Positions 1 through 64,000 are shown, numbered from the stretch's first letter. The stretch: 64,000 bases of DNA from an uncultured candidatus Porisulfidus sp. (GCA_963693105.1 OY843752.1:23315-87314); one strand, 5' to 3'. Numbers and translations: made by a program. Notes: generated by a model not told the origin, from the sequence alone.

Positions 1-9
1 GTCCAAACA

Positions 10-1479
10 TTGCGGGAAAGATCTTACTTTGAGGACTTAAAAGAAAACCAGATTACAATCCTTATGGGTTCCAGAACATTCTTTGAGAGTTGGGATTCGA
101 ATCGTCCGAATGTAATTAATTTTATAAATATCGGCGGAGCAGACGCAAAGAAGTTTCTCATCCAGGCTATCGGGCGTGGCGTAAGGATTGAACCACTGCC
201 AGGCAAACGTCGCCGCTATGATTTTTTGCCGTCCAGCAACGAGGAAAAGATTCTCCAAGATTACCGCAATAAAGTGCATCCTCCAGAGACCCTGTTTCTC
301 TTTGCCACCAACCGCAATGCAGTTAAATTTGTCCTGGAAGGAATACAGTCTGAAAAAAGCGGTAATTTTGAAAAAATTGAAGGCTTCGAAATATCGGAAA
401 GACCAAAGATTAATGGTACAGAAATGCAATTGCTGGTGCCAAAATATAAAAATGAGGGAGACTCGACAATACGGGCAAACTTCGTGATGAGCCACGAAAC
501 TCTGAAAAGGCTCAGAACCTGGCTTGCAAAAACATCTGATTCCGTGCTCGTCGTTCGGGATAATTTGTCACCTCGGGAAATAAGCAAATTGCGTGGACTA
601 ATACAAGAAAACAGCAATATCGATATAGAACCGGGGAAAGACTACGACAACCTCGCATTTCTGCAGGATCGCCTACGATTCCACCTTTCCGAAACCAGCC
701 AGACAACTGAAGGAATGCGCGAACTAGACGATAAAGAAGACATTGTGCATTTCCGTAAAGTCCAAGTGCAACTGGATAAGCACGAAGTGAAAGATCTTGG
801 CAAGAAGATAAAGCAGGTGGCAAAAGGAAGTATTTCCAAAGAAGAAAGACGAGAGTGGGCACGCCGGTATGCAAACCAAGAAATCAACGAAGAAGAAATG
901 CTACGTCACATTGGCGGTGCCTCCGAAGATTTATTTAGACAACTGAACATCAAAAATATTTCAGAGCATTACTATGCTCCGCTCATCATCGCGAATAGAA
1001 AAGCGGATTTCATCCGGCACATTGTCCAAGAAGAAAGCGAGAGACAATTTCTCAACGACTTGGACGGCTGGTTACAAAGCAACCAACCAAAATGGGATGC
1101 GTGGATGTTCAGCAAAATTGATGAGTCTCTGGACAATATCTATATACCCTACTACGACAAGCGCGTTAACAGGTATCGAAACTTCATGCCGGATTTTATC
1201 TTCTGGATGTGTAAAGCCGATTATTACCAAATAGTTTTTGTCGATCCCAAGGGCATGGCTCACACGTCTGCCAACTACAAAATACTTGGCTACTCCAAAT
1301 TGTTTGAACACAACCAGAAATGCCGCATTTTCCGAACCAGATTCAGCCAAGCACGGAATGTAAAAGTGAAACTTGTTCTTTTCAATCAAGACGCACGACA
1401 GCAACCCGACGATCAATATCACCGCTACTGGTGCAACAGTCCAGAGGAGATATTTACAGAAAACAATCCTCGCACTTAA
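10..1479 (+). CDS. Partial (5'-truncated) SF2 helicase C-terminal region fused to a PD-(D/E)xK-like nuclease domain; Type III Res-like or other defence helicase-nuclease
   Basis: Helicase motif VI 'QAIGRGVRI' near the N-terminal end of the fragment. C-terminal 'PDFIFWM...VFVDPKG' resembles a PD...D-x-K nuclease core. Region is AT-rich (about 40% GC) in a roughly 65% GC genome. ORF runs off the window start. Confidence 0.45.
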   Translation: MRERSYFEDLKENQITILMGSRTFFESWDSNRPNVINFINIGGADAKKFLIQAIGRGVRIEPLPGKRRRYDFLPSSNEEKILQDYRNKVHPPETLFLFATNRNAVKFVLEGIQSEKSGNFEKIEGFEISERPKINGTEMQLLVPKYKNEGDSTIRANFVMSHETLKRLRTWLAKTSDSVLVVRDNLSPREISKLRGLIQENSNIDIEPGKDYDNLAFLQDRLRFHLSETSQTTEGMRELDDKEDIVHFRKVQVQLDKHEVKDLGKKIKQVAKGSISKEERREWARRYANQEINEEEMLRHIGGASEDLFRQLNIKNISEHYYAPLIIANRKADFIRHIVQEESERQFLNDLDGWLQSNQPKWDAWMFSKIDESLDNIYIPYYDKRVNRYRNFMPDFIFWMCKADYYQIVFVDPKGMAHTSANYKILGYSKLFEHNQKCRIFRTRFSQARNVKVKLVLFNQDARQQPDDQYHRYWCNSPEEIFTENNPRT

Positions 1480-1482
1480 AGC

Positions 1483-2388
1483 ATGAACCACAAAAAAAAA
1501 TTTAAGAGGGCCCATAAATCCAACGGTTGGGGTAATTTCGAACAACCGAGTGATACCCATTTTCATGAGTTAGCCAATTGCATAATGGCAATATCAACCA
1601 ATATAGCGATGCTCAATAATTCTTCTGACAGAGAACATGCTTGCCAGACCATATCTGTCCAGCTTCGCAAGTTACTTCTCGACAAAAAACCCTTAATTAA
1701 AAGGTGCTATAAAAATTCTCTTAAATTTCATCCCCTTTCTAAAGTCGCTCTAACCGATAAGCCTTTCTTTTCGGACAGTATCAAAATAAGGGATGGTGGA
1801 CACGTCGAATTACACGGAGGCCGTATTGATGGGACTTCTGCAACCCACTCACTTCTCATCAAATCATGCTCACACTCTATTGAGATTTATCCTCTACCAG
1901 GCTTGTCTTATGACGAGTACAAAAAAGAAGTTACTGTACATTCCCCTTTTAAACTTAAGAGTACCCACTTTATCGGACTAGATGAATGGCTGAACCAAAA
2001 GATCGTTTCTGTGCATGAACAGAGCATGACTTTACTCGATGCTATTAAAACAATCGCAGATAAAGAAGGGGCTCATGCAGATGAACGACCTGATATTCAC
2101 ATGGCAAGAGCCTGTATGTTTATGGGCTATAATTACTTTCACTGGATCGTAATCTTTACTGCGAGCTATCTTATAGAGAGAATATGTAGTTTTAAGTTAC
2201 ACAGCGAAACCCTTATTCGTAGCGGTCTTGATATTCATAAGATTTGTCACATTGAAAGGACTTCTTTTAGTGATAAAGCTATCAGCTACATGCCATTTGC
2301 CTTTCCTATAGGCTTCTACCTGCCAGATGGAAATCCAGCTTCACCTGATATGGATGAGTTTGATTATTCAATGAAGCCATGCCAATAG
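1483..2388 (+). CDS. Hypothetical protein (301 aa) in the AT-rich island, co-directional with the helicase-nuclease gene and only 4 nt downstream of it
   Basis: Long ORF with AT-rich codon usage distinct from the host. No motif I can assign. Gene arrangement suggests an operon with the upstream helicase-nuclease gene. Confidence 0.4.
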   Translation: MNHKKKFKRAHKSNGWGNFEQPSDTHFHELANCIMAISTNIAMLNNSSDREHACQTISVQLRKLLLDKKPLIKRCYKNSLKFHPLSKVALTDKPFFSDSIKIRDGGHVELHGGRIDGTSATHSLLIKSCSHSIEIYPLPGLSYDEYKKEVTVHSPFKLKSTHFIGLDEWLNQKIVSVHEQSMTLLDAIKTIADKEGAHADERPDIHMARACMFMGYNYFHWIVIFTASYLIERICSFKLHSETLIRSGLDIHKICHIERTSFSDKAISYMPFAFPIGFYLPDGNPASPDMDEFDYSMKPCQ

Positions 2389-2463
2389 GAAACAATCAAT
2401 CTTATTAAGACTGCTACAGGATAGTAGGCGAATGGAATCTTTGATGCATAAACAATAACAACC

Positions 2464-3381
2464 TCAAGCCCCCCCCCTCTTCTTCCGCGCCCGCGGGTGC
2501 GCTTTATCATAAACCTTCGCCAGATGCTGAAAATCCAGATGCGTATAAACCTGCGTCGTGCTGATGTCCGCATGGCCGAGCAATTCCTGCACCGCGCGCA
2601 AGTCGCCCGACGACTCCAGCAAATGACTCGCGAATGAATGGCGCAGCATGTGCGGATGCAAACGCTGCGGCAGACCGCGCCGGCGCGCGAATTGCTGCAT
2701 CCGCAGTTGCACGCCGCGCGCGCCCATGCGCCGCCCCTTGCGCGTGACAAACAACGCCGCCTCGTCGCCGGGCGCCAGTTTCGCGCGCGCTCCCAGCCAC
2801 GCGCGCACCGCATCGCAGGCATGTCTGCCGACCGGCACCTCCCTTTGCTTCAATCCCTTGCCGGTCACGCGCACAAAAGCCGCGTCCGCGTCCAGGTTGA
2901 TGTCGCCCAAATCCACCGACACCAGTTCGGACAAACGCAGCCCGGAGGAATAAGCGAGTTCAATCATCGCCAGATCGCGCACCGCCAGCGCATCACCGCC
3001 GGCGGCGGCGCCGTCGAGCAGTTGCACCATCTGATCCACGGTCAGCGTCTCGGGCAAATTCTTGTCCACGCGTGGCGGCTGAACCGTCGCCGCCGGATTG
3101 CTCGCGGCACAACCGCACTCCACGCAATAACGGAAAAACTGCCGCAACGACGACAACTCGCGCTGCAATGTCCTGCCGCGCACACCCGACAGAAAACGCC
3201 GCGACACATGGTCGCGCACATGCTCCTCGCCGACACCGCGCCATTCCACGCCCAACGTTTGCAGAAAATCAAGAAAGCGGTGGATGTCGCGCCGGTAGGC
3301 GTCTATCGTTCGCGGCGAGTAATTGCGCCCGCCGAGCAGCGTGTCGAGAAACTGCCGGCATGCCTCGCGCGGCTCCGTCAT
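2464..3381 (-). CDS. xerC: Tyrosine site-specific recombinase XerC
   Basis: Catalytic C-terminus '...[20 protein letters not shown]' with the R..HxxR..Y pattern. Conserved dapF-yigA-xerC synteny. Confidence 0.9.
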
Positions 3382-4028
3382 CCGGCGCGGTTCTCCCGGC
3401 GCGCGCCAGCCTGCAGCGCGCAGGCGATCAACTCGCCGAACTGCACCAGAAACATCGTGCCCTTGCCGGCGCTGAAACTGTCGCCGTCGGCGCTGCCCAG
3501 CGCCAGCAGCCCGAAGCGCTCGTCGTCTGCAACCAGCGGCATCACGACAGCCGACGCGGCGCGCTGCGCAAAACGGCCAAACAGCGAAAGTTTGACGGCG
3601 TTGTCGAACGGCCCGCAGTCGGGCTTGCCCGTCGCCGCCAGCGAGTGCAGCAAACTCACGGCGCCGCTGTCTTTGCCGGCGCCGTTCAGTCCTTCGTGCG
3701 GGTCGTATTTGCCAAGCAGGCGAATCACAATCTGGTTGCCGGGCAGACGCTGTCTCAATTCGGCCAGCGAGATGGCGGCCACTTCGTGCACGCTGTTCGA
3801 GGCCACCAGTCTCAGCGACAACCGGTGCAGTCCGATGCTCAGGTTCTCGTTGGTCCTGGCGATTTCAACCAGCGATTCGAGTTTATTCTGCAACGCCTCG
3901 TTTTTATTCCGCAGCAGCGCAATCTGTTTCGTGACCAGCGACGGCGGCCCCGCTTCAGACCCGCCGGAACCGCCAACCTCGCCAACCCCGCCAACCCCCG
4001 GCACGGGCTTCAACTCATCCACACTCAC
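3378..4028 (-). CDS. yigA: DUF484 (YigA-like, GAF-like) protein
   Basis: Lies between dapF and xerC as in E. coli. Overlaps xerC start by 4 nt. Coiled-coil N-terminus plus GAF-like C-terminus. Confidence 0.75.
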
Positions 4029-4870
4029 AACATCAACACTCCGTCATAAACATGCTCGCACGGGCCGCTCAGTTCAACGCCGTCGCCGCCGCGCGAGACT
4101 TCAAGCGCGCCGCCCGCAAGACGCACTTCCACCGGCATCCCGGCCAGCCCCCAGCGCTCGGCGACCACCGCCGCGGCACAAGCGCCGCTGCCGCACGCCG
4201 AGGTCTCGCCCGCGCCTCTTTCATACACCCGCAACGCCAGACGCCGCTCGTCGAGACGCTGCATAAAACCCACGTTGACACCGGCCGGAAAGCATTTGTG
4301 CGACTGCATCTGCGCGCCAATCTCGGCCACCGGACAGTCTTCCAGCCGCGCCACCTCGGTCACCGCATGAGGATTGCCGAACGACAACACGCCGAAACGC
4401 AAACGGTGGCCGCCGACATCCAGACGGCAGGCGTGAACATCGTCGTCGCAGGCGAAAGGAATTCGCGCGGCGTCGAAAACCGGCTCGCCCATGTTGACGC
4501 AAACCCGGCCGTCGCCGCACAGCCGCATCTCGACAACGCGCTCGGTCGTGCGCGCGCGCAACGTCGTCTTGTCGGTCAACCCGCGCGCGCGGACAAAATG
4601 CGCAAAGCAGCGCGCGCCGTTGCCGCACTGCGCGACCTCGCCGCCGTCGGCGTTGAAAATGCGGTAGCCGAAATCCACGTCGCCGCCCGGCGGCGCCTCG
4701 ACCAGCAGCAACTGGTCAAAACCGACGCCGGTGCGGCGGTCGGCCAGCGCCCGCACCCGCGCGGCGTCCGGTTCAAACGGATGGTCCACGGCGTTGACAA
4801 CCATAAAGTCGTTGCCAAGCCCGTGCATTTTTGCGAAATCAAGCCTCATGGAACCGTGGGGAGAACACAC
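4025..4870 (-). CDS. dapF: Diaminopimelate epimerase
   Basis: 'MRLDFAKMHGLGNDFMVV' N-terminus with the two catalytic Cys regions ('GNPH', 'SACGSGACAA'). Synteny with yigA-xerC. Confidence 0.9.
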   Translation of the reverse strand: MCSPHGSMRLDFAKMHGLGNDFMVVNAVDHPFEPDAARVRALADRRTGVGFDQLLLVEAPPGGDVDFGYRIFNADGGEVAQCGNGARCFAHFVRARGLTDKTTLRARTTERVVEMRLCGDGRVCVNMGEPVFDAARIPFACDDDVHACRLDVGGHRLRFGVLSFGNPHAVTEVARLEDCPVAEIGAQMQSHKCFPAGVNVGFMQRLDERRLALRVYERGAGETSACGSGACAAAVVAERWGLAGMPVEVRLAGGALEVSRGGDGVELSGPCEHVYDGVLML

Positions 4871-4911
4871 CGGAATTATACCCCGGCGCGAACGCCGAGC
4901 CGGCGCAAGGT

Positions 4912-5592
4912 TCAGGCGACGGCTTCGATGCCTTTGTGCGGCAGGAAGATGCCGCAGCCGAGTTTCTGCCGGTCTCCCAGACCGCGCTGCTGCAGGCGGA
5001 TGGCGTCCTCAAACGTCAGGCCGCTGACCATCAGACTGCAAACGGCGAGGTCGCGGTCGGGCGTTTGGATGACGTGGCCGCGCCCGCTCATCATTTTGGT
5101 GGCGGCGATGCCGGCGTCGGCGAGCAGCGCCGAGGCGTGTTCGAGAAAAGCGCTCTCGCCACCGTCCGCGGGCGCCGGCAGGTGGCGTGAAAACAGGGTC
5201 GTCTCGCGGCTGAGCGGGCGCACGCCGGCGTCGCCGACGCAAACCTCGTAGCCGCCGATGTCCAGCCGCGCGCCCTCCAGCGCGCGTGCATCCGCGAACC
5301 GCTCCCGCGGCAAACGCAGGCACAAGCGCGCGCGCCTCGACAGATGAATCTCGTCGCTTCCCCGCCGCGGGCGCTCCCAGCCGTTGCCCGATTCGGCGCC
5401 GTGTATCGAGTGAACCGCCGCGCGCGGCTCGTCGTCCAGCCACGGCAAAACCCCGCCGAGCGCCCGGTAAAGCGCCCAGGCGTGATCCGCCGGCAGCAGG
5501 CGGCAGGTGATGCGGAAATTCAGGTCGGCGATGTCGCCCGGCACGCGCGGCTTGCTGCCGGCGGCGCTTTGCTCTTGCCAGTGCAGGTTCAT
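4912..5592 (-). CDS. Hypothetical protein (226 aa) with a Cas6-like glycine-rich C-terminal loop (possible RAMP/Cas6f-like RNA-binding fold)
   Basis: C-terminus 'GLGDRQKLGCGIFLPHKGI' resembles the G-rich loop of Cas6 family members (Csy4 ends 'CYGLSKGGFVPWF'). No CRISPR array or other cas genes in the window. Lies 41 nt upstream of dapF. Confidence 0.35.
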   Translation of the reverse strand: MNLHWQEQSAAGSKPRVPGDIADLNFRITCRLLPADHAWALYRALGGVLPWLDDEPRAAVHSIHGAESGNGWERPRRGSDEIHLSRRARLCLRLPRERFADARALEGARLDIGGYEVCVGDAGVRPLSRETTLFSRHLPAPADGGESAFLEHASALLADAGIAATKMMSGRGHVIQTPDRDLAVCSLMVSGLTFEDAIRLQQRGLGDRQKLGCGIFLPHKGIEAVA

Positions 5593-5786
5593 CGGACGTT
5601 GTCGGCGGACGAAAAAGCGGCTTCGAGGCGCTCGGCCCAGTCCTCGGGCGTGTCTTCAAACGGCGGGCGCAAATCCAGCTCGATAAAAATCTCGCCGTGG
5701 CGCGCGCGCTGCCGGACGTATTCGACGAGTTCTCCGAAACTCGTCATGTCATGGTGGCTCATCAGCACTTCGCTGATGGTCAGCAC
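5589..5786 (-). CDS. Small hypothetical protein (65 aa), acidic, translationally coupled to its neighbours
   Basis: Start and stop overlap the flanking genes (5592/5589 and 5786/5780). GC-rich codon usage matches the host. Confidence 0.35.
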   Translation of the reverse strand: MLTISEVLMSHHDMTSFGELVEYVRQRARHGEIFIELDLRPPFEDTPEDWAERLEAAFSSADNVR

Positions 5787-6679
5787 GATCCGTTCCTCAT
5801 CAGCGATTGCCAGCCGCCGCCCTCGACGCGGTCGCGGTAGCGGGCGCGGTAGAGCAGGCGGGCGCCGGCGGCGCCGTCCTCGAAGGCGGTGCGGTTATGA
5901 AGAACGTTGTTGCAAATCACGCCCTCGGACGCGGCCAGACGACGCACGATGCGGCAGCCGCCGGCCTCTTCCAGAATTTCGCCAAGCCGCGCGGCGGCGG
6001 CGCGACATTCCTCGCGCCACTCGATATGGCGCGCGCGCGCGGAATAGCGCATCAGCAGCGCGCCGCCCTCTTCCACCGTGAACACCGGCACACTGCGCGC
6101 CGGGCGGATGGCGACGCCGTTCTCGACGTTGGCGGGCAACGTCATCGCCCGCGGGTGCATCAATGGCTTGATCAGGCGGGGGTCGTCGTCGCGCAGCAGA
6201 ATATAGATCAGTTCGGGGTCGAGGTAATGGTTCTCGCCGCCGCGCCCGGCCGGGTGCAGGCAGTGCATCGAGAAGGCGCGAACCGTGTCGTCCGGCTCAT
6301 TATAATAACCGTCGGTGTGCCAATTCAAAGCCTTGCGCGTGTACGGAATATAGCGGCTGCCGGGCACCGCCTTGATGTGGCTGATGCGCTCGTCGTCGGC
6401 GCACGGATTGCCGACCAGGGCGGCCAGCCCGAGTTGTTCGCCGAGGCGCCTGAAGGCGGCGCGGTCGCGCGGCGCGCGGCGGGCGCGGTAGAAGCACAGG
6501 TTGGAGCGGCGGCAGTTGGCGATGATCGCGTTTCGCTCGTCGTCGGTCAGCGCGAGCGGGTCGCCGATGACAACGGTCAACTCATCCGCCGAGCGCGGCC
6601 TGGCCGCCAGCTTGCGCTCGCGCCAGCGCCGGTAGGCGTCCTCGTTGCCGGGGAGAAATGGCGTATTCTCAGTCATCAC
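5780..6679 (-). CDS. Fe(II)/2-oxoglutarate-dependent dioxygenase, TauD/TfdA family
   Basis: 'NWHTDGYY' HxD iron-binding motif, a second His in 'NNVLHNRTAF', and an Arg-rich 2OG-binding tail 'RLLYRARYR'. Confidence 0.7.
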   Translation of the reverse strand: MMTENTPFLPGNEDAYRRWRERKLAARPRSADELTVVIGDPLALTDDERNAIIANCRRSNLCFYRARRAPRDRAAFRRLGEQLGLAALVGNPCADDERISHIKAVPGSRYIPYTRKALNWHTDGYYNEPDDTVRAFSMHCLHPAGRGGENHYLDPELIYILLRDDDPRLIKPLMHPRAMTLPANVENGVAIRPARSVPVFTVEEGGALLMRYSARARHIEWREECRAAAARLGEILEEAGGCRIVRRLAASEGVICNNVLHNRTAFEDGAAGARLLYRARYRDRVEGGGWQSLMRNGSC

Positions 6680-6837
6680 ACCGGATAGTGTCGGGAATTG
6701 TCCGGGCTTTTGTCAATTCCCTGGCCACAATGCCCGAGCAACAGGCTGGCGCAACATCGGAGGGGACATCCGGCAGACCGCTGTACACAAGGGTTTGCAG
6801 GGCTTATCTGTACGATGTTATATGCCAATAGGCCAGT

Positions 6838-6866
6838 TTGATAGCGCCCGGCAAGCCCGTTATAAT
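6838..6866 (+). promoter_or_regulatory. Putative sigma70 promoter of dsrA: TTGATA-N17-TATAAT
   Basis: -35 TTGATA at 6838-6843, 17-nt spacer, perfect -10 TATAAT at 6861-6866, about 75 nt upstream of the dsrA ATG. RBS GGAGGA precedes the ATG. Confidence 0.45.
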
Positions 6867-6941
6867 TTCGGGCTATCCATGCACCGACCGATTGCATCGC
6901 ATGGCGAGAAGCAATAATTGAATGATTTTACGGAGGAAGCT

Positions 6942-8204
6942 ATGACCAAGCAAACTCATCCGACGCCGATGTTGGACGAATTGGAGAAAGGCCCGTGGCC
7001 GAGTTTTGTCTCGGGAATCAAGCGCCTTCGGGACCAACATTCGGACGAGCGCGTCAGCGGCGTCGCCAACGATTTGCTGGGGCAGCTCGAACACTCGTAC
7101 GAAACGCGCAAGGGCTACTGGAAAGGCGGCACCGTCAGCGTCTTCGGTTATGGCAGCGGCATCATCCCGAGGTTTTCGGAAGTCGCCTCGGCTTTCCCGG
7201 CCTCGAAAGAATTTCACACGCTGAGAGTGCAGCCGCCGGCGGGCAACTATTACACGACCGACATGCTGCGCCAACTCGCCGAGAGCTGGGAGAAATGGGG
7301 TTCGGGCCTGGTGACCTTCCACGGTCAGACCGGCAACATCATGTTCATCGGCGCCTCCACCGAGAACACGCAGCACTTCTTCGACGACATCAACGATTAC
7401 GGCTGGGACCTCGGCGGCGCCGGCCCGTGCGTCCGCACCGGGCAGTCGTGCGTCGGCGCGGCGCGCTGCGAGCAGTCCAACATTGACGAGATGCGGATAC
7501 ACCGCACGCTGCTGAACAACTTCACCGACGACGTTCACCGTCCGTCGCTTCCCTACAAATTCAAATTCAAGGTTTCCGGCTGTCCCAACGACTGCATGAA
7601 CTCCATCGAGCGCTCCGACTTCGCCATCATCGGCACGTGGCGCGACGACATGAAAGTGGATCAGAAGGAAGTCAGGGAATACGTCAACAAGAAAGGCCGC
7701 CAGTACATCGTGGACAACGTCATCACGCGCTGCCCGACGCAGGCGCTGTCGCTGGCCGAAGACGACTCGCTGGAGGTGGACAACCGCAACTGCGTGCGCT
7801 GCATGCACTGCCTGAACGTGATGCCCAAGGCGCTGTCGCCGGGCGACGACAAGGGCGCGACGTTGCTGCTCGGCGGCAAGCGCACGTTGAAAATCGGCGA
7901 CTTGATGGGCACCGTCATCGTGCCGTTCATCAAGCTGGAGACGCCGGAAGACTTCGAGCGCCTCGTCGAAATCGCCGAGAGCACGATTGATTTCTGGGCC
8001 GAGAACGGCCTCGAGCACGAACGTTGCGGCGAGATGATCGAGCGCATCGGCCTCATCAACTTCCTCGAAGGCGTCGGCCTCGACGTGGATCCGAACATGA
8101 TCACCGACCCGCGCACCAGTTCCTATGTGCGCACCGACGACTGGGAAGACGAGGCGGCCAAGTGGTTTGAACACAAACAGACAAAGCAGGCGGCCACCGC
8201 CTGA
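6942..8204 (+). CDS. dsrA: Reverse dissimilatory sulfite reductase alpha subunit DsrA
   Basis: 'HPTPMLDELEKGPWPSFVS' matches the DsrA N-terminus. Siroheme/FeS Cys clusters present ('CVRTGQSCVGAARC', 'CPNDC'). Start chosen at the ATG with the GGAGGA RBS (the listed ORF starts 8 codons earlier). Confidence 0.9.
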   Translation: MTKQTHPTPMLDELEKGPWPSFVSGIKRLRDQHSDERVSGVANDLLGQLEHSYETRKGYWKGGTVSVFGYGSGIIPRFSEVASAFPASKEFHTLRVQPPAGNYYTTDMLRQLAESWEKWGSGLVTFHGQTGNIMFIGASTENTQHFFDDINDYGWDLGGAGPCVRTGQSCVGAARCEQSNIDEMRIHRTLLNNFTDDVHRPSLPYKFKFKVSGCPNDCMNSIERSDFAIIGTWRDDMKVDQKEVREYVNKKGRQYIVDNVITRCPTQALSLAEDDSLEVDNRNCVRCMHCLNVMPKALSPGDDKGATLLLGGKRTLKIGDLMGTVIVPFIKLETPEDFERLVEIAESTIDFWAENGLEHERCGEMIERIGLINFLEGVGLDVDPNMITDPRTSSYVRTDDWEDEAAKWFEHKQTKQAATA

Positions 8205-8224
8205 CCCAACGACGGAAGACTCCA

Positions 8225-9301
8225 ATGGCAAAACAACACGACCGCGATCCGATTGAATCGGGCTGTCCCGACGGCCTCCAGTACATGCATCCGGTGATGC
8301 GCCGCAATTACGGCAACTGGGCCTACCACGAAGACCCCCGTCCGGGCGTGCTCAAGCACGTCGCCCACGGCGGCGACGCCATCTGGACGGTGCGCGCCGG
8401 CACCCAGCGCATACTCGACGTGTTCACGCTGCGCAAACTGTGCGAAATCGGCGACCGCTTCGCCGACGGTTATGTGCGTTTCACCATCCGCAGCAACATC
8501 GAGTATATGGTCAGCGACGAGAGCAAGGTCATGCCGCTGATCAACGCGCTGGAGGACGCCGGTTTTGTCGTCGGCGGCACCAAGAACTCGGTGACGATGA
8601 TTTCCCACACCCAGGGCTGGCTGCACTGCGACATCCCCGGCACCGACGCCTCCGGCGTCGTCAAGGCGATGATGGACGAGCTGGTCGAGGAATTCAAAAA
8701 CTGGAACATGCCGAATCGCGTTCACATGACCACGTCGTGCTGCCAGATCAACTGCGGCGGACAGGGCGACATCGCCATCAACGTGCAGCACACCAAGCCG
8801 CCCAAGATCAACCACGACCTGGTGTCCAACGTGTGCGAGCGCCCGTCGGTGGTGGCGCGCTGCCCGGTGGCGGCGATTCGCCCGGCCATTGTCAACGGCA
8901 AGCCGTCGCTTGAAGTGGATGAGAAGAAATGCATCTGCTGCGGCGCCTGTTATCCGCCGTGCCCGCCGATGCAGATCAACGACCCGGAGCACACCAAACT
9001 GGCGATCTGGGTGGGCGGCAACCACTCGAACGCGCGCGGCAAACCGACCTTTCAGAAACTGGTCGCCGCCGGCATCCCGAACAACCCGCCGCGCTGGCCG
9101 GAAGCCACCGCGGTCGTCAAGAAAATCCTCCAGGCCTACAAGGAGGACGCCAAAGACTGGGAAAGAATCAACGACTGGATCGAGCGCATCGGCTGGCCGC
9201 GCTTTTTCGAGCTGACCGAGCTGCCGTTCACCAAGTACCACATTGACAACTGGCTCGGCGCCCGGCGCAGTCTCAACGCATCCACCCACGTCCGCTTCTG
9301 A
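8225..9301 (+). CDS. dsrB: Sulfite reductase beta subunit DsrB
   Basis: Follows dsrA. Ferredoxin-like Cys motifs ('CICCGACYPPCP') and expected size. Confidence 0.9.
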   Translation: MAKQHDRDPIESGCPDGLQYMHPVMRRNYGNWAYHEDPRPGVLKHVAHGGDAIWTVRAGTQRILDVFTLRKLCEIGDRFADGYVRFTIRSNIEYMVSDESKVMPLINALEDAGFVVGGTKNSVTMISHTQGWLHCDIPGTDASGVVKAMMDELVEEFKNWNMPNRVHMTTSCCQINCGGQGDIAINVQHTKPPKINHDLVSNVCERPSVVARCPVAAIRPAIVNGKPSLEVDEKKCICCGACYPPCPPMQINDPEHTKLAIWVGGNHSNARGKPTFQKLVAAGIPNNPPRWPEATAVVKKILQAYKEDAKDWERINDWIERIGWPRFFELTELPFTKYHIDNWLGARRSLNASTHVRF

Positions 9302-9318
9302 CCCGCGCCGGGACACCG

Positions 9319-9711
9319 ATGAAATTGTCCCTGCTGGTCAACGAGGGCCCCTACACGCACCAGGCGTCGGACAGCGCCTACCTTTTCGCGCGCGCGGCGC
9401 TGGACAAGGGGCACGAGATCTACCGCGTGTTTTTCTACCACGACGGCGTCAACAACGGAACCCGCCTGGCGACGCCGCCGCAGGATGACAGAAACCTGTC
9501 GCAACTGTGGTCGGAGCTGGCCGCCGAACACCAACTCGACCTGGTGCTGTGCGTCGCCGCGGCGCAACGTCGCGGCGTGCTCGACGGCGACGAAGCCAAA
9601 CGCCACGGCAAGGACGCCGACAACATCGCGTCCGGCTTTCGAATCTCCGGGCTGGGACAATTGATCGAGGCCGGCATCCAGTCCGACCGGCTGGTGACTT
9701 TCGGCGATTGA
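9319..9711 (+). CDS. dsrE: DsrE (sulfur-transfer complex DsrEFH subunit)
   Basis: 'MKLSLLVNEGPYTHQASDSAY' DsrE/TusD fold. Position after dsrB. Confidence 0.85.
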   Translation: MKLSLLVNEGPYTHQASDSAYLFARAALDKGHEIYRVFFYHDGVNNGTRLATPPQDDRNLSQLWSELAAEHQLDLVLCVAAAQRRGVLDGDEAKRHGKDADNIASGFRISGLGQLIEAGIQSDRLVTFGD

Positions 9712-9713
9712 AG

Positions 9714-10151
9714 ATGGACCAAGCGCAAGACAACGGCCAAAGCAACGGCGTCACCAAGAAGTTCATGTATATGAACCGCAAGGCGCCCTACGGCACCGTG
9801 TATGCGCTCGAATCGCTGGAGGTCGTGCTGATTGCGGCGGCCTTCGAGCAGGACGTCAGCGTGGTCTTCGCCGACGACGGCGTCTATCAGTTGATGAAGG
9901 GGCAGGACACCGAAGGCGTCGGCATGAAGAATTTCTCGCCGACCTACGCCGCGCTCGGCGACTACGACATCAACAAAATCTACATCGATCAGGAATCGCT
10001 GGAGGAAAGAGGATTGTCGCTTGACGACCTGCAACCGCTGACCTGGGAAGACGAGAACGACGACTGGCAGGAGAAAAGCTCGCTGCATCTGGTCAGCCGC
10101 GAGCAGCTGGCGGCGTTGATCGCCGAACAGGACGTGGTCCTGAGCTTTTGA
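9714..10151 (+). CDS. dsrF: DsrF
   Basis: 'KKFMYMNRKAPYGTVYALESLEVVL' DsrF/TusC-like. ATG lies just after the dsrE stop; the true start could be an internal Met a few codons downstream. Confidence 0.8.
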   Translation: MDQAQDNGQSNGVTKKFMYMNRKAPYGTVYALESLEVVLIAAAFEQDVSVVFADDGVYQLMKGQDTEGVGMKNFSPTYAALGDYDINKIYIDQESLEERGLSLDDLQPLTWEDENDDWQEKSSLHLVSREQLAALIAEQDVVLSF

Positions 10152-10170
10152 CGGGCGGCGACGAAGAGCC

Positions 10171-10476
10171 ATGCTGCACATCGTCAACAAGTCGCCGTTT
10201 GAGCGCAACACGCTGACCTCCTGCCTGCGCCTGGCCGCCGACGACAGCACGGTGCTGCTGATCGAGGACGGCGTCATCGCAGCGGCGAAGGACACGCGCT
10301 TCGGCGAAATGATTGCAGACGGCATGAAAAGAAACCTGAAATTTTTTGTGCTTCTGCACGATATCCGGGCGCGCGGGCTGGCGCAGGAACGGCTTGTGCC
10401 CGGCATAGAACCGGTGGATTACGGCGGTTTTGTGGACTTGGTCACAAGCCACGATAATGTACAATCATGGCTGTAA
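10171..10476 (+). CDS. dsrH: DsrH
   Basis: 'MLHIVNKSPFERNTLTSCL...' DsrH/TusB-like. Conserved order. Confidence 0.8.
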   Translation: MLHIVNKSPFERNTLTSCLRLAADDSTVLLIEDGVIAAAKDTRFGEMIADGMKRNLKFFVLLHDIRARGLAQERLVPGIEPVDYGGFVDLVTSHDNVQSWL

Positions 10477-10511
10477 CGCCCTGAACAAGGGGACAACGAG
10501 GAGGAAGAGCA

Positions 10512-10844
10512 ATGCCTTTGGAATTAGACGGAAAAACTTATGAAACCGACGAGGAGGGCTACCTCGCCAATCTGAGCGACTGGAAGCCCGAATTGGCGAC
10601 GGCGATGGCCACCGCCGACGGCGCCGAGCTGGACGACAATCACTGGGAAGTCATCAACTTTCTGCGTGAATATTACGAGGAATACCAGATCGCCCCGGCG
10701 GTGCGGGTGCTGACCAAAGCCATCGGCAAGAAACTCGGCAAGGACAAGGGGAACAGCAAGTACCTGTACGAACTGTTTCCCTATGGGCCGGCCAAACAGG
10801 CCTGCAAATACGCCGGATTGCCGAAACCGACCGGCTGCGTCTGA
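10512..10844 (+). CDS. dsrC: DsrC (sulfur-trafficking/TusE-like protein with C-terminal CxnC)
   Basis: Ends '...ACKYAGLPKPTGCV' with the two conserved C-terminal cysteines. Confidence 0.9.
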   Translation: MPLELDGKTYETDEEGYLANLSDWKPELATAMATADGAELDDNHWEVINFLREYYEEYQIAPAVRVLTKAIGKKLGKDKGNSKYLYELFPYGPAKQACKYAGLPKPTGCV

Positions 10845-10868
10845 GCCGACCGCAATGCGGAAACGGAA

Positions 10869-10888
10869 GCCGGCGCGCAACCGCCGGC
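10869..10888 (+). terminator. GC-rich hairpin (7-bp stem gccggcg/cgccggc) immediately after dsrC; possible attenuator or partial terminator
   Basis: Perfect inverted repeat 'gccggcgCGCAACcgccggc' 25 nt after the dsrC stop, with no U-tract. Confidence 0.3.
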
Positions 10889-10907
10889 AACCGGGACTGA
10901 TTCAATC

Positions 10908-11645
10908 ATGTCGCTGTTGACGCTGTTCTACGCGGTGCTTTTCTACCTGGCGACGGCCGTGCTGGTCGGCGGCCTGGCCTGGCACATCTGGCTGTATCAG
11001 CGCGTGCCGGCGCCGCTCAAGATTCCGACCACGCCGGCGCCGACAACCCGCGGCGGCGTCGTCTGGCGCCTGTTCAAAGAAGTGGTGTTTTTCGAGAGCC
11101 TGTTCAAGTCCAACAAATGGACCTGGCTGTTCGGATGGCTGTTCCACTTCGGCCTGCTGCTGGTCGTGCTGCGCCACCTGCGCTACTTCACGCAGCCGGT
11201 GTGGACGTGGGTCGAGTGGCTGCAACCCTTCGGCAAGTACGCGTCGCTGATGATGATTGCCGGACTCGCCGGCCTGTGGCTGCGGCGCATCGTCGTGGAC
11301 CGGGTGCGCTACATTTCATCGCCGTCGGATCACGCGATGCTGCTGCTGCTGCTGGCCATCGGCGTCACCGGCGTGCTGATGACTTTCGTCTGGCCCGTTG
11401 ACATCGTCTCGATGAAGGAGTTTTTTCTGGGGCTGATGCGGTTCGACTGGCAGCCGCTGCCGCCCGACCCGATGATGGCCGTCCATCTGGCATTGGTGGC
11501 GGCGCTGATGATTGTTTTCCCGTTCAGCAAGTTGCTGCACGTCCCCGGCGTCTTTTTCAGCCCGACGCGCAACCAGGCCGACAATCCGCGCCGCAAGAGG
11601 CACATCGCGCCGTGGGCGGCCAAACTGGAGCGCTCCGGTGGCTGA
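10908..11645 (+). CDS. dsrM: DsrM (membrane di-heme b, NarI-like subunit of the DsrMKJOP complex)
   Basis: Five hydrophobic helices with conserved His. Position before dsrK. Confidence 0.85.
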   Translation: MSLLTLFYAVLFYLATAVLVGGLAWHIWLYQRVPAPLKIPTTPAPTTRGGVVWRLFKEVVFFESLFKSNKWTWLFGWLFHFGLLLVVLRHLRYFTQPVWTWVEWLQPFGKYASLMMIAGLAGLWLRRIVVDRVRYISSPSDHAMLLLLLAIGVTGVLMTFVWPVDIVSMKEFFLGLMRFDWQPLPPDPMMAVHLALVAALMIVFPFSKLLHVPGVFFSPTRNQADNPRRKRHIAPWAAKLERSGG

Positions 11646-13179
11646 GACGGCGTTCGATATCCCGGCTTTCAGGGAATACCGCGTCATCCCGAAACTGCGG
11701 GAAGGCGCGATGGCGCACAGCCAGCCGTTTGTCGCCAAACCCGGTTTCCAGGAGTCGCTCGGCTTCCCCGGCGAACTGGTGGACGACTGGGAACAAAAAG
11801 CCGTCGAGAAAATGGGCGAGTTGAACAAAAAATACCGCTCGCTTCAGGTGTTCCTCGACTCGTGCGTCCAGTGCGGCGCGTGCACCGACAAATGCCATTA
11901 CTACCTCGGCACGACCGACCCCAACAACATGCCGGTGGCGCGCCAGAATCTGTACAGAAAGGTGTACCGGCGCTACTACACTTTCGCCGGCAAATACTTT
12001 CCGTGGCTGGTGGGCGCCACGGACATGACCAAAGACGTGCTCGACCAGTGGTACAGTTATTTTCACCAGTGCTCGCAGTGTCGCAGGTGCTCGGTGTACT
12101 GCCCTTACGGCATCGACACCGCCGAGATTTCGATGGCGGCGCGCGAAGTCATGGACCACATCGGCAAGGGCCAGAAGTACTGCAACGAGATCATCGGCAA
12201 GGTACACACCATCGGCAACAACCTCGGCCTGCCGGAACCGGCGCTGCGCGACACCCTCGACGGGCTGGAGGAAGAAGTTCTGGAGGACACCGGCGTCAAG
12301 GTGCGCTTCCCGCTCGACGAGAAAGGCGCCGATGTGCTGCTGGTGACGCCGTCGGCGGACTTTTTCGCCGAGCCGCACGTGGACGGGCTGATCGGTTACG
12401 GCAAGGTGCTGCACCGGGCCGGCATCTCGTGGACTTTCAGTTCGCACGCGAGCGAGGCCGCCAACTTCGGCATGTTCATAGGCAATTACGAGAACATGCG
12501 CAAAATGGCGCTGCGCATACGCGAGGCGGCGCTCGAACTCGGCGTCCGCCGCATCGTCTTCGGCGAGTGCGGGCACGCCTGGCGCGTCGCCTACAGTTTT
12601 CTCAACACGCTGGCCGGGCCGTTTGATTTTCTGGACCCCGCCTACCCGGTGCCGCAACACATCTGCGAAGTGACCCACGGCCTGATACGGGAGGGGCGGC
12701 TGCAACTCGACCCGTCGCAAAACGACGACAAGGTCATCACCTTCCACGATTCGTGCAACATCGCGCGCGCCTCGCGCATGGGCAGCGTGCCGGGCGGGCA
12801 ATTCACCATCCCGCGCGAGATTCTGAAGGCGTGCTGCAATCATTTTCACGACATGCCGGCGGAGACGGTGCGGGAGGGAACCTATTGCTGCGGCGGCGGC
12901 GGCGGCCTGCTGACCGACGACCTGATTGAGTTGCGCGTCAAGGGCGCGCTGCCGAGAATGGAGGCGCTGAAGGAAGTCGTCGAGGACTACGGCGTGACCC
13001 ACATGGTCGCGATTTGCGCGATTTGCAAGAGCCAGTTTTCCAAGGTGCTGCCCTATTACGGGTTCACGATGGACCAGGTCATCAGCCTGCACGAACTGGT
13101 CGGCAACGCACTGATGCCGGGAGGCGAAACCAGTGACGAAACCGACGAAGAAGAAATCCCCCGAGAGCAGGCGGCGTGA
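11638..13179 (+). CDS. dsrK: DsrK (HdrD-like catalytic FeS subunit)
   Basis: CCG-domain and ferredoxin Cys motifs ('CVQCGACTDKC', 'CSQCRRCSVYCP', 'CCGGGGG'). Start chosen at the GTG overlapping the dsrM stop; an alternative ATG lies about 24 codons downstream. The listed ORF (from 11512) over-extends. Confidence 0.8.
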   Translation: MAETAFDIPAFREYRVIPKLREGAMAHSQPFVAKPGFQESLGFPGELVDDWEQKAVEKMGELNKKYRSLQVFLDSCVQCGACTDKCHYYLGTTDPNNMPVARQNLYRKVYRRYYTFAGKYFPWLVGATDMTKDVLDQWYSYFHQCSQCRRCSVYCPYGIDTAEISMAAREVMDHIGKGQKYCNEIIGKVHTIGNNLGLPEPALRDTLDGLEEEVLEDTGVKVRFPLDEKGADVLLVTPSADFFAEPHVDGLIGYGKVLHRAGISWTFSSHASEAANFGMFIGNYENMRKMALRIREAALELGVRRIVFGECGHAWRVAYSFLNTLAGPFDFLDPAYPVPQHICEVTHGLIREGRLQLDPSQNDDKVITFHDSCNIARASRMGSVPGGQFTIPREILKACCNHFHDMPAETVREGTYCCGGGGGLLTDDLIELRVKGALPRMEALKEVVEDYGVTHMVAICAICKSQFSKVLPYYGFTMDQVISLHELVGNALMPGGETSDETDEEEIPREQAA

Positions 13180-13229
13180 CAGCGCCGTCTTGAAAAACCG
13201 ACAAGCGGAAAACCGACAGGAGTAAACCA

Positions 13230-15203
13230 ATGCCAGTTGCAAAAGAAAACACGGGCGCGCAGGATGCGCCCGAACAGAAGCTGACTTTCCGGCGATACAA
13301 GGACGGCGACCACAAGTGGTCGGACTTTTCCAGCCAGATTTTCAACGCCGACCATTCGCACAAGTGCCCGACCTACGTCCACCGGACGCCGCCGTGCCAG
13401 GGCAGCTGCCCTTCCGGCGAGGACATCCGCGGCTGGCTGTCCATCGTGCGCGGCCTTGAATTGCCGCCCGAGGGCCTGTCCATGCAGGAATATGCGTTTC
13501 AGCGCTCGACCGACGCCAACCCGTTCCCGTCCATGATGGGGCGGGTCTGCCCCGCGCCCTGCCAGGACGGCTGCAACCGCAATCATGTCGAGGACTACGT
13601 CGGCATCAACGCGGTCGAGCAATACATCGGCGACACCGCCATTGAGCAGGATTTCAAATTCGCCGACCTGCCGGAACTGGGCGACAAGAAAGTGGCGATT
13701 ATCGGCGGCGGCCCCGCCGGCCTGTCGGCGGCCTACCATCTGCGCCGCAAGGGGCACGCCAGCGTGATCTTCGACGAGCACGAGGAACTGGGCGGCATGA
13801 TGCGCTACGGCATTCCCGGCTACCGCACGCCGCGGGACATGCTCGACCATGAAATCCGGCGCATCCTCGACATGGGCGGCGTCGAGACCCGCCTGTCGGT
13901 GCGCGTCGGCAAGGATGTCACGGCCGAGGAACTGGATCGTGAATTCGACGCCGTCATCTGGTGCCTGGGGTGCCAGACCGGACGCGGCCTGCCGGTGCCG
14001 AACGGCAATGTCTCGAACTGCGTCAGCGGCGTCAAGTTTCTCGAAGTGTTCAACAAAGGGCTTTTGCAGGTGGCCTCCGACAAGATCGTGTGCGTCGGCG
14101 GCGGCGACACCTCGATTGACGTCGTGTCGGTGGCAAGGCGTCTCGGCCAGGTTCGCAAACTGTCCGAGAAGGAACATCCGGAATACGTCATCGGCGGTTA
14201 CGTCGCGCACGACGCCGCCTTCGCCGCGGCGCGCGAAGGCGCGACCGTGGTGCTGACATCGCTGTTTGACCGCGGCGAAATGACGGCCAGCGAACACGAG
14301 GTGGACGACGCCCTCAAGGAAGGCGTCCAGATCATCAACGGCGTGATGCCGGTCGAGGTCGTACTGGGGGACGACGGCCGCGCGCGCGCGCTGAAAATGG
14401 CGAAGTGCGAAATGGTGGAGAATATCCCGAAGCCGGTCGAGGGCACCGAGTTTGAGATCGAGTGCGATCTGGTCGTATCGGCCATCGGCCAGGGCGGCGA
14501 TCTCGCCGGGCTGGAAGAGTTCGACAATGGCCGCGGCCTGATGGACGTGGATTCGCTCTACGGGCTCCCCGACCGTCCCGGACATTTCGCCGCCGGCGAC
14601 ATCATCCGCCCCCATCTGCTGACCACGGCCATCGGCCAGGCCTCGGTCGCCGCCGACAGCGTGGACTACCATCTGCGGCAGGCCGAACTGGGCAAGCGCC
14701 CGAAAGTGGATGTGCACCATTTCAATCTGCTCAGCAAGCTGCGCGAGACCGGCCTTGAACCGGGGGAATTCGACGGCGACGACGGCGCGCGCGGCACCTG
14801 CGACGCGGACTTCTCGGTGCACAACTACGAAGACCGCGGCAACCAGGAGGTCATCCCGGTGGAGCGGCTGTTTCTCGGACACTTCTCTTATGTCGAAAGA
14901 CAGGTGCGCGCCGGGCGCGGGCCGTCGGCGGAGGAAGTGCTGGGGCACTTCGAGGAGCGCACCATCTGCCTCGACGAAGAACAGGCGGCCAGCGAAGCCG
15001 GGCGCTGCATGAGCTGCGGCATGTGCTTCGAGTGCGACAACTGCGTCGTATTCTGCCCGCAGGACGCGGTTTTCCGGGTGGACAAGTCAAAGAAAACGAC
15101 CGGCCGTTACGTTGACACCGACTACGACCGCTGCATCGGCTGCCATATCTGCGCGGATGTCTGCCCGACGGGCTACATTGACATGGCGCTGGGAGACCAT
15201 TGA
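13230..15203 (+). CDS. dsrL: DsrL (NAD(P)H:acceptor oxidoreductase, GltD-like FeS flavoprotein)
   Basis: FAD/NAD Rossmann motifs ('IIGGGPAGLSAA'), N-terminal FeS Cys cluster, C-terminal ferredoxin domain ('CMSCGMCFECDNC'). Confidence 0.85.
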   Translation: MPVAKENTGAQDAPEQKLTFRRYKDGDHKWSDFSSQIFNADHSHKCPTYVHRTPPCQGSCPSGEDIRGWLSIVRGLELPPEGLSMQEYAFQRSTDANPFPSMMGRVCPAPCQDGCNRNHVEDYVGINAVEQYIGDTAIEQDFKFADLPELGDKKVAIIGGGPAGLSAAYHLRRKGHASVIFDEHEELGGMMRYGIPGYRTPRDMLDHEIRRILDMGGVETRLSVRVGKDVTAEELDREFDAVIWCLGCQTGRGLPVPNGNVSNCVSGVKFLEVFNKGLLQVASDKIVCVGGGDTSIDVVSVARRLGQVRKLSEKEHPEYVIGGYVAHDAAFAAAREGATVVLTSLFDRGEMTASEHEVDDALKEGVQIINGVMPVEVVLGDDGRARALKMAKCEMVENIPKPVEGTEFEIECDLVVSAIGQGGDLAGLEEFDNGRGLMDVDSLYGLPDRPGHFAAGDIIRPHLLTTAIGQASVAADSVDYHLRQAELGKRPKVDVHHFNLLSKLRETGLEPGEFDGDDGARGTCDADFSVHNYEDRGNQEVIPVERLFLGHFSYVERQVRAGRGPSAEEVLGHFEERTICLDEEQAASEAGRCMSCGMCFECDNCVVFCPQDAVFRVDKSKKTTGRYVDTDYDRCIGCHICADVCPTGYIDMALGDH

Positions 15204-15661
15204 CGGCCCCAACCCATTGCAGCGCCCTGCTCGCGGCCATGGTGGCCATGGCCATGACGACGGCGGTTTCCACCGCCGACGACCACCGGATGCCCGATTT
15301 GCCCGCGGCCAAAGGCGAGCGTTGCGTCGAGCCGACCGAAGTCATGCGCCGGCGCCATGCGGAATTCATCCTGCACCAGCGCGACGAAACGGTTCACCGC
15401 GGAATCCGCACGCAAAAACACCGCTTTGTGAACTGCATTGATTGCCACGTGCAGCGCAACGCCGCCGGCGTCTGGCCCCGGCACACCGACGACGACCACT
15501 TCTGCTCGGTCTGCCACCTTTATACGAGCGTTGCCATTGACTGCTTCCAGTGCCACGCCGACCGACCGCACGAAGCCTACCCCGGCGGCGGCAAGTCCGC
15601 GCACCGAAGCGACCGCAGCCGTCTGGGCATGAGCGACCTGCACCTGGAGCGGCTGCGCTGA
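15200..15661 (+). CDS. dsrJ: DsrJ (periplasmic triheme cytochrome c)
   Basis: Three CxxCH motifs (CIDCH, CSVCH, CFQCH). ATGA overlap with dsrL. Confidence 0.85.
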   Translation: MTAPTHCSALLAAMVAMAMTTAVSTADDHRMPDLPAAKGERCVEPTEVMRRRHAEFILHQRDETVHRGIRTQKHRFVNCIDCHVQRNAAGVWPRHTDDDHFCSVCHLYTSVAIDCFQCHADRPHEAYPGGGKSAHRSDRSRLGMSDLHLERLR

Positions 15662-15662
15662 C

Positions 15663-16412
15663 ATGCAAAATCCGCCACAAGATAAAAAGCGCCGGCAATT
15701 TCTGCAAGCGGGCGCGCTGGCCGCGGGGCTGACCGTCGCATCCGGCGTTTTGCTCTACAGCGTGGGACGCGCCGGCGCACGCGCCGCCGACCAGCCGGTG
15801 TCGGACCGGGTTCGCTGGGGCATGCTGGTGGACGTCAACGCCTGCGCCGACGGCTGCACCGCCTGCGTCGAGGCGTGCGACGAAGAACACGGCCTGACCG
15901 GGTTCGGCCGCCCCGAGACCGACGCCCAGTGGATACGCAAACTGACCGTGCGCGACCGCGTCGGCGGCCACACCAAATCGTTTCCGGTCCTGTGCCAGCA
16001 TTGCGAAAATCCGCCGTGCGTGGACGTTTGTCCGACGGGCGCCTCGTTCAAGCGCGCCGACGGCATCGTGCTGGTGGACAAACACACCTGCATCGGCTGC
16101 CGCTACTGCATGATGGCGTGCCCCTACAAGGCGCGTTCGTTCATCCACGAGGCGCTGAGCGAGCAGCTGCCGCACGCGCCCAGGGGCAAGGGCACGGTCG
16201 AGAGCTGCACGTTTTGCGTACACAAGGTGGACCGCGGCGACGGCGCCACCGCCTGCGCCGAGGCATGCGAGCGCGAAGGACACCGCGCGCTGATTTTCGG
16301 CGACCTGAACGACCCCGACAGCGAGATTTCCAGGCGCCTCGCCCGCCACGGCGGCACGCAGATTCGCGCCGACCTCGGACTCAACACCGGCGTTCGCTAC
16401 CAGGGATTGTGA
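15663..16412 (+). CDS. dsrO: DsrO (Tat-exported 4Fe-4S ferredoxin-like subunit)
   Basis: Twin-arginine signal 'RRQFLQAGALAAG'. Multiple CxxCxxCxxxCP motifs. Confidence 0.85.
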   Translation: MQNPPQDKKRRQFLQAGALAAGLTVASGVLLYSVGRAGARAADQPVSDRVRWGMLVDVNACADGCTACVEACDEEHGLTGFGRPETDAQWIRKLTVRDRVGGHTKSFPVLCQHCENPPCVDVCPTGASFKRADGIVLVDKHTCIGCRYCMMACPYKARSFIHEALSEQLPHAPRGKGTVESCTFCVHKVDRGDGATACAEACEREGHRALIFGDLNDPDSEISRRLARHGGTQIRADLGLNTGVRYQGL

Positions 16413-16414
16413 GC

Positions 16415-17638
16415 ATGCAGCCCGTTCGCTACCGCGCCCTGGACGCCGACAGCGCCGGCTTCTTCGGCCTTCTGTTCGGCTTCGCGTTGTTCGCACTCGC
16501 CGGTGTCGGCGCCGCCTGGTACATGGAGCACCAGGGACACCACGTGACCGGCATGAGCAACCAGGTGGTCTGGGGCGTGCCGCACGTGTTCGCGATTTTC
16601 CTGATTGTCGCGGCTTCCGGCGCGCTCAACGTCGCCTCCATCGCGTCGGTGTTCGGCAAACTCGACTACAAGCCGCTGGCGCGGCTGTCCGCCATCCTCG
16701 CCATCGCGCTGCTGGTCGGCGGACTGGCCATTCTGGTGCTCGATCTGGGGCGCCCCGACCGCCTGATCGTCGCCATGACCTACTACAATTTCAAATCCAT
16801 CTTCGCGTGGAATATTTTTCTCTATGTCGGCTTCCTGTTCATCGTCGCGGCTTATCTGTGGATGATGTTTGAACGCCGGATGGCGCCGTACGCCGACACC
16901 GTCGGCCTCGCCGCTTTCCTGTGGCGCCTCGTGCTGACGACCGGAACCGGCTCCATCTTCGGCTTTCTGGTGGCGCGCCAGGCGTACGACGCCGCGCTGA
17001 TGGCGCCGATGTTCGTCATCATGTCGTTCTCCTACGGTCTCGCCGTGTTCATCCTCGTGCTGATGGCCGCCAGCAATCTCGCGCGGCGGCCTCTCGGCGA
17101 TGTCATTTTGCTGCGGCTGAAAAACCTGCTCGGCGTGTTCGTCGCCGCGGTGCTGTATTTCGTGATCGCCTTCAATCTGACCAACCTCTACGCGGCTGAA
17201 CACCACGGCATAGAGGATTTCATCTTGAGAAGCGGCGGCATTTACCCCTTCCTGTTCTGGGCGGTGCAGGTCGGCGCCGGCAGCCTGCTGCCGCTGCTGC
17301 TGTTTTACGCGCCGCCGTTGTCGCGTTCGCGCGCGGCAGCGGCGAGCGGCTGCGTGCTGGTCGTCATCGGCGCTTTCGCGCAACTCTATGTCATCATCAT
17401 CGGCGGGCAGGCTTATCCGCTGGTGATGTTTCCGGGCATGGAGGAGAGCAGCAGTTTCTTCGACGGCGTCATCGCCGAATACACCCCGAGCCTGCCGGAA
17501 CTGGCGCTGGGAGTGGGCGGCGTCGCGCTGTCGCTGGCCTTGCTGGTGTTCGCCCTCGCCGTCCTCGATTTTCTGCCCGAAGACCTGTCCGACCGCCGCT
17601 TTTCCGCCCAGTCCGCCGCCGCACCGGCGGCGGACTGA
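16415..17638 (+). CDS. dsrP: DsrP (NrfD/PsrC-like integral membrane quinone-interacting subunit)
   Basis: ATG 2 nt after the dsrO stop. About 10 TM helices. The listed ORF (from 15875) over-extends in the same frame. Confidence 0.85.
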   Translation: MQPVRYRALDADSAGFFGLLFGFALFALAGVGAAWYMEHQGHHVTGMSNQVVWGVPHVFAIFLIVAASGALNVASIASVFGKLDYKPLARLSAILAIALLVGGLAILVLDLGRPDRLIVAMTYYNFKSIFAWNIFLYVGFLFIVAAYLWMMFERRMAPYADTVGLAAFLWRLVLTTGTGSIFGFLVARQAYDAALMAPMFVIMSFSYGLAVFILVLMAASNLARRPLGDVILLRLKNLLGVFVAAVLYFVIAFNLTNLYAAEHHGIEDFILRSGGIYPFLFWAVQVGAGSLLPLLLFYAPPLSRSRAAAASGCVLVVIGAFAQLYVIIIGGQAYPLVMFPGMEESSSFFDGVIAEYTPSLPELALGVGGVALSLALLVFALAVLDFLPEDLSDRRFSAQSAAAPAAD

Positions 17639-17657
17639 ACCCCCCTGCCCGCGCCCG

Positions 17658-19037
17658 ATGCCGCAGTTGCTTGTCAGCGCAACCCATAAATCATCCGGCA
17701 AAACCGTCATCTGCACCGGCCTGTGCGCCGGCTTGAAAGCACGCGGCGTCGAAGTCCGCGCTTTCAAGAAAGGCCCCGACTACATTGACCCGCAGTGGCT
17801 GGCGTACGCTTGCGGGCATCCCTGCTACAACCTCGATTTCAACACGCAATCACCGGGCGAAATCAGCGCCATGGCCGCCGCGCGCGCGGCGCCGCCCGAC
17901 GGTTGCAGCCTGATCGAGGCCAACAAGGGGCTTTACGACGGCGTCGCCGCCGACGGCAGCGACAGCAACGCCGCGCTCGCCAGACTGCTCGGCCTGCCCG
18001 TGGTGCTGGTCGTGGATTGCGAAGGCATGACGCGCGGCATCGCCCCGCTGCTGCAGGGCTACGCGGCTTTCGACACCCAGGTCGCACTGGCCGGCGTAAT
18101 CCTGAACAAGGTCGGCGGCGAACGCCACCGCGCCAAATTGACCGCCGCGGTCGAGAACCACACCGACTTGCCGGTGCTGGGCGCGGTCATGCGCGACCCG
18201 CGCCTGGAGCTGCCGGAAAGACACATCGGCCTGGTGCCGTCCGCCGAAATGGATGGCGCCATGCGCAAAATAGACGACATGCGCGAGGCCGTCACCGCGC
18301 AGGTGGATCTGGAGCGGCTGCTGCGGGCCGTCTCCGGACCCGGACCGGCGCCGGTCGCGGCCGGCGGCGCCGGGCACTCGCCGTCCGGCGGCGGCCAACT
18401 CAGGCTGGGCGTTTTCAAGGACCGCGCTTTTACTTTTTATTATCCCGACGACCTCGAAGACCTCGAACGCTGCGGCGCCGAACTGGTGTTCGTGGACGGC
18501 CTGCATGACACGCGCCTGCCGCCGGTGGACGGTTTGTTCATCGGCGGCGGCTTTCCCGAGACCCGGGCCACGGCGCTTGAAGCCAACGCCGAACTGCGCG
18601 GCGAAGTCGCGCGCGCGATCAACGGCGGCCTGCCGGCCTACGCAGAATGCGGCGGCCTGATGTATTTGTCGCGCAGCATCACCTGGCGGGGGCGCCGCCA
18701 TGAAATGTGCGGCGTCCTCGCCGCCGACACCGAGATGTGCGACCGCCCGCAAGGCCGCGGCTACGTCGAGTTCAGCGAAACCGCGCAAATGCCGTGGCCC
18801 GCGGTGGAAGGCGAGGCGAAGACGCGCCGCGCCCACGAGTTTCACTATTCGCGCCTGGTCAACGCCGCCCCCTTCGACACCGCCTACGCGATTTCACGCG
18901 GCGACGGCCTCGGCGACGGCAGCGACGGCATCGTCCACAAAAACCTGCTGGCGAGTTATTTGCACCGGCGCGCCACCGGCAACGGCCGCTGGACGCGGCG
19001 CTTCACCGGCTTTATCCGGCGTCAACGCGGCCTTTAA
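17658..19037 (+). CDS. dsrN: DsrN (cobyrinic acid a,c-diamide synthase homologue; siroheme amidase)
   Basis: CbiA/CobB-like ATPase N-terminus 'SGKTVICTGL' plus a glutamine amidotransferase C-terminal domain. Last gene of the dsr block. Confidence 0.8.
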   Translation: MPQLLVSATHKSSGKTVICTGLCAGLKARGVEVRAFKKGPDYIDPQWLAYACGHPCYNLDFNTQSPGEISAMAAARAAPPDGCSLIEANKGLYDGVAADGSDSNAALARLLGLPVVLVVDCEGMTRGIAPLLQGYAAFDTQVALAGVILNKVGGERHRAKLTAAVENHTDLPVLGAVMRDPRLELPERHIGLVPSAEMDGAMRKIDDMREAVTAQVDLERLLRAVSGPGPAPVAAGGAGHSPSGGGQLRLGVFKDRAFTFYYPDDLEDLERCGAELVFVDGLHDTRLPPVDGLFIGGGFPETRATALEANAELRGEVARAINGGLPAYAECGGLMYLSRSITWRGRRHEMCGVLAADTEMCDRPQGRGYVEFSETAQMPWPAVEGEAKTRRAHEFHYSRLVNAAPFDTAYAISRGDGLGDGSDGIVHKNLLASYLHRRATGNGRWTRRFTGFIRRQRGL

Positions 19038-19103
19038 CCCGCACCCCGTCCGGAAAAGACGAAGCCGGAGAACGCGGGAAAATCATTGAATTCCCCGCCA
19101 TGG

Positions 19104-20078
19104 TTATTCCGGCGGTATCACGCGCAACAGGCCGGCGATGGGCGTTTTCGGAACCATCTGCACATCGTAATTGATGAAGGCGAGCATGAACTGGCTGCCC
19201 AGAATAATCGACAGGACCGACAGCATAATCGTGCCGACCGGCGTGGTCAGCATGGCCTCGGCGGACTCCATCCACTGTACGGCGCCGAAAGACAAACCGA
19301 AAATCAGCAGCGCGCTTCCAAGCACCAGTTCAATTGAGGCGAGGTTGAAGTCCCTCAAAAAGTAGTTGTAAACGATTCTCTTGAACAGGTTCCGCGTATG
19401 CTTGAGCAGGAAAAGCGGCACCTCGCGGATGGGCCGGATGCCGCTGACCTCGTCGCCGTAGTGACTTCGCATCGGCACGTCCTCGACCACGGCGCGCAGC
19501 ACGCCCAGGCGAAAAAGCATGTCGCTTTCAAAGAAATAGCCGCGGTCAATCTTGTCGTCCGGCAGCGCCCGGAAAACATCGGCGTTGACCGCGAGATAGC
19601 CGTTGTTGGGATCAAAAATATTCCAGTAACCGGTGGACAGTTTCGCGAAAAAAGAAAAGACCGCGTTTCCGAGCACCCGCGACCACGGCATACTTTTCAG
19701 ATTCTCCAGATTGTAAAAGCGGTTGCCCTTGACGTAATCGGCGCGTCCTTTCGCAATCGACTCCACAAACAAAGGCAACATCCGCGGGTCCATCTGGCCG
19801 TCGCCGTCTATCTTGACGAGGATGTCGGCGCCGTCCTCCGCGGCGCGCTTGAAACCGTGCAAGGTCGCGCCGCCGACCCCCTGATTCTCCTCGTTGAACA
19901 AAACCCGCACACGGGCGTCCTTGACCTGCGCGGCGACGTACTCTCCGGTGCGGTCGGGGCAGGCATCGTCCACAACGTAGATGCTGCCGCATGAGGAGGG
20001 AATGCGCTCAATCACGGAGAGAACACGATCCCTGACCCGGTGGCAGGGAATGACGGCGGCAACGCGCGGCTGCTCCAT
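19104..20078 (-). CDS. Family-2 glycosyltransferase with two C-terminal TM helices (GtrB/ArnC-like polyprenyl-phosphate sugar transferase)
   Basis: 'AVIPCHRV', 'VVDDACPD', 'DGDGQMDP' GT-A DxD motifs. C-terminal hydrophobic hairpin. Confidence 0.7.
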   Translation of the reverse strand: MEQPRVAAVIPCHRVRDRVLSVIERIPSSCGSIYVVDDACPDRTGEYVAAQVKDARVRVLFNEENQGVGGATLHGFKRAAEDGADILVKIDGDGQMDPRMLPLFVESIAKGRADYVKGNRFYNLENLKSMPWSRVLGNAVFSFFAKLSTGYWNIFDPNNGYLAVNADVFRALPDDKIDRGYFFESDMLFRLGVLRAVVEDVPMRSHYGDEVSGIRPIREVPLFLLKHTRNLFKRIVYNYFLRDFNLASIELVLGSALLIFGLSFGAVQWMESAEAMLTTPVGTIMLSVLSIILGSQFMLAFINYDVQMVPKTPIAGLLRVIPPE

Positions 20079-21439
20079 TATTTTCTACCCGCTGCCGGCT
20101 GGCGCGACATGATTTCCAGCAACTGTTGGGCAAAGATGCAGTAGATGGGCAGCATCATGCCGCTGATCTGGAGGAAAAACCGGCCCACGTTCGTTCCCAT
20201 CATCGTGAAGGCTACATTCCCCGTGAAATTCGAGATATAGAACACCAAAAACACTATCGCCAGCATATAAATCACCAGTGCCCTGGCACTCATATCCGTC
20301 CGGCTGACCAGGGCAAACAACGCCATCGGGACGAATATCCACCAGAACATATTGAAACTGCCATAGCTGAACAACGCGGAAAAAAAACTGGAAAATGACT
20401 CAGGATCGTACTGTACCTCAAGCAGAGCCTGCATTCTTCCGCCGACATACTGGCTGATAAAATCGCCGGTCAGCAAATAGAGCAGATAGACAACCACGGC
20501 CGCGGCCAGTTGAAACAACAGAATTTTCCTCCATGGATATTTACCCAGCGCGTACAGCCAGTAACTTGCGCCTATCACCGACAATAAAACAAACCACGCC
20601 TTGCCCTCCATCTTGGACAAGGCGCCGCACACGAGGCAGGCGCCCGCGACCAGCAACCAGCAACGTTCAACTTTTCTCCTGTCCAGGTAAAAGAAACAAA
20701 AAACACTGATGGCAGCCATGAAAAAACACGCCACCAGCAAATCATTGAAGCCGGGCCTCAGCGCATGATTCACCGCCAGCGGCACAGAACAAAACAGGTA
20801 GGCGCACGCCAGCGAGGCCGTGGTATGCCGTGTCAGCCGGTAACAGGTATAACCGGAGATGGCCGTGAATGAAAGCCAGGCAAACAGCCACGGCAACGCG
20901 ACCATGCTGTCGTACCAGCGGTCCAGCGGCATTCTCGCCCACGCCGCCAGCATGGACGGGCCAAGCGGAGACGCCGTCCACCCACCCTGAAACACCGTGC
21001 CTTCGCCGATTTTCTTGGCGAGTGAAACATAACCGTCAGGAGCCGCCGCATCCGAATCAATGACGGGATAGTTCAATGCGCCGTAAAAAACCGCTATCCA
21101 CTTGGCGGCAATCAGGAGGATAAAAATCCAGTCTCGCGGCCTGATTGCCGGCACGGTGACAGAGGGCGACGGCGGCGTCCGCAGCCAGAGCACCGCACCC
21201 GCCGCCGTCAGCAACAGCATGGTCGCGATGGCCGCGTAGTTCCAATACATGCTCCACCATCCCATCCCGACGAACAAATAGCCCACCGCGTACAACACGA
21301 CCACGCCCGTCGGCCAGGCGTACGGCAGACAGGGAAGCAGGCGCAGGCGCCGCCCGGAAGTCGCCAGTTGCATCAGGGAAAGGCCGCTCGCCGCCAGCAG
21401 CAAATGGCTCAGCAAAACGGTCAGAAAGACCGCCGTCAT
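20078..21439 (-). CDS. Polytopic membrane protein, possible GT-C fold glycosyltransferase (ArnT/PMT-like) partner of the GT2
   Basis: About 12 predicted TM segments. Start overlaps the upstream gene (ATGA) and the stop abuts the GT2 start. Confidence 0.45.
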   Translation of the reverse strand: MTAVFLTVLLSHLLLAASGLSLMQLATSGRRLRLLPCLPYAWPTGVVVLYAVGYLFVGMGWWSMYWNYAAIATMLLLTAAGAVLWLRTPPSPSVTVPAIRPRDWIFILLIAAKWIAVFYGALNYPVIDSDAAAPDGYVSLAKKIGEGTVFQGGWTASPLGPSMLAAWARMPLDRWYDSMVALPWLFAWLSFTAISGYTCYRLTRHTTASLACAYLFCSVPLAVNHALRPGFNDLLVACFFMAAISVFCFFYLDRRKVERCWLLVAGACLVCGALSKMEGKAWFVLLSVIGASYWLYALGKYPWRKILLFQLAAAVVVYLLYLLTGDFISQYVGGRMQALLEVQYDPESFSSFFSALFSYGSFNMFWWIFVPMALFALVSRTDMSARALVIYMLAIVFLVFYISNFTGNVAFTMMGTNVGRFFLQISGMMLPIYCIFAQQLLEIMSRQPAAGRK

Positions 21440-22800
21440 GGAATCATCCTCAACAAGCGAACATCGGGCGACGATTCATAAAGCGTCTCGACCCTGTATC
21501 TCTTCTCGCTCCCATCCACCAATACCGTCTCCCCGGCGGCATCAACGGTCAGACCCTCAGGATAATAATAAAACAGATATTCAATGTCATCGGCGAGCCA
21601 TTCACCGCCTGTCCTCTGATTCCACAGCGGCCCGACCGCGGCGTAGGTGTGGTTTCGGTACAAAAACTCCAGCCAATTCGCCTCGCCCGGGAAAAATCGT
21701 TTGTGCGGCCACGGAAAGGCGACTTTCGCACCGGCGGGCGCATGTTCCCGAAGGGCCTTGTCGAGTCGCGCGAATTCCTCGTCAAAGCGCGAGGCATACT
21801 CGTCGTAGCGGTCGGCGTGCCATGCCGAAACGGTGCCGGCGAGGCGCGCATGCGCGAACAGACTCCCCATAAACGGAATGTCCAGGGCAAGATACGCGGC
21901 CAGCGCGACGGAGCAGAACCAGACCGCGCTGCGCCGGGTGCGCAGGACCACCAGCGCCAGGCCGGACAACAGCACCGGCAAACCCAGTACCACCAACAGC
22001 GAAAAACCGAGAATGTGGCTGTACGCCCTGTAATTGATCGAATAGACGGTAATCGGCTCGATGGACATGTATTCACGCCACGCCACCGCGAGCAGGTCCG
22101 GCAGAGGCAAAGCCGGCTCCAGCGACACGCTGCGGAAAGTCATGCTGTCCCTCGCGAGCAGGATCAGACTGGAAATACCGGCGTTGACATTCCAGGAAAT
22201 CTTGCCCCGCCAGCGCGCCTGGCCGTGGGTGTTGATAATCACCTCGCTGCGGTGTGCCGGAATTTCGGCCCGCGCCACCTGTTGCGGCTTGATATCCCAG
22301 ATCAGCATGATGTTTCTGGCACGGGGCTGCGGTTCGACGACGATTCTGACATAGGGATAGTCGCGCCAGGTAACGGCGGCAAGATGGTTGCGCGCATCTT
22401 TGCCGGGACCCGACACGACGCCGTAAGCGCCCGCCGCTTTCTCCTTGTCAATCTCGACGGACAGACCGTCGTCGTTCCAGCCCCAGCGCACGGCTTGCGG
22501 ATGACTGGCCTGCAACTTCCAGTCGTTCGCCGCGGAACCGGAAAACGGGTAAACAACCGGAGTCTGGGCCTTCTGGAAGAGCGTGTAGAAAACGGCCAGA
22601 ACGACAATGGCCGCCGTTGCCGTCAAAGCGGCGCGGGCGGCCGTCGGCCACCGCCTGAAACCGCCCCCACTGCCCGGCGCAGCGCCGGGTGGGCGCGACG
22701 GCGCGGCCTGCCCACGCCCATGCGCTTTACGAATCTTTTTCTTTTTCTTGCCTGCCATAATCCATCTCCGGGAACCTGAGGAGGTGCACAAACCTTCCAA
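21436..22800 (-). CDS. Hypothetical membrane-anchored protein (N-terminal Lys-rich stretch plus TM, large extracytoplasmic domain, central TM pair)
   Basis: First gene of a three-gene overlapping operon. No recognisable catalytic motif. An alternative start lies at the Met 14 codons in. Confidence 0.4.
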   Translation of the reverse strand: MEGLCTSSGSRRWIMAGKKKKKIRKAHGRGQAAPSRPPGAAPGSGGGFRRWPTAARAALTATAAIVVLAVFYTLFQKAQTPVVYPFSGSAANDWKLQASHPQAVRWGWNDDGLSVEIDKEKAAGAYGVVSGPGKDARNHLAAVTWRDYPYVRIVVEPQPRARNIMLIWDIKPQQVARAEIPAHRSEVIINTHGQARWRGKISWNVNAGISSLILLARDSMTFRSVSLEPALPLPDLLAVAWREYMSIEPITVYSINYRAYSHILGFSLLVVLGLPVLLSGLALVVLRTRRSAVWFCSVALAAYLALDIPFMGSLFAHARLAGTVSAWHADRYDEYASRFDEEFARLDKALREHAPAGAKVAFPWPHKRFFPGEANWLEFLYRNHTYAAVGPLWNQRTGGEWLADDIEYLFYYYPEGLTVDAAGETVLVDGSEKRYRVETLYESSPDVRLLRMIP

Positions 22801-22858
22801 CAGATTCTATTTCCCTGCTATAATAATATACTACCAACAACCAACCGAATGATGAATC

Positions 22859-23251
22859 ATGGCAAGAGTTACTGTTGAAGATTGTCTCGACAAACTGGGC
22901 AACCACTTCAAAGTGGTGCAAGTGGCGGGACACAGGGCGCGTCAACTGGAAATAGGATCCGCCCCCAAAGTCGAGCCGGACGGCGACAAGTCCACGGTCA
23001 TTGCACTGCGCGAAATCGCCGGGGGTCTGATTACAGAAGAGGTCCTGGATGAACCCGTCATCGATTCCGCGGATCTCGACAGCGAGCTGTCGCAACTGTT
23101 CACCAAAGTGGAGCCCGGCCCGATGATGGCCATTGAGGAGCCTGCCGAGAAAATCGAAAGCGACGACCAGGGAACCGGGGGAACCAGTGACGCCGCGGAA
23201 ATCAGTGACGCCGGAGACGCCGAAAAAACCGAAGAAACACCGGAGGAGTAA
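22859..23251 (+). CDS. rpoZ: DNA-directed RNA polymerase omega subunit
   Basis: 'MARVTVEDCLDKLGNHFKVVQVAGHRARQ' aligns with E. coli RpoZ. Followed by spoT. Confidence 0.9.
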   Translation: MARVTVEDCLDKLGNHFKVVQVAGHRARQLEIGSAPKVEPDGDKSTVIALREIAGGLITEEVLDEPVIDSADLDSELSQLFTKVEPGPMMAIEEPAEKIESDDQGTGGTSDAAEISDAGDAEKTEETPEE

Positions 23252-23276
23252 AACTCGCCGGTGACGTTGGCGGCCG

Positions 23277-25499
23277 ATGAGCGTTGCGCGCAACTCCGAG
23301 GTTAAGAGCGCGCCCCCCATGTCGGCGGCGGATGCCGCCGCCGTTCCCGCCGAAGACTACTTTCTCGCCTCCGACCTGCGCGACACGCTCGGCGAATACC
23401 TGAGCGCCCCGGAAATCGCGGACATTCACAAAGCCTGCCGCTTCGGCGCACAGGCGCACACCGGCCAGACGCGCCGTTCCGGCGAGCCGTATATCCACCA
23501 CCCCATCGAAGTCGCGCGGACCATGGCCGGGCTTCGCCTCGACAAGGTCACCATCACCGCCGGCCTGCTGCACGACGTGCTCGAAGACACGCACGTGACC
23601 CGGCAGAAACTGCGCGCGGAATTCGGCGAGGAAGTCGCGCGGGTGGTCGAGGGCGTGAGCAAACTTCAAGGGCTGGATTTCGAGAGTGTCGAGCTCGAGC
23701 AGGCGGAGAATTTCCAGAAGATGATGCTGGCCGTGGCCATGGATTTGCGCGTCATCCTCGTCAAGATCGCGGACCGCCTGCACAACATGCGCACCCTGCA
23801 CCACATGCCGCCGCACCGGCAAAAAGCCATCGCCAGGGAAACACTCGAAATCTACGCGCCGCTGGCGCTGCGCCTCGGCATGGGCGAGGTGCGCCTGGAG
23901 TTCGAGGACCTGGCGTTCAAGACGCTCTACCCGCGGCGCCACCGGGCGCTCGCCAAAGGCGTCCGCGAACGCGCCGGCAACCGTCTCGAATTGATGGAAA
24001 AAACCATCGCCAGAATACGCCTCTACCTGGAAGAATCCGGCATCCCCTGCCGGGTGCAGGGGCGGCAGAAACACCTGTACAGCATTTACCGCAAGATGAA
24101 GGAAAAAAATCTTTCATTTTCCGAAGTGCTGGACATCTTCGCGGTGCGCCTGGTGGTGAACAACGTCGAGGACTGCTACCGCGCGCTCGGCCTGATGCAC
24201 AATTTCTACAAGCCGGTGCCGGGCCGCTTCAAGGATTACATCGCCATCCCCAAGGCCAACGGCTACCAGTCGCTGCACACGATACTGTTCGGCCCGCAAG
24301 GCGTGCTGATGGAAACGCAAATCCGCACCCGCGAGATGGACGAGGTGGCGCAGACCGGCATCGCCGCCTACGCACTCTACAAAATCAACGACTCCAACCG
24401 TTTCGCCGGCACCGTCAAAACGCAGGAATGGCTGCAAAACCTGTTCAGTTTTCAGCAGGGTTCGAACGATTCGCTGGAGTTCATGGAGCACCTGAAAGCC
24501 GACTTGATACCGGACGACATCTACGTGTTCACGCCGGCGGGCGAAATCATGTCGCTGCCGAGAAAAGCGACGGCGCTCGACTTTGCGTTCGCCGTACACA
24601 CCGATCTCGGCCTGTCGGCGAGCGGCGTCAGAATCAACAAGCGCCTCAGCATGTTGAGCACCCGGCTGCAAAGCGGGCAGACCGTGGATATCATCGTATC
24701 GGACAACGCGAGGCCGAATCCCGGCTGGCTCAGCTTCGCCGTCACCGCCAAGGCGCGCTCCGCAATCCGGCATTACCTGAAAAACATCCGCGACGACGAG
24801 GCCGCCAAACTCGGCAAACACCTGCTGAACGAGGCGCTGCGCAACTACCAGACCAGCCTCGGAGAAATAGAGAAAGGCTGGTTCGACAAAATTCTCGGCC
24901 TGCTCGGCATCGCCGGGCGCGACGCCTTGTTCCGCGAAATCGGGATGGGCAACCAGATTCCCCAGTTGATCGCGGCGCGCCTCGCCGACTCCGAGCGGAT
25001 GGCGGAACGACCGGTGGAAATCGCCCGCTCCACCGTGCTCAGGGGCGCCAGGGGCCTCGTCGTGGCCTACGCCAAGTGCTGCTATCCCATCCCGGAGGAC
25101 ACGGTCATCGGCATTATGAATCCGGGCAGGGGGCTGGTCGTGCACCGCGACGGCTGTCCGAACGCGACGGCGGCGCGCAAGAGAAAAGACAGCGTGATTC
25201 CGCTGCAATGGACCGGCGAGAACGCGCCGGACGACGAATACTCCGCCGCGATTCGCGCCGTCACCCGCCACCAGCGCGGCGTGCTCGCAAGCATCGCCGC
25301 CAGGGTCGCCGCGATGGGCTCGAACATCGAAAACATTTCATTCGAGGAATACGGCACCGAGACGGCGGCGATTACCTTCGTCATCAGCGTAAGCAGCAAA
25401 ACGCAACTCGAGAAAATCATGCGCAAGATCGTTCACGCGGTCAAGGGCACCAAAGTTCACAGAATCGGCTTCCGCGAGGAAACCGGCCCGACTCATTAA
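23277..25499 (+). CDS. spoT: Bifunctional (p)ppGpp synthetase/hydrolase
   Basis: HD domain 'HDVLEDT'. RelA/SpoT synthetase, TGS and ACT regions. rpoZ-spoT synteny. Confidence 0.85.
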   Translation: MSVARNSEVKSAPPMSAADAAAVPAEDYFLASDLRDTLGEYLSAPEIADIHKACRFGAQAHTGQTRRSGEPYIHHPIEVARTMAGLRLDKVTITAGLLHDVLEDTHVTRQKLRAEFGEEVARVVEGVSKLQGLDFESVELEQAENFQKMMLAVAMDLRVILVKIADRLHNMRTLHHMPPHRQKAIARETLEIYAPLALRLGMGEVRLEFEDLAFKTLYPRRHRALAKGVRERAGNRLELMEKTIARIRLYLEESGIPCRVQGRQKHLYSIYRKMKEKNLSFSEVLDIFAVRLVVNNVEDCYRALGLMHNFYKPVPGRFKDYIAIPKANGYQSLHTILFGPQGVLMETQIRTREMDEVAQTGIAAYALYKINDSNRFAGTVKTQEWLQNLFSFQQGSNDSLEFMEHLKADLIPDDIYVFTPAGEIMSLPRKATALDFAFAVHTDLGLSASGVRINKRLSMLSTRLQSGQTVDIIVSDNARPNPGWLSFAVTAKARSAIRHYLKNIRDDEAAKLGKHLLNEALRNYQTSLGEIEKGWFDKILGLLGIAGRDALFREIGMGNQIPQLIAARLADSERMAERPVEIARSTVLRGARGLVVAYAKCCYPIPEDTVIGIMNPGRGLVVHRDGCPNATAARKRKDSVIPLQWTGENAPDDEYSAAIRAVTRHQRGVLASIAARVAAMGSNIENISFEEYGTETAAITFVISVSSKTQLEKIMRKIVHAVKGTKVHRIGFREETGPTH

Positions 25500-25512
25500 C
25501 ACGGGAGGCACG

Positions 25513-25896
25513 ATGAGCAGAAAAATAATAAAGACCCGCCATGCGCCGCAGGCGATCGGCACGTATTCCCAGGCGGTTCAAGCCGGGGACACGGTGTACC
25601 TCTCCGGCCAGATTCCGCTGGATCCGAAGACGATGAAACCGGTCGGGGGAGACATCCGGATGCAGGCGCACCAGGTGTTCGTCAACTTGGCGGCGGTCGC
25701 CGACGCCGCCGGCGGCAGTCTTGCCGACATCGTCAAACTCAGCATCTATCTCGTCAACCTGAAGGATTTTCCGATCATCAACGAGGTCATGAGCGAGTAT
25801 TTCAAGGAACCTTATCCTGCAAGAGCCACGGTCGGCGTCGCCGCGCTACCCAAAGACGCCGGCGTTGAAATCGAAGCGATGATGCACCTGGGCTGA
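25513..25896 (+). CDS. ridA: RidA/YjgF-family reactive intermediate deaminase
   Basis: 127 aa. 'AVAALPKDAGVEIEAMM' C-terminal signature. Confidence 0.8.
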   Translation: MSRKIIKTRHAPQAIGTYSQAVQAGDTVYLSGQIPLDPKTMKPVGGDIRMQAHQVFVNLAAVADAAGGSLADIVKLSIYLVNLKDFPIINEVMSEYFKEPYPARATVGVAALPKDAGVEIEAMMHLG

Positions 25897-25925
25897 CCGC
25901 GCGCACCGCGCCGACCCGCCCCGCA

Positions 25926-28004
25926 ATGAAGGTTACGGAACTCAAGGGAGTCGGCCCCGGTGTCGCCGCCCGCCTCGAAAAGCTTGGCCTGCATTCCATC
26001 GAGGACCTGCTGTTTCACTTTCCGCTGCGCTACCAGGACAAGACGCGGGTCGTGCCGATCGGCGGCCTGACGCCGGGGCAGCCGGCGCTGATCGAAGGCC
26101 GCGTGGAATCGGCGCAGGTCGCCTACACCGGGCGGCGCGTGCTGGTGGTGCGGGTGTCCGACCAAAGCGGCTGGCTGCAGCTGCGGTTCTTCCATTTTTC
26201 CATGGCGCAAAAAGCCGGCTTCAAGCCGGGGCAGAAACTCTACGCCTACGGCGAAGTGCGCGCCGCGCGCGCCGCGCTCGAAATCATTCATCCCGAATAC
26301 CGCCTGATTGGCGACGCCCAGTCGGCGCTCACCGAGGCGCACTATACGCCGGTCTATCCCACGACCGAGGGACTGCATCAAAAAAGTCTGCGCCGGCTGA
26401 CGCAGGCCGCCGTCGAGTGGCTCCGCAAGCCCGGCAACGAACTGGAAGAACTGCTGCCCGACGAGTGGGCGGGCCAACTGGCCGACGGCGCCGGCGCGAT
26501 TTCCACCCAGGAGGCGATTTGCCTGTTTCACAAGCCGCCCGCCGGAACCGATCTGGCGGCGCTGACCGAGGGCCGCCACCCGGCGCGCAAACGCCTCGTG
26601 TTCGAGGAGCTGCTCGCCAACATCCTGAGTCTCAAGCGGCTGCGCGCCAAACACCGCCGCTACAAGGCCGAGGCGCTGGTCTGCGAGGGCCGCCTGTTCG
26701 AGAAACTGGTGGCGGGCCTTCCGTTCACGCTGACCGGCGCCCAGAACAAGGTCATCGGCGAGATTCTCGAAGACGTGCGCGTATCCTCGCCGATGATGCG
26801 CCTGGTGCAAGGCGATGTCGGCTCGGGCAAGACGGTGGTCGCCACCGCCGCGCTGCTGCAGGCCATCGAGAGCGGCTTTCAGGCGGCGCTGATGGCGCCG
26901 ACCGAAATCCTCGCCGAGCAGCACTTCAACAACCTGCACGAATGGCTCGAACCACTGGGCGTGCGCGTGTGCGTGGTGTCGGCGCGCCAGAAAGCGCGCG
27001 TACGGCAGGCGGCCCTGAGGCAGATACGCCAGGGCCAGGCGCAACTGGTCACGGGAACGCACGCGCTGTTCCAGGAAGCGGTTGATTTCTCGCGCCTCGC
27101 GCTGATTGTCGTGGACGAGCAGCATCGTTTCGGCGTGCACCAACGGCTGCTGCTGAAAGAAAAGGGAGCGCACGGCGACTTCCAGCCGCACCAGTTGATT
27201 ATGACGGCGACCCCCATTCCCAGAAGCCTGGCGATGACGATGTACGCCGATCTCGACTACTCCGTCATTGACGCCCTGCCGCCCGGACGCAAGCGAATCA
27301 AAACCGTCGCACTGCCGGAACAACGCCGCGACGAGGTAATCGAACGCCTGCATGAATCGTGCCGCAACGGCGTGCAGGCGTACTGGGTGTGCCCGCTGAT
27401 CGAAGAATCCGAGTCGCTGCAATGCCGCGCCGCCGAGGAAAGCCACCGCTATTTGAGCGGCGTCATGCCCGGCTTCAAACTGGGTCTGATACACGGCAAC
27501 CTCGGCGGCGACGAGAAAGAGTCGGTCATGCGCGCCTTCAAGGGCGGCGAAATCAACGTGCTGGTGGCGACCACCGTCATCGAGGTGGGCGTGGACGTGC
27601 CGAACGCGACGCTGATGATCATCGACAACGCCGAGCGCCTGGGGCTGGCGCAACTCCATCAATTGCGGGGCCGCGTCGGACGCGGCGAACGGCAGAGCAC
27701 CTGCGTCCTGATTTACTCGCCGCCGCTGTCGGAAAAGGCGGCGCGGCGCATCGGCATCATGCGCAAATCCAGCGACGGCTTCGAGATCGCCGCCGAAGAC
27801 ATGCGGCTGCGCGGCCCGGGCGAGATTCTGGGAACCCGCCAGGCCGGACAGATTCATTTCAGGGTGGCCGACCTGTCGCAGGACGCCGGGCAGATTCAGC
27901 AGGTGTTGAAAATGGCCGACGATTTCGCCGGGCAATACCCGCGCCACGCCGAAAAAATGATCGAGCGGTGGCTCGGCAGGTTTTCCAGGTACGCCGAGGT
28001 GTAA
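25926..28004 (+). CDS. recG: ATP-dependent DNA helicase RecG
   Basis: Wedge domain N-terminus. Walker A 'GDVGSGKT', DEQH box 'VVDEQHRFG', motif VI 'QLRGRVGRG'. Confidence 0.9.
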   Translation: MKVTELKGVGPGVAARLEKLGLHSIEDLLFHFPLRYQDKTRVVPIGGLTPGQPALIEGRVESAQVAYTGRRVLVVRVSDQSGWLQLRFFHFSMAQKAGFKPGQKLYAYGEVRAARAALEIIHPEYRLIGDAQSALTEAHYTPVYPTTEGLHQKSLRRLTQAAVEWLRKPGNELEELLPDEWAGQLADGAGAISTQEAICLFHKPPAGTDLAALTEGRHPARKRLVFEELLANILSLKRLRAKHRRYKAEALVCEGRLFEKLVAGLPFTLTGAQNKVIGEILEDVRVSSPMMRLVQGDVGSGKTVVATAALLQAIESGFQAALMAPTEILAEQHFNNLHEWLEPLGVRVCVVSARQKARVRQAALRQIRQGQAQLVTGTHALFQEAVDFSRLALIVVDEQHRFGVHQRLLLKEKGAHGDFQPHQLIMTATPIPRSLAMTMYADLDYSVIDALPPGRKRIKTVALPEQRRDEVIERLHESCRNGVQAYWVCPLIEESESLQCRAAEESHRYLSGVMPGFKLGLIHGNLGGDEKESVMRAFKGGEINVLVATTVIEVGVDVPNATLMIIDNAERLGLAQLHQLRGRVGRGERQSTCVLIYSPPLSEKAARRIGIMRKSSDGFEIAAEDMRLRGPGEILGTRQAGQIHFRVADLSQDAGQIQQVLKMADDFAGQYPRHAEKMIERWLGRFSRYAEV

Positions 28005-28295
28005 TCAGCCGAAAGTGCCGACGGCCATTGTCACCACAAAGACGACGAACAACAGCGCCAGCGCGGCAAACGCCGCCCTGGCCCGGCCGCAGCCGCGCGC
28101 CTCGCGCCACGTGACCGCGCCGAACGCCAGACCGGCGACGGTGGCGCCGAACGCGGCCCAGTAAAGCGCAAACACGCAGTCGCTGCGGCAGGCGCGCGCG
28201 TCGAAAGTCCCCGACAACAACTGCATCACCAGCACGACGGTCAGCAGCCAGCCGACAACGGCGCATGAAAGCAGCACTGTGTTTTTGATGTTCAC
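28005..28295 (-). CDS. Small hypothetical membrane protein (96 aa, 3 TM)
   Basis: Hydrophobic ORF immediately 3' of recG on the opposite strand. Host-like GC. Confidence 0.3.
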   Translation of the reverse strand: MNIKNTVLLSCAVVGWLLTVVLVMQLLSGTFDARACRSDCVFALYWAAFGATVAGLAFGAVTWREARGCGRARAAFAALALLFVVFVVTMAVGTFG

Positions 28296-28341
28296 CGTGC
28301 CGGGCCCGGCGAACTTTCCGCCACAGTTTCTTTTGCTATAT

Positions 28342-29049
28342 TCATTTCAATATCTCCGTCAATTGCCTTACGGCCCTTTCCAGATTCTCATACAAAAGCG
28401 GTTTATAATATTTTCCCCTGTGAATCTCCTGCTTCACTTTTCTCTCACCTTCCAATAAGGTGATAATCTCAATCTTCACATCTTCAAAAAAAGACATCAG
28501 TGTATGCGTCGAGAAACTGCCCAATGTTACCTCGCTCAACTTGGAATAATCACCACCGAGTTGGCTTTCAAGCTGCACCAGTGCAAACTTCAATGCCGGA
28601 AATTGAGTTTTCAACAACCATGCATCAAAAAGTATACGTTTGAACATTGCATTTTCGGCATAGGCTTTGCACTCTATGGATAAGAGAAATTCATCTCTTT
28701 CATAAACACTGACATCTTGACTTATTTTGTAATTAATTTCTTGAAGATGATCTTTTAAGTAGTTTCTGACTTCCTCATTGGAGAGGTTCTCTACGTATTT
28801 GCGATTGATGGGAACCATGTATTTCCCTCTCGAGAAAATCAAATCATCAGGCTCTTTGCCCAGTTTTAGCCATGCTGCCATAACAAGTTTTTGAGTAATA
28901 TCCTCGACCAGTTTCCCCTTTCCCTGCCTTAGCATCCCTCCTGGCGCTCTGGTCTTTTGTCCCTGAGATTCTTCCCACATATTCTGAACGGTCTGCTTAT
29001 ATGCCTCCACTATGCCATTCAATATCTCCCTGTAACTATGATTCACCAT
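28342..29049 (-). CDS. Putative Type II restriction endonuclease (PD-ExK)
   Basis: 'YERDEFLLSIECKAY' D...E-x-K core. AT-rich. Stop/start abuts the upstream methyltransferase on the same strand. Confidence 0.5.
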   Translation of the reverse strand: MVNHSYREILNGIVEAYKQTVQNMWEESQGQKTRAPGGMLRQGKGKLVEDITQKLVMAAWLKLGKEPDDLIFSRGKYMVPINRKYVENLSNEEVRNYLKDHLQEINYKISQDVSVYERDEFLLSIECKAYAENAMFKRILFDAWLLKTQFPALKFALVQLESQLGGDYSKLSEVTLGSFSTHTLMSFFEDVKIEIITLLEGERKVKQEIHRGKYYKPLLYENLERAVRQLTEILK

Positions 29050-29052
29050 GAC

Positions 29053-30264
29053 TCAAAGTAGAATGCCTTTCAGGCGCTCCTCGGATTTCTCGCAATACTC
29101 TCTGGATATGTCAATTCCGAGATAATGCCTTCCCGTCATCTTGGAAACGGCGCAAGTCGTTCCGACGCCCGCAAACGGATCCAGAACCACGTCTTCGCGA
29201 TAACTGAACAGTTGAAGTACGCGCCGCGCTAGCTCCTCCGGAAACATCGCGGGGTGGCCGAATTTTTTCATCCTGCGCTCCGGCGCAATCGCCCACTTGC
29301 CGTAAACCCACTTTTTGAAATCATCGCCGACGATGTCTATTTTTTCCCGATCGCCGGCCTTCTTGAGAGAACCCTTGCAGAAAACCTCGATAAATTCCCA
29401 TGAGTATTTGAGATACGGGTTGCTGGGACTCTTCCAACTGCCCCACGCCGTGTACTTGCAATTGTAATTGTTTTTCTCCCACACAATTTCGCCTTTCCAG
29501 ATCATCTTGCGATTGATAAAGTAATTGCCGATGATGTGATGGCTGGGAATATAGTCTGAATAAAGCGGCTGGATATTGACCACGATCCTGCCGCCGTATT
29601 TCAACACACGGATGCACTCATCAAATACGGCAAACAATTTGTCGAAATAACTCTGCCAATAATGGTCGTCCTGCGCCTGATCACCGTACTCCAGCCCGAA
29701 GTTGTACGGCGGGGAAGTGAACACCAAGTCCACGCAATTGTCCGGCAATTTCTTCAGCTCCTCCGCACTGTCGCCACAGAGTATTCTGTCAAGAAACCCG
29801 GGTGGCAACTCATTGTTCTCTTCACAAAATTCGTTGTTTCTTGCGTAATAATACTTGCCCCGGTTCTCTTCTTTTTTTGCCCGGTTCTTTACCTTCCGCT
29901 CTTCGTTATAGCCCACAAAACGCCGTTTGCCGGAATGAAGACCGTAACTGCCGATGGATTCGATTTCCTCACAAACCTGATGCAACAGCGAAGGAGGCTC
30001 TCCGCAGATTTCATGCACTGCGGCTCTCATCGCAACCGTGTCAATCTCCCGTAGCCGGATATGAACCGTTTTCCCTCTCGCAATAATCTGCACCTCATCA
30101 GATCGAAAGCGGCTGTTGAAATCATCAATCTTCCCGGAAACATCCGCCGTAACCGGAGATGGAACAGCGAATGAGAGTTCTTTATAGGACGGTGTTTCTT
30201 CTTGCTGCATTGAATTGAGCGGCTGGCAGGTAACTGCCGCATCCCCTCTGTGGATTCTACACAA
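29053..30264 (-). CDS. DNA methyltransferase, beta-class amino-MTase (N4-cytosine or N6-adenine)
   Basis: Motif IV 'DLVFTSPPY' precedes motif I 'VLDPFAGVGTT' (beta permutation). AT-rich island. The true start may be the internal Met about 17 codons in. Confidence 0.75.
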   Translation of the reverse strand: MCRIHRGDAAVTCQPLNSMQQEETPSYKELSFAVPSPVTADVSGKIDDFNSRFRSDEVQIIARGKTVHIRLREIDTVAMRAAVHEICGEPPSLLHQVCEEIESIGSYGLHSGKRRFVGYNEERKVKNRAKKEENRGKYYYARNNEFCEENNELPPGFLDRILCGDSAEELKKLPDNCVDLVFTSPPYNFGLEYGDQAQDDHYWQSYFDKLFAVFDECIRVLKYGGRIVVNIQPLYSDYIPSHHIIGNYFINRKMIWKGEIVWEKNNYNCKYTAWGSWKSPSNPYLKYSWEFIEVFCKGSLKKAGDREKIDIVGDDFKKWVYGKWAIAPERRMKKFGHPAMFPEELARRVLQLFSYREDVVLDPFAGVGTTCAVSKMTGRHYLGIDISREYCEKSEERLKGILL

Positions 30265-30268
30265 AAAA

Positions 30269-31927
30269 TCAGTATTGCAGTATCAGAAACACCGCCAGCG
30301 CGGCGACGATGGCCATGATAAAAACCGACAACCTCGCGGAATCGCGCCGCGCCAGCGCGGAAAGTTGCAGCCACAGCATCCGGCCGGGGTCGCATCCGCC
30401 GCGCGCCCTTCGCAGCGCCGCGGCCAGCGGCGCTGCGAGCGGGCAAAGCAGCGACGGCAGCCTGCGGTAAAACCAGTCCACATCCAGGCTGATGGTTAAC
30501 GTGCGTTTCAGCAGCGGCAGCATCAGGAAAAAGGCCAGCGCCGACAACAGCAGCAGTTCAAGTTGCGCCGCAACATGCGGGCCGGTATAAGGCGCATAAT
30601 CAACCGGGTACGGCAACAGACCGTACAACAGCGACGGAAAGACACCGATCGCCAGGCACAGCACCGCGAAGAAAATCATCGCCAACTGCATGTTGACCGG
30701 CGGATCATCCGGCTCGTCGCCGGAGGGTTTCCTGCGAAAAAAGACAAACCACGGAAACTTGATTCCGGCGTGCAGAAAAACGCCGGCGGACGCCGCCACC
30801 AGCAAAAACCACGTCCACATCATCGCGGCGCCGTGCGCGGCCTCGCCAATCAGGGCCTTCGACACAAAGCCGGAGGTCAGCGGCATCGCCGAAATCGAGA
30901 CCGCGCCGATGACGCCGCAAATCGTCGTCACCTTCATGGTCGCGTACAGCCCCCCCAGTTCGCTGCATTTTCTGCGTCCGCTCATGTAAAGAACGCTGCC
31001 AGCCGACATCAGCAGCAACGCCTTGTAGATAATGTGCGCGGAAGCGTGGGCGGCGGCGCCGTTGACGGCCAGTTCGGTGCCGATGCCCGCACCCACCACC
31101 ATGAAGCCGACCTGATTGACGATGCTGTAAGCGAGAATGCGGCGCATGTCGTTTTCAAGCAGCGCATAGACAATGCCGTAAAAAATCATGTACAACCCGA
31201 TCGGCACCAGAATATCGGTGCCCGCAAACACCACCAGCAATGCAAACACCGCCGATTTCGTCGTGAACGCGGACAAAAACACCGTGCCGCCGGGGCTGGC
31301 CTCGGGATAGGCGTCGGCCACCCACGCCGACAGCGGCGGCGCGCCGGCGTTCAGCAAAACGCCCGCCAGAATCATCCACTCGTACAACGCATCCGGCGCG
31401 ACCAGCCGCAGGGTGGCGTCGCCGCTCTCGCCGACCAGCCCGGCGATGCCGTAGAGCAAAACCACGCCGCCCAGCGCGTGCAGCAGCATGTAACGCCTGC
31501 CCGCCGCCGCCGACGCCGGCGTCGCCGCCGAAAAAATAATCAATGTCGAGGCAAGCGCCATCAATTCCCAGAAAATGAAAAACGTGATGAAGTCACCGCA
31601 CAGCGAGACCATGACCGCGCTGCCGGCACACAGCGAGGCGCCGGCGAGTTCGCTCTTCTTCGCCTGCCTCATCACAAACATCATGCCGCCGAGAGCCATC
31701 ACCGAGAACGTGACCGCGAACAACCGCCCCAGCGGCGTCACCTGCAGCGGCGTGATGTCGTAGTCCATGAAACGCAAGTGCAGCGCGGCGCCCTCCGGCA
31801 GCAGCGCCGCAAACAGCAGCGTCAGCAACGGCGGCAGCAACAGCCACCTTTTCGCGCCGCCGACAAAACACACCAGCGGCGCCGCCGCCAACATGACGAG
31901 GCCGGGAGGGAAAATCCAGTCCATCAC
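30269..31927 (-). CDS. Mrp/complex-I antiporter-like subunit (MrpD/NuoL/M/N family), third of three paralogues
   Basis: Proton-pumping antiporter signature helices ('TKSAVFALLVVFAG', broken TM helices). Terminal gene of the cluster. Confidence 0.75.
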   Translation of the reverse strand: MMDWIFPPGLVMLAAAPLVCFVGGAKRWLLLPPLLTLLFAALLPEGAALHLRFMDYDITPLQVTPLGRLFAVTFSVMALGGMMFVMRQAKKSELAGASLCAGSAVMVSLCGDFITFFIFWELMALASTLIIFSAATPASAAAGRRYMLLHALGGVVLLYGIAGLVGESGDATLRLVAPDALYEWMILAGVLLNAGAPPLSAWVADAYPEASPGGTVFLSAFTTKSAVFALLVVFAGTDILVPIGLYMIFYGIVYALLENDMRRILAYSIVNQVGFMVVGAGIGTELAVNGAAAHASAHIIYKALLLMSAGSVLYMSGRRKCSELGGLYATMKVTTICGVIGAVSISAMPLTSGFVSKALIGEAAHGAAMMWTWFLLVAASAGVFLHAGIKFPWFVFFRRKPSGDEPDDPPVNMQLAMIFFAVLCLAIGVFPSLLYGLLPYPVDYAPYTGPHVAAQLELLLLSALAFFLMLPLLKRTLTISLDVDWFYRRLPSLLCPLAAPLAAALRRARGGCDPGRMLWLQLSALARRDSARLSVFIMAIVAALAVFLILQY

Positions 31928-31933
31928 CGCCGC

Positions 31934-32212
31934 TTACCCGTCGCCGCGCCCGTCATAATAGTCGTCCTTTCTCTTGAGGAACCAGCCCAGCGCCAGTGCC
32001 ACGACGATCAGCACGACACAGCTGGCGAAACCGAACCAGGCATAAAAGCCGAAACCAAAATCGGAGAAGCCGCCGACCAGAAACTCCAGCAGAACAATCA
32101 GGACGACACCTGCTCCAATCGCAGGCAGCGGAGGCTTTAATCCCACGATGTATCTCCCACCCCAATCGCGGGCAGCGGAGGTTTTAATCCCACGATGTAT
32201 CTCCCACCCCAA
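31934..32212 (-). pseudogene. Small membrane-protein gene between two MrpD-like genes, apparently frame-disrupted by the 47-bp tandem repeat
   Basis: The listed 92-aa ORF (TTG start inside the repeat) has a hydrophobic C-terminal two-thirds. A short ATG-initiated ORF 'MNWKPPLPAIGVGDTSWD*' overlaps the upstream gene stop (ATGA) and shares 'KPPLPAIG' with it in another frame. Confidence 0.3.
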
Positions 32213-32231
32213 TCGCGGGCAGCGGAGGTTT
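32124..32231. repeat. Tandem direct repeat, 47-bp unit x 2.3 copies (1 mismatch)
   Basis: Copy 1 at 32124-32170 and copy 2 at 32171-32217, 'ggcagcggagg(c/t)tttaatcccacgatgtatctcccaccccaatcgcg'. Partial third copy at 32218-32231. Confidence 0.85.
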
Positions 32232-32236
32232 CCAGT

Positions 32237-33724
32237 TCATGGCGCGTCTCCGGCGTTGCCGGCGGCGAAACCCGGAGCCCCGGCGATGAACCCGGCAATG
32301 CTGTCCACCGCGAAAAACAGCACGGCGCACATCAGCGCCGGCAACAGCATCGCAATCAGCATCGCCGCCGGCGCCTCGTTGCGCGCCACGGGAGCCGGCG
32401 CGGCCTGCGTGAAGAAAGCGCGGTAAATCACCGGCACGAGGTAGGCCGCGCTCAATACGCTGCCCGCGACCAGCACCGCCGCGGGAAGATACCCGCCGAC
32501 CGCGACCGAACCTTCGAGCAGAAACCACTTGCTGCTGAAACCGGCCAGCGGCGGCAAACCGATGATTACAAGCGAGCCGACGGTGAACAATCCCATCGTC
32601 CACGGCATGGTGCGGCCGATTCCGCCCAGTTCATCCAGCCGGGTTTTGCCGCTCGCCGTCTGAATAGCGCCCGCCGCGAAAAACAGCGTGATCTTGCCGA
32701 AGCCGTGCGCCAGCAGATGCAGCACCGCGCCCAGCAGCGCCGCCGGTTTCAGCAGCGCGGCGCCGAGAAGAATATAAGAAAGCTGGCTGACGGTCGAATA
32801 GGCGAGCAGTTTCTTCAGACTGCTCTGCCGCAGCGCGATGATCGAGGCGGCGATGATGGTAAAAGAGGCGATGTACACAAGCCATTCACCGGCGCCGGCG
32901 CCGGCCAGCAGATCAACGCCGAAAATATAGAGGATGACCTTGACTATCGTGAAGACACCGGCCTTGACCACGGCAACCGCGTGCAGCAGCGCGCTGACCG
33001 GCACCGGCGCGACCATCGCCCGCGGCAGCCAGCAGTGCAGCGGCATCACCGCGGCTTTCGAGGCGCCGAAGACGACCAGCAGCAGCAGCCATTTGACCTG
33101 CGCGTCCTCAAGGTGTCCGTCCAGTATGCCGCCGGACACGAAATCCAACGTCCCCGCGGCGTGATAAATCCACACCAGCGCGGCCAGCAGCAACACCGTC
33201 GAGGAACCGACCAGAATGCCCAGATAAATCCTGCCCGCCGACAGCGCCTCGCGGCTCTTGCCGTGCGTCACCAGCGGATACGTGCAAAGCGTCAGCACCT
33301 CGTAGAATATGAACAGCGTCAGCAGGTTGCCGGCGAACGCGACCGCCAGGGCGCAGCCGATGGCCAGGTTGTAATACACCAGAAACGACGTCATCCCGGG
33401 CACGCGGTTCTGGTAGAGATACGCCAGCGAATACAGCATGCTGACCGGCCACAGCAAACACACCAGGCCGGCGAAAATCAGGCCCACCGGCTCCGGCTCG
33501 AATGCGATGCCGGCGCCGGGCACGATTTCCGTCAGTTGCAGCGTCACCGGCGCGTCCGCCAGCATCACCAGCGCCGCCAGTGAAACAAAAGGCGCCAGCA
33601 GGTTCAGCGTGTCCCTCACCACGGGCATGCCGTGGAACAGCACCGTCAGCGCGGCCAGCACGAAAGGACTCGCCATGCACGCAATCAGCAGGGTCTCGTT
33701 CGTCATTGTGATCATCATCGTCAT
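32237..33724 (-). CDS. Mrp antiporter-like subunit D/NuoN family, paralogue 2
   Basis: Polytopic, conserved 'LAYS(T/S)V(S/A)Q' region. The overlapping plus/minus Arg-rich ORFs are rejected. Confidence 0.75.
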   Translation of the reverse strand: MTMMITMTNETLLIACMASPFVLAALTVLFHGMPVVRDTLNLLAPFVSLAALVMLADAPVTLQLTEIVPGAGIAFEPEPVGLIFAGLVCLLWPVSMLYSLAYLYQNRVPGMTSFLVYYNLAIGCALAVAFAGNLLTLFIFYEVLTLCTYPLVTHGKSREALSAGRIYLGILVGSSTVLLLAALVWIYHAAGTLDFVSGGILDGHLEDAQVKWLLLLVVFGASKAAVMPLHCWLPRAMVAPVPVSALLHAVAVVKAGVFTIVKVILYIFGVDLLAGAGAGEWLVYIASFTIIAASIIALRQSSLKKLLAYSTVSQLSYILLGAALLKPAALLGAVLHLLAHGFGKITLFFAAGAIQTASGKTRLDELGGIGRTMPWTMGLFTVGSLVIIGLPPLAGFSSKWFLLEGSVAVGGYLPAAVLVAGSVLSAAYLVPVIYRAFFTQAAPAPVARNEAPAAMLIAMLLPALMCAVLFFAVDSIAGFIAGAPGFAAGNAGDAP

Positions 33725-33727
33725 CGG

Positions 33728-35197
33728 TCAGCGCAGCAGCGTCTCGGCGATGTCGAGACAGGCTCGCGTCAACCACGACGGATTGACGCCGACAAAAAAA
33801 TTCACGGCGATGAGCGCCCAGGTCGTCAACAGCATCGCCGGCGGCGCTTCGCCGGCCTCGCCGGCCTCGCTCTGCCGGAAATAAGCGGCCTCCACCAGCC
33901 GCCAGCCGTAAGCCACACTCAACAGCGAACCGGCGAGGATGACAAACGCCAGCAGCCACAGGTTCATCTCCAGCACGGCGCTGACCAGATACCACTTGCT
34001 GACAAAACCCGAGGTCAGCGGTATGCCGACCAGGCTGACGACGCCGGCGACGATGGCCGCCGCCGTCCACGGCATGCGCTTCGACAGCCCGGCAAGGTCG
34101 GAAAGGCTGCAACCGCCCGCGCGGTAAGCGATGCAGCCGAGCGCCATGAACAACGAGACCTTGATGATCGCGTGGTTGAAAACGTGTATCAGGCCGGCGG
34201 CGACGCCGGCCTGCGTGGCCAGGCCGATGCCGAGCGCGATGTAGCCGATTTGCGCGACGCTGGAATAAGCCATCATGCGCTTGACCTGGTGCTGGAAGAA
34301 GGCGAGGCCGGAGCCGGCCACAATGGCGGCGGGCGCCAGCACCAGCATGATGTCCGGCAGCGCCGCCGGGAACGAGGCGGCGTCGAAGACCTCGAACAAA
34401 AGGCGAATCAATACGTAGAGCGCGACTTTCGTGCTGGTGCCGGAAAGAACCGCGGCGATGGCCGACGGCGCGTGGGCGTAGGCGTTCGGCAGCCACAGGT
34501 GCAGCGGGAAAAGCGCGGCCTTCAGCAACAGCCCGACGCCGATGAAACCGAGCGCGGCGAGAACGGCGGGGGAGCCCAGCAGCGGTTGCAGCCGCGGCGC
34601 CATGTCCGACAGGTTCAACGTGCCGGTCACCAGATAGAGATAACCGATGCCGAGAAGAAACAGCGCCGCGCCGGTGGTCCCCATCAACAGGTAGCGGTAG
34701 GCCGCGGTCAGCGCGCGCGGCGCGCGCGCCGACGCCACCAGCGCGTAGCCCGCGATCGAGGCCATTTCCAGGAACACGAAGATATTGAACAAGTCGTCGG
34801 TCATGGCGACGCCGAAAAAACCGGACTGGCAAATCAGCAGCGCGCTGTAAACCGGGCCAAGGCGGCGCCCGCAAAGCTCCTTGTCGAAACTGCGCCGGGC
34901 GTAAACAACGCCGCCCAGAAAGACCGTGCTCAACATCAGCACCATCAACGCATTGATCTGCGCCACCTTGTAGGCAATCCCCCACGGCGGCGCCCAGCCG
35001 CCGATGGCGTACTCCAGCACCAGGCCCTCGCCGGTGCGCACAAACAGCGCGACACTGAACACAAACGCGGCGACGCTGACAACCAGCACCATCCGCCACA
35101 CCAGGCGGTCGTCTCGCACCAGCAGGCCAAGCGCCGCGCCGAGCAACGGCAGCACCACCAGCAGAACCGGCAATTGGAGAAGCAGCGCGTCGTTCAT
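33728..35197 (-). CDS. Mrp antiporter-like subunit D/NuoM family, paralogue 1
   Basis: 'MMAYSSVAQIGYIALG', 'HLWLPNAY' motifs typical of MrpD/NuoM. Confidence 0.75.
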   Translation of the reverse strand: MNDALLLQLPVLLVVLPLLGAALGLLVRDDRLVWRMVLVVSVAAFVFSVALFVRTGEGLVLEYAIGGWAPPWGIAYKVAQINALMVLMLSTVFLGGVVYARRSFDKELCGRRLGPVYSALLICQSGFFGVAMTDDLFNIFVFLEMASIAGYALVASARAPRALTAAYRYLLMGTTGAALFLLGIGYLYLVTGTLNLSDMAPRLQPLLGSPAVLAALGFIGVGLLLKAALFPLHLWLPNAYAHAPSAIAAVLSGTSTKVALYVLIRLLFEVFDAASFPAALPDIMLVLAPAAIVAGSGLAFFQHQVKRMMAYSSVAQIGYIALGIGLATQAGVAAGLIHVFNHAIIKVSLFMALGCIAYRAGGCSLSDLAGLSKRMPWTAAAIVAGVVSLVGIPLTSGFVSKWYLVSAVLEMNLWLLAFVILAGSLLSVAYGWRLVEAAYFRQSEAGEAGEAPPAMLLTTWALIAVNFFVGVNPSWLTRACLDIAETLLR

Positions 35198-35209
35198 CGG
35201 CCCGGCCGT

Positions 35210-35572
35210 TCAGTCGTCCTCGTATTCGAGGTCGCCGATCAGGCGCTCGTCGAGACTGCCGTAAACCCGGCTGATGCGGATGGCAAGCGCCAGTCCCAGC
35301 GCGGTGGAGGCGACGGCGACGACTATCGCCGTCAGAATCAGCACGTGCGGCAGCGGGTTGGAATACACCGTGACTTCGGGCGTCAGAATCGGCGCGCTGC
35401 CGCCGCCGACCTTGCCCATCAATATAAAGAAGATGAAAATCGAAACCTGGAACAGGTTCAGCCCGATCAGTTTCTTCACCAGATTGTCGTAAGCGATCAT
35501 GATGTAGATGCCCGTCATCATCAGGAAGACGACGGCGAGATGGTGGTAGCCCTGCAGCAGATTCTCGATCAT
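35210..35572 (-). CDS. mrpC: Mrp subunit C (NuoK-like)
   Basis: 120 aa, 3 TM, 'LTAIVVAVASTALGLALAIRI' NuoK/MnhC-like. Confidence 0.75.
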   Translation of the reverse strand: MIENLLQGYHHLAVVFLMMTGIYIMIAYDNLVKKLIGLNLFQVSIFIFFILMGKVGGGSAPILTPEVTVYSNPLPHVLILTAIVVAVASTALGLALAIRISRVYGSLDERLIGDLEYEDD

Positions 35573-36039
35573 GCCGAGTCGCTCGCGTCCATCAACAGGT
35601 AAAAAATCAGCATGACGACGCCGACGATGGTGACGCCGATGCCGAGTTCGATGGCGAAGATGCCGATGTGCTGCCCCGACAGGGGCTGCTGCGCGAGCGC
35701 CGCATAGTCGAGGAAAGCACCGCCCCTCAGCAGGGCGGCGACGCCGGTCAGCGCGTAGAGCAAGACGCCAAGCGCGGACAGCACCTCGGCCGTGCGCCGC
35801 GACAAAACCGCCGACGCCTTCTCGACGCCGTAGATCAGCGCGTACAGAACCAGGCCGACGGAGAAAATGACGCCGGCCTGAAAACCGCCGCCCGGACCGA
35901 AATCGCCGTGGAACTGCACATACAGCGCGTAGAGCAACGTCGTCGGCACCAGCGTGTGGGCGGTTTCGCGCAGAATCGGGTTTTGGGTGATGAAGGCCAG
36001 GTCACTCCTCCCCGCGCTGTTCAAACAAGCCCAGCACAA
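35569..36039 (-). CDS. mrpB: Mrp subunit B (MnhB domain)
   Basis: 'HGDFGPGGGFQAGVIFS' MnhB signature. The true start may lie downstream of the listed one. Confidence 0.7.
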   Translation of the reverse strand: MCWACLNSAGRSDLAFITQNPILRETAHTLVPTTLLYALYVQFHGDFGPGGGFQAGVIFSVGLVLYALIYGVEKASAVLSRRTAEVLSALGVLLYALTGVAALLRGGAFLDYAALAQQPLSGQHIGIFAIELGIGVTIVGVVMLIFYLLMDASDSA

Positions 36040-36541
36040 TCAGGACGCCGACGCCGGCGGTGAAAATCACGCAGACCTCCCCCAGCGTGTCGAGACCCCG
36101 GTAACTCGCCAGCACCGACGTGACCACGTTGGGCGGCCCGACTTCGGCGGCCGAATGTTCAAGGTAGTGGCGCGCGACATGATCGTGCAGCGCCAGCGAC
36201 GCGTCGCCCAGCCAGGGGAAATCCAGCATCGAGTAGAACAGCAGCCAGCCGGTGGCCGCCGCCAACGTCAGCCCCAGCACCTTGCGCGACGCCGCGTAGG
36301 CGTACTGTTTGCCGGTGGCGGCGATGGTCGTCAGAAAGAAAATCGTGCTGATGCCGGCGCCGACGGCGGCCTCAGTGAAGGCGACATCGGGCGCGTCCAG
36401 CGACAGGAACAGCGCCGCCGTCAGCAGGCTCGACATGCCCGCCAGAAAAGCCGCGGAAAACAGGTTGTCGGTTCTGGCAATGATGACCGCCGCGACGGCC
36501 GACAGCGACAACAACGCGCATCCAAGCAGTTGGCCGCTCAT
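36002..36541 (-). CDS. MrpB-like N-terminal module (DUF4040/MbhD-E-like small membrane subunit)
   Basis: Hydrophobic 4-TM protein. Start chosen at the Met forming an ATGA overlap with the mrpG stop; the listed ORF extends to 36652. Confidence 0.5.
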   Translation of the reverse strand: MSGQLLGCALLSLSAVAAVIIARTDNLFSAAFLAGMSSLLTAALFLSLDAPDVAFTEAAVGAGISTIFFLTTIAATGKQYAYAASRKVLGLTLAAATGWLLFYSMLDFPWLGDASLALHDHVARHYLEHSAAEVGPPNVVTSVLASYRGLDTLGEVCVIFTAGVGVLIVLGLFEQRGEE

Positions 36542-36828
36542 GGTTCCGGGTAACTTTGCAGATAGGTTTTGAAAATCGCATGGATCGCCGCCGGCGCGGT
36601 AATCAGCAAAAACACGATGATCAGCGTAATCTTCAGCGCGACCATTCCCCACCCCGATTGCAGCGCCAGCGCGATGAGGATTTGCAGCGTGCCGAACACA
36701 TCAATCAGCCCGGCGGCGTGCGCGCGCGTCGTGAAATCCGGCATCCGCAGCATGCCGACGGCGCCGATCAGGATAAAGGCGCAGCCTGAAACCGCCAGCA
36801 CCCAGGCGGCGGCGTCAACCAGGTTCAT
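36538..36828 (-). CDS. mrpG: Mrp subunit G
   Basis: 96 aa, 3 TM, 'LRMPDFTTRAHAAG' PhaG/MnhG-like. Confidence 0.65.
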   Translation of the reverse strand: MNLVDAAAWVLAVSGCAFILIGAVGMLRMPDFTTRAHAAGLIDVFGTLQILIALALQSGWGMVALKITLIIVFLLITAPAAIHAIFKTYLQSYPEP

Positions 36829-37150
36829 CGCCGCCCTCCCGCAGGGCCGGCCACCTCAGCCGGCGCTTGCTGAACAATCTCAAAATGGCGATGGTCGCGA
36901 CAAAATTCACCAGCGCGTAGAGCAGCGCGATGTCCACGAAAACATCGCGCCGCGACAGCAGCCCGATGCCGGCAATCAGCGCAATCGAGAGCGTTCCGAA
37001 AACGTTGATTGCAAGCACCTGGTCAAACAGGCGCCGCGCGCGCGCGGTGTGTATCAACACCAGCAACATCGCCAGCAGCAGCACGCCCAGTACCATGCCC
37101 AGTATCATGTCCAATGTCATGTCCAACATCCCGTCCGCGCCATCCGTCAC
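36815..37150 (-). CDS. mrpF: Mrp subunit F
   Basis: About 110 aa, 3 TM small subunit in the expected position. Confidence 0.6.
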   Translation of the reverse strand: MTDGADGMLDMTLDMILGMVLGVLLLAMLLVLIHTARARRLFDQVLAINVFGTLSIALIAGIGLLSRRDVFVDIALLYALVNFVATIAILRLFSKRRLRWPALREGGDEPG

Positions 37151-37632
37151 CCCAGCCGCGAGACCTGCTTTGCGAATTCGCCCTTGCGCGCTCTCTCCGC
37201 CGCCTCTTCCGTCAGCGCGTGCACCCGGATTGTGTCGCCCCGGAAATCGGCGCTGATGGTGCCGGGCGTCAGCGTGATCGAGTTGGCCTGGACGACGCGC
37301 AACAGACCGTCGTCGCGCACCGCCTCGATGTCAATAAAACGCGGGCTGATGGGCAGTTTCGGGTTCAGAATTCTGCGCGCCACGTCGCAGTTGGCGGCGA
37401 CAATCCGCCACAACAGCCAGACCGCGTAAAACGGCAGCCTCAGATAAAAGCCGGGGCGGTGCTGGCCGGCGCCGATGACCCCCATGCGCGACGACAGCGC
37501 CGTCACCAGCGCCGCGCTGGCCGCCCCCAGCGAGACCATCAGCGCAGCGTAATGGCCGGAGATGGCGAGCCAGAAGCCCAGCAACAGCAGGAAAACAAAA
37601 AAGCGTCTGGGATGGTTTGCGGATGCGTTCAT
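37147..37632 (-). CDS. mrpE: Mrp subunit E
   Basis: 161 aa MnhE-like. Start forms an ATGA overlap with the hemY stop. Confidence 0.65.
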   Translation of the reverse strand: MNASANHPRRFFVFLLLLGFWLAISGHYAALMVSLGAASAALVTALSSRMGVIGAGQHRPGFYLRLPFYAVWLLWRIVAANCDVARRILNPKLPISPRFIDIEAVRDDGLLRVVQANSITLTPGTISADFRGDTIRVHALTEEAAERARKGEFAKQVSRLG

Positions 37633-38783
37633 TTTATTTGTGAGGGCTCATCATACAGGTTCTCTACAAGCCACGCGTCGTAACCGGGCTTGACCGCAAG
37701 ACTCTTCTTCAAAAAGCCGCGGCCACGATCCGGCTCGCCCGACTGCTTGTACAGCCGCGCCATGCACAACAGCAAGGCGGCATCGTCAGGCCGCCGCGCC
37801 AGCCACCGCTGCACATTCGGGATTCTGCGCGACAAATCACCGCCGCGCAATATACCGTACTGGCGGATTGCATCCTCGCCCCAGCCGTCCTCGATGATTT
37901 TTTCCAGATGCCGGGCGGCATCACCGGCGGCGCCCGCCCGCTCCAGCAGGCCCGCGTATTCAAGCAAAAGCGCCCGTCCGGGCACAAAACCCGGGCGCCG
38001 CAGGGCGTCTTCCCACGTCCGCCGCAGTTGCGCCGCATCACCGGCGGCGGCGGCACGCGCGAGCAGCGACGCGGTCGCGCGCGTCTCAATGCGGCGGCAA
38101 AATGCCGGCCTGTGCGACAGTGCGCGGCGCGATGGCGGCTGCAACAAGGTCCCGGCGGCCTGCTCCATGCAGTGCTCATCGCGCTCGCACAACCCGGCCA
38201 GCAATTCAACGGCGCGCACATTGCCGGGCTGTTTGCCGAGCAGTTCGATCAACTGGCGCACGGCCTGCGTGGGCAGTTCGCCGCGCGCCGCCAGTTCGGC
38301 CCCGACCATCGCCTCCGCATGGCCGGCGGGACGCCACTGTGCGGCCAGTTCCAACACCTTGCGCGCGCCGTCGTTGTCGCCGACACGCAGCGCGCAGCGC
38401 GCCGCCAGCAGGCAGGCGGCGCGCTGCGCCGACGTGCCGGGCGTTTTCGCAATCTCGAGCAACGGCTTGTACGCTTCGGCGTAATCGCCTGCGACATACG
38501 CCAACAGCGCGTCGGTCAGGCGCCGCGAGGTCCGCCTTTTGTAATAACTCTGGTGCCCGGCGAACAGGCGTCCGGGCAGCCGCCACAACGAAACCAGCAG
38601 CCGCAACAGCAGCCCCAGCGCCAGCCACGCGGCGACCAGCGCCGTCACCACGACCCACAAACCGGCCTCAACGCGCCATTCGCCGACCGTGACGGCGACA
38701 TCGCCCGGATACTGCAACGACAGCAGCACAATCGCGGTAACACCCGCGAAAACCAACGTCAACGCCAACAGGATTCGCTTCAT
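37629..38783 (-). CDS. hemY: HemY-like protoheme IX biogenesis protein (N-terminal TM pair plus TPR)
   Basis: Last gene of hemCDXY. TPR-like repeats. Confidence 0.75.
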   Translation of the reverse strand: MKRILLALTLVFAGVTAIVLLSLQYPGDVAVTVGEWRVEAGLWVVVTALVAAWLALGLLLRLLVSLWRLPGRLFAGHQSYYKRRTSRRLTDALLAYVAGDYAEAYKPLLEIAKTPGTSAQRAACLLAARCALRVGDNDGARKVLELAAQWRPAGHAEAMVGAELAARGELPTQAVRQLIELLGKQPGNVRAVELLAGLCERDEHCMEQAAGTLLQPPSRRALSHRPAFCRRIETRATASLLARAAAAGDAAQLRRTWEDALRRPGFVPGRALLLEYAGLLERAGAAGDAARHLEKIIEDGWGEDAIRQYGILRGGDLSRRIPNVQRWLARRPDDAALLLCMARLYKQSGEPDRGRGFLKKSLAVKPGYDAWLVENLYDEPSQIK

Positions 38784-39643
38784 TCAGCCCCCGTTTGCGA
38801 TGGCGCGAACGCGGCGCCGAGCGATGGAGGATGCCATTGCATATCCAGCGAGCGCAGACGCGCCAGCGCCTCGTGCAACTCCGCATCTTCGCCGCTTCTT
38901 TCCCCGGCCAGACGCATGATGTCAGCGGTCAACACGTCAAATGCCTGCGCGTCGTTTTCCAAAACGGCAAGCCGCGCGCGCAGCAGCATGTGGCGCAGCA
39001 GCCTCGTGTCGTCTTGCGTCAGTGTCTTGTGCCGCTCAACGCGGACAGCGGCTTTCAACTGATCCGGCAGGCGCGCGAGCCAGCTCCGCCAGTAACCCGT
39101 ATCCGGGCCCGCCCCGTCCGCCGATGCCCGCGACGGCGCGGACTCCAGCATCGCCAGCAGTTCACCGAGGACGGGCATCGCCCGGCGCGGCGACCTGGCC
39201 ATGTATTTGGACAGCCTCGCAATGTCGTCGTTCAACGCCTGCCTCTCCGTCTCCATATCCGGCGCCCCCTCTATCAGGCGCAGAGTCTGTTGCAGCAGTT
39301 CGAGCGCCTCGTGCGGTGCGTGCGCGATTTCAAGCAAACGGCGCGCCGCCGACACGCGGTAATTCAGGTCGTCTGAGGTGAGGGTTTCATGCAGGCGCGC
39401 GGCGCGCTCTTCGGAAACCGTCAGGCGGCGCTCCAGTTCCTCGATGGCCTGCTGCGCCTCCCGGCGGCGCAATTCAGCCCGCTCATCGGCCGGCCCGCCG
39501 GCGGCGTTTTGCGCGGGCGGCGGCGCGGCGACGGGCGCTTCGGCGACCATCGCGGGCCACGGCGCATACCGCATCCACAGCAACGCCAGCACTGACGCCG
39601 CGACCACCGCCAAAGCCGGCACGATGAGTTTCCGTGAAATCAT
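38780..39643 (-). CDS. hemX: HemX-like membrane-anchored coiled-coil protein
   Basis: N-terminal TM, Ala/Glu-rich coiled coil. Position between hemD and hemY. Confidence 0.7.
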   Translation of the reverse strand: MISRKLIVPALAVVAASVLALLWMRYAPWPAMVAEAPVAAPPPAQNAAGGPADERAELRRREAQQAIEELERRLTVSEERAARLHETLTSDDLNYRVSAARRLLEIAHAPHEALELLQQTLRLIEGAPDMETERQALNDDIARLSKYMARSPRRAMPVLGELLAMLESAPSRASADGAGPDTGYWRSWLARLPDQLKAAVRVERHKTLTQDDTRLLRHMLLRARLAVLENDAQAFDVLTADIMRLAGERSGEDAELHEALARLRSLDMQWHPPSLGAAFAPSQTGAE

Positions 39644-39683
39644 ACGGCTTCATTATAAGAGTTGGCCGCTCCATCCGGCGGAA

Positions 39684-40460
39684 TCAGGGATTCCGCCTCC
39701 ATTGCACGACGGCAGCGACCACATCCTCGTCCACCGGGCTGCGCGCAACAATGGGCGGCGCGCTGAAACCGAGGCGCCCGTGCAACCCGGCCATGGCGGC
39801 GCTGCCGAGCGCCACCGTGATTCTGAAAAGCGCGTCGTGCGAGCCGGGCGCGGTCAAATCCAGCAGGTTTTGCAGGCTGTCGGCGCTCGCCGACAAGATG
39901 ACGTCGGGATCGCCGGGCGCGCCAAACGACAAGCGCACGCCGGGCGGCTTGCGCCGCCGGTACACCTCGACATAATCCACCTCCACGCCGCGCGCGCGCA
40001 AAGTCCGCGCCAACAGCTCGTTGCCGCCTTCGCCGCGAAACACCAGCACCCTGCCGCGGTCCAGGCTTTTCATCAGGCCGGTTTCCAGCAGCGCCTCGCT
40101 GCCGGTGGCCTGCGCCGGATTGACGATGCTGTCCACTCCCTCGCGCGCGAGACGCTCGCCGGTCTTGACGCCGACCGCGGCGACCGGCACGTCCGGCGGC
40201 AGGCCGACACCCGCGCCACGCAGCAGATTAAATCCCGCCTCCACCGCATTGCGGCTGATAAAGACGAACAACCGGTAACGCCGCAGATCGCGCACCATCC
40301 CGAGATTTTCGGGCGCCGCACTCAAGTCCACGATCTCCATGCACGGGCGGCGTATCACTTCGGCGCCCGCCCTTTCGAGCAGCGCGGACAAATGCCCGGC
40401 GAGATGCGCCGGGCGGGTGACCATCACGCGCAGATTTTCAAGCGGCGGACGCTGCGCCAT
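39684..40460 (-). CDS. hemD: Uroporphyrinogen-III synthase
   Basis: About 258 aa HemD fold. Follows hemC. Confidence 0.8.
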   Translation of the reverse strand: MAQRPPLENLRVMVTRPAHLAGHLSALLERAGAEVIRRPCMEIVDLSAAPENLGMVRDLRRYRLFVFISRNAVEAGFNLLRGAGVGLPPDVPVAAVGVKTGERLAREGVDSIVNPAQATGSEALLETGLMKSLDRGRVLVFRGEGGNELLARTLRARGVEVDYVEVYRRRKPPGVRLSFGAPGDPDVILSASADSLQNLLDLTAPGSHDALFRITVALGSAAMAGLHGRLGFSAPPIVARSPVDEDVVAAVVQWRRNP

Positions 40461-40463
40461 GAT

Positions 40464-41390
40464 TCAGACGGCGAACTGCGCGAGCAACTCGCCCGCCCCC
40501 TGCGACAGCAACGCTTCGGCGGCGGCGGCGGCGAGTTCCGCGCCCCGCTCCGCCGCGCCGCTGCGGTCGTCGTGCAGGATGCGCCGCCCCTCGGCGTCGC
40601 CGACCAGCGCGCGCAAACGCAAAACGCCGTCGTGCAGCGAAGCGTGAGCGGCCAGCGGCCAGCGGCAGTCGGCGCCGAGACGGCGCGCCAGCGCGCGCTC
40701 GGTCTCGACACAAACGCGCGTGTGCGCATCGTCCAGCGCATGGATGAACGGCACAACCCCGTCGTCACCGTCGCGGCACTCGATGCCGATGGCGCCCTGG
40801 CCGGCGGCGGGCAGGCTGATGTCGTGCGGCAATGTGCGGCGAATGCGCGCGGCGAGGCCGAGTCGTTTGAGACCGGCGCCGGCGAGAATCAGGCCGTCGT
40901 ATTCACCGGCGTCGAGCTTTTCCAGGCGGGTGCCGACATTGCCGTGCAGTTCCACGACCGAAAGACGCGGATAACGGCGCCGGATTTGACACCGCCGGCG
41001 CAGGCTGGCGGTGCCGATGACCGCGTTGTCCGGCATTTGTTCCGGGCTTTCGTGGGCATTGCAAACAAAGACATCCGACGCATCCTCGCGCGCCATCATC
41101 GCCGCGATGACCAGGCCGCCGGGCAATTGCGCGGGCAGGTCCTTCATCGAATGAACCGCGATATCGGCGCGCCCGTCGAACAGGCCGCGCTCCAGTTCCC
41201 GCACAAACAACCCCTTGCCGCCGCCGTCCGTCGTGCGTACGCGCGCGCCCGCCGTGTCGCCGCGCGTCGTCATCGGCACGGTTTCGACCCGCAACTCAGG
41301 AAACCGCGCCCGCAACGCCGCCGCCACCAGCCCGGCCTGACACAACGCCAGCGGACTTTTGCGCGTGGCAATACGAATTCTCGTGTGCAT
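40464..41390 (-). CDS. hemC: Hydroxymethylbilane synthase (porphobilinogen deaminase)
   Basis: 'IRIATRKSPLALCQ' N-terminus. Cofactor-binding Cys region. Confidence 0.9.
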   Translation of the reverse strand: MHTRIRIATRKSPLALCQAGLVAAALRARFPELRVETVPMTTRGDTAGARVRTTDGGGKGLFVRELERGLFDGRADIAVHSMKDLPAQLPGGLVIAAMMAREDASDVFVCNAHESPEQMPDNAVIGTASLRRRCQIRRRYPRLSVVELHGNVGTRLEKLDAGEYDGLILAGAGLKRLGLAARIRRTLPHDISLPAAGQGAIGIECRDGDDGVVPFIHALDDAHTRVCVETERALARRLGADCRWPLAAHASLHDGVLRLRALVGDAEGRRILHDDRSGAAERGAELAAAAAEALLSQGAGELLAQFAV

Positions 41391-41478
41391 TGGCCAAGTA
41401 TAAAACCCTATCCGTCAATCGTACAAAAAGAAAGGCCGCCCGGAGGCGGCCTTTCATGGCGCGGGCACAGCCGCGGAT

Positions 41479-42252
41479 TCAGTCGAGATGCGACCTGTCG
41501 TCGCCTCTCGCGCTGAGAAACACCTCGAACTGCTTCATAAACTCGCGCAGTCCCGCGATGTGACGCCGGCTCACCGGGAGTTTCTTCCTGAAACCCTTGA
41601 GCGCGACCGAAACGCGCCCCCTGGAGTCCTTTTCAAACGACTCGATGAAGGCCTTGTTGACCAGCGCGTTGCGGTGGATGCGGATGATCCGGTCACCGAA
41701 CTCCTGTTCAAGATGTTTCAACGGGTCGTCAATCAGGTTGCGCCCGCCGGTGTGATAGACCACCGTGTACTTGTGATCGGCCTTGAACATGATGATGTTC
41801 TTGATGGCGATCAACTCCAGCGTATTGCCGACGCGGCAGTACAAATGACTGCGAGTCCTGCCGAACGGGGACGGTTCCCTGATTTCCAGCGGCCTCGAGT
41901 ATTGCAACCGCTCCAGTTTGTCGCTGAGTTGCTCGCGCATCACCGGCTTCAGCAGATAACCGGCGGCGTCCAGGCCGAACGCCGCGAAGGCATGCTGGAC
42001 GTAGGCGGTCGTGAAGATAATCTGCGGCGGCCGGTCGCTGCCGCAGATGTGGTACGCCGCTTCGAGGCCGTCCATGCCGGGCATGTGAATGTCCATCAGC
42101 ACGACGTCCACGTCCAGTTCATCGACCTTGCGCACAGCGTCAAGGCCGTTGCCGGCGTGGCCCGCCACATAACAGCCCGGCACGTCGCCGACCATTCTGC
42201 TGAGCCGCTCGCAAGCGAATTTTTCGTCATCGACGATTAAGATGCTTATCAT
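41479..42252 (-). CDS. algR: LytTR-family response regulator (AlgR-like)
   Basis: Receiver domain 'ILIVDDE...DIHMPGMDGLE' plus a C-terminal LytTR DNA-binding domain. Adjacent to hemC as in Pseudomonas. Confidence 0.8.
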   Translation of the reverse strand: MISILIVDDEKFACERLSRMVGDVPGCYVAGHAGNGLDAVRKVDELDVDVVLMDIHMPGMDGLEAAYHICGSDRPPQIIFTTAYVQHAFAAFGLDAAGYLLKPVMREQLSDKLERLQYSRPLEIREPSPFGRTRSHLYCRVGNTLELIAIKNIIMFKADHKYTVVYHTGGRNLIDDPLKHLEQEFGDRIIRIHRNALVNKAFIESFEKDSRGRVSVALKGFRKKLPVSRRHIAGLREFMKQFEVFLSARGDDRSHLD

Positions 42253-43129
42253 TGTCTTTCTCCATGGGAATATTGATTTTCACGCGGTACTCCTGCGCCT
42301 GTTGCTCGTCGTCAAAAACAAAATCGTCGCCGTAGGCCTGCACCAGGCGCCGGTGGATGTTTTTCCGCGCGACGCGGTTGCCGCGCCGACGGCGGTGCGC
42401 GATGCTGTTGACGGGATTGCGAATGTCGAACACCAGGCGGCGGCCCGGGCTGGTGACGGCGATCTTGACGGTGCCGCCGGCCAGCCGGGTTTCGATGCCG
42501 TGATAAATCGCATTCTCAATCAGCGGTTGTAAAATGATGGACGGGACCCGTATCTTCGCGGTCTCGTCGCAATCCAGCCGCCATTCAACCCGCAGCCTTT
42601 GCCCCAGCCGCAGGCGCTCCATCTCCACATAGCATTGCGCCATCCGAATTTCCTCGGCCAACGTGGTTTGTTTCTCCTGGAACAACATCATCCTGAAAAT
42701 TTCCGATAGATGCCCAAGATGAGTCTCCGCAATGTCGGGATGCGGCTTAATCAGACAAACGGTAGCATTCAGGGTGTTGAACAGAAAATGGTAGCGAATC
42801 CGGTGCAGCAGAACGTCCTCGCCGGCATCCTCCCGGGGCCGGTTCCGGCCGGAGGCGGCGGCACCGCCCACGCGGCCCTGAAAGCCCGTGCGGCACAACA
42901 GCCGCAGGCCGGCGGCGGCCACGACACAGGCCGCCAGTTGCAGAAGGACAATGAGACCGAGCCATTGCACGACGTCCGCCCGTGGGGTGGCGCCGGCGTA
43001 AATCGCAAGCAAAGCAGCGACCACGACAAACGAAATCCCGCAGAGCAGATACAGGCTCCCTTTGAGGAGAATCCGCTCCAACGGTGTCCGCCACGCAATG
43101 CCCTCATCATGCCATGATGGGAACCGCAT
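42227..43129 (-). CDS. algZ: Sensor histidine kinase partner of the LytTR regulator (AlgZ/FimS-like)
   Basis: TM N-terminus, 'HFLFNTLN' H-box, 'ENAIYHG' N-box. Overlaps the regulator gene. Confidence 0.7.
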   Translation of the reverse strand: MRFPSWHDEGIAWRTPLERILLKGSLYLLCGISFVVVAALLAIYAGATPRADVVQWLGLIVLLQLAACVVAAAGLRLLCRTGFQGRVGGAAASGRNRPREDAGEDVLLHRIRYHFLFNTLNATVCLIKPHPDIAETHLGHLSEIFRMMLFQEKQTTLAEEIRMAQCYVEMERLRLGQRLRVEWRLDCDETAKIRVPSIILQPLIENAIYHGIETRLAGGTVKIAVTSPGRRLVFDIRNPVNSIAHRRRRGNRVARKNIHRRLVQAYGDDFVFDDEQQAQEYRVKINIPMEKDNDKHLNRR

Positions 43130-43234
43130 TTTTTTTGTTTCCTGTTATTGGTATTATTCTTGCCAGGAAGAGCGTTTCAATTCACGCCCGGAATATGGCA
43201 ATATAGATGATTCCGCTGGAATATTAACCAGCCC

Positions 43235-44641
43235 ATGCATAAAAAAAAGACCCAATCCAACGCGTTGCGTAGCCGCTTCGGCGAGGCCGCCGACCGCCGC
43301 GTCGAGCGCTTCACCGCATCGGTGCATTTTGACAGGCGGCTGTACGCCGAGGACATTGAAGGCTCCATCGCGCACGCGACCATTCTTGAACGAATCGGCG
43401 TGCTGACCGCCGCCGAGATGCAGGCCATCGTGCGCGGACTCGAGGCGATTCGCAGCGAGATCGAAGACGGCCTCTTTGAATGGAAGGAGTCGCTTGAGGA
43501 TGTGCACATGAACATCGAGGCGCGCCTGATCGAGACCATCGGCGAGGTCGGCAAGAAACTGCACACCGGGCGTTCGCGCAACGACCAGACGGCGACCGAT
43601 CTGCGGCTTTACCTGAACCGCCAGGTCGCCGTCATGCGCGCCGAAATACGCCGGCTGCAGACCGAAATCGTCACCGTCGCCGAACGCGAGGTCAACAGCG
43701 TCATGCCCGCGTTCACGCACCTGCAGGTGGCGCAGCCGGTCAGCTTCGGCCACCACATGATGGCCTGGTTCGAGATGCTCAAGCGCGACGACGCGAGGTT
43801 TTGCGAGATGCGCGCGCGCATCAGCGTGCTGCCGCTGGGCAGCGCCGCCTGCGCTGGCGCCAATTACCCGATTGACCGCGAATACGTCGCCGTGCTGCTC
43901 GGCTTCAGCGCGGTTTCCGACAATTCTCTGGACGCGGTTTCCGACCGCGACTTCGTGATTGAATTCTGCTCGGCCTGCGCGCTGCTGATGATGCACCTGT
44001 CGCGTTTTTGCGAGGAACTGGTGCTGTGGACTTCGCAGCAATTCGGCTTCATCACGATGCCCGACCGCTTCTGCACCGGTTCCTCCATCATGCCGCAGAA
44101 AAAAAACCCGGACGTGGCCGAACTGGTGCGCGGCAAAAGCGCGCGGGTTTACGGCGCGCAGATGGCGCTGCTGACGCTGATGAAAGCGCAGCCCCTCGCC
44201 TACAACCGCGACAACCAGGAAGACAAGGAAATCCTGTTCGACGCGCTGGACACGACACTCGCCTGCGTCGGCATCATGGCCGACATGATTGCGGCCATCG
44301 AGGTCAACCGCGAGCGCCTGCGGCAGGCGGCGCAAGGCGGTTTCTCCACCGCTACCGACCTCGCCGATTACCTGGTGTCGCTGCAGGTGCCTTTCCGCGA
44401 CGCCCACCGGGCCGTCGCCAGGGCGGTCAAACTGGCCGCCGACAGCGGGCGCACGCTCGAGCAGCTGACGGCGGAGGAATTCGCGCAACTGTGCCCGCAG
44501 GTCAAGACCGAAGTCCTGCATGTCGTGCAGCCCGAAGATTCACTGCACGCAAAGCAAACCCACGGCGGCCCGGCCCCGGAGTCGGTCAAAAAACGGATTA
44601 TCAGCGCCCGCGAATACCTGGCCGAACCGGTGGCGCCGTAA
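43235..44641 (+). CDS. argH: Argininosuccinate lyase
   Basis: Fumarate-lyase signature 'GSSIMPQKKNPD'. Divergent from algZ as in Pseudomonas. Confidence 0.9.
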   Translation: MHKKKTQSNALRSRFGEAADRRVERFTASVHFDRRLYAEDIEGSIAHATILERIGVLTAAEMQAIVRGLEAIRSEIEDGLFEWKESLEDVHMNIEARLIETIGEVGKKLHTGRSRNDQTATDLRLYLNRQVAVMRAEIRRLQTEIVTVAEREVNSVMPAFTHLQVAQPVSFGHHMMAWFEMLKRDDARFCEMRARISVLPLGSAACAGANYPIDREYVAVLLGFSAVSDNSLDAVSDRDFVIEFCSACALLMMHLSRFCEELVLWTSQQFGFITMPDRFCTGSSIMPQKKNPDVAELVRGKSARVYGAQMALLTLMKAQPLAYNRDNQEDKEILFDALDTTLACVGIMADMIAAIEVNRERLRQAAQGGFSTATDLADYLVSLQVPFRDAHRAVARAVKLAADSGRTLEQLTAEEFAQLCPQVKTEVLHVVQPEDSLHAKQTHGGPAPESVKKRIISAREYLAEPVAP

Positions 44642-44722
44642 CCGCTTTTATATCGAATTCAATCCTGCTGTTCCCACATCTTTACGATAGACCGACCAAA
44701 CCGCCCTGCAACGGCGGCGGCG

Positions 44723-45385
44723 TCACCCGGCGCAAAAGATTTCTTCCAGCCATTTCGACAGATCGACCAGCACCTTTTCATCTATCGAATGGCCAAGGCG
44801 GGCGTGTTCACGCCACTCGATGTGAAAGCCCGCCGCCTCCAGCCGCTGCCGCGACAAGCGGGCGTAATGAACCGGCAACGTCATGTCGAGCTTGCCGTGG
44901 ACCAGCAGCACCGGCACGCGCGACGACAGCGGCAGCTTCTCGCCGCGCGGCAGGTAGCCCGACAGCACAAATACGCCGCGCAGCGAATCCGGGTTGCGGC
45001 ACAGATAATGCAACGCCGCGGCGCCGCCCTGCGAGAAGCCGCCCAGAACAACGCGCTCCGGCGGAAATCCGCGCCGCGCAAGCGCCTCCAGCAATGCGTC
45101 AATGGAGTCGCACGTCTCGGCCAGCCCCTGCCAGTCCTCCTCGCCGTTGTCGCCGAAAGTGTGGATGTCGAACCACGCGGGCATCGAAAGCTTCGCGGCA
45201 ATGGTGACGCGGCGCAACGGCGCGCGCGGCAGCACAAAAGTCAGATGGTCGCGGCACTCGCGCGAGACGCCGCGGGCGACCGGGACAAGGCCCTCGTGGT
45301 TCGCGCCCAGGCCGTGCAGCAGGATGACCGCGCCGCGCGCGCTTCGGGCGTTCAGCCACAGCGCTTGTGGTTCAGCGCCGGACAA
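44723..45385 (-). CDS. Alpha/beta-hydrolase carboxylesterase/phospholipase family protein
   Basis: Nucleophile elbow 'GFSQGG'. 'LLHGLG' oxyanion region. Confidence 0.7.
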   Translation of the reverse strand: MSGAEPQALWLNARSARGAVILLHGLGANHEGLVPVARGVSRECRDHLTFVLPRAPLRRVTIAAKLSMPAWFDIHTFGDNGEEDWQGLAETCDSIDALLEALARRGFPPERVVLGGFSQGGAAALHYLCRNPDSLRGVFVLSGYLPRGEKLPLSSRVPVLLVHGKLDMTLPVHYARLSRQRLEAAGFHIEWREHARLGHSIDEKVLVDLSKWLEEIFCAG

Positions 45386-45425
45386 AGGTCGCGGAAACGC
45401 TCAAGGCGGGACGGCGGGCGGGGGG

Positions 45426-45740
45426 TTACTGGATGGTTTCCTCGAGGCTGTCCGACTGCCCGAGGTTATCCACCCAGCTCAACTTGATCTTCTCGCCTTT
45501 CTCGCCGCCGTCGAAGCGAAAGGCCATGTACGGGTTTTTCGACACGCCCGTTCCCCAGTACGCCTCGAACACCTTCTCGCCCTTGTACTCGCCGACGACT
45601 TTCTGGATGAAATGCGCCGGCACCGTCTCGCCGCTTTCACGGTCCTGACGCCGCCCGGTTTCCATCGGGTGGGTGATCAACACCTTGACAACGACGGCGC
45701 CGTTCTTGCGGCGCGCGCGCATTTTGATGCTTTTCGCCAT
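45426..45740 (-). CDS. soxZ: Thiosulfate/sulfur carrier protein SoxZ
   Basis: 104 aa. 'VKVLITHPMETG' and 'NPYMAFRF' SoxZ-like. Confidence 0.75.
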   Translation of the reverse strand: MAKSIKMRARRKNGAVVVKVLITHPMETGRRQDRESGETVPAHFIQKVVGEYKGEKVFEAYWGTGVSKNPYMAFRFDGGEKGEKIKLSWVDNLGQSDSLEETIQ

Positions 45741-45752
45741 CGCTGCGCGGCC

Positions 45753-46193
45753 TCAGGAACAGCCGCCGGCGGTCACGCGCACCGTCCGGCGGTGACTGTA
45801 ATAGCGCCCGTCGGCCTTGACCAGCGCGATGACGTCGGAGGTTTCCCGAACCTTGATGTTGGTCGCGATATACGGGTGGCTCTGCCCGTGCAGCACGAAT
45901 TGCGAGGTCAGCGGCACCGGATTCTTCTCCACCAGCAGGCTGATGGATTCGACGTTGTCGAGCGTGGTCTCGACCTCGACGCGCACCGCGCCGCCGTCTT
46001 CGGCAATGCCCGGCACCTTCAACGTGACGGCGCCCTCCTCGACATCGCCGCCGGCGATCATGTCGAGGGCTTTTTGCAACTCGGTCGTCTCAAAAGCCTC
46101 TTTCGGCCAGTTGGCCGACAACGCGGCGGGCGCCAGCGCCGCCGCCAGCGCGGCAAGGCTCCGGTGTAGAAATTCTCTGCGGTTTTTGTTCAT
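45753..46193 (-). CDS. soxY: Sulfur carrier protein SoxY (Tat signal)
   Basis: 'RREFLHRSLAALAA' Tat signal. C-terminal '...VTAGGCS' carrier cysteine (variant of the usual GGCGG-COOH). Confidence 0.75.
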   Translation of the reverse strand: MNKNRREFLHRSLAALAAALAPAALSANWPKEAFETTELQKALDMIAGGDVEEGAVTLKVPGIAEDGGAVRVEVETTLDNVESISLLVEKNPVPLTSQFVLHGQSHPYIATNIKVRETSDVIALVKADGRYYSHRRTVRVTAGGCS

Positions 46194-46226
46194 TTTCCGG
46201 TCCTGATGTTAAACTGGAATGTAAGG

Positions 46227-46349
46227 ATGATTATAACACGGTTACTCGCGGCACTCGCCGTCCTGCTCATTCTTTCGGCTTTGTCCTCGTGCGGGCAGAC
46301 GGGCGATCTCTACCTGCCGGACGAAGACGAACTCTCCCGCAAACAATGA
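46227..46349 (+). CDS. lptM: Small lipoprotein LptM/YifL-like (40 aa)
   Basis: 'MIITRLLAALAVLLILSALSSCGQTGDLYLP' lipobox LSSC. ATGA overlap with lysA. Not in the ORF track (<60 aa). Confidence 0.5.
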   Translation: MIITRLLAALAVLLILSALSSCGQTGDLYLPDEDELSRKQ

Positions 46350-47611
46350 ACGAAGAGTTCAACGCGTGCCCTCGCCTGCGGCGCGAGGGTGGCCGCCTGC
46401 GTTTCGACGGCGTCGGCCTGGACGACATCGCGCGGCAGTTCGGTACGCCGGTCTATGTCTATTCGCGCGCCGGCATCGAGGAAAACTGGCGGCGCATTGA
46501 CGCGGCGTTCGGCGCGCGCCGGCATCTCGTATGTTACGCCGTCAAAGCGTGTTCCAACATCGCCGTCCTTAACATGCTGGCGCGTCTCGGCAGCGGCTTT
46601 GACATCGTCTCCGGCGGCGAACTCGAGCGCGTGCTGAAAGCCGGCGGCGACCCCGCAAAAGTCGTTTTTTCCGGCGTCGGCAAGCAGATGTGGGAAATCG
46701 AGCAGGCGCTGCGCGCCGGCATCGGCTGTTTCAACGTCGAATCCGGCGAAGAGCTCGAGCGCATCGAGCAGGCCGCCGGCGAACTGAACCGTGCCGCACC
46801 CGTCGCCGTGCGCGTCAACCCGGACGTGAACGCCAACACCCACCCGTATATCGCCACCGGGCTGCGTCACAGCAAATTCGGCGTCGGCCTTGAGGAAGCG
46901 GAAAAACTCTACGACGAGATACGGCGCAGTCCGCTGCTCGAGGCGCGCGGCGTGGACTGCCACATCGGCTCGCAGGTGACAGAAACCGCGCCCTACCGGC
47001 AGGCGCTGGAATCCACCGTCGCACTCGCCGACCGCCTGGCGCAGCGCGGCATCGGCATCGAGCATCTCGATGTCGGCGGCGGTTTCGGCATCGCCTACCC
47101 GGACGTCAGCCCGCCGCCCGTCGAGGAATACATCGGCGCCATCTGCGACGCCGTCGGCAAGCGGCCGTACCGCATCATCACCGAGCCGGGGCGCGCCGTG
47201 ACCGGCGACGCCGGCGTGCTGCTGACCGCCGTGCTGCGCCGCAAGCACAACGGCGGCAGGGACTTTGCGGTGGTGGACGCGGCCATGAACGATTTGCTGA
47301 GGCCCGCGCTCTACCGGGCGCGCCACGACATCGTCGCAGTGTGCGGGCGCAAAGGCGAGGCGCAGCCGTTTGACGTGGTCGGGCCGGTGTGCGAGACCGG
47401 CGACACACTGGGGCAGACGCACCTGCCGGACGCGCGCCGCGGCGATTTGCTGGCGGTGTTGTCGGCGGGGGCCTACGGCTTTTCGATGGCGGGCAACTAC
47501 AACTCCAGAACACGCCCGGCCGAGGTCGTCGTGGACCGCGGCGAAGCGCACCTCGTGCGCCTGCGCGAAAGCATCCGGGACTTGCTCGAGGGCGAGTGCC
47601 TGCTACCCTGA
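46346..47611 (+). CDS. lysA: Diaminopimelate decarboxylase
   Basis: PLP-binding 'YAVKACSN'. Fold-III decarboxylase motifs ('GGGFGIAY', 'EPGR', 'CETGD'). Confidence 0.9.
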   Translation: MNEEFNACPRLRREGGRLRFDGVGLDDIARQFGTPVYVYSRAGIEENWRRIDAAFGARRHLVCYAVKACSNIAVLNMLARLGSGFDIVSGGELERVLKAGGDPAKVVFSGVGKQMWEIEQALRAGIGCFNVESGEELERIEQAAGELNRAAPVAVRVNPDVNANTHPYIATGLRHSKFGVGLEEAEKLYDEIRRSPLLEARGVDCHIGSQVTETAPYRQALESTVALADRLAQRGIGIEHLDVGGGFGIAYPDVSPPPVEEYIGAICDAVGKRPYRIITEPGRAVTGDAGVLLTAVLRRKHNGGRDFAVVDAAMNDLLRPALYRARHDIVAVCGRKGEAQPFDVVGPVCETGDTLGQTHLPDARRGDLLAVLSAGAYGFSMAGNYNSRTRPAEVVVDRGEAHLVRLRESIRDLLEGECLLP

Positions 47612-47642
47612 CGCCGTGGACAGAATCACCGAACCGGAACTG

Positions 47643-48311
47643 ATGGACGACGCCGAGCAGGCGCGCGCCTACGCCACCGCCGACTTTGAGCAGGCGCACT
47701 CGGAGATTATGCGGTGCTTCGCGCAGTGTCTGGCGGGGCGGCTGTCCGCCGTGGACGGCGCGCCCGACGCCGCGTTTGACGCCGTGGACCTCGGCTGCGG
47801 CGACGCCGACATCGCGGTGCGGCTGGCGAAACTCCACCGGCGCGCGCGGGTGGTCGCGGTGGACGGCTCGCGCGAAATGCTGCGCCACGCGCAAGAGCGA
47901 ATCAGGAAAGAGCGACTCGGCGAACGCGTGCGCGTGGTCGAGGCGGTGCTGCCGCAAACGCCGCTGCCCGAAGGCGCGTACGACGTCATTGTCTCCAACA
48001 GCCTGCTGCACCACCTGCACGACCCGCAGGTGTTATGGCGCGTGGCGCGGCGCCTCGGCAAACCCGCGGCCTGTATTTTCGTCGCCGACTTGTCGCGCCC
48101 CGCCGACCTCGCACAGGTCGAGGCGCTGGTCGAACGCCACGCCGCCAACGAAGCCCCGGTTCTGCAACGCGACTTCCACAACTCGCTGCTGGCGGCCTTC
48201 ACGCCGGGCGAGATTGAAAACCAGTTGCAAGAAGCGGGACTCGCCCACCTCTCGGTAAAAACAATAGACGACCACCACCTGACCGTGTGCGGCGCCCTGA
48301 ACGCCGGATGA
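47643..48311 (+). CDS. Class I SAM-dependent methyltransferase
   Basis: Motif I 'VDLGCGDAD'. An alternative GTG start is at 47616. The listed ORF (from 47370) overlaps lysA in another frame and over-extends. Confidence 0.6.
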   Translation: MDDAEQARAYATADFEQAHSEIMRCFAQCLAGRLSAVDGAPDAAFDAVDLGCGDADIAVRLAKLHRRARVVAVDGSREMLRHAQERIRKERLGERVRVVEAVLPQTPLPEGAYDVIVSNSLLHHLHDPQVLWRVARRLGKPAACIFVADLSRPADLAQVEALVERHAANEAPVLQRDFHNSLLAAFTPGEIENQLQEAGLAHLSVKTIDDHHLTVCGALNAG

Positions 48312-48427
48312 ACCGGCAAACCGGCGACGGCGCGGCATCTTTCAGCGCGGCGCATTCGGTATAATCGGCAGCCGTCGGCAATCCGCGAACATCCGCGGGG
48401 CTGCAAACTACAGGAGACACCCTATCC

Positions 48428-49426
48428 ATGAGCACACTACTCATCACCGGCGGCGCAGGCTTCGTCGGCCACGCCGTTGTCGAGCACTTTCTGCACACCA
48501 CCGACTGGGACATTGTCTCGCTGGACCGCCTGGACTTCTCCGGCAACCTGAACAGGCTGGCCGAAGTGACCGGGGACAACCGCGACTTTCAACAGCGCCT
48601 GCGGATTGTCTGGCACGACCTCAAGGCCGAAATCAACCCGCAGGTGGCGGCGCAAATCGGCGAGGTGGACTACATCTTTCATCTCGCCGCCGCCTCTCAT
48701 GTTGACCGCAGCATCGAGTTTCCGATGGAGTTCGCCATGGACAACGTCGTCGGCACCGTGAATCTGCTGAACTTCGCCCGCGAGTATCAGACCGACACGT
48801 TGAAACTGCTGATTTACTTCAGCACCGACGAGGTGTTCGGGCCGGCCCCGCCGGGCGTGCATTACGGGGAGGACGACCGCTATGACTGCGGCAACCCCTA
48901 TTCGGCCTCGAAGGCGGGCGCCGAGCAGTTCGCCCTCGCGTACGAGAACACCTACAAGATGCCGATCGTCGTGACGCACACGATGAACGTGTTCGGCATT
49001 CGGCAGCACCCGGAGAAATATATCCCCAAGATCATCCGCTATGTGCTGGACGGCAAGACCCTGTCCATCCACGCCGATTCCACCCGCACCATTCCGGGGT
49101 CGCGCCATTACATAGACAACGGGGACGTTGCCAGCGCCCTGCGCTTTCTGGTGGACCACGCCGTCATCCGCGAGAAATACAACATCGTCGGCAAGGAGGA
49201 ATGCGACAACCTGCAACTGGCGCAGACCATCGCCGGCATCCTCGGCAAACCCCTGAACTACGAACTGGTGGACTTCCATTCGGCGCGCCCGGGCCATGAT
49301 TTGCGCTACGCCCTGAGCGGCCGCAAGATGGAGCGTCTCGGATGGGTGCCCGGGGACATCAGGCAGAGGCTGCAAAAAACCGTCGAGTGGTATCTCGCGC
49401 ACCAGGAGCGGTGGCTGCCGCGATGA
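48428..49426 (+). CDS. NAD-dependent epimerase/dehydratase (extended SDR; dTDP-glucose 4,6-dehydratase/UDP-sugar epimerase-like)
   Basis: 'LITGGAGFVGHA' Rossmann motif. 'YSASKAGAE' YxxxK. Confidence 0.8.
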   Translation: MSTLLITGGAGFVGHAVVEHFLHTTDWDIVSLDRLDFSGNLNRLAEVTGDNRDFQQRLRIVWHDLKAEINPQVAAQIGEVDYIFHLAAASHVDRSIEFPMEFAMDNVVGTVNLLNFAREYQTDTLKLLIYFSTDEVFGPAPPGVHYGEDDRYDCGNPYSASKAGAEQFALAYENTYKMPIVVTHTMNVFGIRQHPEKYIPKIIRYVLDGKTLSIHADSTRTIPGSRHYIDNGDVASALRFLVDHAVIREKYNIVGKEECDNLQLAQTIAGILGKPLNYELVDFHSARPGHDLRYALSGRKMERLGWVPGDIRQRLQKTVEWYLAHQERWLPR

Positions 49427-50676
49427 TGAAGTGTCTATGTCCAACCCGTTACACAAAGTCCGTGCTGGTTCTGTGCAAAATGCCCATGCTGTTTCTGCGC
49501 AAAATGCTGTCGATTCCACCCTATGTGGGTCCAATCCATTACACAAAGTCCGTGCTGTTTATGCTGCGGATACGGCTGCATACCAGCGTCCAATGGCATC
49601 CCGCCCTCCAGCGCCTCGTGGAGAAATGCTTTCCTCCGCTACCGAGGCTTTATTGCGGCGACCTCCCCCGCAAAAAACGCATAGGAGAAGTGGTCGTTTG
49701 CAGCCGCAGCGACGCGTATGTTGCAATCCGTCATCCCGTCGAAGAAGACGGATACGGAAATACTCTTGAGTGCAGACATTTCTTCTCCGCTTATCATGAT
49801 CCGGAGCGCGCAGGAGCCATCACCCGCAGCAGGCTCATGTCCTACCTTCCATTCGATGACTATTTCAGGACGTCCGGCATCATCCGTCAGACGATACTCT
49901 ACGATTACGAGACGCCGTTGCGGCGCAACTACCCATTCGACGCCTCCGCTCCCGTAATCTACATCTTTCATGCCTATCTTCCTGAGTTCATCCGCAAGAT
50001 GGCCCGCCGCAACGACAATCTCCGCAGGCGTATCTACGTGCTCAACACGGAGCAGCTGAGCGTGGATTACTACAGGACACGCTTGCTGGCGGTCCAGCGA
50101 CAAAACGTCGGAATACTGGATTACAGCCCCGCAAACATAAAATGTTTTCCGCACCCGTCAATCTATCTTCCCTACCGGCGCGGCAGACTGGAAACAAAGC
50201 GCCTGAAACGCTTTTCGGCAGGCCGGGCCGAGTACGATGTAGCCGTCATCGGAGCAAAATATGCACGCAGGACACACATCGTCAACCAACTGAAGCAACG
50301 CGGCATTACAGTCGCCTATCTGACCGACTCCTGGGGGGAGCAGCGTGACACAGCGGCCGGCAAAGCCAGAATCCTGCTGAATATACATGGCTATCCCGGC
50401 TGGACAATCTATGAACACATCCGCTGTGATCGCTGGATATTCGCCGGCAAACTGATTGTATCGGAGCAATGCAGCAATCAGGAGAGTCTGGACGTTGCCG
50501 ACAATGTCGTCTTCGCACCCTACGATGAACTGGTGCGGAAGGTCGAGGAAGCACTGGCCGGTTTCGATGACTTCCGGCGCGAATTCACCAACAACAATCT
50601 GGAACCAATCGCCATGGCGCGCGACGCGCACTGGCAGCGGTTCGCCGAGGCCTGCGCCCGGGATCTGGCGACATAG
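49426..50676 (+). CDS. Hypothetical protein with a glycosyltransferase-like C-terminal domain; start uncertain
   Basis: C-terminus 'ILLNIHGYPGWTIYEHIRCDRWIFAGKLIVSE' resembles GT-B (Glyco_trans_1-like) C-termini. The 5' 140 nt contain direct repeats. Alternative starts include 49561. Confidence 0.45.
   Translation: MKCLCPTRYTKSVLVLCKMPMLFLRKMLSIPPYVGPIHYTKSVLFMLRIRLHTSVQWHPALQRLVEKCFPPLPRLYCGDLPRKKRIGEVVVCSRSDAYVAIRHPVEEDGYGNTLECRHFFSAYHDPERAGAITRSRLMSYLPFDDYFRTSGIIRQTILYDYETPLRRNYPFDASAPVIYIFHAYLPEFIRKMARRNDNLRRRIYVLNTEQLSVDYYRTRLLAVQRQNVGILDYSPANIKCFPHPSIYLPYRRGRLETKRLKRFSAGRAEYDVAVIGAKYARRTHIVNQLKQRGITVAYLTDSWGEQRDTAAGKARILLNIHGYPGWTIYEHIRCDRWIFAGKLIVSEQCSNQESLDVADNVVFAPYDELVRKVEEALAGFDDFRREFTNNNLEPIAMARDAHWQRFAEACARDLAT
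49441..49557 (+). repeat. Two 27-bp direct repeats ('ccaa(c/t)cc(g/a)ttacacaaagtccgtgctg'), 90 bp apart, at the 5' end or leader of the downstream gene
   Basis: Copies at 49441-49467 and 49531-49557 with 2 mismatches. Also a 'tg(c/g)gcaaaatgc' sub-repeat between them. Confidence 0.6.
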
Positions 50677-50682
50677 CGCAAC

Positions 50683-50759
50683 TGGTAGGCGCGGCTGGAC
50701 TCGAACCAGCGACCCCCACCATGTGAAGATGGTGCTCTAACCAACTGAGCTACGCGCCC
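50683..50759 (-). tRNA. tRNA-Val (anticodon CAC)
   Basis: Reverse complement gives 'GGGCGCGTAGCTCAGTTGGTTAGAGCACCATCTTCACATGGTGGGGGTCGCTGGTTCGAGTCCAGCCGCGCCTACCA'. Cloverleaf with anticodon loop TTCACAT, close to E. coli tRNA-Val(GAC). Encoded CCA present. Confidence 0.85.
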
Positions 50760-50823
50760 GCAATCCGCGACATTTTCCGGCGCAACGGGGCCGGAAGTCA
50801 AGGCGCGTGCTATACTTCCCGCC

Positions 50824-51024
50824 ATGACCAAGCAGGAAAAAATCCAGAAAATGCTGGACATGCAAAAGCGGTTCAGGGAAAAAGAGCAAAGCGACGGCGT
50901 CTCGATGGAGGAATACCTGTCGCCGTCCGAAGGCTCGCCCCTGAACAACTACCGCCAGGAGTATATGAAACTCGCGATGGAAATCGTGGACGAAGCCCAC
51001 GAGGAAGTGGGCTCGAAGCGCTGA
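50824..51024 (+). CDS. Small hypothetical protein (66 aa, Lys/Glu-rich helical)
   Basis: ORF directly downstream of the tRNA. Plausible codon usage. No assignable family. Confidence 0.35.
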   Translation: MTKQEKIQKMLDMQKRFREKEQSDGVSMEEYLSPSEGSPLNNYRQEYMKLAMEIVDEAHEEVGSKR

Positions 51025-51042
51025 TCCATTCCACGCGCGGCA

Positions 51043-51384
51043 ATGCGGCTGAAAGTAACGGCGGGCGACCTCACCCGCGAGATGGAGCTGCCCGACGAAC
51101 TGCTGACCGGAGCCGAGGATTTCTTCACCCGCCTCGACGCCGACATGGACCGCGGCTGGCAGATGAGCCGGCGCTGGGTTGACAAGCCGGACACGATGCA
51201 ACGCTGCCAGATACTGGCCGACCGCATTCTGACCGCCTGGCACAACAAAAATCCGCAAATGGCCGGCCTCGCCGCCGCCTACATCGTAAAACGCCTGCCC
51301 AACGTCCGCCACATCACAATCGACGTGGACGGCGACATGACCCAAACCCGCTTCGAACCCGCCGCCACCGACGATGGGGGTTAA
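51043..51384 (+). CDS. Hypothetical protein (113 aa)
   Basis: Tandem with the 66-aa ORF. No assignable motif. Confidence 0.4.
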   Translation: MRLKVTAGDLTREMELPDELLTGAEDFFTRLDADMDRGWQMSRRWVDKPDTMQRCQILADRILTAWHNKNPQMAGLAAAYIVKRLPNVRHITIDVDGDMTQTRFEPAATDDGG

Positions 51385-51443
51385 CGGGCCCGTCCAATCA
51401 GACACATTGCCTTGTTTTTAATGGCATCCTGTCCAGGCAGTTC

Positions 51444-52460
51444 TCAGTGCGCCAGCAGGCGGGATTGCAGTTCGTTCCAGACGGTTGCGAGCGGCGGACG
51501 CTGCGTCGGGCGGCGGCGCACCACCGCTACCGGCAACAGGCCGCCGCCGTCGCCGCGCGCGGCGACGCGAAAGCGAAAGGCATAAAAGCCGCCCGTGCCC
51601 ATGCGCAAATCAATCCAGTCCACGCCGTCGTCGCGCTCCTCGTAAAAATAATAGCCGTGTGAAAAATAAATCAGCCGCGCCAGTTCGGGGCTGTCGGCGG
51701 CCAGCGCGTCCAGCGCCGCGCGGTCGGGATGCGCCGGCGTTTTCTCGAACACCGGCGGGCGATGCGGCGCCAGCACCGAATACCAGCCCTGCCAATGGCC
51801 GTCGGCGGTGACGGCCAGCGCCCGCCACAACACGACATTGAACGGCGTGTTCATGGTCTTGACGCCGCGATGCTCGACGCCGCGCGCGTCCAGCGCCTCG
51901 GCAAACGCCTGCCCGGCGTGAACCTTGAGCAGCAGCCCCGCGACCAGATAGGCGGTGCTGAGCGCAAGCGCCGCGGCCGTCGCGCGGCGGCGCAAACCGG
52001 GCGCGCGGCGCACCGCCAGCAGCCAGACGATGGCGGCCAGCAGCGGCGCCGTGTAAAACGGATCAATGATGAACAGGCTCGACAACGCAAACGGATAGTC
52101 GCTCAGCGGATACAGAATCTGCGTGCCGTACACCGTGCACAAATCAATCACGATGTGCGTCACAAAACACCACAGCAGCAGATGCAGCCACTGTCCGCGC
52201 GCCAGACCCGCGCGCGGAAAAACCCGCGCGCACAGCACCGACAGTCCCCACGCCGCGAACGGCGCGACGACAAACGAATGCGTCAGACCGCGGTGGCCGG
52301 TAAAACGCGCCACATCGCTGACAAAAAACGACGCCAGCAGGTCGAGGTCGGGCAAAGTGCCGGCGATGGCGCCCAGCAGCAGCGCCCGGTTGCCGATGCG
52401 CCGCCCGGCGACCGCCTCGCCGACCACCGCGCCCAGCGCCGCCTGCGTGATGGAATCCAT
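51444..52460 (-). CDS. Membrane-bound metal-dependent hydrolase (DUF457/YdjM-YbcI family) with C-terminal extension
   Basis: 'MDSITQAALGAVVGEA...HRGLTHS' N-terminus typical of the family. Multiple TM segments. Confidence 0.6.
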   Translation of the reverse strand: MDSITQAALGAVVGEAVAGRRIGNRALLLGAIAGTLPDLDLLASFFVSDVARFTGHRGLTHSFVVAPFAAWGLSVLCARVFPRAGLARGQWLHLLLWCFVTHIVIDLCTVYGTQILYPLSDYPFALSSLFIIDPFYTAPLLAAIVWLLAVRRAPGLRRRATAAALALSTAYLVAGLLLKVHAGQAFAEALDARGVEHRGVKTMNTPFNVVLWRALAVTADGHWQGWYSVLAPHRPPVFEKTPAHPDRAALDALAADSPELARLIYFSHGYYFYEERDDGVDWIDLRMGTGGFYAFRFRVAARGDGGGLLPVAVVRRRPTQRPPLATVWNELQSRLLAH

Positions 52461-52469
52461 GTCAGGCGC

Positions 52470-53123
52470 TCACCGCGCGGACGGCCCCGGATACACCACC
52501 GGCTTCGGGTCAATGCTGCGCCACAAATACCAGGTGGCGACGGTGCGCCACGGCGCCCAGCGCGCGGCAATCGCCGCCACACGCTTGTCGCCGAGCTTGC
52601 GCCCGCCGTTGTACTGCCGCTCCATCGCATTGACCAGGCCGAGGTCGCCCAGCGGCACAACATCCGGGTGCTTGAGGTAGAAAATCGCGAACATCTCGAA
52701 CGTCCAGCGGCCGACGCCCGTGATTGCCAGCAGCGCTTCGCGCACCTCGTCCAGCGGCCGCTGGCGCCAGTAGCGCGGCGTGATGCGTCCGTCAACGAAA
52801 AACCGCGCGATGTTTTTCAGATATTGCGCCTTGCGCTGCGACAGGCCGCAGCGGCGCAGCGTCTCGAAATGGCAGCGGTGCAGTTTGCGCGGCGCCAGCG
52901 CGCCGAAATGCGCCAGCAGTTTGCGCCACACGCTGTCCGCCGCTTGCAGCGAAATCTGCTGCCCGACCACCGCGCGGCACAACGTCGCGAACGCATCGCC
53001 GCCGCCGCGCAGACAACTGCCGCTGAAATCACTGACCAGGCGCGCCATCACCGGGTCGCGCCGCGACAACTCGGCGCAGGCGCGCGGCCAGTAAGCCGGG
53101 CATCGTCCGCGCCGTTCAGGCAT
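52470..53123 (-). CDS. alkA: DNA-3-methyladenine glycosylase II family (HhH-GPD, AlkA-like)
   Basis: HhH-GPD 'LLAITGVGRWTFEMF...PLGDLGL' with the catalytic Asp. Start chosen at the internal Met; the listed ORF over-extends into the ABC transporter gene. Confidence 0.7.
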   Translation of the reverse strand: MPERRGRCPAYWPRACAELSRRDPVMARLVSDFSGSCLRGGGDAFATLCRAVVGQQISLQAADSVWRKLLAHFGALAPRKLHRCHFETLRRCGLSQRKAQYLKNIARFFVDGRITPRYWRQRPLDEVREALLAITGVGRWTFEMFAIFYLKHPDVVPLGDLGLVNAMERQYNGGRKLGDKRVAAIAARWAPWRTVATWYLWRSIDPKPVVYPGPSAR

Positions 53124-54963
53124 GGGCGGCTTCGGCGGCGCGCGAGCGGCGCGATTGCAGATCCCAGAACGTGCGGTAGAGGCCGCCTTTGGCGAGCAGT
53201 TGCGCGTGCGTGCCCTGCTCGATGATGCGCCCGTTCTCCATGACCAGGATGTGCCCGATGTGAACAATGGTGGACAAGCGGTGCGCGATGACCAACGTGG
53301 TGATGTCCGCCGACGCGCGCTCCAGCGCTTCGAGTATCGCCTTCTCCGAGCGCGAGTCGAGGCTGGAAGTGGCCTCGTCGAACACCAGGATGGACGGCTT
53401 TTTCAGCACCGCGCGCGCAATCGAGACTTTCTGCTTCTCGCCGCCGGAAAGTTTCAGCCCGCGTTCGCCGACCAGGGTGTCATAACCGTCGGGCAGGCGC
53501 GTGATGAAGTCGTCGAGATCAGCGACCTTCGCCGCCGCCAGCACTTCCTCGCGCGACGCGCCGGGCGATCCGTAGAGAATGTTGTCGTATATCGTGCGAT
53601 TGAACAGCACCGTGTCCTGCGGCACGATGCCGATGCACCGGCGCAGGCTGGCCTGGGTGACCTCGCGCACATCGCGCCCGCCGACCCGGATGGCGCCGTG
53701 CTGCACATCGTAAAAGCGAAACAAAAGCCGCGCCAGCGTTGATTTACCGGAACCGGACGGGCCGACGATGGCGACCTTGCCGCCGGCGGGCACCGCAAAA
53801 CCGGCCTGCTCGATAATCTCGCGCCCCGGCCGGTAATGAAAACCGACGTTGTCGAAGACGACATCGCAAACACCGGCGCGCAACTCGGCGGCGTCGTCGC
53901 GGTCGCGCACCTCCTGCGGCTGGTCGAGCAGGCGGAAAATCAGGTCCATGTCGGCCAGCGCGTAGCGCACCGCGCGATAGACGACGCCGAGCATGCCGAG
54001 CGGCAGGAACAATTGCAGCATCATCGTGTTGACCAGAATCAGATCGCCCAGGGTCATGCTGCCGGCGGCGACGCCGGTGGCCGCGAAGAATATCACCGCC
54101 GTGAGGCCGGCGGCGATGATCAGACCCTGGCCGAAGTTCAGCGCCGACATCGTCGTCTGGCTCATCACCGCGACCTGCTCCCATTCCTTCAGCAAAGCGC
54201 CGTAGCGGCGGCATTCCATCTCCTCGCCGTTGAAGTACTTGACGGTCTCGTAGTTGATGACGCTGTCCACCGCCAGTTGGTTGGCCTGCGAGTCGAGTTC
54301 GTTCATGCGGTAGCGAAAGCGCACGCGCCAGTTCGTGAACAGCACGGTGAAGGCGACATAAACGGCGACCGTCGAGAAAACCACGGCGCCGAAGTGCGCC
54401 GGATAAAGGCCGAACAGATAGAGCGCGACCAGCGCGAATTCCGCCGCCACCGGCAGGATGTGAAAGGCGAGGTAATTGAGGAGGGTCGAAACGCTCTGCG
54501 TGCCGCGCTCCAGGTCTCTGAACACGGCGCCGGTTTCCCTCTCCAGATGAAACCGCAGCGACAACCGGTGCAGGTGCGAGAGCACCCGCAGCGACAGCCG
54601 GCGCATCGCGCGGTAGCGCACCCGCGCGAAAACAGCGTCGCGCAATTCGTTGAACAGCGCGCTCACCAGGCGCAGGCCGCCGTAGGCGAGAAGAAACACC
54701 ACCGGCAGCGCCAGCGCCCGCCCGCGCGCGGTGTCCAGCGCGTCCACGATTTCCTTGAGCACCAGCGGCACACCGATGACCGCAAGTTTGGCAATGACCA
54801 GGCAGACGAGCGCGAACACCACGCGCCCGCGGTACTCCCACAGGTACGGCAGAATCCGCCGCAGGTTGTACCAGTCGGCACGCTCGCCGTGCGGCCCGTC
54901 CGTGCGCCGCACCAGCGCCGACATCACGCGCGCCGAGTTCGCCATGCTGCGGATGCCGTCCAT
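53116..54963 (-). CDS. ABC transporter permease/ATPase fusion, ATM1/HMT1-type exporter
   Basis: TMD with 'YNLRRILPYLWEYRG'. Walker A 'GPSGSGKST', signature 'LSGGEKQK', Walker B 'ILVFDEATSSLD'. Start set at the Met 'MDGIRS'; the upstream 200 Arg-rich codons overlap ispB and are discarded. Confidence 0.8.
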   Translation of the reverse strand: MDGIRSMANSARVMSALVRRTDGPHGERADWYNLRRILPYLWEYRGRVVFALVCLVIAKLAVIGVPLVLKEIVDALDTARGRALALPVVFLLAYGGLRLVSALFNELRDAVFARVRYRAMRRLSLRVLSHLHRLSLRFHLERETGAVFRDLERGTQSVSTLLNYLAFHILPVAAEFALVALYLFGLYPAHFGAVVFSTVAVYVAFTVLFTNWRVRFRYRMNELDSQANQLAVDSVINYETVKYFNGEEMECRRYGALLKEWEQVAVMSQTTMSALNFGQGLIIAAGLTAVIFFAATGVAAGSMTLGDLILVNTMMLQLFLPLGMLGVVYRAVRYALADMDLIFRLLDQPQEVRDRDDAAELRAGVCDVVFDNVGFHYRPGREIIEQAGFAVPAGGKVAIVGPSGSGKSTLARLLFRFYDVQHGAIRVGGRDVREVTQASLRRCIGIVPQDTVLFNRTIYDNILYGSPGASREEVLAAAKVADLDDFITRLPDGYDTLVGERGLKLSGGEKQKVSIARAVLKKPSILVFDEATSSLDSRSEKAILEALERASADITTLVIAHRLSTIVHIGHILVMENGRIIEQGTHAQLLAKGGLYRTFWDLQSRRSRAAEAAHA

Positions 54964-54971
54964 CACCGGCC

Positions 54972-55943
54972 TCAGCGGTCGCGCTCCACCGCGAAATCGG
55001 CCAGTGCCTCGAGCGCCGCCTTGCCTGAAGAAGTCGCCAGCGGCGCCAGACACTCGCATGCGCGGCTCGCGTAATGGCGCGCCCTGGCGCGCACGTAATC
55101 GAGCGAGCCGGCGGACTCGAAAACCGCCAGCGCCGTGTCGAGGCCGTCGTCGCTGCCGAGGGCGCCGTGCAACGCCGCCGCTTCGTCGCGCGCGCAATGC
55201 GCCAGCGCGTGGATGAAAGGCAGCGTCGGCTTGCCTTCGCGCAAATCCTGGCCGCGGGTTTTGCCGGTGCCTGCGCCGCTGTAATCGAGCAGGTCGTCCA
55301 CCAGTTGAAACGCAAGCCCGATGTTGAGACCGAAGCGCGCCACCGACTCCTGCAAGGCGCCGCCGGCGCCGGCGACCATCGCTCCGGCGCGGCAGGCGAC
55401 CTCGAACAGCACCGCGGTCTTGCACTCGATGACCCGGATGTATTCGTCCTCGCCGGTGTCGGCGCGGCGGATGTTGACCAGTTGCCGGACCTCGCCCTCG
55501 GCAATCACGTTGGTCGCCCGCGACAACACCGCGGGCAGGCCGGCATGGCCGATTTCGCACACCATCTGAAACGCCCTTGAGTAGAGAAAATCACCGACCA
55601 GCACACTGGCGGCGTTGCCCCAGATGTTTCTGGCCGTTTGCCTGCCGCGGCGCAGCGCCGAATCGTCCACGACATCGTCGTGCAGCAAAGTCGCGGTGTG
55701 GATGAACTCGATGCCCACTGCAAGATCCAGATGGCTGCGGCGCACGCCGCCGCCGACCAGCGCCGACAACAGCACCAGCGCCGGGCGCAAGCGCTTGCCG
55801 CCGCCGATGACATGGCCGCCCAGGCGGTCTATCAGATCGAGGCCGGAATGCAGATGGCGCTCAATCAGCGCATCCACCTGCTCCAGTTCAGCGCTGATTT
55901 GTGGTATTATCTCAAAGGTTTGCACTTTTCCTGATTTTAGCAC
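54972..55943 (-). CDS. ispB: Octaprenyl-diphosphate synthase
   Basis: Aligns throughout with E. coli IspB ('IEFIHTATLLHDDVVD', 'FQLVDDLLDY', 'GKPTLP'). Divergent from rplU as in E. coli. Confidence 0.9.
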   Translation of the reverse strand: MLKSGKVQTFEIIPQISAELEQVDALIERHLHSGLDLIDRLGGHVIGGGKRLRPALVLLSALVGGGVRRSHLDLAVGIEFIHTATLLHDDVVDDSALRRGRQTARNIWGNAASVLVGDFLYSRAFQMVCEIGHAGLPAVLSRATNVIAEGEVRQLVNIRRADTGEDEYIRVIECKTAVLFEVACRAGAMVAGAGGALQESVARFGLNIGLAFQLVDDLLDYSGAGTGKTRGQDLREGKPTLPFIHALAHCARDEAAALHGALGSDDGLDTALAVFESAGSLDYVRARARHYASRACECLAPLATSSGKAALEALADFAVERDR

Positions 55944-55949
55944 CGGGGC

Positions 55950-55977
55950 TTGAATCCTCCACCCGAATGGATATAAT
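55950..55977 (+). promoter_or_regulatory. Putative sigma70 promoter TTGAAT-N16-TATAAT for the rplU operon and the small upstream ORF
   Basis: -35 at 55950-55955, -10 at 55972-55977, about 45 nt upstream of the 56025 ORF, which has a strong AAAGGAGGG RBS. Confidence 0.4.
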
Positions 55978-56024
55978 CACTGGTTCATCAACCAACCTCA
56001 ATAATAACAAAGGAGGGCCAGCTC

Positions 56025-56345
56025 ATGGCAGAACAACAACAAAATCCAGAACAGCAGCAACAAGCGGAATTTCCAAAGATTGATTTTGATCAGTTGCCGG
56101 ACATGCGCGAGACCATCTCGGGTATTATCGGGTTACTGTGCTATTCAGACACCGACCTTCGCGCCATGTTGCTTGAAGACGGACTGAACAGCAAAAATCT
56201 GACCGCTGTTGTTGACAAAATCCGGGCGTTTTACACCCAGATTGGCAAAGAAGCCCCCGACCTGTCGTGGATGGAAAAGACAAAATTCAACATCCACAAA
56301 AACGACGACAACACCTACGTCATCCCCCTGCCGCACACAGAGTGA
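56025..56345 (+). CDS. Hypothetical small protein (106 aa) at the head of the rplU-rpmA-obgE operon
   Basis: Strong RBS 'aaaggaggg'. Gln-rich N-terminus. Lower GC than its neighbours. No equivalent gene at this position in E. coli. Confidence 0.4.
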   Translation: MAEQQQNPEQQQQAEFPKIDFDQLPDMRETISGIIGLLCYSDTDLRAMLLEDGLNSKNLTAVVDKIRAFYTQIGKEAPDLSWMEKTKFNIHKNDDNTYVIPLPHTE

Positions 56346-56364
56346 ACCTTCGGGAGCAACCCCG

Positions 56365-56679
56365 ATGATTTATGCGGTAATCGCCACCGGCGGGAAACAA
56401 TACAAAGTCTCGCCGGGGGACGTCATCCAGGTCGAGAAACTCGACATGGAGGCAGGCAAGGCGATTGTTTTCGACAAGGTGTTGCTGGTGAACAACGACG
56501 GCAATCTCGACATCGGCGCACCCTATCTTGGGAACAGCGCCGTTGCCGGGAAGATCGTGCATCATGACCGTGACAAAAAAATCCGGATTATCCGCTTCAA
56601 GCGGCGCAAACGTCATTTGCGCCGCCTGGGTCATCGCCAGCCGTTCACCACCGTTGAAATTACCGGCATCCAGCCGTAA
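56365..56679 (+). CDS. rplU: 50S ribosomal protein L21
   Basis: '[27 protein letters not shown]'. The listed ORF over-extends upstream in the same frame. Confidence 0.9.
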
Positions 56680-56705
56680 CCAACCCGGCCCGGGGAGAAA
56701 ACGAT

Positions 56706-56963
56706 ATGGCGCATAAAAAAGCGGGTGGCAGCACACGCAATGGAAGAGATTCCGAGTCGAAACGCCTCGGTGTCAAGAAATTCGGCGGCGAAACGGTGAA
56801 AGCCGGCAATATTCTCGTGCGCCAGCGCGGCACCCACTTCCACGCCGGCGCCAACGTCGGTTGCGGCAGGGATCATACTCTGTTCGCAACGGCGGCAGGC
56901 GCGGTCGTGTTCGCCTGCAAAGGCCCCCGGCACAGACGCTACGTCAGCGTCGTTCCCGCCTGA
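56706..56963 (+). CDS. rpmA: 50S ribosomal protein L27
   Basis: '[28 protein letters not shown]'. Confidence 0.9.
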
Positions 56964-57020
56964 CGAAACCATGCCCTGCCGGGGTTCCCGGCCTGTTGAT
57001 TTGCCGAAACCGGGCGAACG

Positions 57021-58049
57021 ATGAAATTTGTTGATGAGACTGAAATCACCATCATGGCCGGCGACGGCGGCAACGGTTGCGTCAGTTTCCACCGCGCACG
57101 CTGCCTGCCGTCCGGCGGGCCCGATGGCGGCGACGGCGGCGACGGCGGTTGCGCCTATCTAATCGGAGACGACAACCTCAACACCCTGGTGGACTTCCGC
57201 AATCGCCGCCTGTTCCGCGCCGGCAACGGCTGCCCGGGACGCGGCGCCAACTGCACCGGCGCCGGCGGCAGTGATTTGCTGTTGCGCGTTCCGGTCGGCA
57301 CCATGGTCTATAACGGCGAAACCGCCGAGTTAATCGGCGACATCACGCAATCCGGCCAGCGGCTGCTGGTCGCAAAAGGCGGCGGCCACGGCCTCGGCAA
57401 CACCCGTTTCAAGTCCTCCACCAACCAGTCGCCGCGCCGTTCGACGCCGGGCGGCAAAGGCGAATGTCGCGCACTGACGCTGGAATTGAAACTGCTTGCC
57501 GATGTCGGCCTGGTCGGACCGCCCAACGTCGGCAAGTCCACGCTGGTGTCGGCGGTCAGCGCGGCGCATCCAAAAATCGCCGACTACCCCTTCACGACGC
57601 TTTACCCGGTGCTCGGCGTCGTCAAAACCGGTGGATACGGGAGTTTTGTCATCGCCGACATTCCCGGATTGATTGAGGGCGCCGCCGACGGCGTCGGCCT
57701 CGGCACGCAGTTTCTGAAGCACCTGCAAAGAACGCGCCTGCTGCTGCATCTGGTGGACATCGGCGCCGATGCGCCGGCAACCGGCAACCGGCGGCTGGTG
57801 TCCACACTGGAAAAAGAGATGGAGCAATTCGACACCGCTTTGACCGGCAAGGAGCGCTGGCTGGTCTGCACCAAAGCCGACACAGCAACGGCGCGCGAAA
57901 CCGACGACCGTTGCCGGCGGCTGGTCAGCGAACTGCAATGGCAACGTCCGTGGTTCAAGATATCGGCGGTTTCAGGCGAGGGGCTGGGCGATCTCACGCG
58001 CGCCGTCACGCAGTACCTGCAAAGTGAAACCGCGGCGGCCACGGCCTGA
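57021..58049 (+). CDS. obgE: GTPase Obg/CgtA
   Basis: Obg fold 'GGPDGGDGGDGG'. G1 'GPPNVGKST', G3 'DIPGLIEGA'. Confidence 0.9.
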   Translation: MKFVDETEITIMAGDGGNGCVSFHRARCLPSGGPDGGDGGDGGCAYLIGDDNLNTLVDFRNRRLFRAGNGCPGRGANCTGAGGSDLLLRVPVGTMVYNGETAELIGDITQSGQRLLVAKGGGHGLGNTRFKSSTNQSPRRSTPGGKGECRALTLELKLLADVGLVGPPNVGKSTLVSAVSAAHPKIADYPFTTLYPVLGVVKTGGYGSFVIADIPGLIEGAADGVGLGTQFLKHLQRTRLLLHLVDIGADAPATGNRRLVSTLEKEMEQFDTALTGKERWLVCTKADTATARETDDRCRRLVSELQWQRPWFKISAVSGEGLGDLTRAVTQYLQSETAAATA

Positions 58050-58054
58050 AGACC

Positions 58055-58408
58055 ATGGACACCATTCTTTTGAGAGGCCTCGAAGTCCGCGCCACAGTCG
58101 GGGTTTTCGAGTGGGAGAAGCAAATCGAGCAGACGCTGCGCATCGACCTTGAGATGGCCACCGACGCCGCCAACGCCGCCGCTTCCGACCGCCTCGAGGA
58201 CACGCTCGATTACAAGGCGGTGGCGAAGTACGTGCAGGACTTCATCGCCGGCAGCCGTTGCGCGCTGGTTGAAACGCTGGCGCATCGGCTCGCCGGGGAA
58301 TTGATGCGCGAATTCGGCATACGCTGGTTGCGGCTGAGCCTGCGCAAACCGGGCGCGGTGCGCGGTTCGAGAAGCGTCGGCGTCGTCATCGAGCGCGGAG
58401 AACGTTGA
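58055..58408 (+). CDS. folB: Dihydroneopterin aldolase
   Basis: 117 aa. 'ILLRGLEVRATVGVFEWEK' FolB signature. Confidence 0.8.
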   Translation: MDTILLRGLEVRATVGVFEWEKQIEQTLRIDLEMATDAANAAASDRLEDTLDYKAVAKYVQDFIAGSRCALVETLAHRLAGELMREFGIRWLRLSLRKPGAVRGSRSVGVVIERGER

Positions 58409-58929
58409 TGAACCGCGTGTTTGTCAGTATCGGCAGCAACATCGACAAGGAAAAAAACATCCCCTCGTGCGTCACCGCGCTGAGGAAAATATTCAGTCCG
58501 CTGACGCTGTCGTCGGTTTACCGGTCCAGGGCGTTCGGTTTCGACGGCGACGACTTCTACAACATGGCGGCTTCATTCGAAACCGCGATGCCGCCGCTGG
58601 CGGTGGATGAAATCCTGCGGCAAATCGAGAAAGACCACGGCAGGGTGCGCGGCGCCGAACGTTTCGAGTCGCGGCAACTCGACCTCGACCAGATTCTGCA
58701 CGGCGACCTGGTCGTCAGCCGCGGCGACCTGCAGCTGCCGCGCGCCGAGATTGCCGAGTACGCCTTTGTGCTGGGGCCGCTCGCCGAAATCGGCGGCAGC
58801 GTGGTGCATCCGGTGCTGAAGAAGACCTGCGCCGAATTGTGGGAGCGCTTCGACAAGACGCGGCACGAATTAACGCGCGTGCCGGTGCAATTGCCGGCAA
58901 AAGAACAGGAATTTCAACCGGTTCAATAA
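58405..58929 (+). CDS. folK: 2-amino-4-hydroxy-6-hydroxymethyldihydropteridine pyrophosphokinase
   Basis: 'VFVSIGSNI' N-terminus and 'RQLDLD' loop. folB-folK adjacency. Confidence 0.8.
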   Translation: MMNRVFVSIGSNIDKEKNIPSCVTALRKIFSPLTLSSVYRSRAFGFDGDDFYNMAASFETAMPPLAVDEILRQIEKDHGRVRGAERFESRQLDLDQILHGDLVVSRGDLQLPRAEIAEYAFVLGPLAEIGGSVVHPVLKKTCAELWERFDKTRHELTRVPVQLPAKEQEFQPVQ

Positions 58930-59001
58930 CCTTTGTCAGTGGTCTCCCGCTGCGGCGAAGTTGTTATAATCGCCGCATCCACATTGAGCAGGAGAAACTG
59001 G

Positions 59002-59385
59002 ATGAAAATACAAGCAACAACCGAATTACCGGCCACCAACGAGATTGTCTCGGCCCTGTTGGCGGGAAAATACGCCGGCGACAAAAGCCTGCTGAAAACC
59101 GTAAAGGCGAATCCGCAGAAAGCGCTGAACGGCCACGGCATGCCGATAACAGTGCGCGCCGTGCAAAACACCGAAGACACGCTCCATATCTGTGTTCCGG
59201 CTTACCATGCTCTGGACGACATGAAGATCGATGACGAGCAACTGGCGCAGGTGGCGGGTGGCGAGATTATTCTCGCCGTCATCATCGGCGCCGTCGCCTT
59301 TACGGGAATCACCTGCGCCGCCGTCGGCTTGGGCGTCACGCTGAGTGACCGCGACAAGAGAGCGCAGGAAGCCGCGGCGTCGTAA
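59002..59385 (+). CDS. NHLP (nitrile-hydratase-leader-peptide) family RiPP/bacteriocin precursor with a double-glycine leader and a hydrophobic Gly-rich core
   Basis: Leader 'NPQKALNGHGMPITVRAVQNTEDTLHICVPAYHAL..DDEQLAQVAGG' fits the NHLP pattern (...DP.A...G..LPEG.E..VVE.T..T.YLVLP....LSDEELE.VAGG). Core 'EIILAVIIGAVAFTGITCAAVGLGVTLSDRDKRAQEAAAS'. GGAGA RBS 7 nt upstream. The listed ORF starts 23 codons earlier inside folK. Confidence 0.55.
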   Translation: MKIQATTELPATNEIVSALLAGKYAGDKSLLKTVKANPQKALNGHGMPITVRAVQNTEDTLHICVPAYHALDDMKIDDEQLAQVAGGEIILAVIIGAVAFTGITCAAVGLGVTLSDRDKRAQEAAAS

Positions 59386-59406
59386 TCATGCACCGGCGCC
59401 GCAGTG

Positions 59407-60156
59407 TCAATCGCCCGGAGTCCGCCCGCCGTCCACGGCAATGGTCTGACCGGTGATATAACCGGCGGCCGTCACCAGAAACAGCACCGTCCGCGCCACG
59501 TCCGCGGGTTCGCCCGCGCGCCCAAGCGCGGTGCGCCGCATGATCTCGCGGCGGCGCGGTTCGTCGTCCCCTTCCGGCCACAGTATCGCGCCGGGAGCAA
59601 CCGCGTTGCAGCGCACTTCCGGCGCCAGTTCACGCGCAAGCGAGCGCGTCAGCATCGCCAGCCCGGCTTTCGTCGCGCAATAGGCTGCGTGGTTTTTCAA
59701 CGGATGCGCGGCGTAGAAGTCGGTCAGGTTGACGATGCAGCCTTTGCGGCGCCTTAATTCCGCCGCCAATTGGCCCGCCAGAAAAAAAGGCGCTTTCAGA
59801 TGAACGCCGATGAGTTCATCCAGCTGCGCTTCGTCCGGGTCGCCTAGCGCGGTTTCGCGGAACACCGAGGCGTTGTTGATGAGCGCGTCGAGACGCCGCC
59901 AGCGCGCCAGCGCCGCGCGCGCCAGTTCGCGCACCTCCTCCGGACGGCACAGGTCGGCGGACAACACGCAGGCCGAATCGCGCCGCGCGCCGTTCAGATC
60001 CTCCGCCAACACACGCGCCTCGGACTGCGACCGGCGGCAGTGCAACACCACGTTGATGCCGGCCTCGTGCAGCGTCTTTGCGATGCACGCACCGATGCGC
60101 CGCCCGGCGCCGGTAACCAGCGCCACTTTGTGGTCGTCCCTTGTCAAACTGTTCAC
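59407..60156 (-). CDS. SDR-family oxidoreductase, probable pteridine/dihydromonapterin reductase (FolM-like)
   Basis: 'VALVTGAGRRIG' Rossmann motif. 'YCATKAG' YxxxK. Adjacent to folBK. Confidence 0.65.
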   Translation of the reverse strand: MNSLTRDDHKVALVTGAGRRIGACIAKTLHEAGINVVLHCRRSQSEARVLAEDLNGARRDSACVLSADLCRPEEVRELARAALARWRRLDALINNASVFRETALGDPDEAQLDELIGVHLKAPFFLAGQLAAELRRRKGCIVNLTDFYAAHPLKNHAAYCATKAGLAMLTRSLARELAPEVRCNAVAPGAILWPEGDDEPRRREIMRRTALGRAGEPADVARTVLFLVTAAGYITGQTIAVDGGRTPGD

Positions 60157-60219
60157 CGCAAACGAATTCAGGCCGGGCTGTTATACTCGGCGCCCAATAC
60201 TACCCTGTATTGCCCCCCG

Positions 60220-61014
60220 ATGGAGACTTTTCAAAGCGTTGTTCTGGCCCTGCTGCAGGGCGTCACCGAGTTTCTGCCGGTGTCGAGTTCGGCGCATCTG
60301 GTGCTGGCGCGCGACTGGCTGGGCTGGGAGGGGGAACGGCTCGTCTTTGACGTCACGGTTCACGCCGGCACGTTGTGCGCGGTGATTTTCCATTATCGGA
60401 AGCAACTGGCGGCCCTGTTGCGCGCCTGCCTGCCGCACACGCCGCACGACGACGAAAATTTCCGGCTGCTCACCGCCATCGCCGTCGCCTCGCTGCCGGT
60501 GCTGGTCGCGGGCTTCTGGTTCGAGCCGTTGATCAAGGCGCATTTGCGCACGGTGCCGGTCATCGCCGCGGCCACCATCGTCTTCGCGCTGGCACTGTGG
60601 CTGGCCGATGTGCGGCGCGCGGGCGATGCAAACGCGGTGACGCTGCGCGGCGCGGTGTGGATCGGGCTGGCGCAGATGCTGGCGCTGGTTCCGGGCACTT
60701 CGCGCGCCGGCGTCGTCATCACCGCCGGCCTGCTGCTCGGGTTGTCGCGCCGGCAATCCGCGCATTTTTCGTTTCTGCTGGCGATTCCGGTCATTCTCGC
60801 CGCCACCGCGCTGGAGGCGGTTCAACTGGCGCGCGGGATGAGCGTCGAGGCGGCGGCGCTGCCGTCGCTGGTCATCGGCTTTGCCGTGTCCGCGGTGTTC
60901 GCGCTGGCGACCATCCGGCTGTTCATCCGTTTTGTCGAAAAAATCGGCCTGCTGCCTTTCGTTCTCTACCGCCTGTTGCTCGGCGCGGTTCTGCTCGGCC
61001 TCATATCTCTCTGA
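60220..61014 (+). CDS. uppP: Undecaprenyl-diphosphatase (BacA/UppP)
   Basis: 'GVTEFLPVSSSAHL' and 'PGTSRAG' conserved BacA motifs. Listed ORF trimmed to the ATG. Confidence 0.85.
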   Translation: METFQSVVLALLQGVTEFLPVSSSAHLVLARDWLGWEGERLVFDVTVHAGTLCAVIFHYRKQLAALLRACLPHTPHDDENFRLLTAIAVASLPVLVAGFWFEPLIKAHLRTVPVIAAATIVFALALWLADVRRAGDANAVTLRGAVWIGLAQMLALVPGTSRAGVVITAGLLLGLSRRQSAHFSFLLAIPVILAATALEAVQLARGMSVEAAALPSLVIGFAVSAVFALATIRLFIRFVEKIGLLPFVLYRLLLGAVLLGLISL

Positions 61015-62107
61015 GCGCGTCGAGTTTCAATTCGCGCACGCGCCGCTTGATGTCGCCCGCGCGCCCATCGCAAGCCGCGAGCGCCGTCTCGAAATCAATG
61101 CCGCCGAGCGCACGCAACGCCTGGCGTATGCGCGCCGCACCGCGCGGCGGCGGCGCGGCGCGGCAAAGCGAGCAAACCGTCAGCAGCGATTCAAAGCGCT
61201 TGCCCTTGCGAAGGGCGTCGGCGCCTTCCAGCAGGTCGAGCAGTTCCTCGCGCGACAACACGTCCGCCCGGCAAAGCGGTTCAAGAAAACGTCCGGTGGC
61301 CGACACCAGCCAGCGGCAGCGGTTCGGAAGTTTCAGCCGCTCGCACAGCGATGTCAGCAATGGCGCGGAGCCGGCAAAACAGGCCAGCAGCGCCAGCAGA
61401 ATCTCCGGCGGCTGGCGCGCCGCGGCGGCTTCGTCCAGCACGCGCATCGCGCGCGCGCCGCCGCCGGGCAGCGCATGGATTTCCGGCAACACGCGCGCCA
61501 GCGCACCGGCCTGATTCAGCACGTCGAAAAAGACCGACGGGTGCGTGGTCGCAAACGCTTTTTCCATCTCCTGCCAGACGCGCTCGGCGACGAGACAATC
61601 GGCCTCGCCCGATTCCACCATGGCGCGCATCAGCGTCATGGTGCCGGCGGCGATTGTAAAACCGGCGCCGCGCAGTTTCGCGGCAAAACGCGCGGCGCGC
61701 AATATTCGCACCGGATCCTCGGCAAAGGCCGGCGAAATATGCCGCAACGTGCGCGACTCGACATCCGCGCGTCCGCCGCAGGGATCCACCAGCCGTTCGT
61801 CGGCGGTGCGCGCCATGGCGTTGACGGTCAGATCGCGGCGCGCCAGATCCTGTTCCAACGTCACACCCGGCTCGGCGTAAAACGAAAAACCGTGATAACC
61901 GGGCGCGGTCTTGCGCTCGGTACGCGCGAGCGCATATTCCTCGCCGCTTTCGGGATGAATGAACACCGGAAAATGCCTGCCGACCGGCTTGAACCCCCGC
62001 GCCAGCATGTCCTCGCGCGTGGCGCCGACGACCACCCAGTCCTTTTCAGTGACGGGCAGGCCGAGCAATTCGTCGCGGACGCTGCCGCCAACCCGGTAAA
62101 TCTCCAT
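61001..62107 (-). CDS. cca: CCA-adding tRNA nucleotidyltransferase (class II head domain; no obvious HD domain)
   Basis: 'MEIYRVGGSVRDELLG...DLTVNA' polymerase-beta-like nucleotidyltransferase head. Confidence 0.8.
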   Translation of the reverse strand: MEIYRVGGSVRDELLGLPVTEKDWVVVGATREDMLARGFKPVGRHFPVFIHPESGEEYALARTERKTAPGYHGFSFYAEPGVTLEQDLARRDLTVNAMARTADERLVDPCGGRADVESRTLRHISPAFAEDPVRILRAARFAAKLRGAGFTIAAGTMTLMRAMVESGEADCLVAERVWQEMEKAFATTHPSVFFDVLNQAGALARVLPEIHALPGGGARAMRVLDEAAAARQPPEILLALLACFAGSAPLLTSLCERLKLPNRCRWLVSATGRFLEPLCRADVLSREELLDLLEGADALRKGKRFESLLTVCSLCRAAPPPRGAARIRQALRALGGIDFETALAACDGRAGDIKRRVRELKLDALREI

Positions 62108-62247
62108 GTCAGCGCGCTACGCGCATCTCCGTGAACCGTTGCAAGGTGGATACATCGGCGAATCTCCTCAAGCCAGAGCCGAACATTAGCACAGTTGCGC
62201 CAGTGTATGGTATGGTAGGCGACTGCAAAAGACTGGATAAGCCCGGT

Positions 62248-63141
62248 ATGTTTCGCTTGATTAAAAATCGTCGGTGGCTGCCGGCACTGGCCTGCTGGCT
62301 GGCGCTGACCGCGGCCGCCGCCAATGTAACCGAGAACCCGCTTTACCGGCAGGCGCTGGAACAATTCGATGCCGGCGACCTCGAAGGCTCCCACCGCCTG
62401 TTCAAACAACTCGAAGAAGACCACCCGGACAACCCCGGCATCCTGAACAATCTCGGAATCATCGCCGCCCGTCTCGGCCAGTTTGATCTGGCGTCGCGCC
62501 TGCTGGAAAAAGCCATCGCCACCAACCCGGCCATCGCCACCAGCCACAGAAACCTGCGCGCGCTCTACGCGCATCAGGCGTCGCAGGCGTACAAACGCGC
62601 GCTGGCGCTCGACTCGGTGGAAGTCGCCGCGCCGCAATACGAGGCAGTCGGCATCGTGGCGGGCGCGCCGCCGGCGCAACATTCAACCCCGTCCGATGTC
62701 CTGTCCGATGTCGTATTGTCCGCCAGGGAAATCGAAAAGCCGCTGATTGAGGAGCCGGAAGAACCGCCGCCGCCGGAAACCGCCGACGCCGACGACGACG
62801 CGCTCATCACCGCAAGCATCGAGCGCTGGGCGCAAGCCTGGGCCGGCAGGGATCTCGACGGTTACTTCGCCAGTTACGCACAGGACTACCGGCCACGTTC
62901 CGGCGCCGACCACGAGGGCTGGAGACAACAGCGCCGCGAACGCATCCTCGGGCCGCGCCGCATCAGCGTAAAAATCTCCAATCTTTCGGTCCAGAGCAAT
63001 GACGGCCGTTCGGCCAGCGTTGTCTTCGACCAGGCCTACCGCTCCAACCTGCTCGACAGCACCGTGGTCAAGCGGATGTCGCTGCAAAACACCGGTGACG
63101 GCTGGAAAATCACGCGCGAGCGGATTCTCCGGCGGCTATGA
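62248..63141 (+). CDS. Secreted TPR-repeat protein with a C-terminal SnoaL/NTF2-like domain
   Basis: Signal-like 'MFRLIKNRRWLPALACWLALTAAAA'. TPR helices. C-terminal 'IERWAQAWAGRDLDGYFASYAQDY' NTF2-like. The listed ORF begins 39 codons earlier. Confidence 0.5.
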   Translation: MFRLIKNRRWLPALACWLALTAAAANVTENPLYRQALEQFDAGDLEGSHRLFKQLEEDHPDNPGILNNLGIIAARLGQFDLASRLLEKAIATNPAIATSHRNLRALYAHQASQAYKRALALDSVEVAAPQYEAVGIVAGAPPAQHSTPSDVLSDVVLSAREIEKPLIEEPEEPPPPETADADDDALITASIERWAQAWAGRDLDGYFASYAQDYRPRSGADHEGWRQQRRERILGPRRISVKISNLSVQSNDGRSASVVFDQAYRSNLLDSTVVKRMSLQNTGDGWKITRERILRRL

Positions 63142-64000
63142 AGATGAACGGGAAAGCGGCGGCGTTCATCGCCGGCGCCTTGCTGGCGACGGCTGGCGCG
63201 GCGCCGGCAGTGGAAAGGGAGCAGGCCGAGACCGAGCTGAACCGGGCGCTTGAAGCCCTCGTCTCAGGGCGGCAGCAGGACGCGCTGACGACCCTGTCCG
63301 AATTGCTGCAACGTTATCCGAACTTCCAGATCGCAGCCATGGCCTACGCCGACCTGCTGGCGGCGCAGGCCCAGCAACCGGCGTTGCTGCCGCTGGCCGA
63401 CGCCGACGCCAAACGCCGCCTCTCCGACCTGCTTGAAGAGACGAAGGCGCGAGTGCGCCACCGCCCCGCCGATGCCGGTCAATTGCCCGCCAACATCGTC
63501 CGGCTGTCGGGCCGTCACCGTCACGCGCTGGTCTTCGACGCCGCGCGGTCGCGGCTTTATCTGTTTGAGAACCATCGCAACACGCCGCTGCTGGTCGCCG
63601 ATTACTACGCCTCCTACGGCAAGGGCGGCATGGACAAACACAGCGAAGGCGACAACCGGACGCCCACCGGCGTTTACCGGATTACCCACAGCCTTGCCGA
63701 CGACAATCTGGCGGAACTCTACGGCGTCGGCGCCTACCCGCTCGACTACCCCAACGCATGGGACCGCGCCCGCCGCCGCAGCGGCCACGGCATCTGGCTG
63801 CACGGCGTGCCGCGCATCACCTACAGCCGCCCGCCGAAGGCGAGCCGCGGCTGCATCGTCACCAGCAACGAAGTGATACACCAACTCAGGCGGCGCATGA
63901 AACCCGAGTCCGTGCCGGTGATTCTGGCGGGCGACGTCGCCTGGCTGGACCACGAACAGTGGCAAGACAGGCGCGAAGCCCTGCTGGAGGTCATCGGACA
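63138..64000 (+). CDS. L,D-transpeptidase (YkuD domain), 3'-truncated by the window end
   Basis: Signal peptide. 'HGIWLHG...SRGCIV' catalytic His/Cys. ATGA overlap with the upstream gene. Absent from the ORF track because no stop lies within the window. Confidence 0.7.
   Translation, partial: MKMNGKAAAFIAGALLATAGAAPAVEREQAETELNRALEALVSGRQQDALTTLSELLQRYPNFQIAAMAYADLLAAQAQQPALLPLADADAKRRLSDLLEETKARVRHRPADAGQLPANIVRLSGRHRHALVFDAARSRLYLFENHRNTPLLVADYYASYGKGGMDKHSEGDNRTPTGVYRITHSLADDNLAELYGVGAYPLDYPNAWDRARRRSGHGIWLHGVPRITYSRPPKASRGCIVTSNEVIHQLRRRMKPESVPVILAGDVAWLDHEQWQDRREALLEVIG

What the first reader, a model, noticed from the sequence alone, without database searches (positions are those of the whole stretch)
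58930..59400. Orphan NHLP-type double-glycine leader peptide with a hydrophobic, Gly-zipper core next to folBK
The ORF starting at 59002 matches the nitrile-hydratase-leader-peptide family over roughly 85 residues, including the '...VQNTEDTLHICVPA...' and '...DDEQLAQVAGG' hallmarks. The double-Gly site is normally cleaved by a C39 peptidase-containing ABC transporter. The 40-aa core (EIILAVIIGAVAFTGITCAAVGLGVTLSDRDKRAQEAAAS) is a GxxxG-rich single-Cys hydrophobic segment rather than a Cys/Ser/Thr-rich TOMM or lanthipeptide core. No cyclodehydratase, radical SAM enzyme, LanM or PCAT transporter is present within about 5 kb. The nearest ABC exporter (53.1 kb) lacks a peptidase domain. This may be an unmodified or trans-modified bacteriocin-like or membrane-active peptide exported by machinery encoded elsewhere.
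Basis: partly seen in the sequence, partly recalled or inferred. Interest (0 to 1): 0.7.

Follow-up and report, generated by a model that had tools for sequence, protein, structure and literature searches.

The report
Multi-copy NHLP-leader hydrophobic peptide precursor
This is a real, conserved small gene in a sulfur-oxidising sponge-symbiont bacterium, one of at least nine sister genes that join a long nitrile-hydratase-like leader ending in Gly-Gly to a greasy peptide, and it most likely makes a secreted bacteriocin-like peptide whose processing machinery lies elsewhere in the genome.

Summary
The ORF at 59002-59385 (+) is real. It has its own Shine-Dalgarno site and an extended -10 promoter element. 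Orthologs hold the same folK / pteridine-reductase slot in related sponge-symbiont Gammaproteobacteria, and the leader is under purifying selection (dN/dS about 0.25).

Its 87-residue N-terminus is a divergent NHLP-clan leader. TIGR03793 scores only 22.1 bits (cutoff 50.9), but a family profile hits solved NHLP leaders at E 2.7e-11 and nitrile hydratase alpha at 3e-5. The leader ends in a canonical double-glycine signal: I-12, L-7, V-4, GG.

The 40-residue core (3973 Da) has one hydrophobic segment, one Cys and no strict GxxxG.

The gene is not an orphan at genome scale. A 98%-identical sister strain carries eight more paralogs within 17 kb downstream. About 145 related clusters share the architecture: GG, usually Glu at +1, and an Ala/Gly/Val/Ile-rich, Cys-poor core. 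Paralogs share a promoter-proximal DNA motif.

No C39 transporter or RiPP enzyme lies in the window or within 10 kb of at least ten family loci, so any machinery acts in trans. I could not check the whole genome.

Best reading: a leader-guided, GG-cleaved, exported membrane-active peptide. It is a new variant of a known kind, of moderate interest.

The parts
58920..58938 (+). Conserved promoter-proximal DNA motif GGTTCAATAACCTTTGTCA. It overlaps the folK stop codon (58927-58929).
   Evidence: It is the only match in the 64-kb window, with 0 expected from shuffles. The same motif lies 63-82 nt upstream of four paralogs and of the orthologs, and further upstream (about 180-197 nt from the start of the HMM match) of distant family members in L015 and L023. 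It also occurs at the rho promoter in two genomes.
58962..58970 (+). Extended -10 promoter element TGtTATAAT, 31 nt before the ATG. The -35 region is weak.
   Evidence: Read from the sequence. The consensus scan, which needs both hexamers, reported none. Orthologs keep TATAAT at the same offset.
58990..58995 (+). Shine-Dalgarno sequence AGGAGA, 6 nt before the ATG.
   Evidence: Paralogs and orthologs carry GGAGG or AGGAG at the same place.
59002..59262 (+). Leader domain, residues 1-87. It is an NHLP-clan (nitrile-hydratase-alpha-like) fold ending in the double-glycine signal I76(-12) L81(-7) V84(-4) G86 G87.
59263..59382 (+). Core peptide, residues 88-127: EIILAVIIGAVAFTGITCAAVGLGVTLSDRDKRAQEAAAS. 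The hydrophobic segment spans about residues 89-114 and is followed by a charged tail. The stop codon is at 59383-59385.
   Evidence: Kyte-Doolittle 19-residue maximum of 2.46 at residue 89; mass 3972.6 Da; 1 Cys; no strict GxxxG. The core varies between orthologs and gives low AF2 confidence.
56025..56345 (+). Possibly associated: a 106-aa ORF upstream of rplU that looks like an NHLP-type leader domain with no GG and no core.

Best explanation
The gene encodes a two-part precursor. Residues 1-87 form a folded, nitrile-hydratase-alpha-derived (NHLP-clan) leader. Its last helix carries the canonical double-glycine export and cleavage signal: hydrophobic residues at -12, -7 and -4, then G86-G87. 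Residues 88-127 are the cargo: an N-terminal Glu, a roughly 26-residue Ala/Gly/Val/Ile-rich hydrophobic segment, and a short charged tail.

It is transcribed from its own promoter, which carries an upstream motif shared with its paralogs.

Inferred steps: a cysteine protease encoded elsewhere in the genome recognises the leader helix and cuts after G87. This would be the C39 domain of a peptidase-containing ABC transporter, or a stand-alone PoyH-like C1A enzyme. The approximately 4-kDa peptide is then exported. It acts as a membrane-inserting, class-II-bacteriocin- or microcin-like peptide, probably with little or no side-chain modification, because the core has almost no Cys, Ser or Thr chemistry to modify.

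The gene is one member of a one-leader, many-cargo family of at least 9 paralogs per genome, some with soluble cargos. The arrangement is analogous to the dispersed prochlorosin precursors that are served by a single machinery.

Shown here: gene reality, leader homology, the GG-signal geometry, core composition, paralogy, the shared promoter motif, and the absence of local machinery. Inferred: cleavage, export, lack of modification, and membrane activity.
For: - Gene reality: syntenic orthologs and purifying selection.
- NHLP homology at profile level, aligned through to the terminal GG. 49 of 57 members hit TIGR03793, 7 hit nitrile hydratase alpha, and 10 hit the class IIb bacteriocin model TIGR03949 through the GG plus Gly-rich core. 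PF10439 Bacteriocin_IIc gives a weak hit at residues 76-110.
- Family-wide signal: -12 is L in 98 of 134, -7 is L or M in 123 of 134, -4 is V or I in 126 of 134, and GG is invariant. This matches the -4/-7/-12 plus GG recognition rule for C39 proteases and the LDQAAGG rule for PoyH described in PMC10885120. The window has LAQVAGG.
- AF2 places a helix at residues 78-85, just before the GG.
- The same leader is fused at the GG to unrelated cargos, both hydrophobic and soluble, in one genome. Leader pairwise identity has a median of 46%, the core 25%.
- The cores are A 21%, G 18%, V 14%, I 10% and C 0.5%. The C-terminal tails range from net charge -4 to +7, which argues against a fixed membrane topology in the producer.
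- There is no N-terminal signal peptide.
Against: - No Peptidase_C39, HlyD, or any RiPP enzyme was found in the 64-kb window or within 10 kb of at least ten family loci in several genomes. The whole genome could not be scanned, so the required protease and exporter are unverified.
- The TIGR03793 score is below its cutoff.
- No adjacent immunity gene is present.
- An 87-residue leader is far longer than class II bacteriocin leaders.
- There are no expression or peptide data.
Confidence: 0.55

Rival explanations
1. Proteusin-type RiPP. The NHLP leader recruits tailoring enzymes encoded elsewhere, for example a radical-SAM epimerase or methyltransferases as in polytheonamides. The hydrophobic core is heavily modified, possibly into a D/L-alternating beta-helical pore former, before the leader is removed at the GG.
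For: NHLP-clan leader. The -7 to -1 sequence LAQVAGG resembles the PoyH recognition sequence LDQAAGG. The Val/Ala/Gly/Ile-rich cores are the kind of sequence seen in polytheonamide-type precursors (my own knowledge, not tested here). The sponge-symbiont origin is suggested by MAG names containing STY4 and PNGst.
Against: No radical-SAM gene other than a housekeeping one between ndk and rodZ, and no YcaO, LanM or methyltransferase, lies near any of at least ten loci. Known proteusin clusters keep the precursor next to its enzymes. The cores are hypervariable in length (19-100 aa) and include soluble cargos, which is hard to reconcile with one dedicated tailoring chemistry.
Confidence: 0.2
2. 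The protein is not cleaved. It is a small tail-anchored membrane protein with a cytoplasmic nitrile-hydratase-alpha-like domain tethered by the C-terminal hydrophobic segment. In this reading the GG is a flexible hinge, and the family is a lineage-specific expansion of membrane-associated proteins.
For: There is one clear transmembrane-length segment and no signal peptide. No protease or exporter was found nearby (all context calls). A core-less homolog of the domain exists as a free-standing, highly conserved protein, which suggests the domain may have a function of its own.
Against: The -12/-7/-4/GG pattern is conserved exactly as in cleaved leaders. The same domain is fused at the GG to soluble 20-62-residue cargos. 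The hydrophobic regions vary from 19 to about 100 residues, and tail charge runs from -4 to +7, which is inconsistent with one topology. The leader is more conserved than the 'anchor', although that pattern is also expected for an anchor.
Confidence: 0.15
3. A spurious or decaying ORF in a GC-rich intergenic region, with no function.
For: Spurious long ORFs are frequent in this 62% GC window.
Against: Syntenic orthologs in at least 3 related genomes with a leader dN/dS of 0.24-0.33. A good ribosome-binding site and -10 element. GC3 exceeds GC2, as in real genes. 147 homologous clusters.
Confidence: 0.02

Closest known systems
NHLP (nitrile hydratase leader peptide, TIGR03793) / proteusin precursor family (Haft et al. 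2010, PMC2887384)
   Same: The leader is a long (about 85 aa), folded domain homologous to nitrile hydratase alpha, without the catalytic metal-binding Cys cluster, and it ends in ...L(S/T)DE(E/Q)L..(V/I)xGG. The cores are hypervariable, and there are several paralogs per genome.
   Different: It scores below the curated cutoff (22.1 against 50.9 bits). The core is hydrophobic, Ala/Gly/Val/Ile-rich and almost free of Cys. Glu at +1 is typical of this subfamily (105 of 145). The precursors are never next to cyclodehydratase, LanM, radical-SAM or NHLM export genes in the loci examined. Instead they are inserted between housekeeping operons.
Class II (unmodified) double-glycine-leader bacteriocins and class II microcins (e.g. 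the lactobin A/cerein 7B family TIGR03949; Pfam PF10439)
   Same: A GG cleavage signal with hydrophobic residues at -4, -7 and -12. The mature part is a Gly/Ala-rich hydrophobic peptide of about 40-90 residues, which fits membrane activity. 10 of 57 family members hit TIGR03949.
   Different: The leader is 87 residues and folded, instead of 15-30 residues. There is no adjacent immunity, PCAT or membrane-fusion gene. The window protein's own PF10439 hit is sub-threshold (13.7 against 27.1 bits).
Prochlorosin-type systems (Nif11-leader precursors dispersed in the genome and served by one ProcM and one transporter)
   Same: Many precursor genes with a conserved long leader and hypervariable cores, scattered singly and in tandem across a small genome away from the machinery.
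   Different: The leader clan differs (NHLP rather than Nif11). The cores lack the Cys, Ser and Thr needed for lanthionine rings. The trans-acting enzyme or transporter has not been identified here.
srp proteusins of sponge microbiomes (LCCCW cores, YcaO and brominase; 10.1101/2023.06.09.544420)
   Same: NHLP-type precursors from sponge-associated bacteria.
   Different: srp precursors are about 84 aa, have a conserved LCCCW core, and often sit next to YcaO or halogenase genes. None of that applies here.

Membership tests
NHLP leader peptide family (TIGR03793) | HMM score at or above the curated cutoff (50.9 bits) | tested here: not met
   22.1 bits, E 9.9e-05, residues 23-87.
NHLP leader peptide family (TIGR03793) | Homology of the leader to nitrile hydratase alpha and to characterised NHLP leaders | tested here: met
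   [not shown]
NHLP leader peptide family (TIGR03793) | Gly-Gly cleavage motif at the end of the leader, and loss of the NHase metal-binding Cys cluster | tested here: met
   G86 and G87 are invariant in the 57-sequence alignment. The leader has a single Cys (C64), so no Cys cluster is present.
NHLP leader peptide family (TIGR03793) | Association with TOMM, lanthipeptide or radical-SAM tailoring genes, or with the NHLM export cassette (TIGR03794/03796/03797) | tested here: not met
   None is present in the window or within 10 kb of at least ten family loci. The only nearby ABC exporter lacks the peptidase domain. Genome-wide presence could not be tested.
Class II double-glycine-leader bacteriocin / class II microcin | GG site preceded by hydrophobic residues at -4, -7 and -12 | tested here: met
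   The window has V84, L81 and I76. The rule is as stated in PMC10885120.
Class II double-glycine-leader bacteriocin / class II microcin | Short (15-30 aa) unstructured leader | tested here: not met
   The leader is 87 aa with a confidently folded region (pLDDT 74-88).
Class II double-glycine-leader bacteriocin / class II microcin | Match to a bacteriocin core model | tested here: inconclusive
   PF10439 gives E 0.065 and 13.7 bits against a cutoff of 27.1 for the window protein. TIGR03949 is hit by 10 of 57 family members, with a best E of 2.4e-4.
Class II double-glycine-leader bacteriocin / class II microcin | Adjacent immunity gene and PCAT or membrane-fusion-protein export genes | tested here: not met
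   The flanks are folK and a pteridine reductase. No such genes occur in any locus examined.
Polytheonamide-type proteusins | Clustered radical-SAM epimerase, methyltransferases and a C1A protease | tested here: not met
   Absent from all loci. The only Radical_SAM hit is a housekeeping gene between ndk and rodZ in L016. Presence elsewhere in the genome could not be tested.
GlyGly-CTERM / rhombosortase sorting signal | An N-terminal Sec signal peptide plus a C-terminal GG, transmembrane segment and basic cluster that matches TIGR03501 | tested here: not met
   No hydrophobic N-terminus (maximum KD19 in the leader is 0.7). No NCBIfam hit other than TIGR03793 even at E up to 10. Family tails are often acidic.
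Prochlorosin-like one-machinery / many-precursor system | Many dispersed precursors with a conserved leader and hypervariable cores | tested here: met
   Nine paralogs lie within 17 kb in the sister strain, 4+1 in L016, 3 in L023, and at least 7 family ORFs on five contigs of MAG PNGst_S_binSS2. Leader identity has a median of 46% and core 25%.
Prochlorosin-like one-machinery / many-precursor system | A single trans-acting modifying enzyme or transporter in the genome | not testable with these tools
The genome and metagenome scans and the contig look-ups are exhausted.

The most novel reading that the evidence does not exclude
The NHLP-type leader in these reduced-genome sponge symbionts is not a RiPP-biosynthesis handle. 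It is the address tag of a general, leader-dependent secretion and processing route. That route delivers a whole repertoire of cargos, both hydrophobic Gly/Ala-rich peptides and 60-residue soluble domains, to the host or to competitors. The repertoire is co-regulated through a shared promoter motif. The highly conserved core-less NHLP-domain protein (56025-56345) would act as a partner, decoy or regulator of the pathway.
Probability: 0.15. Interest if true: 0.75.

Novelty: new variant of a known kind. Interest (0 to 1): 0.48.

Why it matters
If the reading is right, these small-genome, sulfur-oxidising sponge symbionts spend a notable share of their coding capacity on a repertoire of leader-tagged hydrophobic peptides. 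The genes are scattered among housekeeping operons, so cluster-based genome miners cannot see them. antiSMASH and RODEO key on tailoring enzymes, and the curated NHLP model scores this protein below its threshold.

The family of about 145 clusters has no Pfam or NCBIfam model of its own, and every copy that carries a source name is annotated 'hypothetical protein'. A dedicated model would expose a class of candidate membrane-active peptides from uncultured symbionts. It would also give a tractable test case for how NHLP leaders work when no modification enzyme is nearby.

The practical follow-up is simple: scan the genome for C39 or C1A proteases, run a cleavage assay, and do peptidomics at 3973 Da.

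Tried and rejected
- **Paralogs inside the window.** A leader HMM run against all six-frame ORFs found only the gene itself.
- **Single-sequence search against PDB.** Only noise.
- **Foldseek of the full model against PDB.** Nothing significant; the best hit was SonA at E 1.2.
- **Walking downstream of the paralog array.** P0012 was not on record. Look-ups of P0006, P0018 and P0009 returned only 0.7-3 kb contigs.
- **Genome-collection scan.** The narrower one found only 6 loci in two MAGs.
- **Viral scan.** It found nothing, so there is no sign of phage carriage.
- **GlyGly-CTERM / rhombosortase signal.** Rejected: no signal peptide and no model hit.
- **srp proteusins.** Rejected: they have an LCCCW core and a YcaO/halogenase context.
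- **Os1348-type NHLP cluster.** Rejected: that is an 85-aa protein with adjacent modification and efflux genes.
- **Sigma-54 or ECF promoter reading of the upstream motif.** Rejected on spacing, by inspection.
- **The neighbouring ABC exporter as the dedicated transporter.** Rejected: it is MsbA-like, has no C39 domain, and is conserved simply as part of the ispB synteny.
- **Literature searches** for this architecture (NHLP with class II microcin, glycine-rich, or PCAT terms) found no description of it.

Full report
**1. What is in the sequence**

An ATG-initiated ORF runs from 59002 to 59385 on the + strand and encodes 127 aa. It is preceded by AGGAGA (58990-58995) and by a perfect extended -10 element, TGtTATAAT (58962-58970), with a weak -35. 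The two-hexamer consensus scan therefore reported no promoter.

The gene sits 72 nt after folK, and folB and folK are confirmed. It converges on a pteridine reductase gene (NF006598, 323.6 bits, above the cutoff of 288).

The product splits at G86-G87 into an 87-residue N-terminal part and a 40-residue C-terminal part, EIILAVIIGAVAFTGITCAAVGLGVTLSDRDKRAQEAAAS. That core weighs 3972.6 Da. It has one Cys, one hydrophobic segment (19-residue Kyte-Doolittle windows above 1.6 start at residues 80-97, with the peak at 89), no strict GxxxG and three small-xxx-small pairs. There is no N-terminal signal peptide.

**2. The gene is real**

Exact or near orthologs (64-72% identity) occupy the same slot in other assemblies. 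The conserved order is ABC exporter, ispB, a 103-108-aa ORF, rplU, rpmA, obg, folB, folK, this gene, an SDR and uppP. These come from MAGs labelled Gammaproteobacteria bacterium (isolates PNGst_S_binSS2 and STY4_bin_4) and from JGI and Logan metagenomes.

Nei-Gojobori dN/dS for the leader is 0.24-0.33 at dS of about 0.5. The core evolves faster, at about 0.75 on few sites. The window itself is 62% GC and carries dsrAB, dsrL-like and dsrP-like genes, candidate soxYZ (assigned from the start of the sequence only), a Mrp antiporter, spoT, recG and the hem genes. It therefore comes from a small-genome sulfur oxidiser.

**3. What the leader is**

On its own, the protein hits TIGR03793 (NHLP leader) over residues 23-87 at E 9.9e-05 and 22.1 bits. 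That is far under the curated cutoff of 50.9, and Pfam gives nothing above threshold.

Homology is nevertheless firm at profile level:
- A profile search of 1.84 billion cluster representatives found 147 related clusters.
- A 57-sequence profile hits the solved NHLP leaders 8tb1_A (E 2.7e-11) and 9cjx_A (2e-6) and nitrile hydratase alpha 1v29_A (3.2e-5). The alignments run through to the terminal ...LSDEEL..V.GG.
- 49 of 57 members hit TIGR03793 and 7 hit nitrile hydratase alpha.

**4. The double-glycine signal**

In the window protein, positions -12, -7, -4, -2 and -1 are I76, L81, V84, G86 and G87. Across 134 hydrophobic-core family members:
- -12 is Leu in 98.
- -11 is Ser or Thr in 88.
- -9 is Glu or Asp in 97.
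- -7 is Leu or Met in 123.
- -4 is Val or Ile in 126.
- The GG is invariant in the 57-sequence alignment.

This is the pattern that C39 peptidase domains of PCATs read: hydrophobic pockets for -4, -7 and -12, then GG. The -7 to -1 stretch LAQVAGG also resembles LDQAAGG, the recognition sequence of the stand-alone C1A protease PoyH. Both rules are reviewed in PMC10885120.

**5. The family**

Of the 150 sequences examined (the 147 clusters found in the deep search plus the window protein and two orthologs), 145 have a recognisable GG-type site.
- The +1 residue is Glu in 105.
- 127 have a strongly hydrophobic start to the core.
- The median core length is 47 aa.
- 112 cores have no Cys.
- Core composition is A 21%, G 18%, V 14%, I 10%, T 7% and C 0.5%.
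- The last ten residues range from net charge -4 to +7.

Ten members hit the class IIb bacteriocin model TIGR03949 through the GG plus Gly-rich core. No source gives any member a name other than 'hypothetical protein'. I found no paper describing the architecture. srp proteusins and the Os1348 system are different things.

**6. Not an orphan**

The second-best hit of the deep search, P0005, lies 8.2 kb downstream of the same gene on ENA contig ERZ22155170:ctg25956l. That contig is 98.3-98.6% identical to the window over the 15 kb they share, so it is a sister strain.

P0001 and P0005 are each recorded on the same two contigs, including the 1.83-Mb NCBI contig. At least this paralog is therefore also in the genome the window appears to come from, about 3 kb beyond the window's end.

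In the sister strain, eight further paralogs lie within 17 kb:
- Two after rho.
- Six between an OxyR-like LysR gene and a TonB-dependent receptor.

Two of the eight carry a soluble 62-residue cargo instead of a hydrophobic one. Each of these follows a hydrophobic-core gene by about 80 nt. Within this set, leader identity has a median of 46% and core identity 25%.

Other genomes show the same habit:
- Four tandem copies after hisS plus one after der.
- One between rpsR and rplI in two lineages.
- Three tandem copies in L023.
- At least seven family ORFs on five contigs of MAG PNGst_S_binSS2.

**7. Machinery**

All window ORFs of 300 aa or more on plausible frames, plus the unknowns, were scanned. 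They are housekeeping, apart from a DNA methylase island and a Cas6-like gene. Precomputed Pfam covers 48988-64000.

The ABC exporter at 53116-54963 (-) is MsbA-like. It aligns to the NHLP-PCAT model only from position 156, so it has no C39 domain.

In at least ten distinct family contexts, no Peptidase_C39, HlyD, YcaO, LanM/LanC or dedicated radical-SAM gene occurs within 10 kb. Any protease, exporter or tailoring enzyme must therefore act in trans.

**8. Shared regulation**

A 19-nt motif, GGTTCA-N3-ACYTYTGTCA, occurs once in the window, at 58920-58938, overlapping the folK stop. None is expected by chance.

The same motif precedes four of the eight sister-strain paralogs and the orthologs. 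It also precedes distant family members in L015 and L023, whose proteins are only about 30% identical. In each case it lies immediately or one helical turn upstream of a -35/-10 pair. It is also found at the rho promoter in two genomes.

It is either an UP-like element or an activator site. Its 5' end (CCGTTCA in the orthologs) resembles the AlgR consensus CCGTTCGTC (PMC4787818), and a LytTR response regulator with an adjacent putative sensor-kinase gene lies at 41479-43129. This is a lead only.

**9. Interpretation**

The combination points to a leader-guided, GG-cleaved and exported peptide family, with confidence of about 0.55 for the unmodified or lightly modified bacteriocin/microcin-like version:
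- A conserved, folded leader.
- A canonical GG signal.
- Fusion of that leader at the GG to unrelated cargos.
- Fast-evolving cores.
- Variable tail charge.

Rivals:
- A trans-modified proteusin (0.2).
- An uncleaved tail-anchored membrane protein (0.15).
- A spurious ORF (0.02).

**10. Novelty and score**

This is a new variant of a known kind. It is an unmodelled NHLP-clan subfamily with class-II-microcin-like cores, dispersed among housekeeping genes of reduced sponge-symbiont genomes. It is a useful genome-mining lead rather than a conceptual surprise. Interest is 0.48.

Noticed in passing
L009 10001-10396, 10777-11172, 15194-15592, 15671-16123, 16248-16670, 16959-17363, 17449-17901, 17936-18328 (sister strain, 3-12 kb beyond the window's 3' end): Eight paralogs of the window gene. 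Two (15671-16123 and 17449-17901) carry a soluble 62-residue cargo ending in GFG or GIG, and each follows a hydrophobic-core paralog by about 80 nt, as if in an operon. The same hydrophobic-then-soluble pairing is seen in MAG contig L013.
   Followed up: partly
window 58920-58938; L009 9902, 10690, 15095, 16859; L023 8009, 8955, 9870; L015 7717; L008 13903: A conserved motif, GGTTCA-N3-ACYTYTGTCA, lies just upstream of the promoters of family genes, even in members only about 30% identical. It also occurs at the rho promoter in two genomes. Its 5' part resembles the AlgR site CCGTTCGTC.
   Followed up: partly
[not shown]
   Followed up: partly
window 4912-5592 (-): A solo Cas6/Cmx6-type protein (PF09559 at 190 bits; TIGR02807 at 122.8 bits, above its cutoff of 98.85) next to a TauD-family dioxygenase. 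Tandem Repeats Finder reports no CRISPR-like array anywhere in the window.
   Followed up: partly
window 28342-30264 (-) and 10-1479 (+): Low-GC islands (GC3 of 0.46-0.60 against about 0.8 elsewhere). One holds an N6/N4 DNA methylase (PF01555) with an unknown 235-aa partner. The other is a 489-aa ORF with no family hit. Both are probably horizontally acquired.
   Followed up: no
window 32115-32231: A 47-bp tandem repeat, 2.5 copies at 97% identity, between Mrp antiporter genes.
   Followed up: no
window 41479-43129 (-): A LytTR-family response regulator (BtsR/AlgR-like) with an adjacent putative sensor-kinase gene that has no NCBIfam hit, in the Pseudomonas-like arrangement argH / sensor / regulator / hemC-D-X-Y. 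It is a candidate regulator for the shared motif.
   Followed up: no
L019 10511-11422; L020 10652-11539: In two other genomes the family member sits between rpsR and rplI. It is followed by a conserved 295-303-aa protein with no Pfam hit.
   Followed up: no
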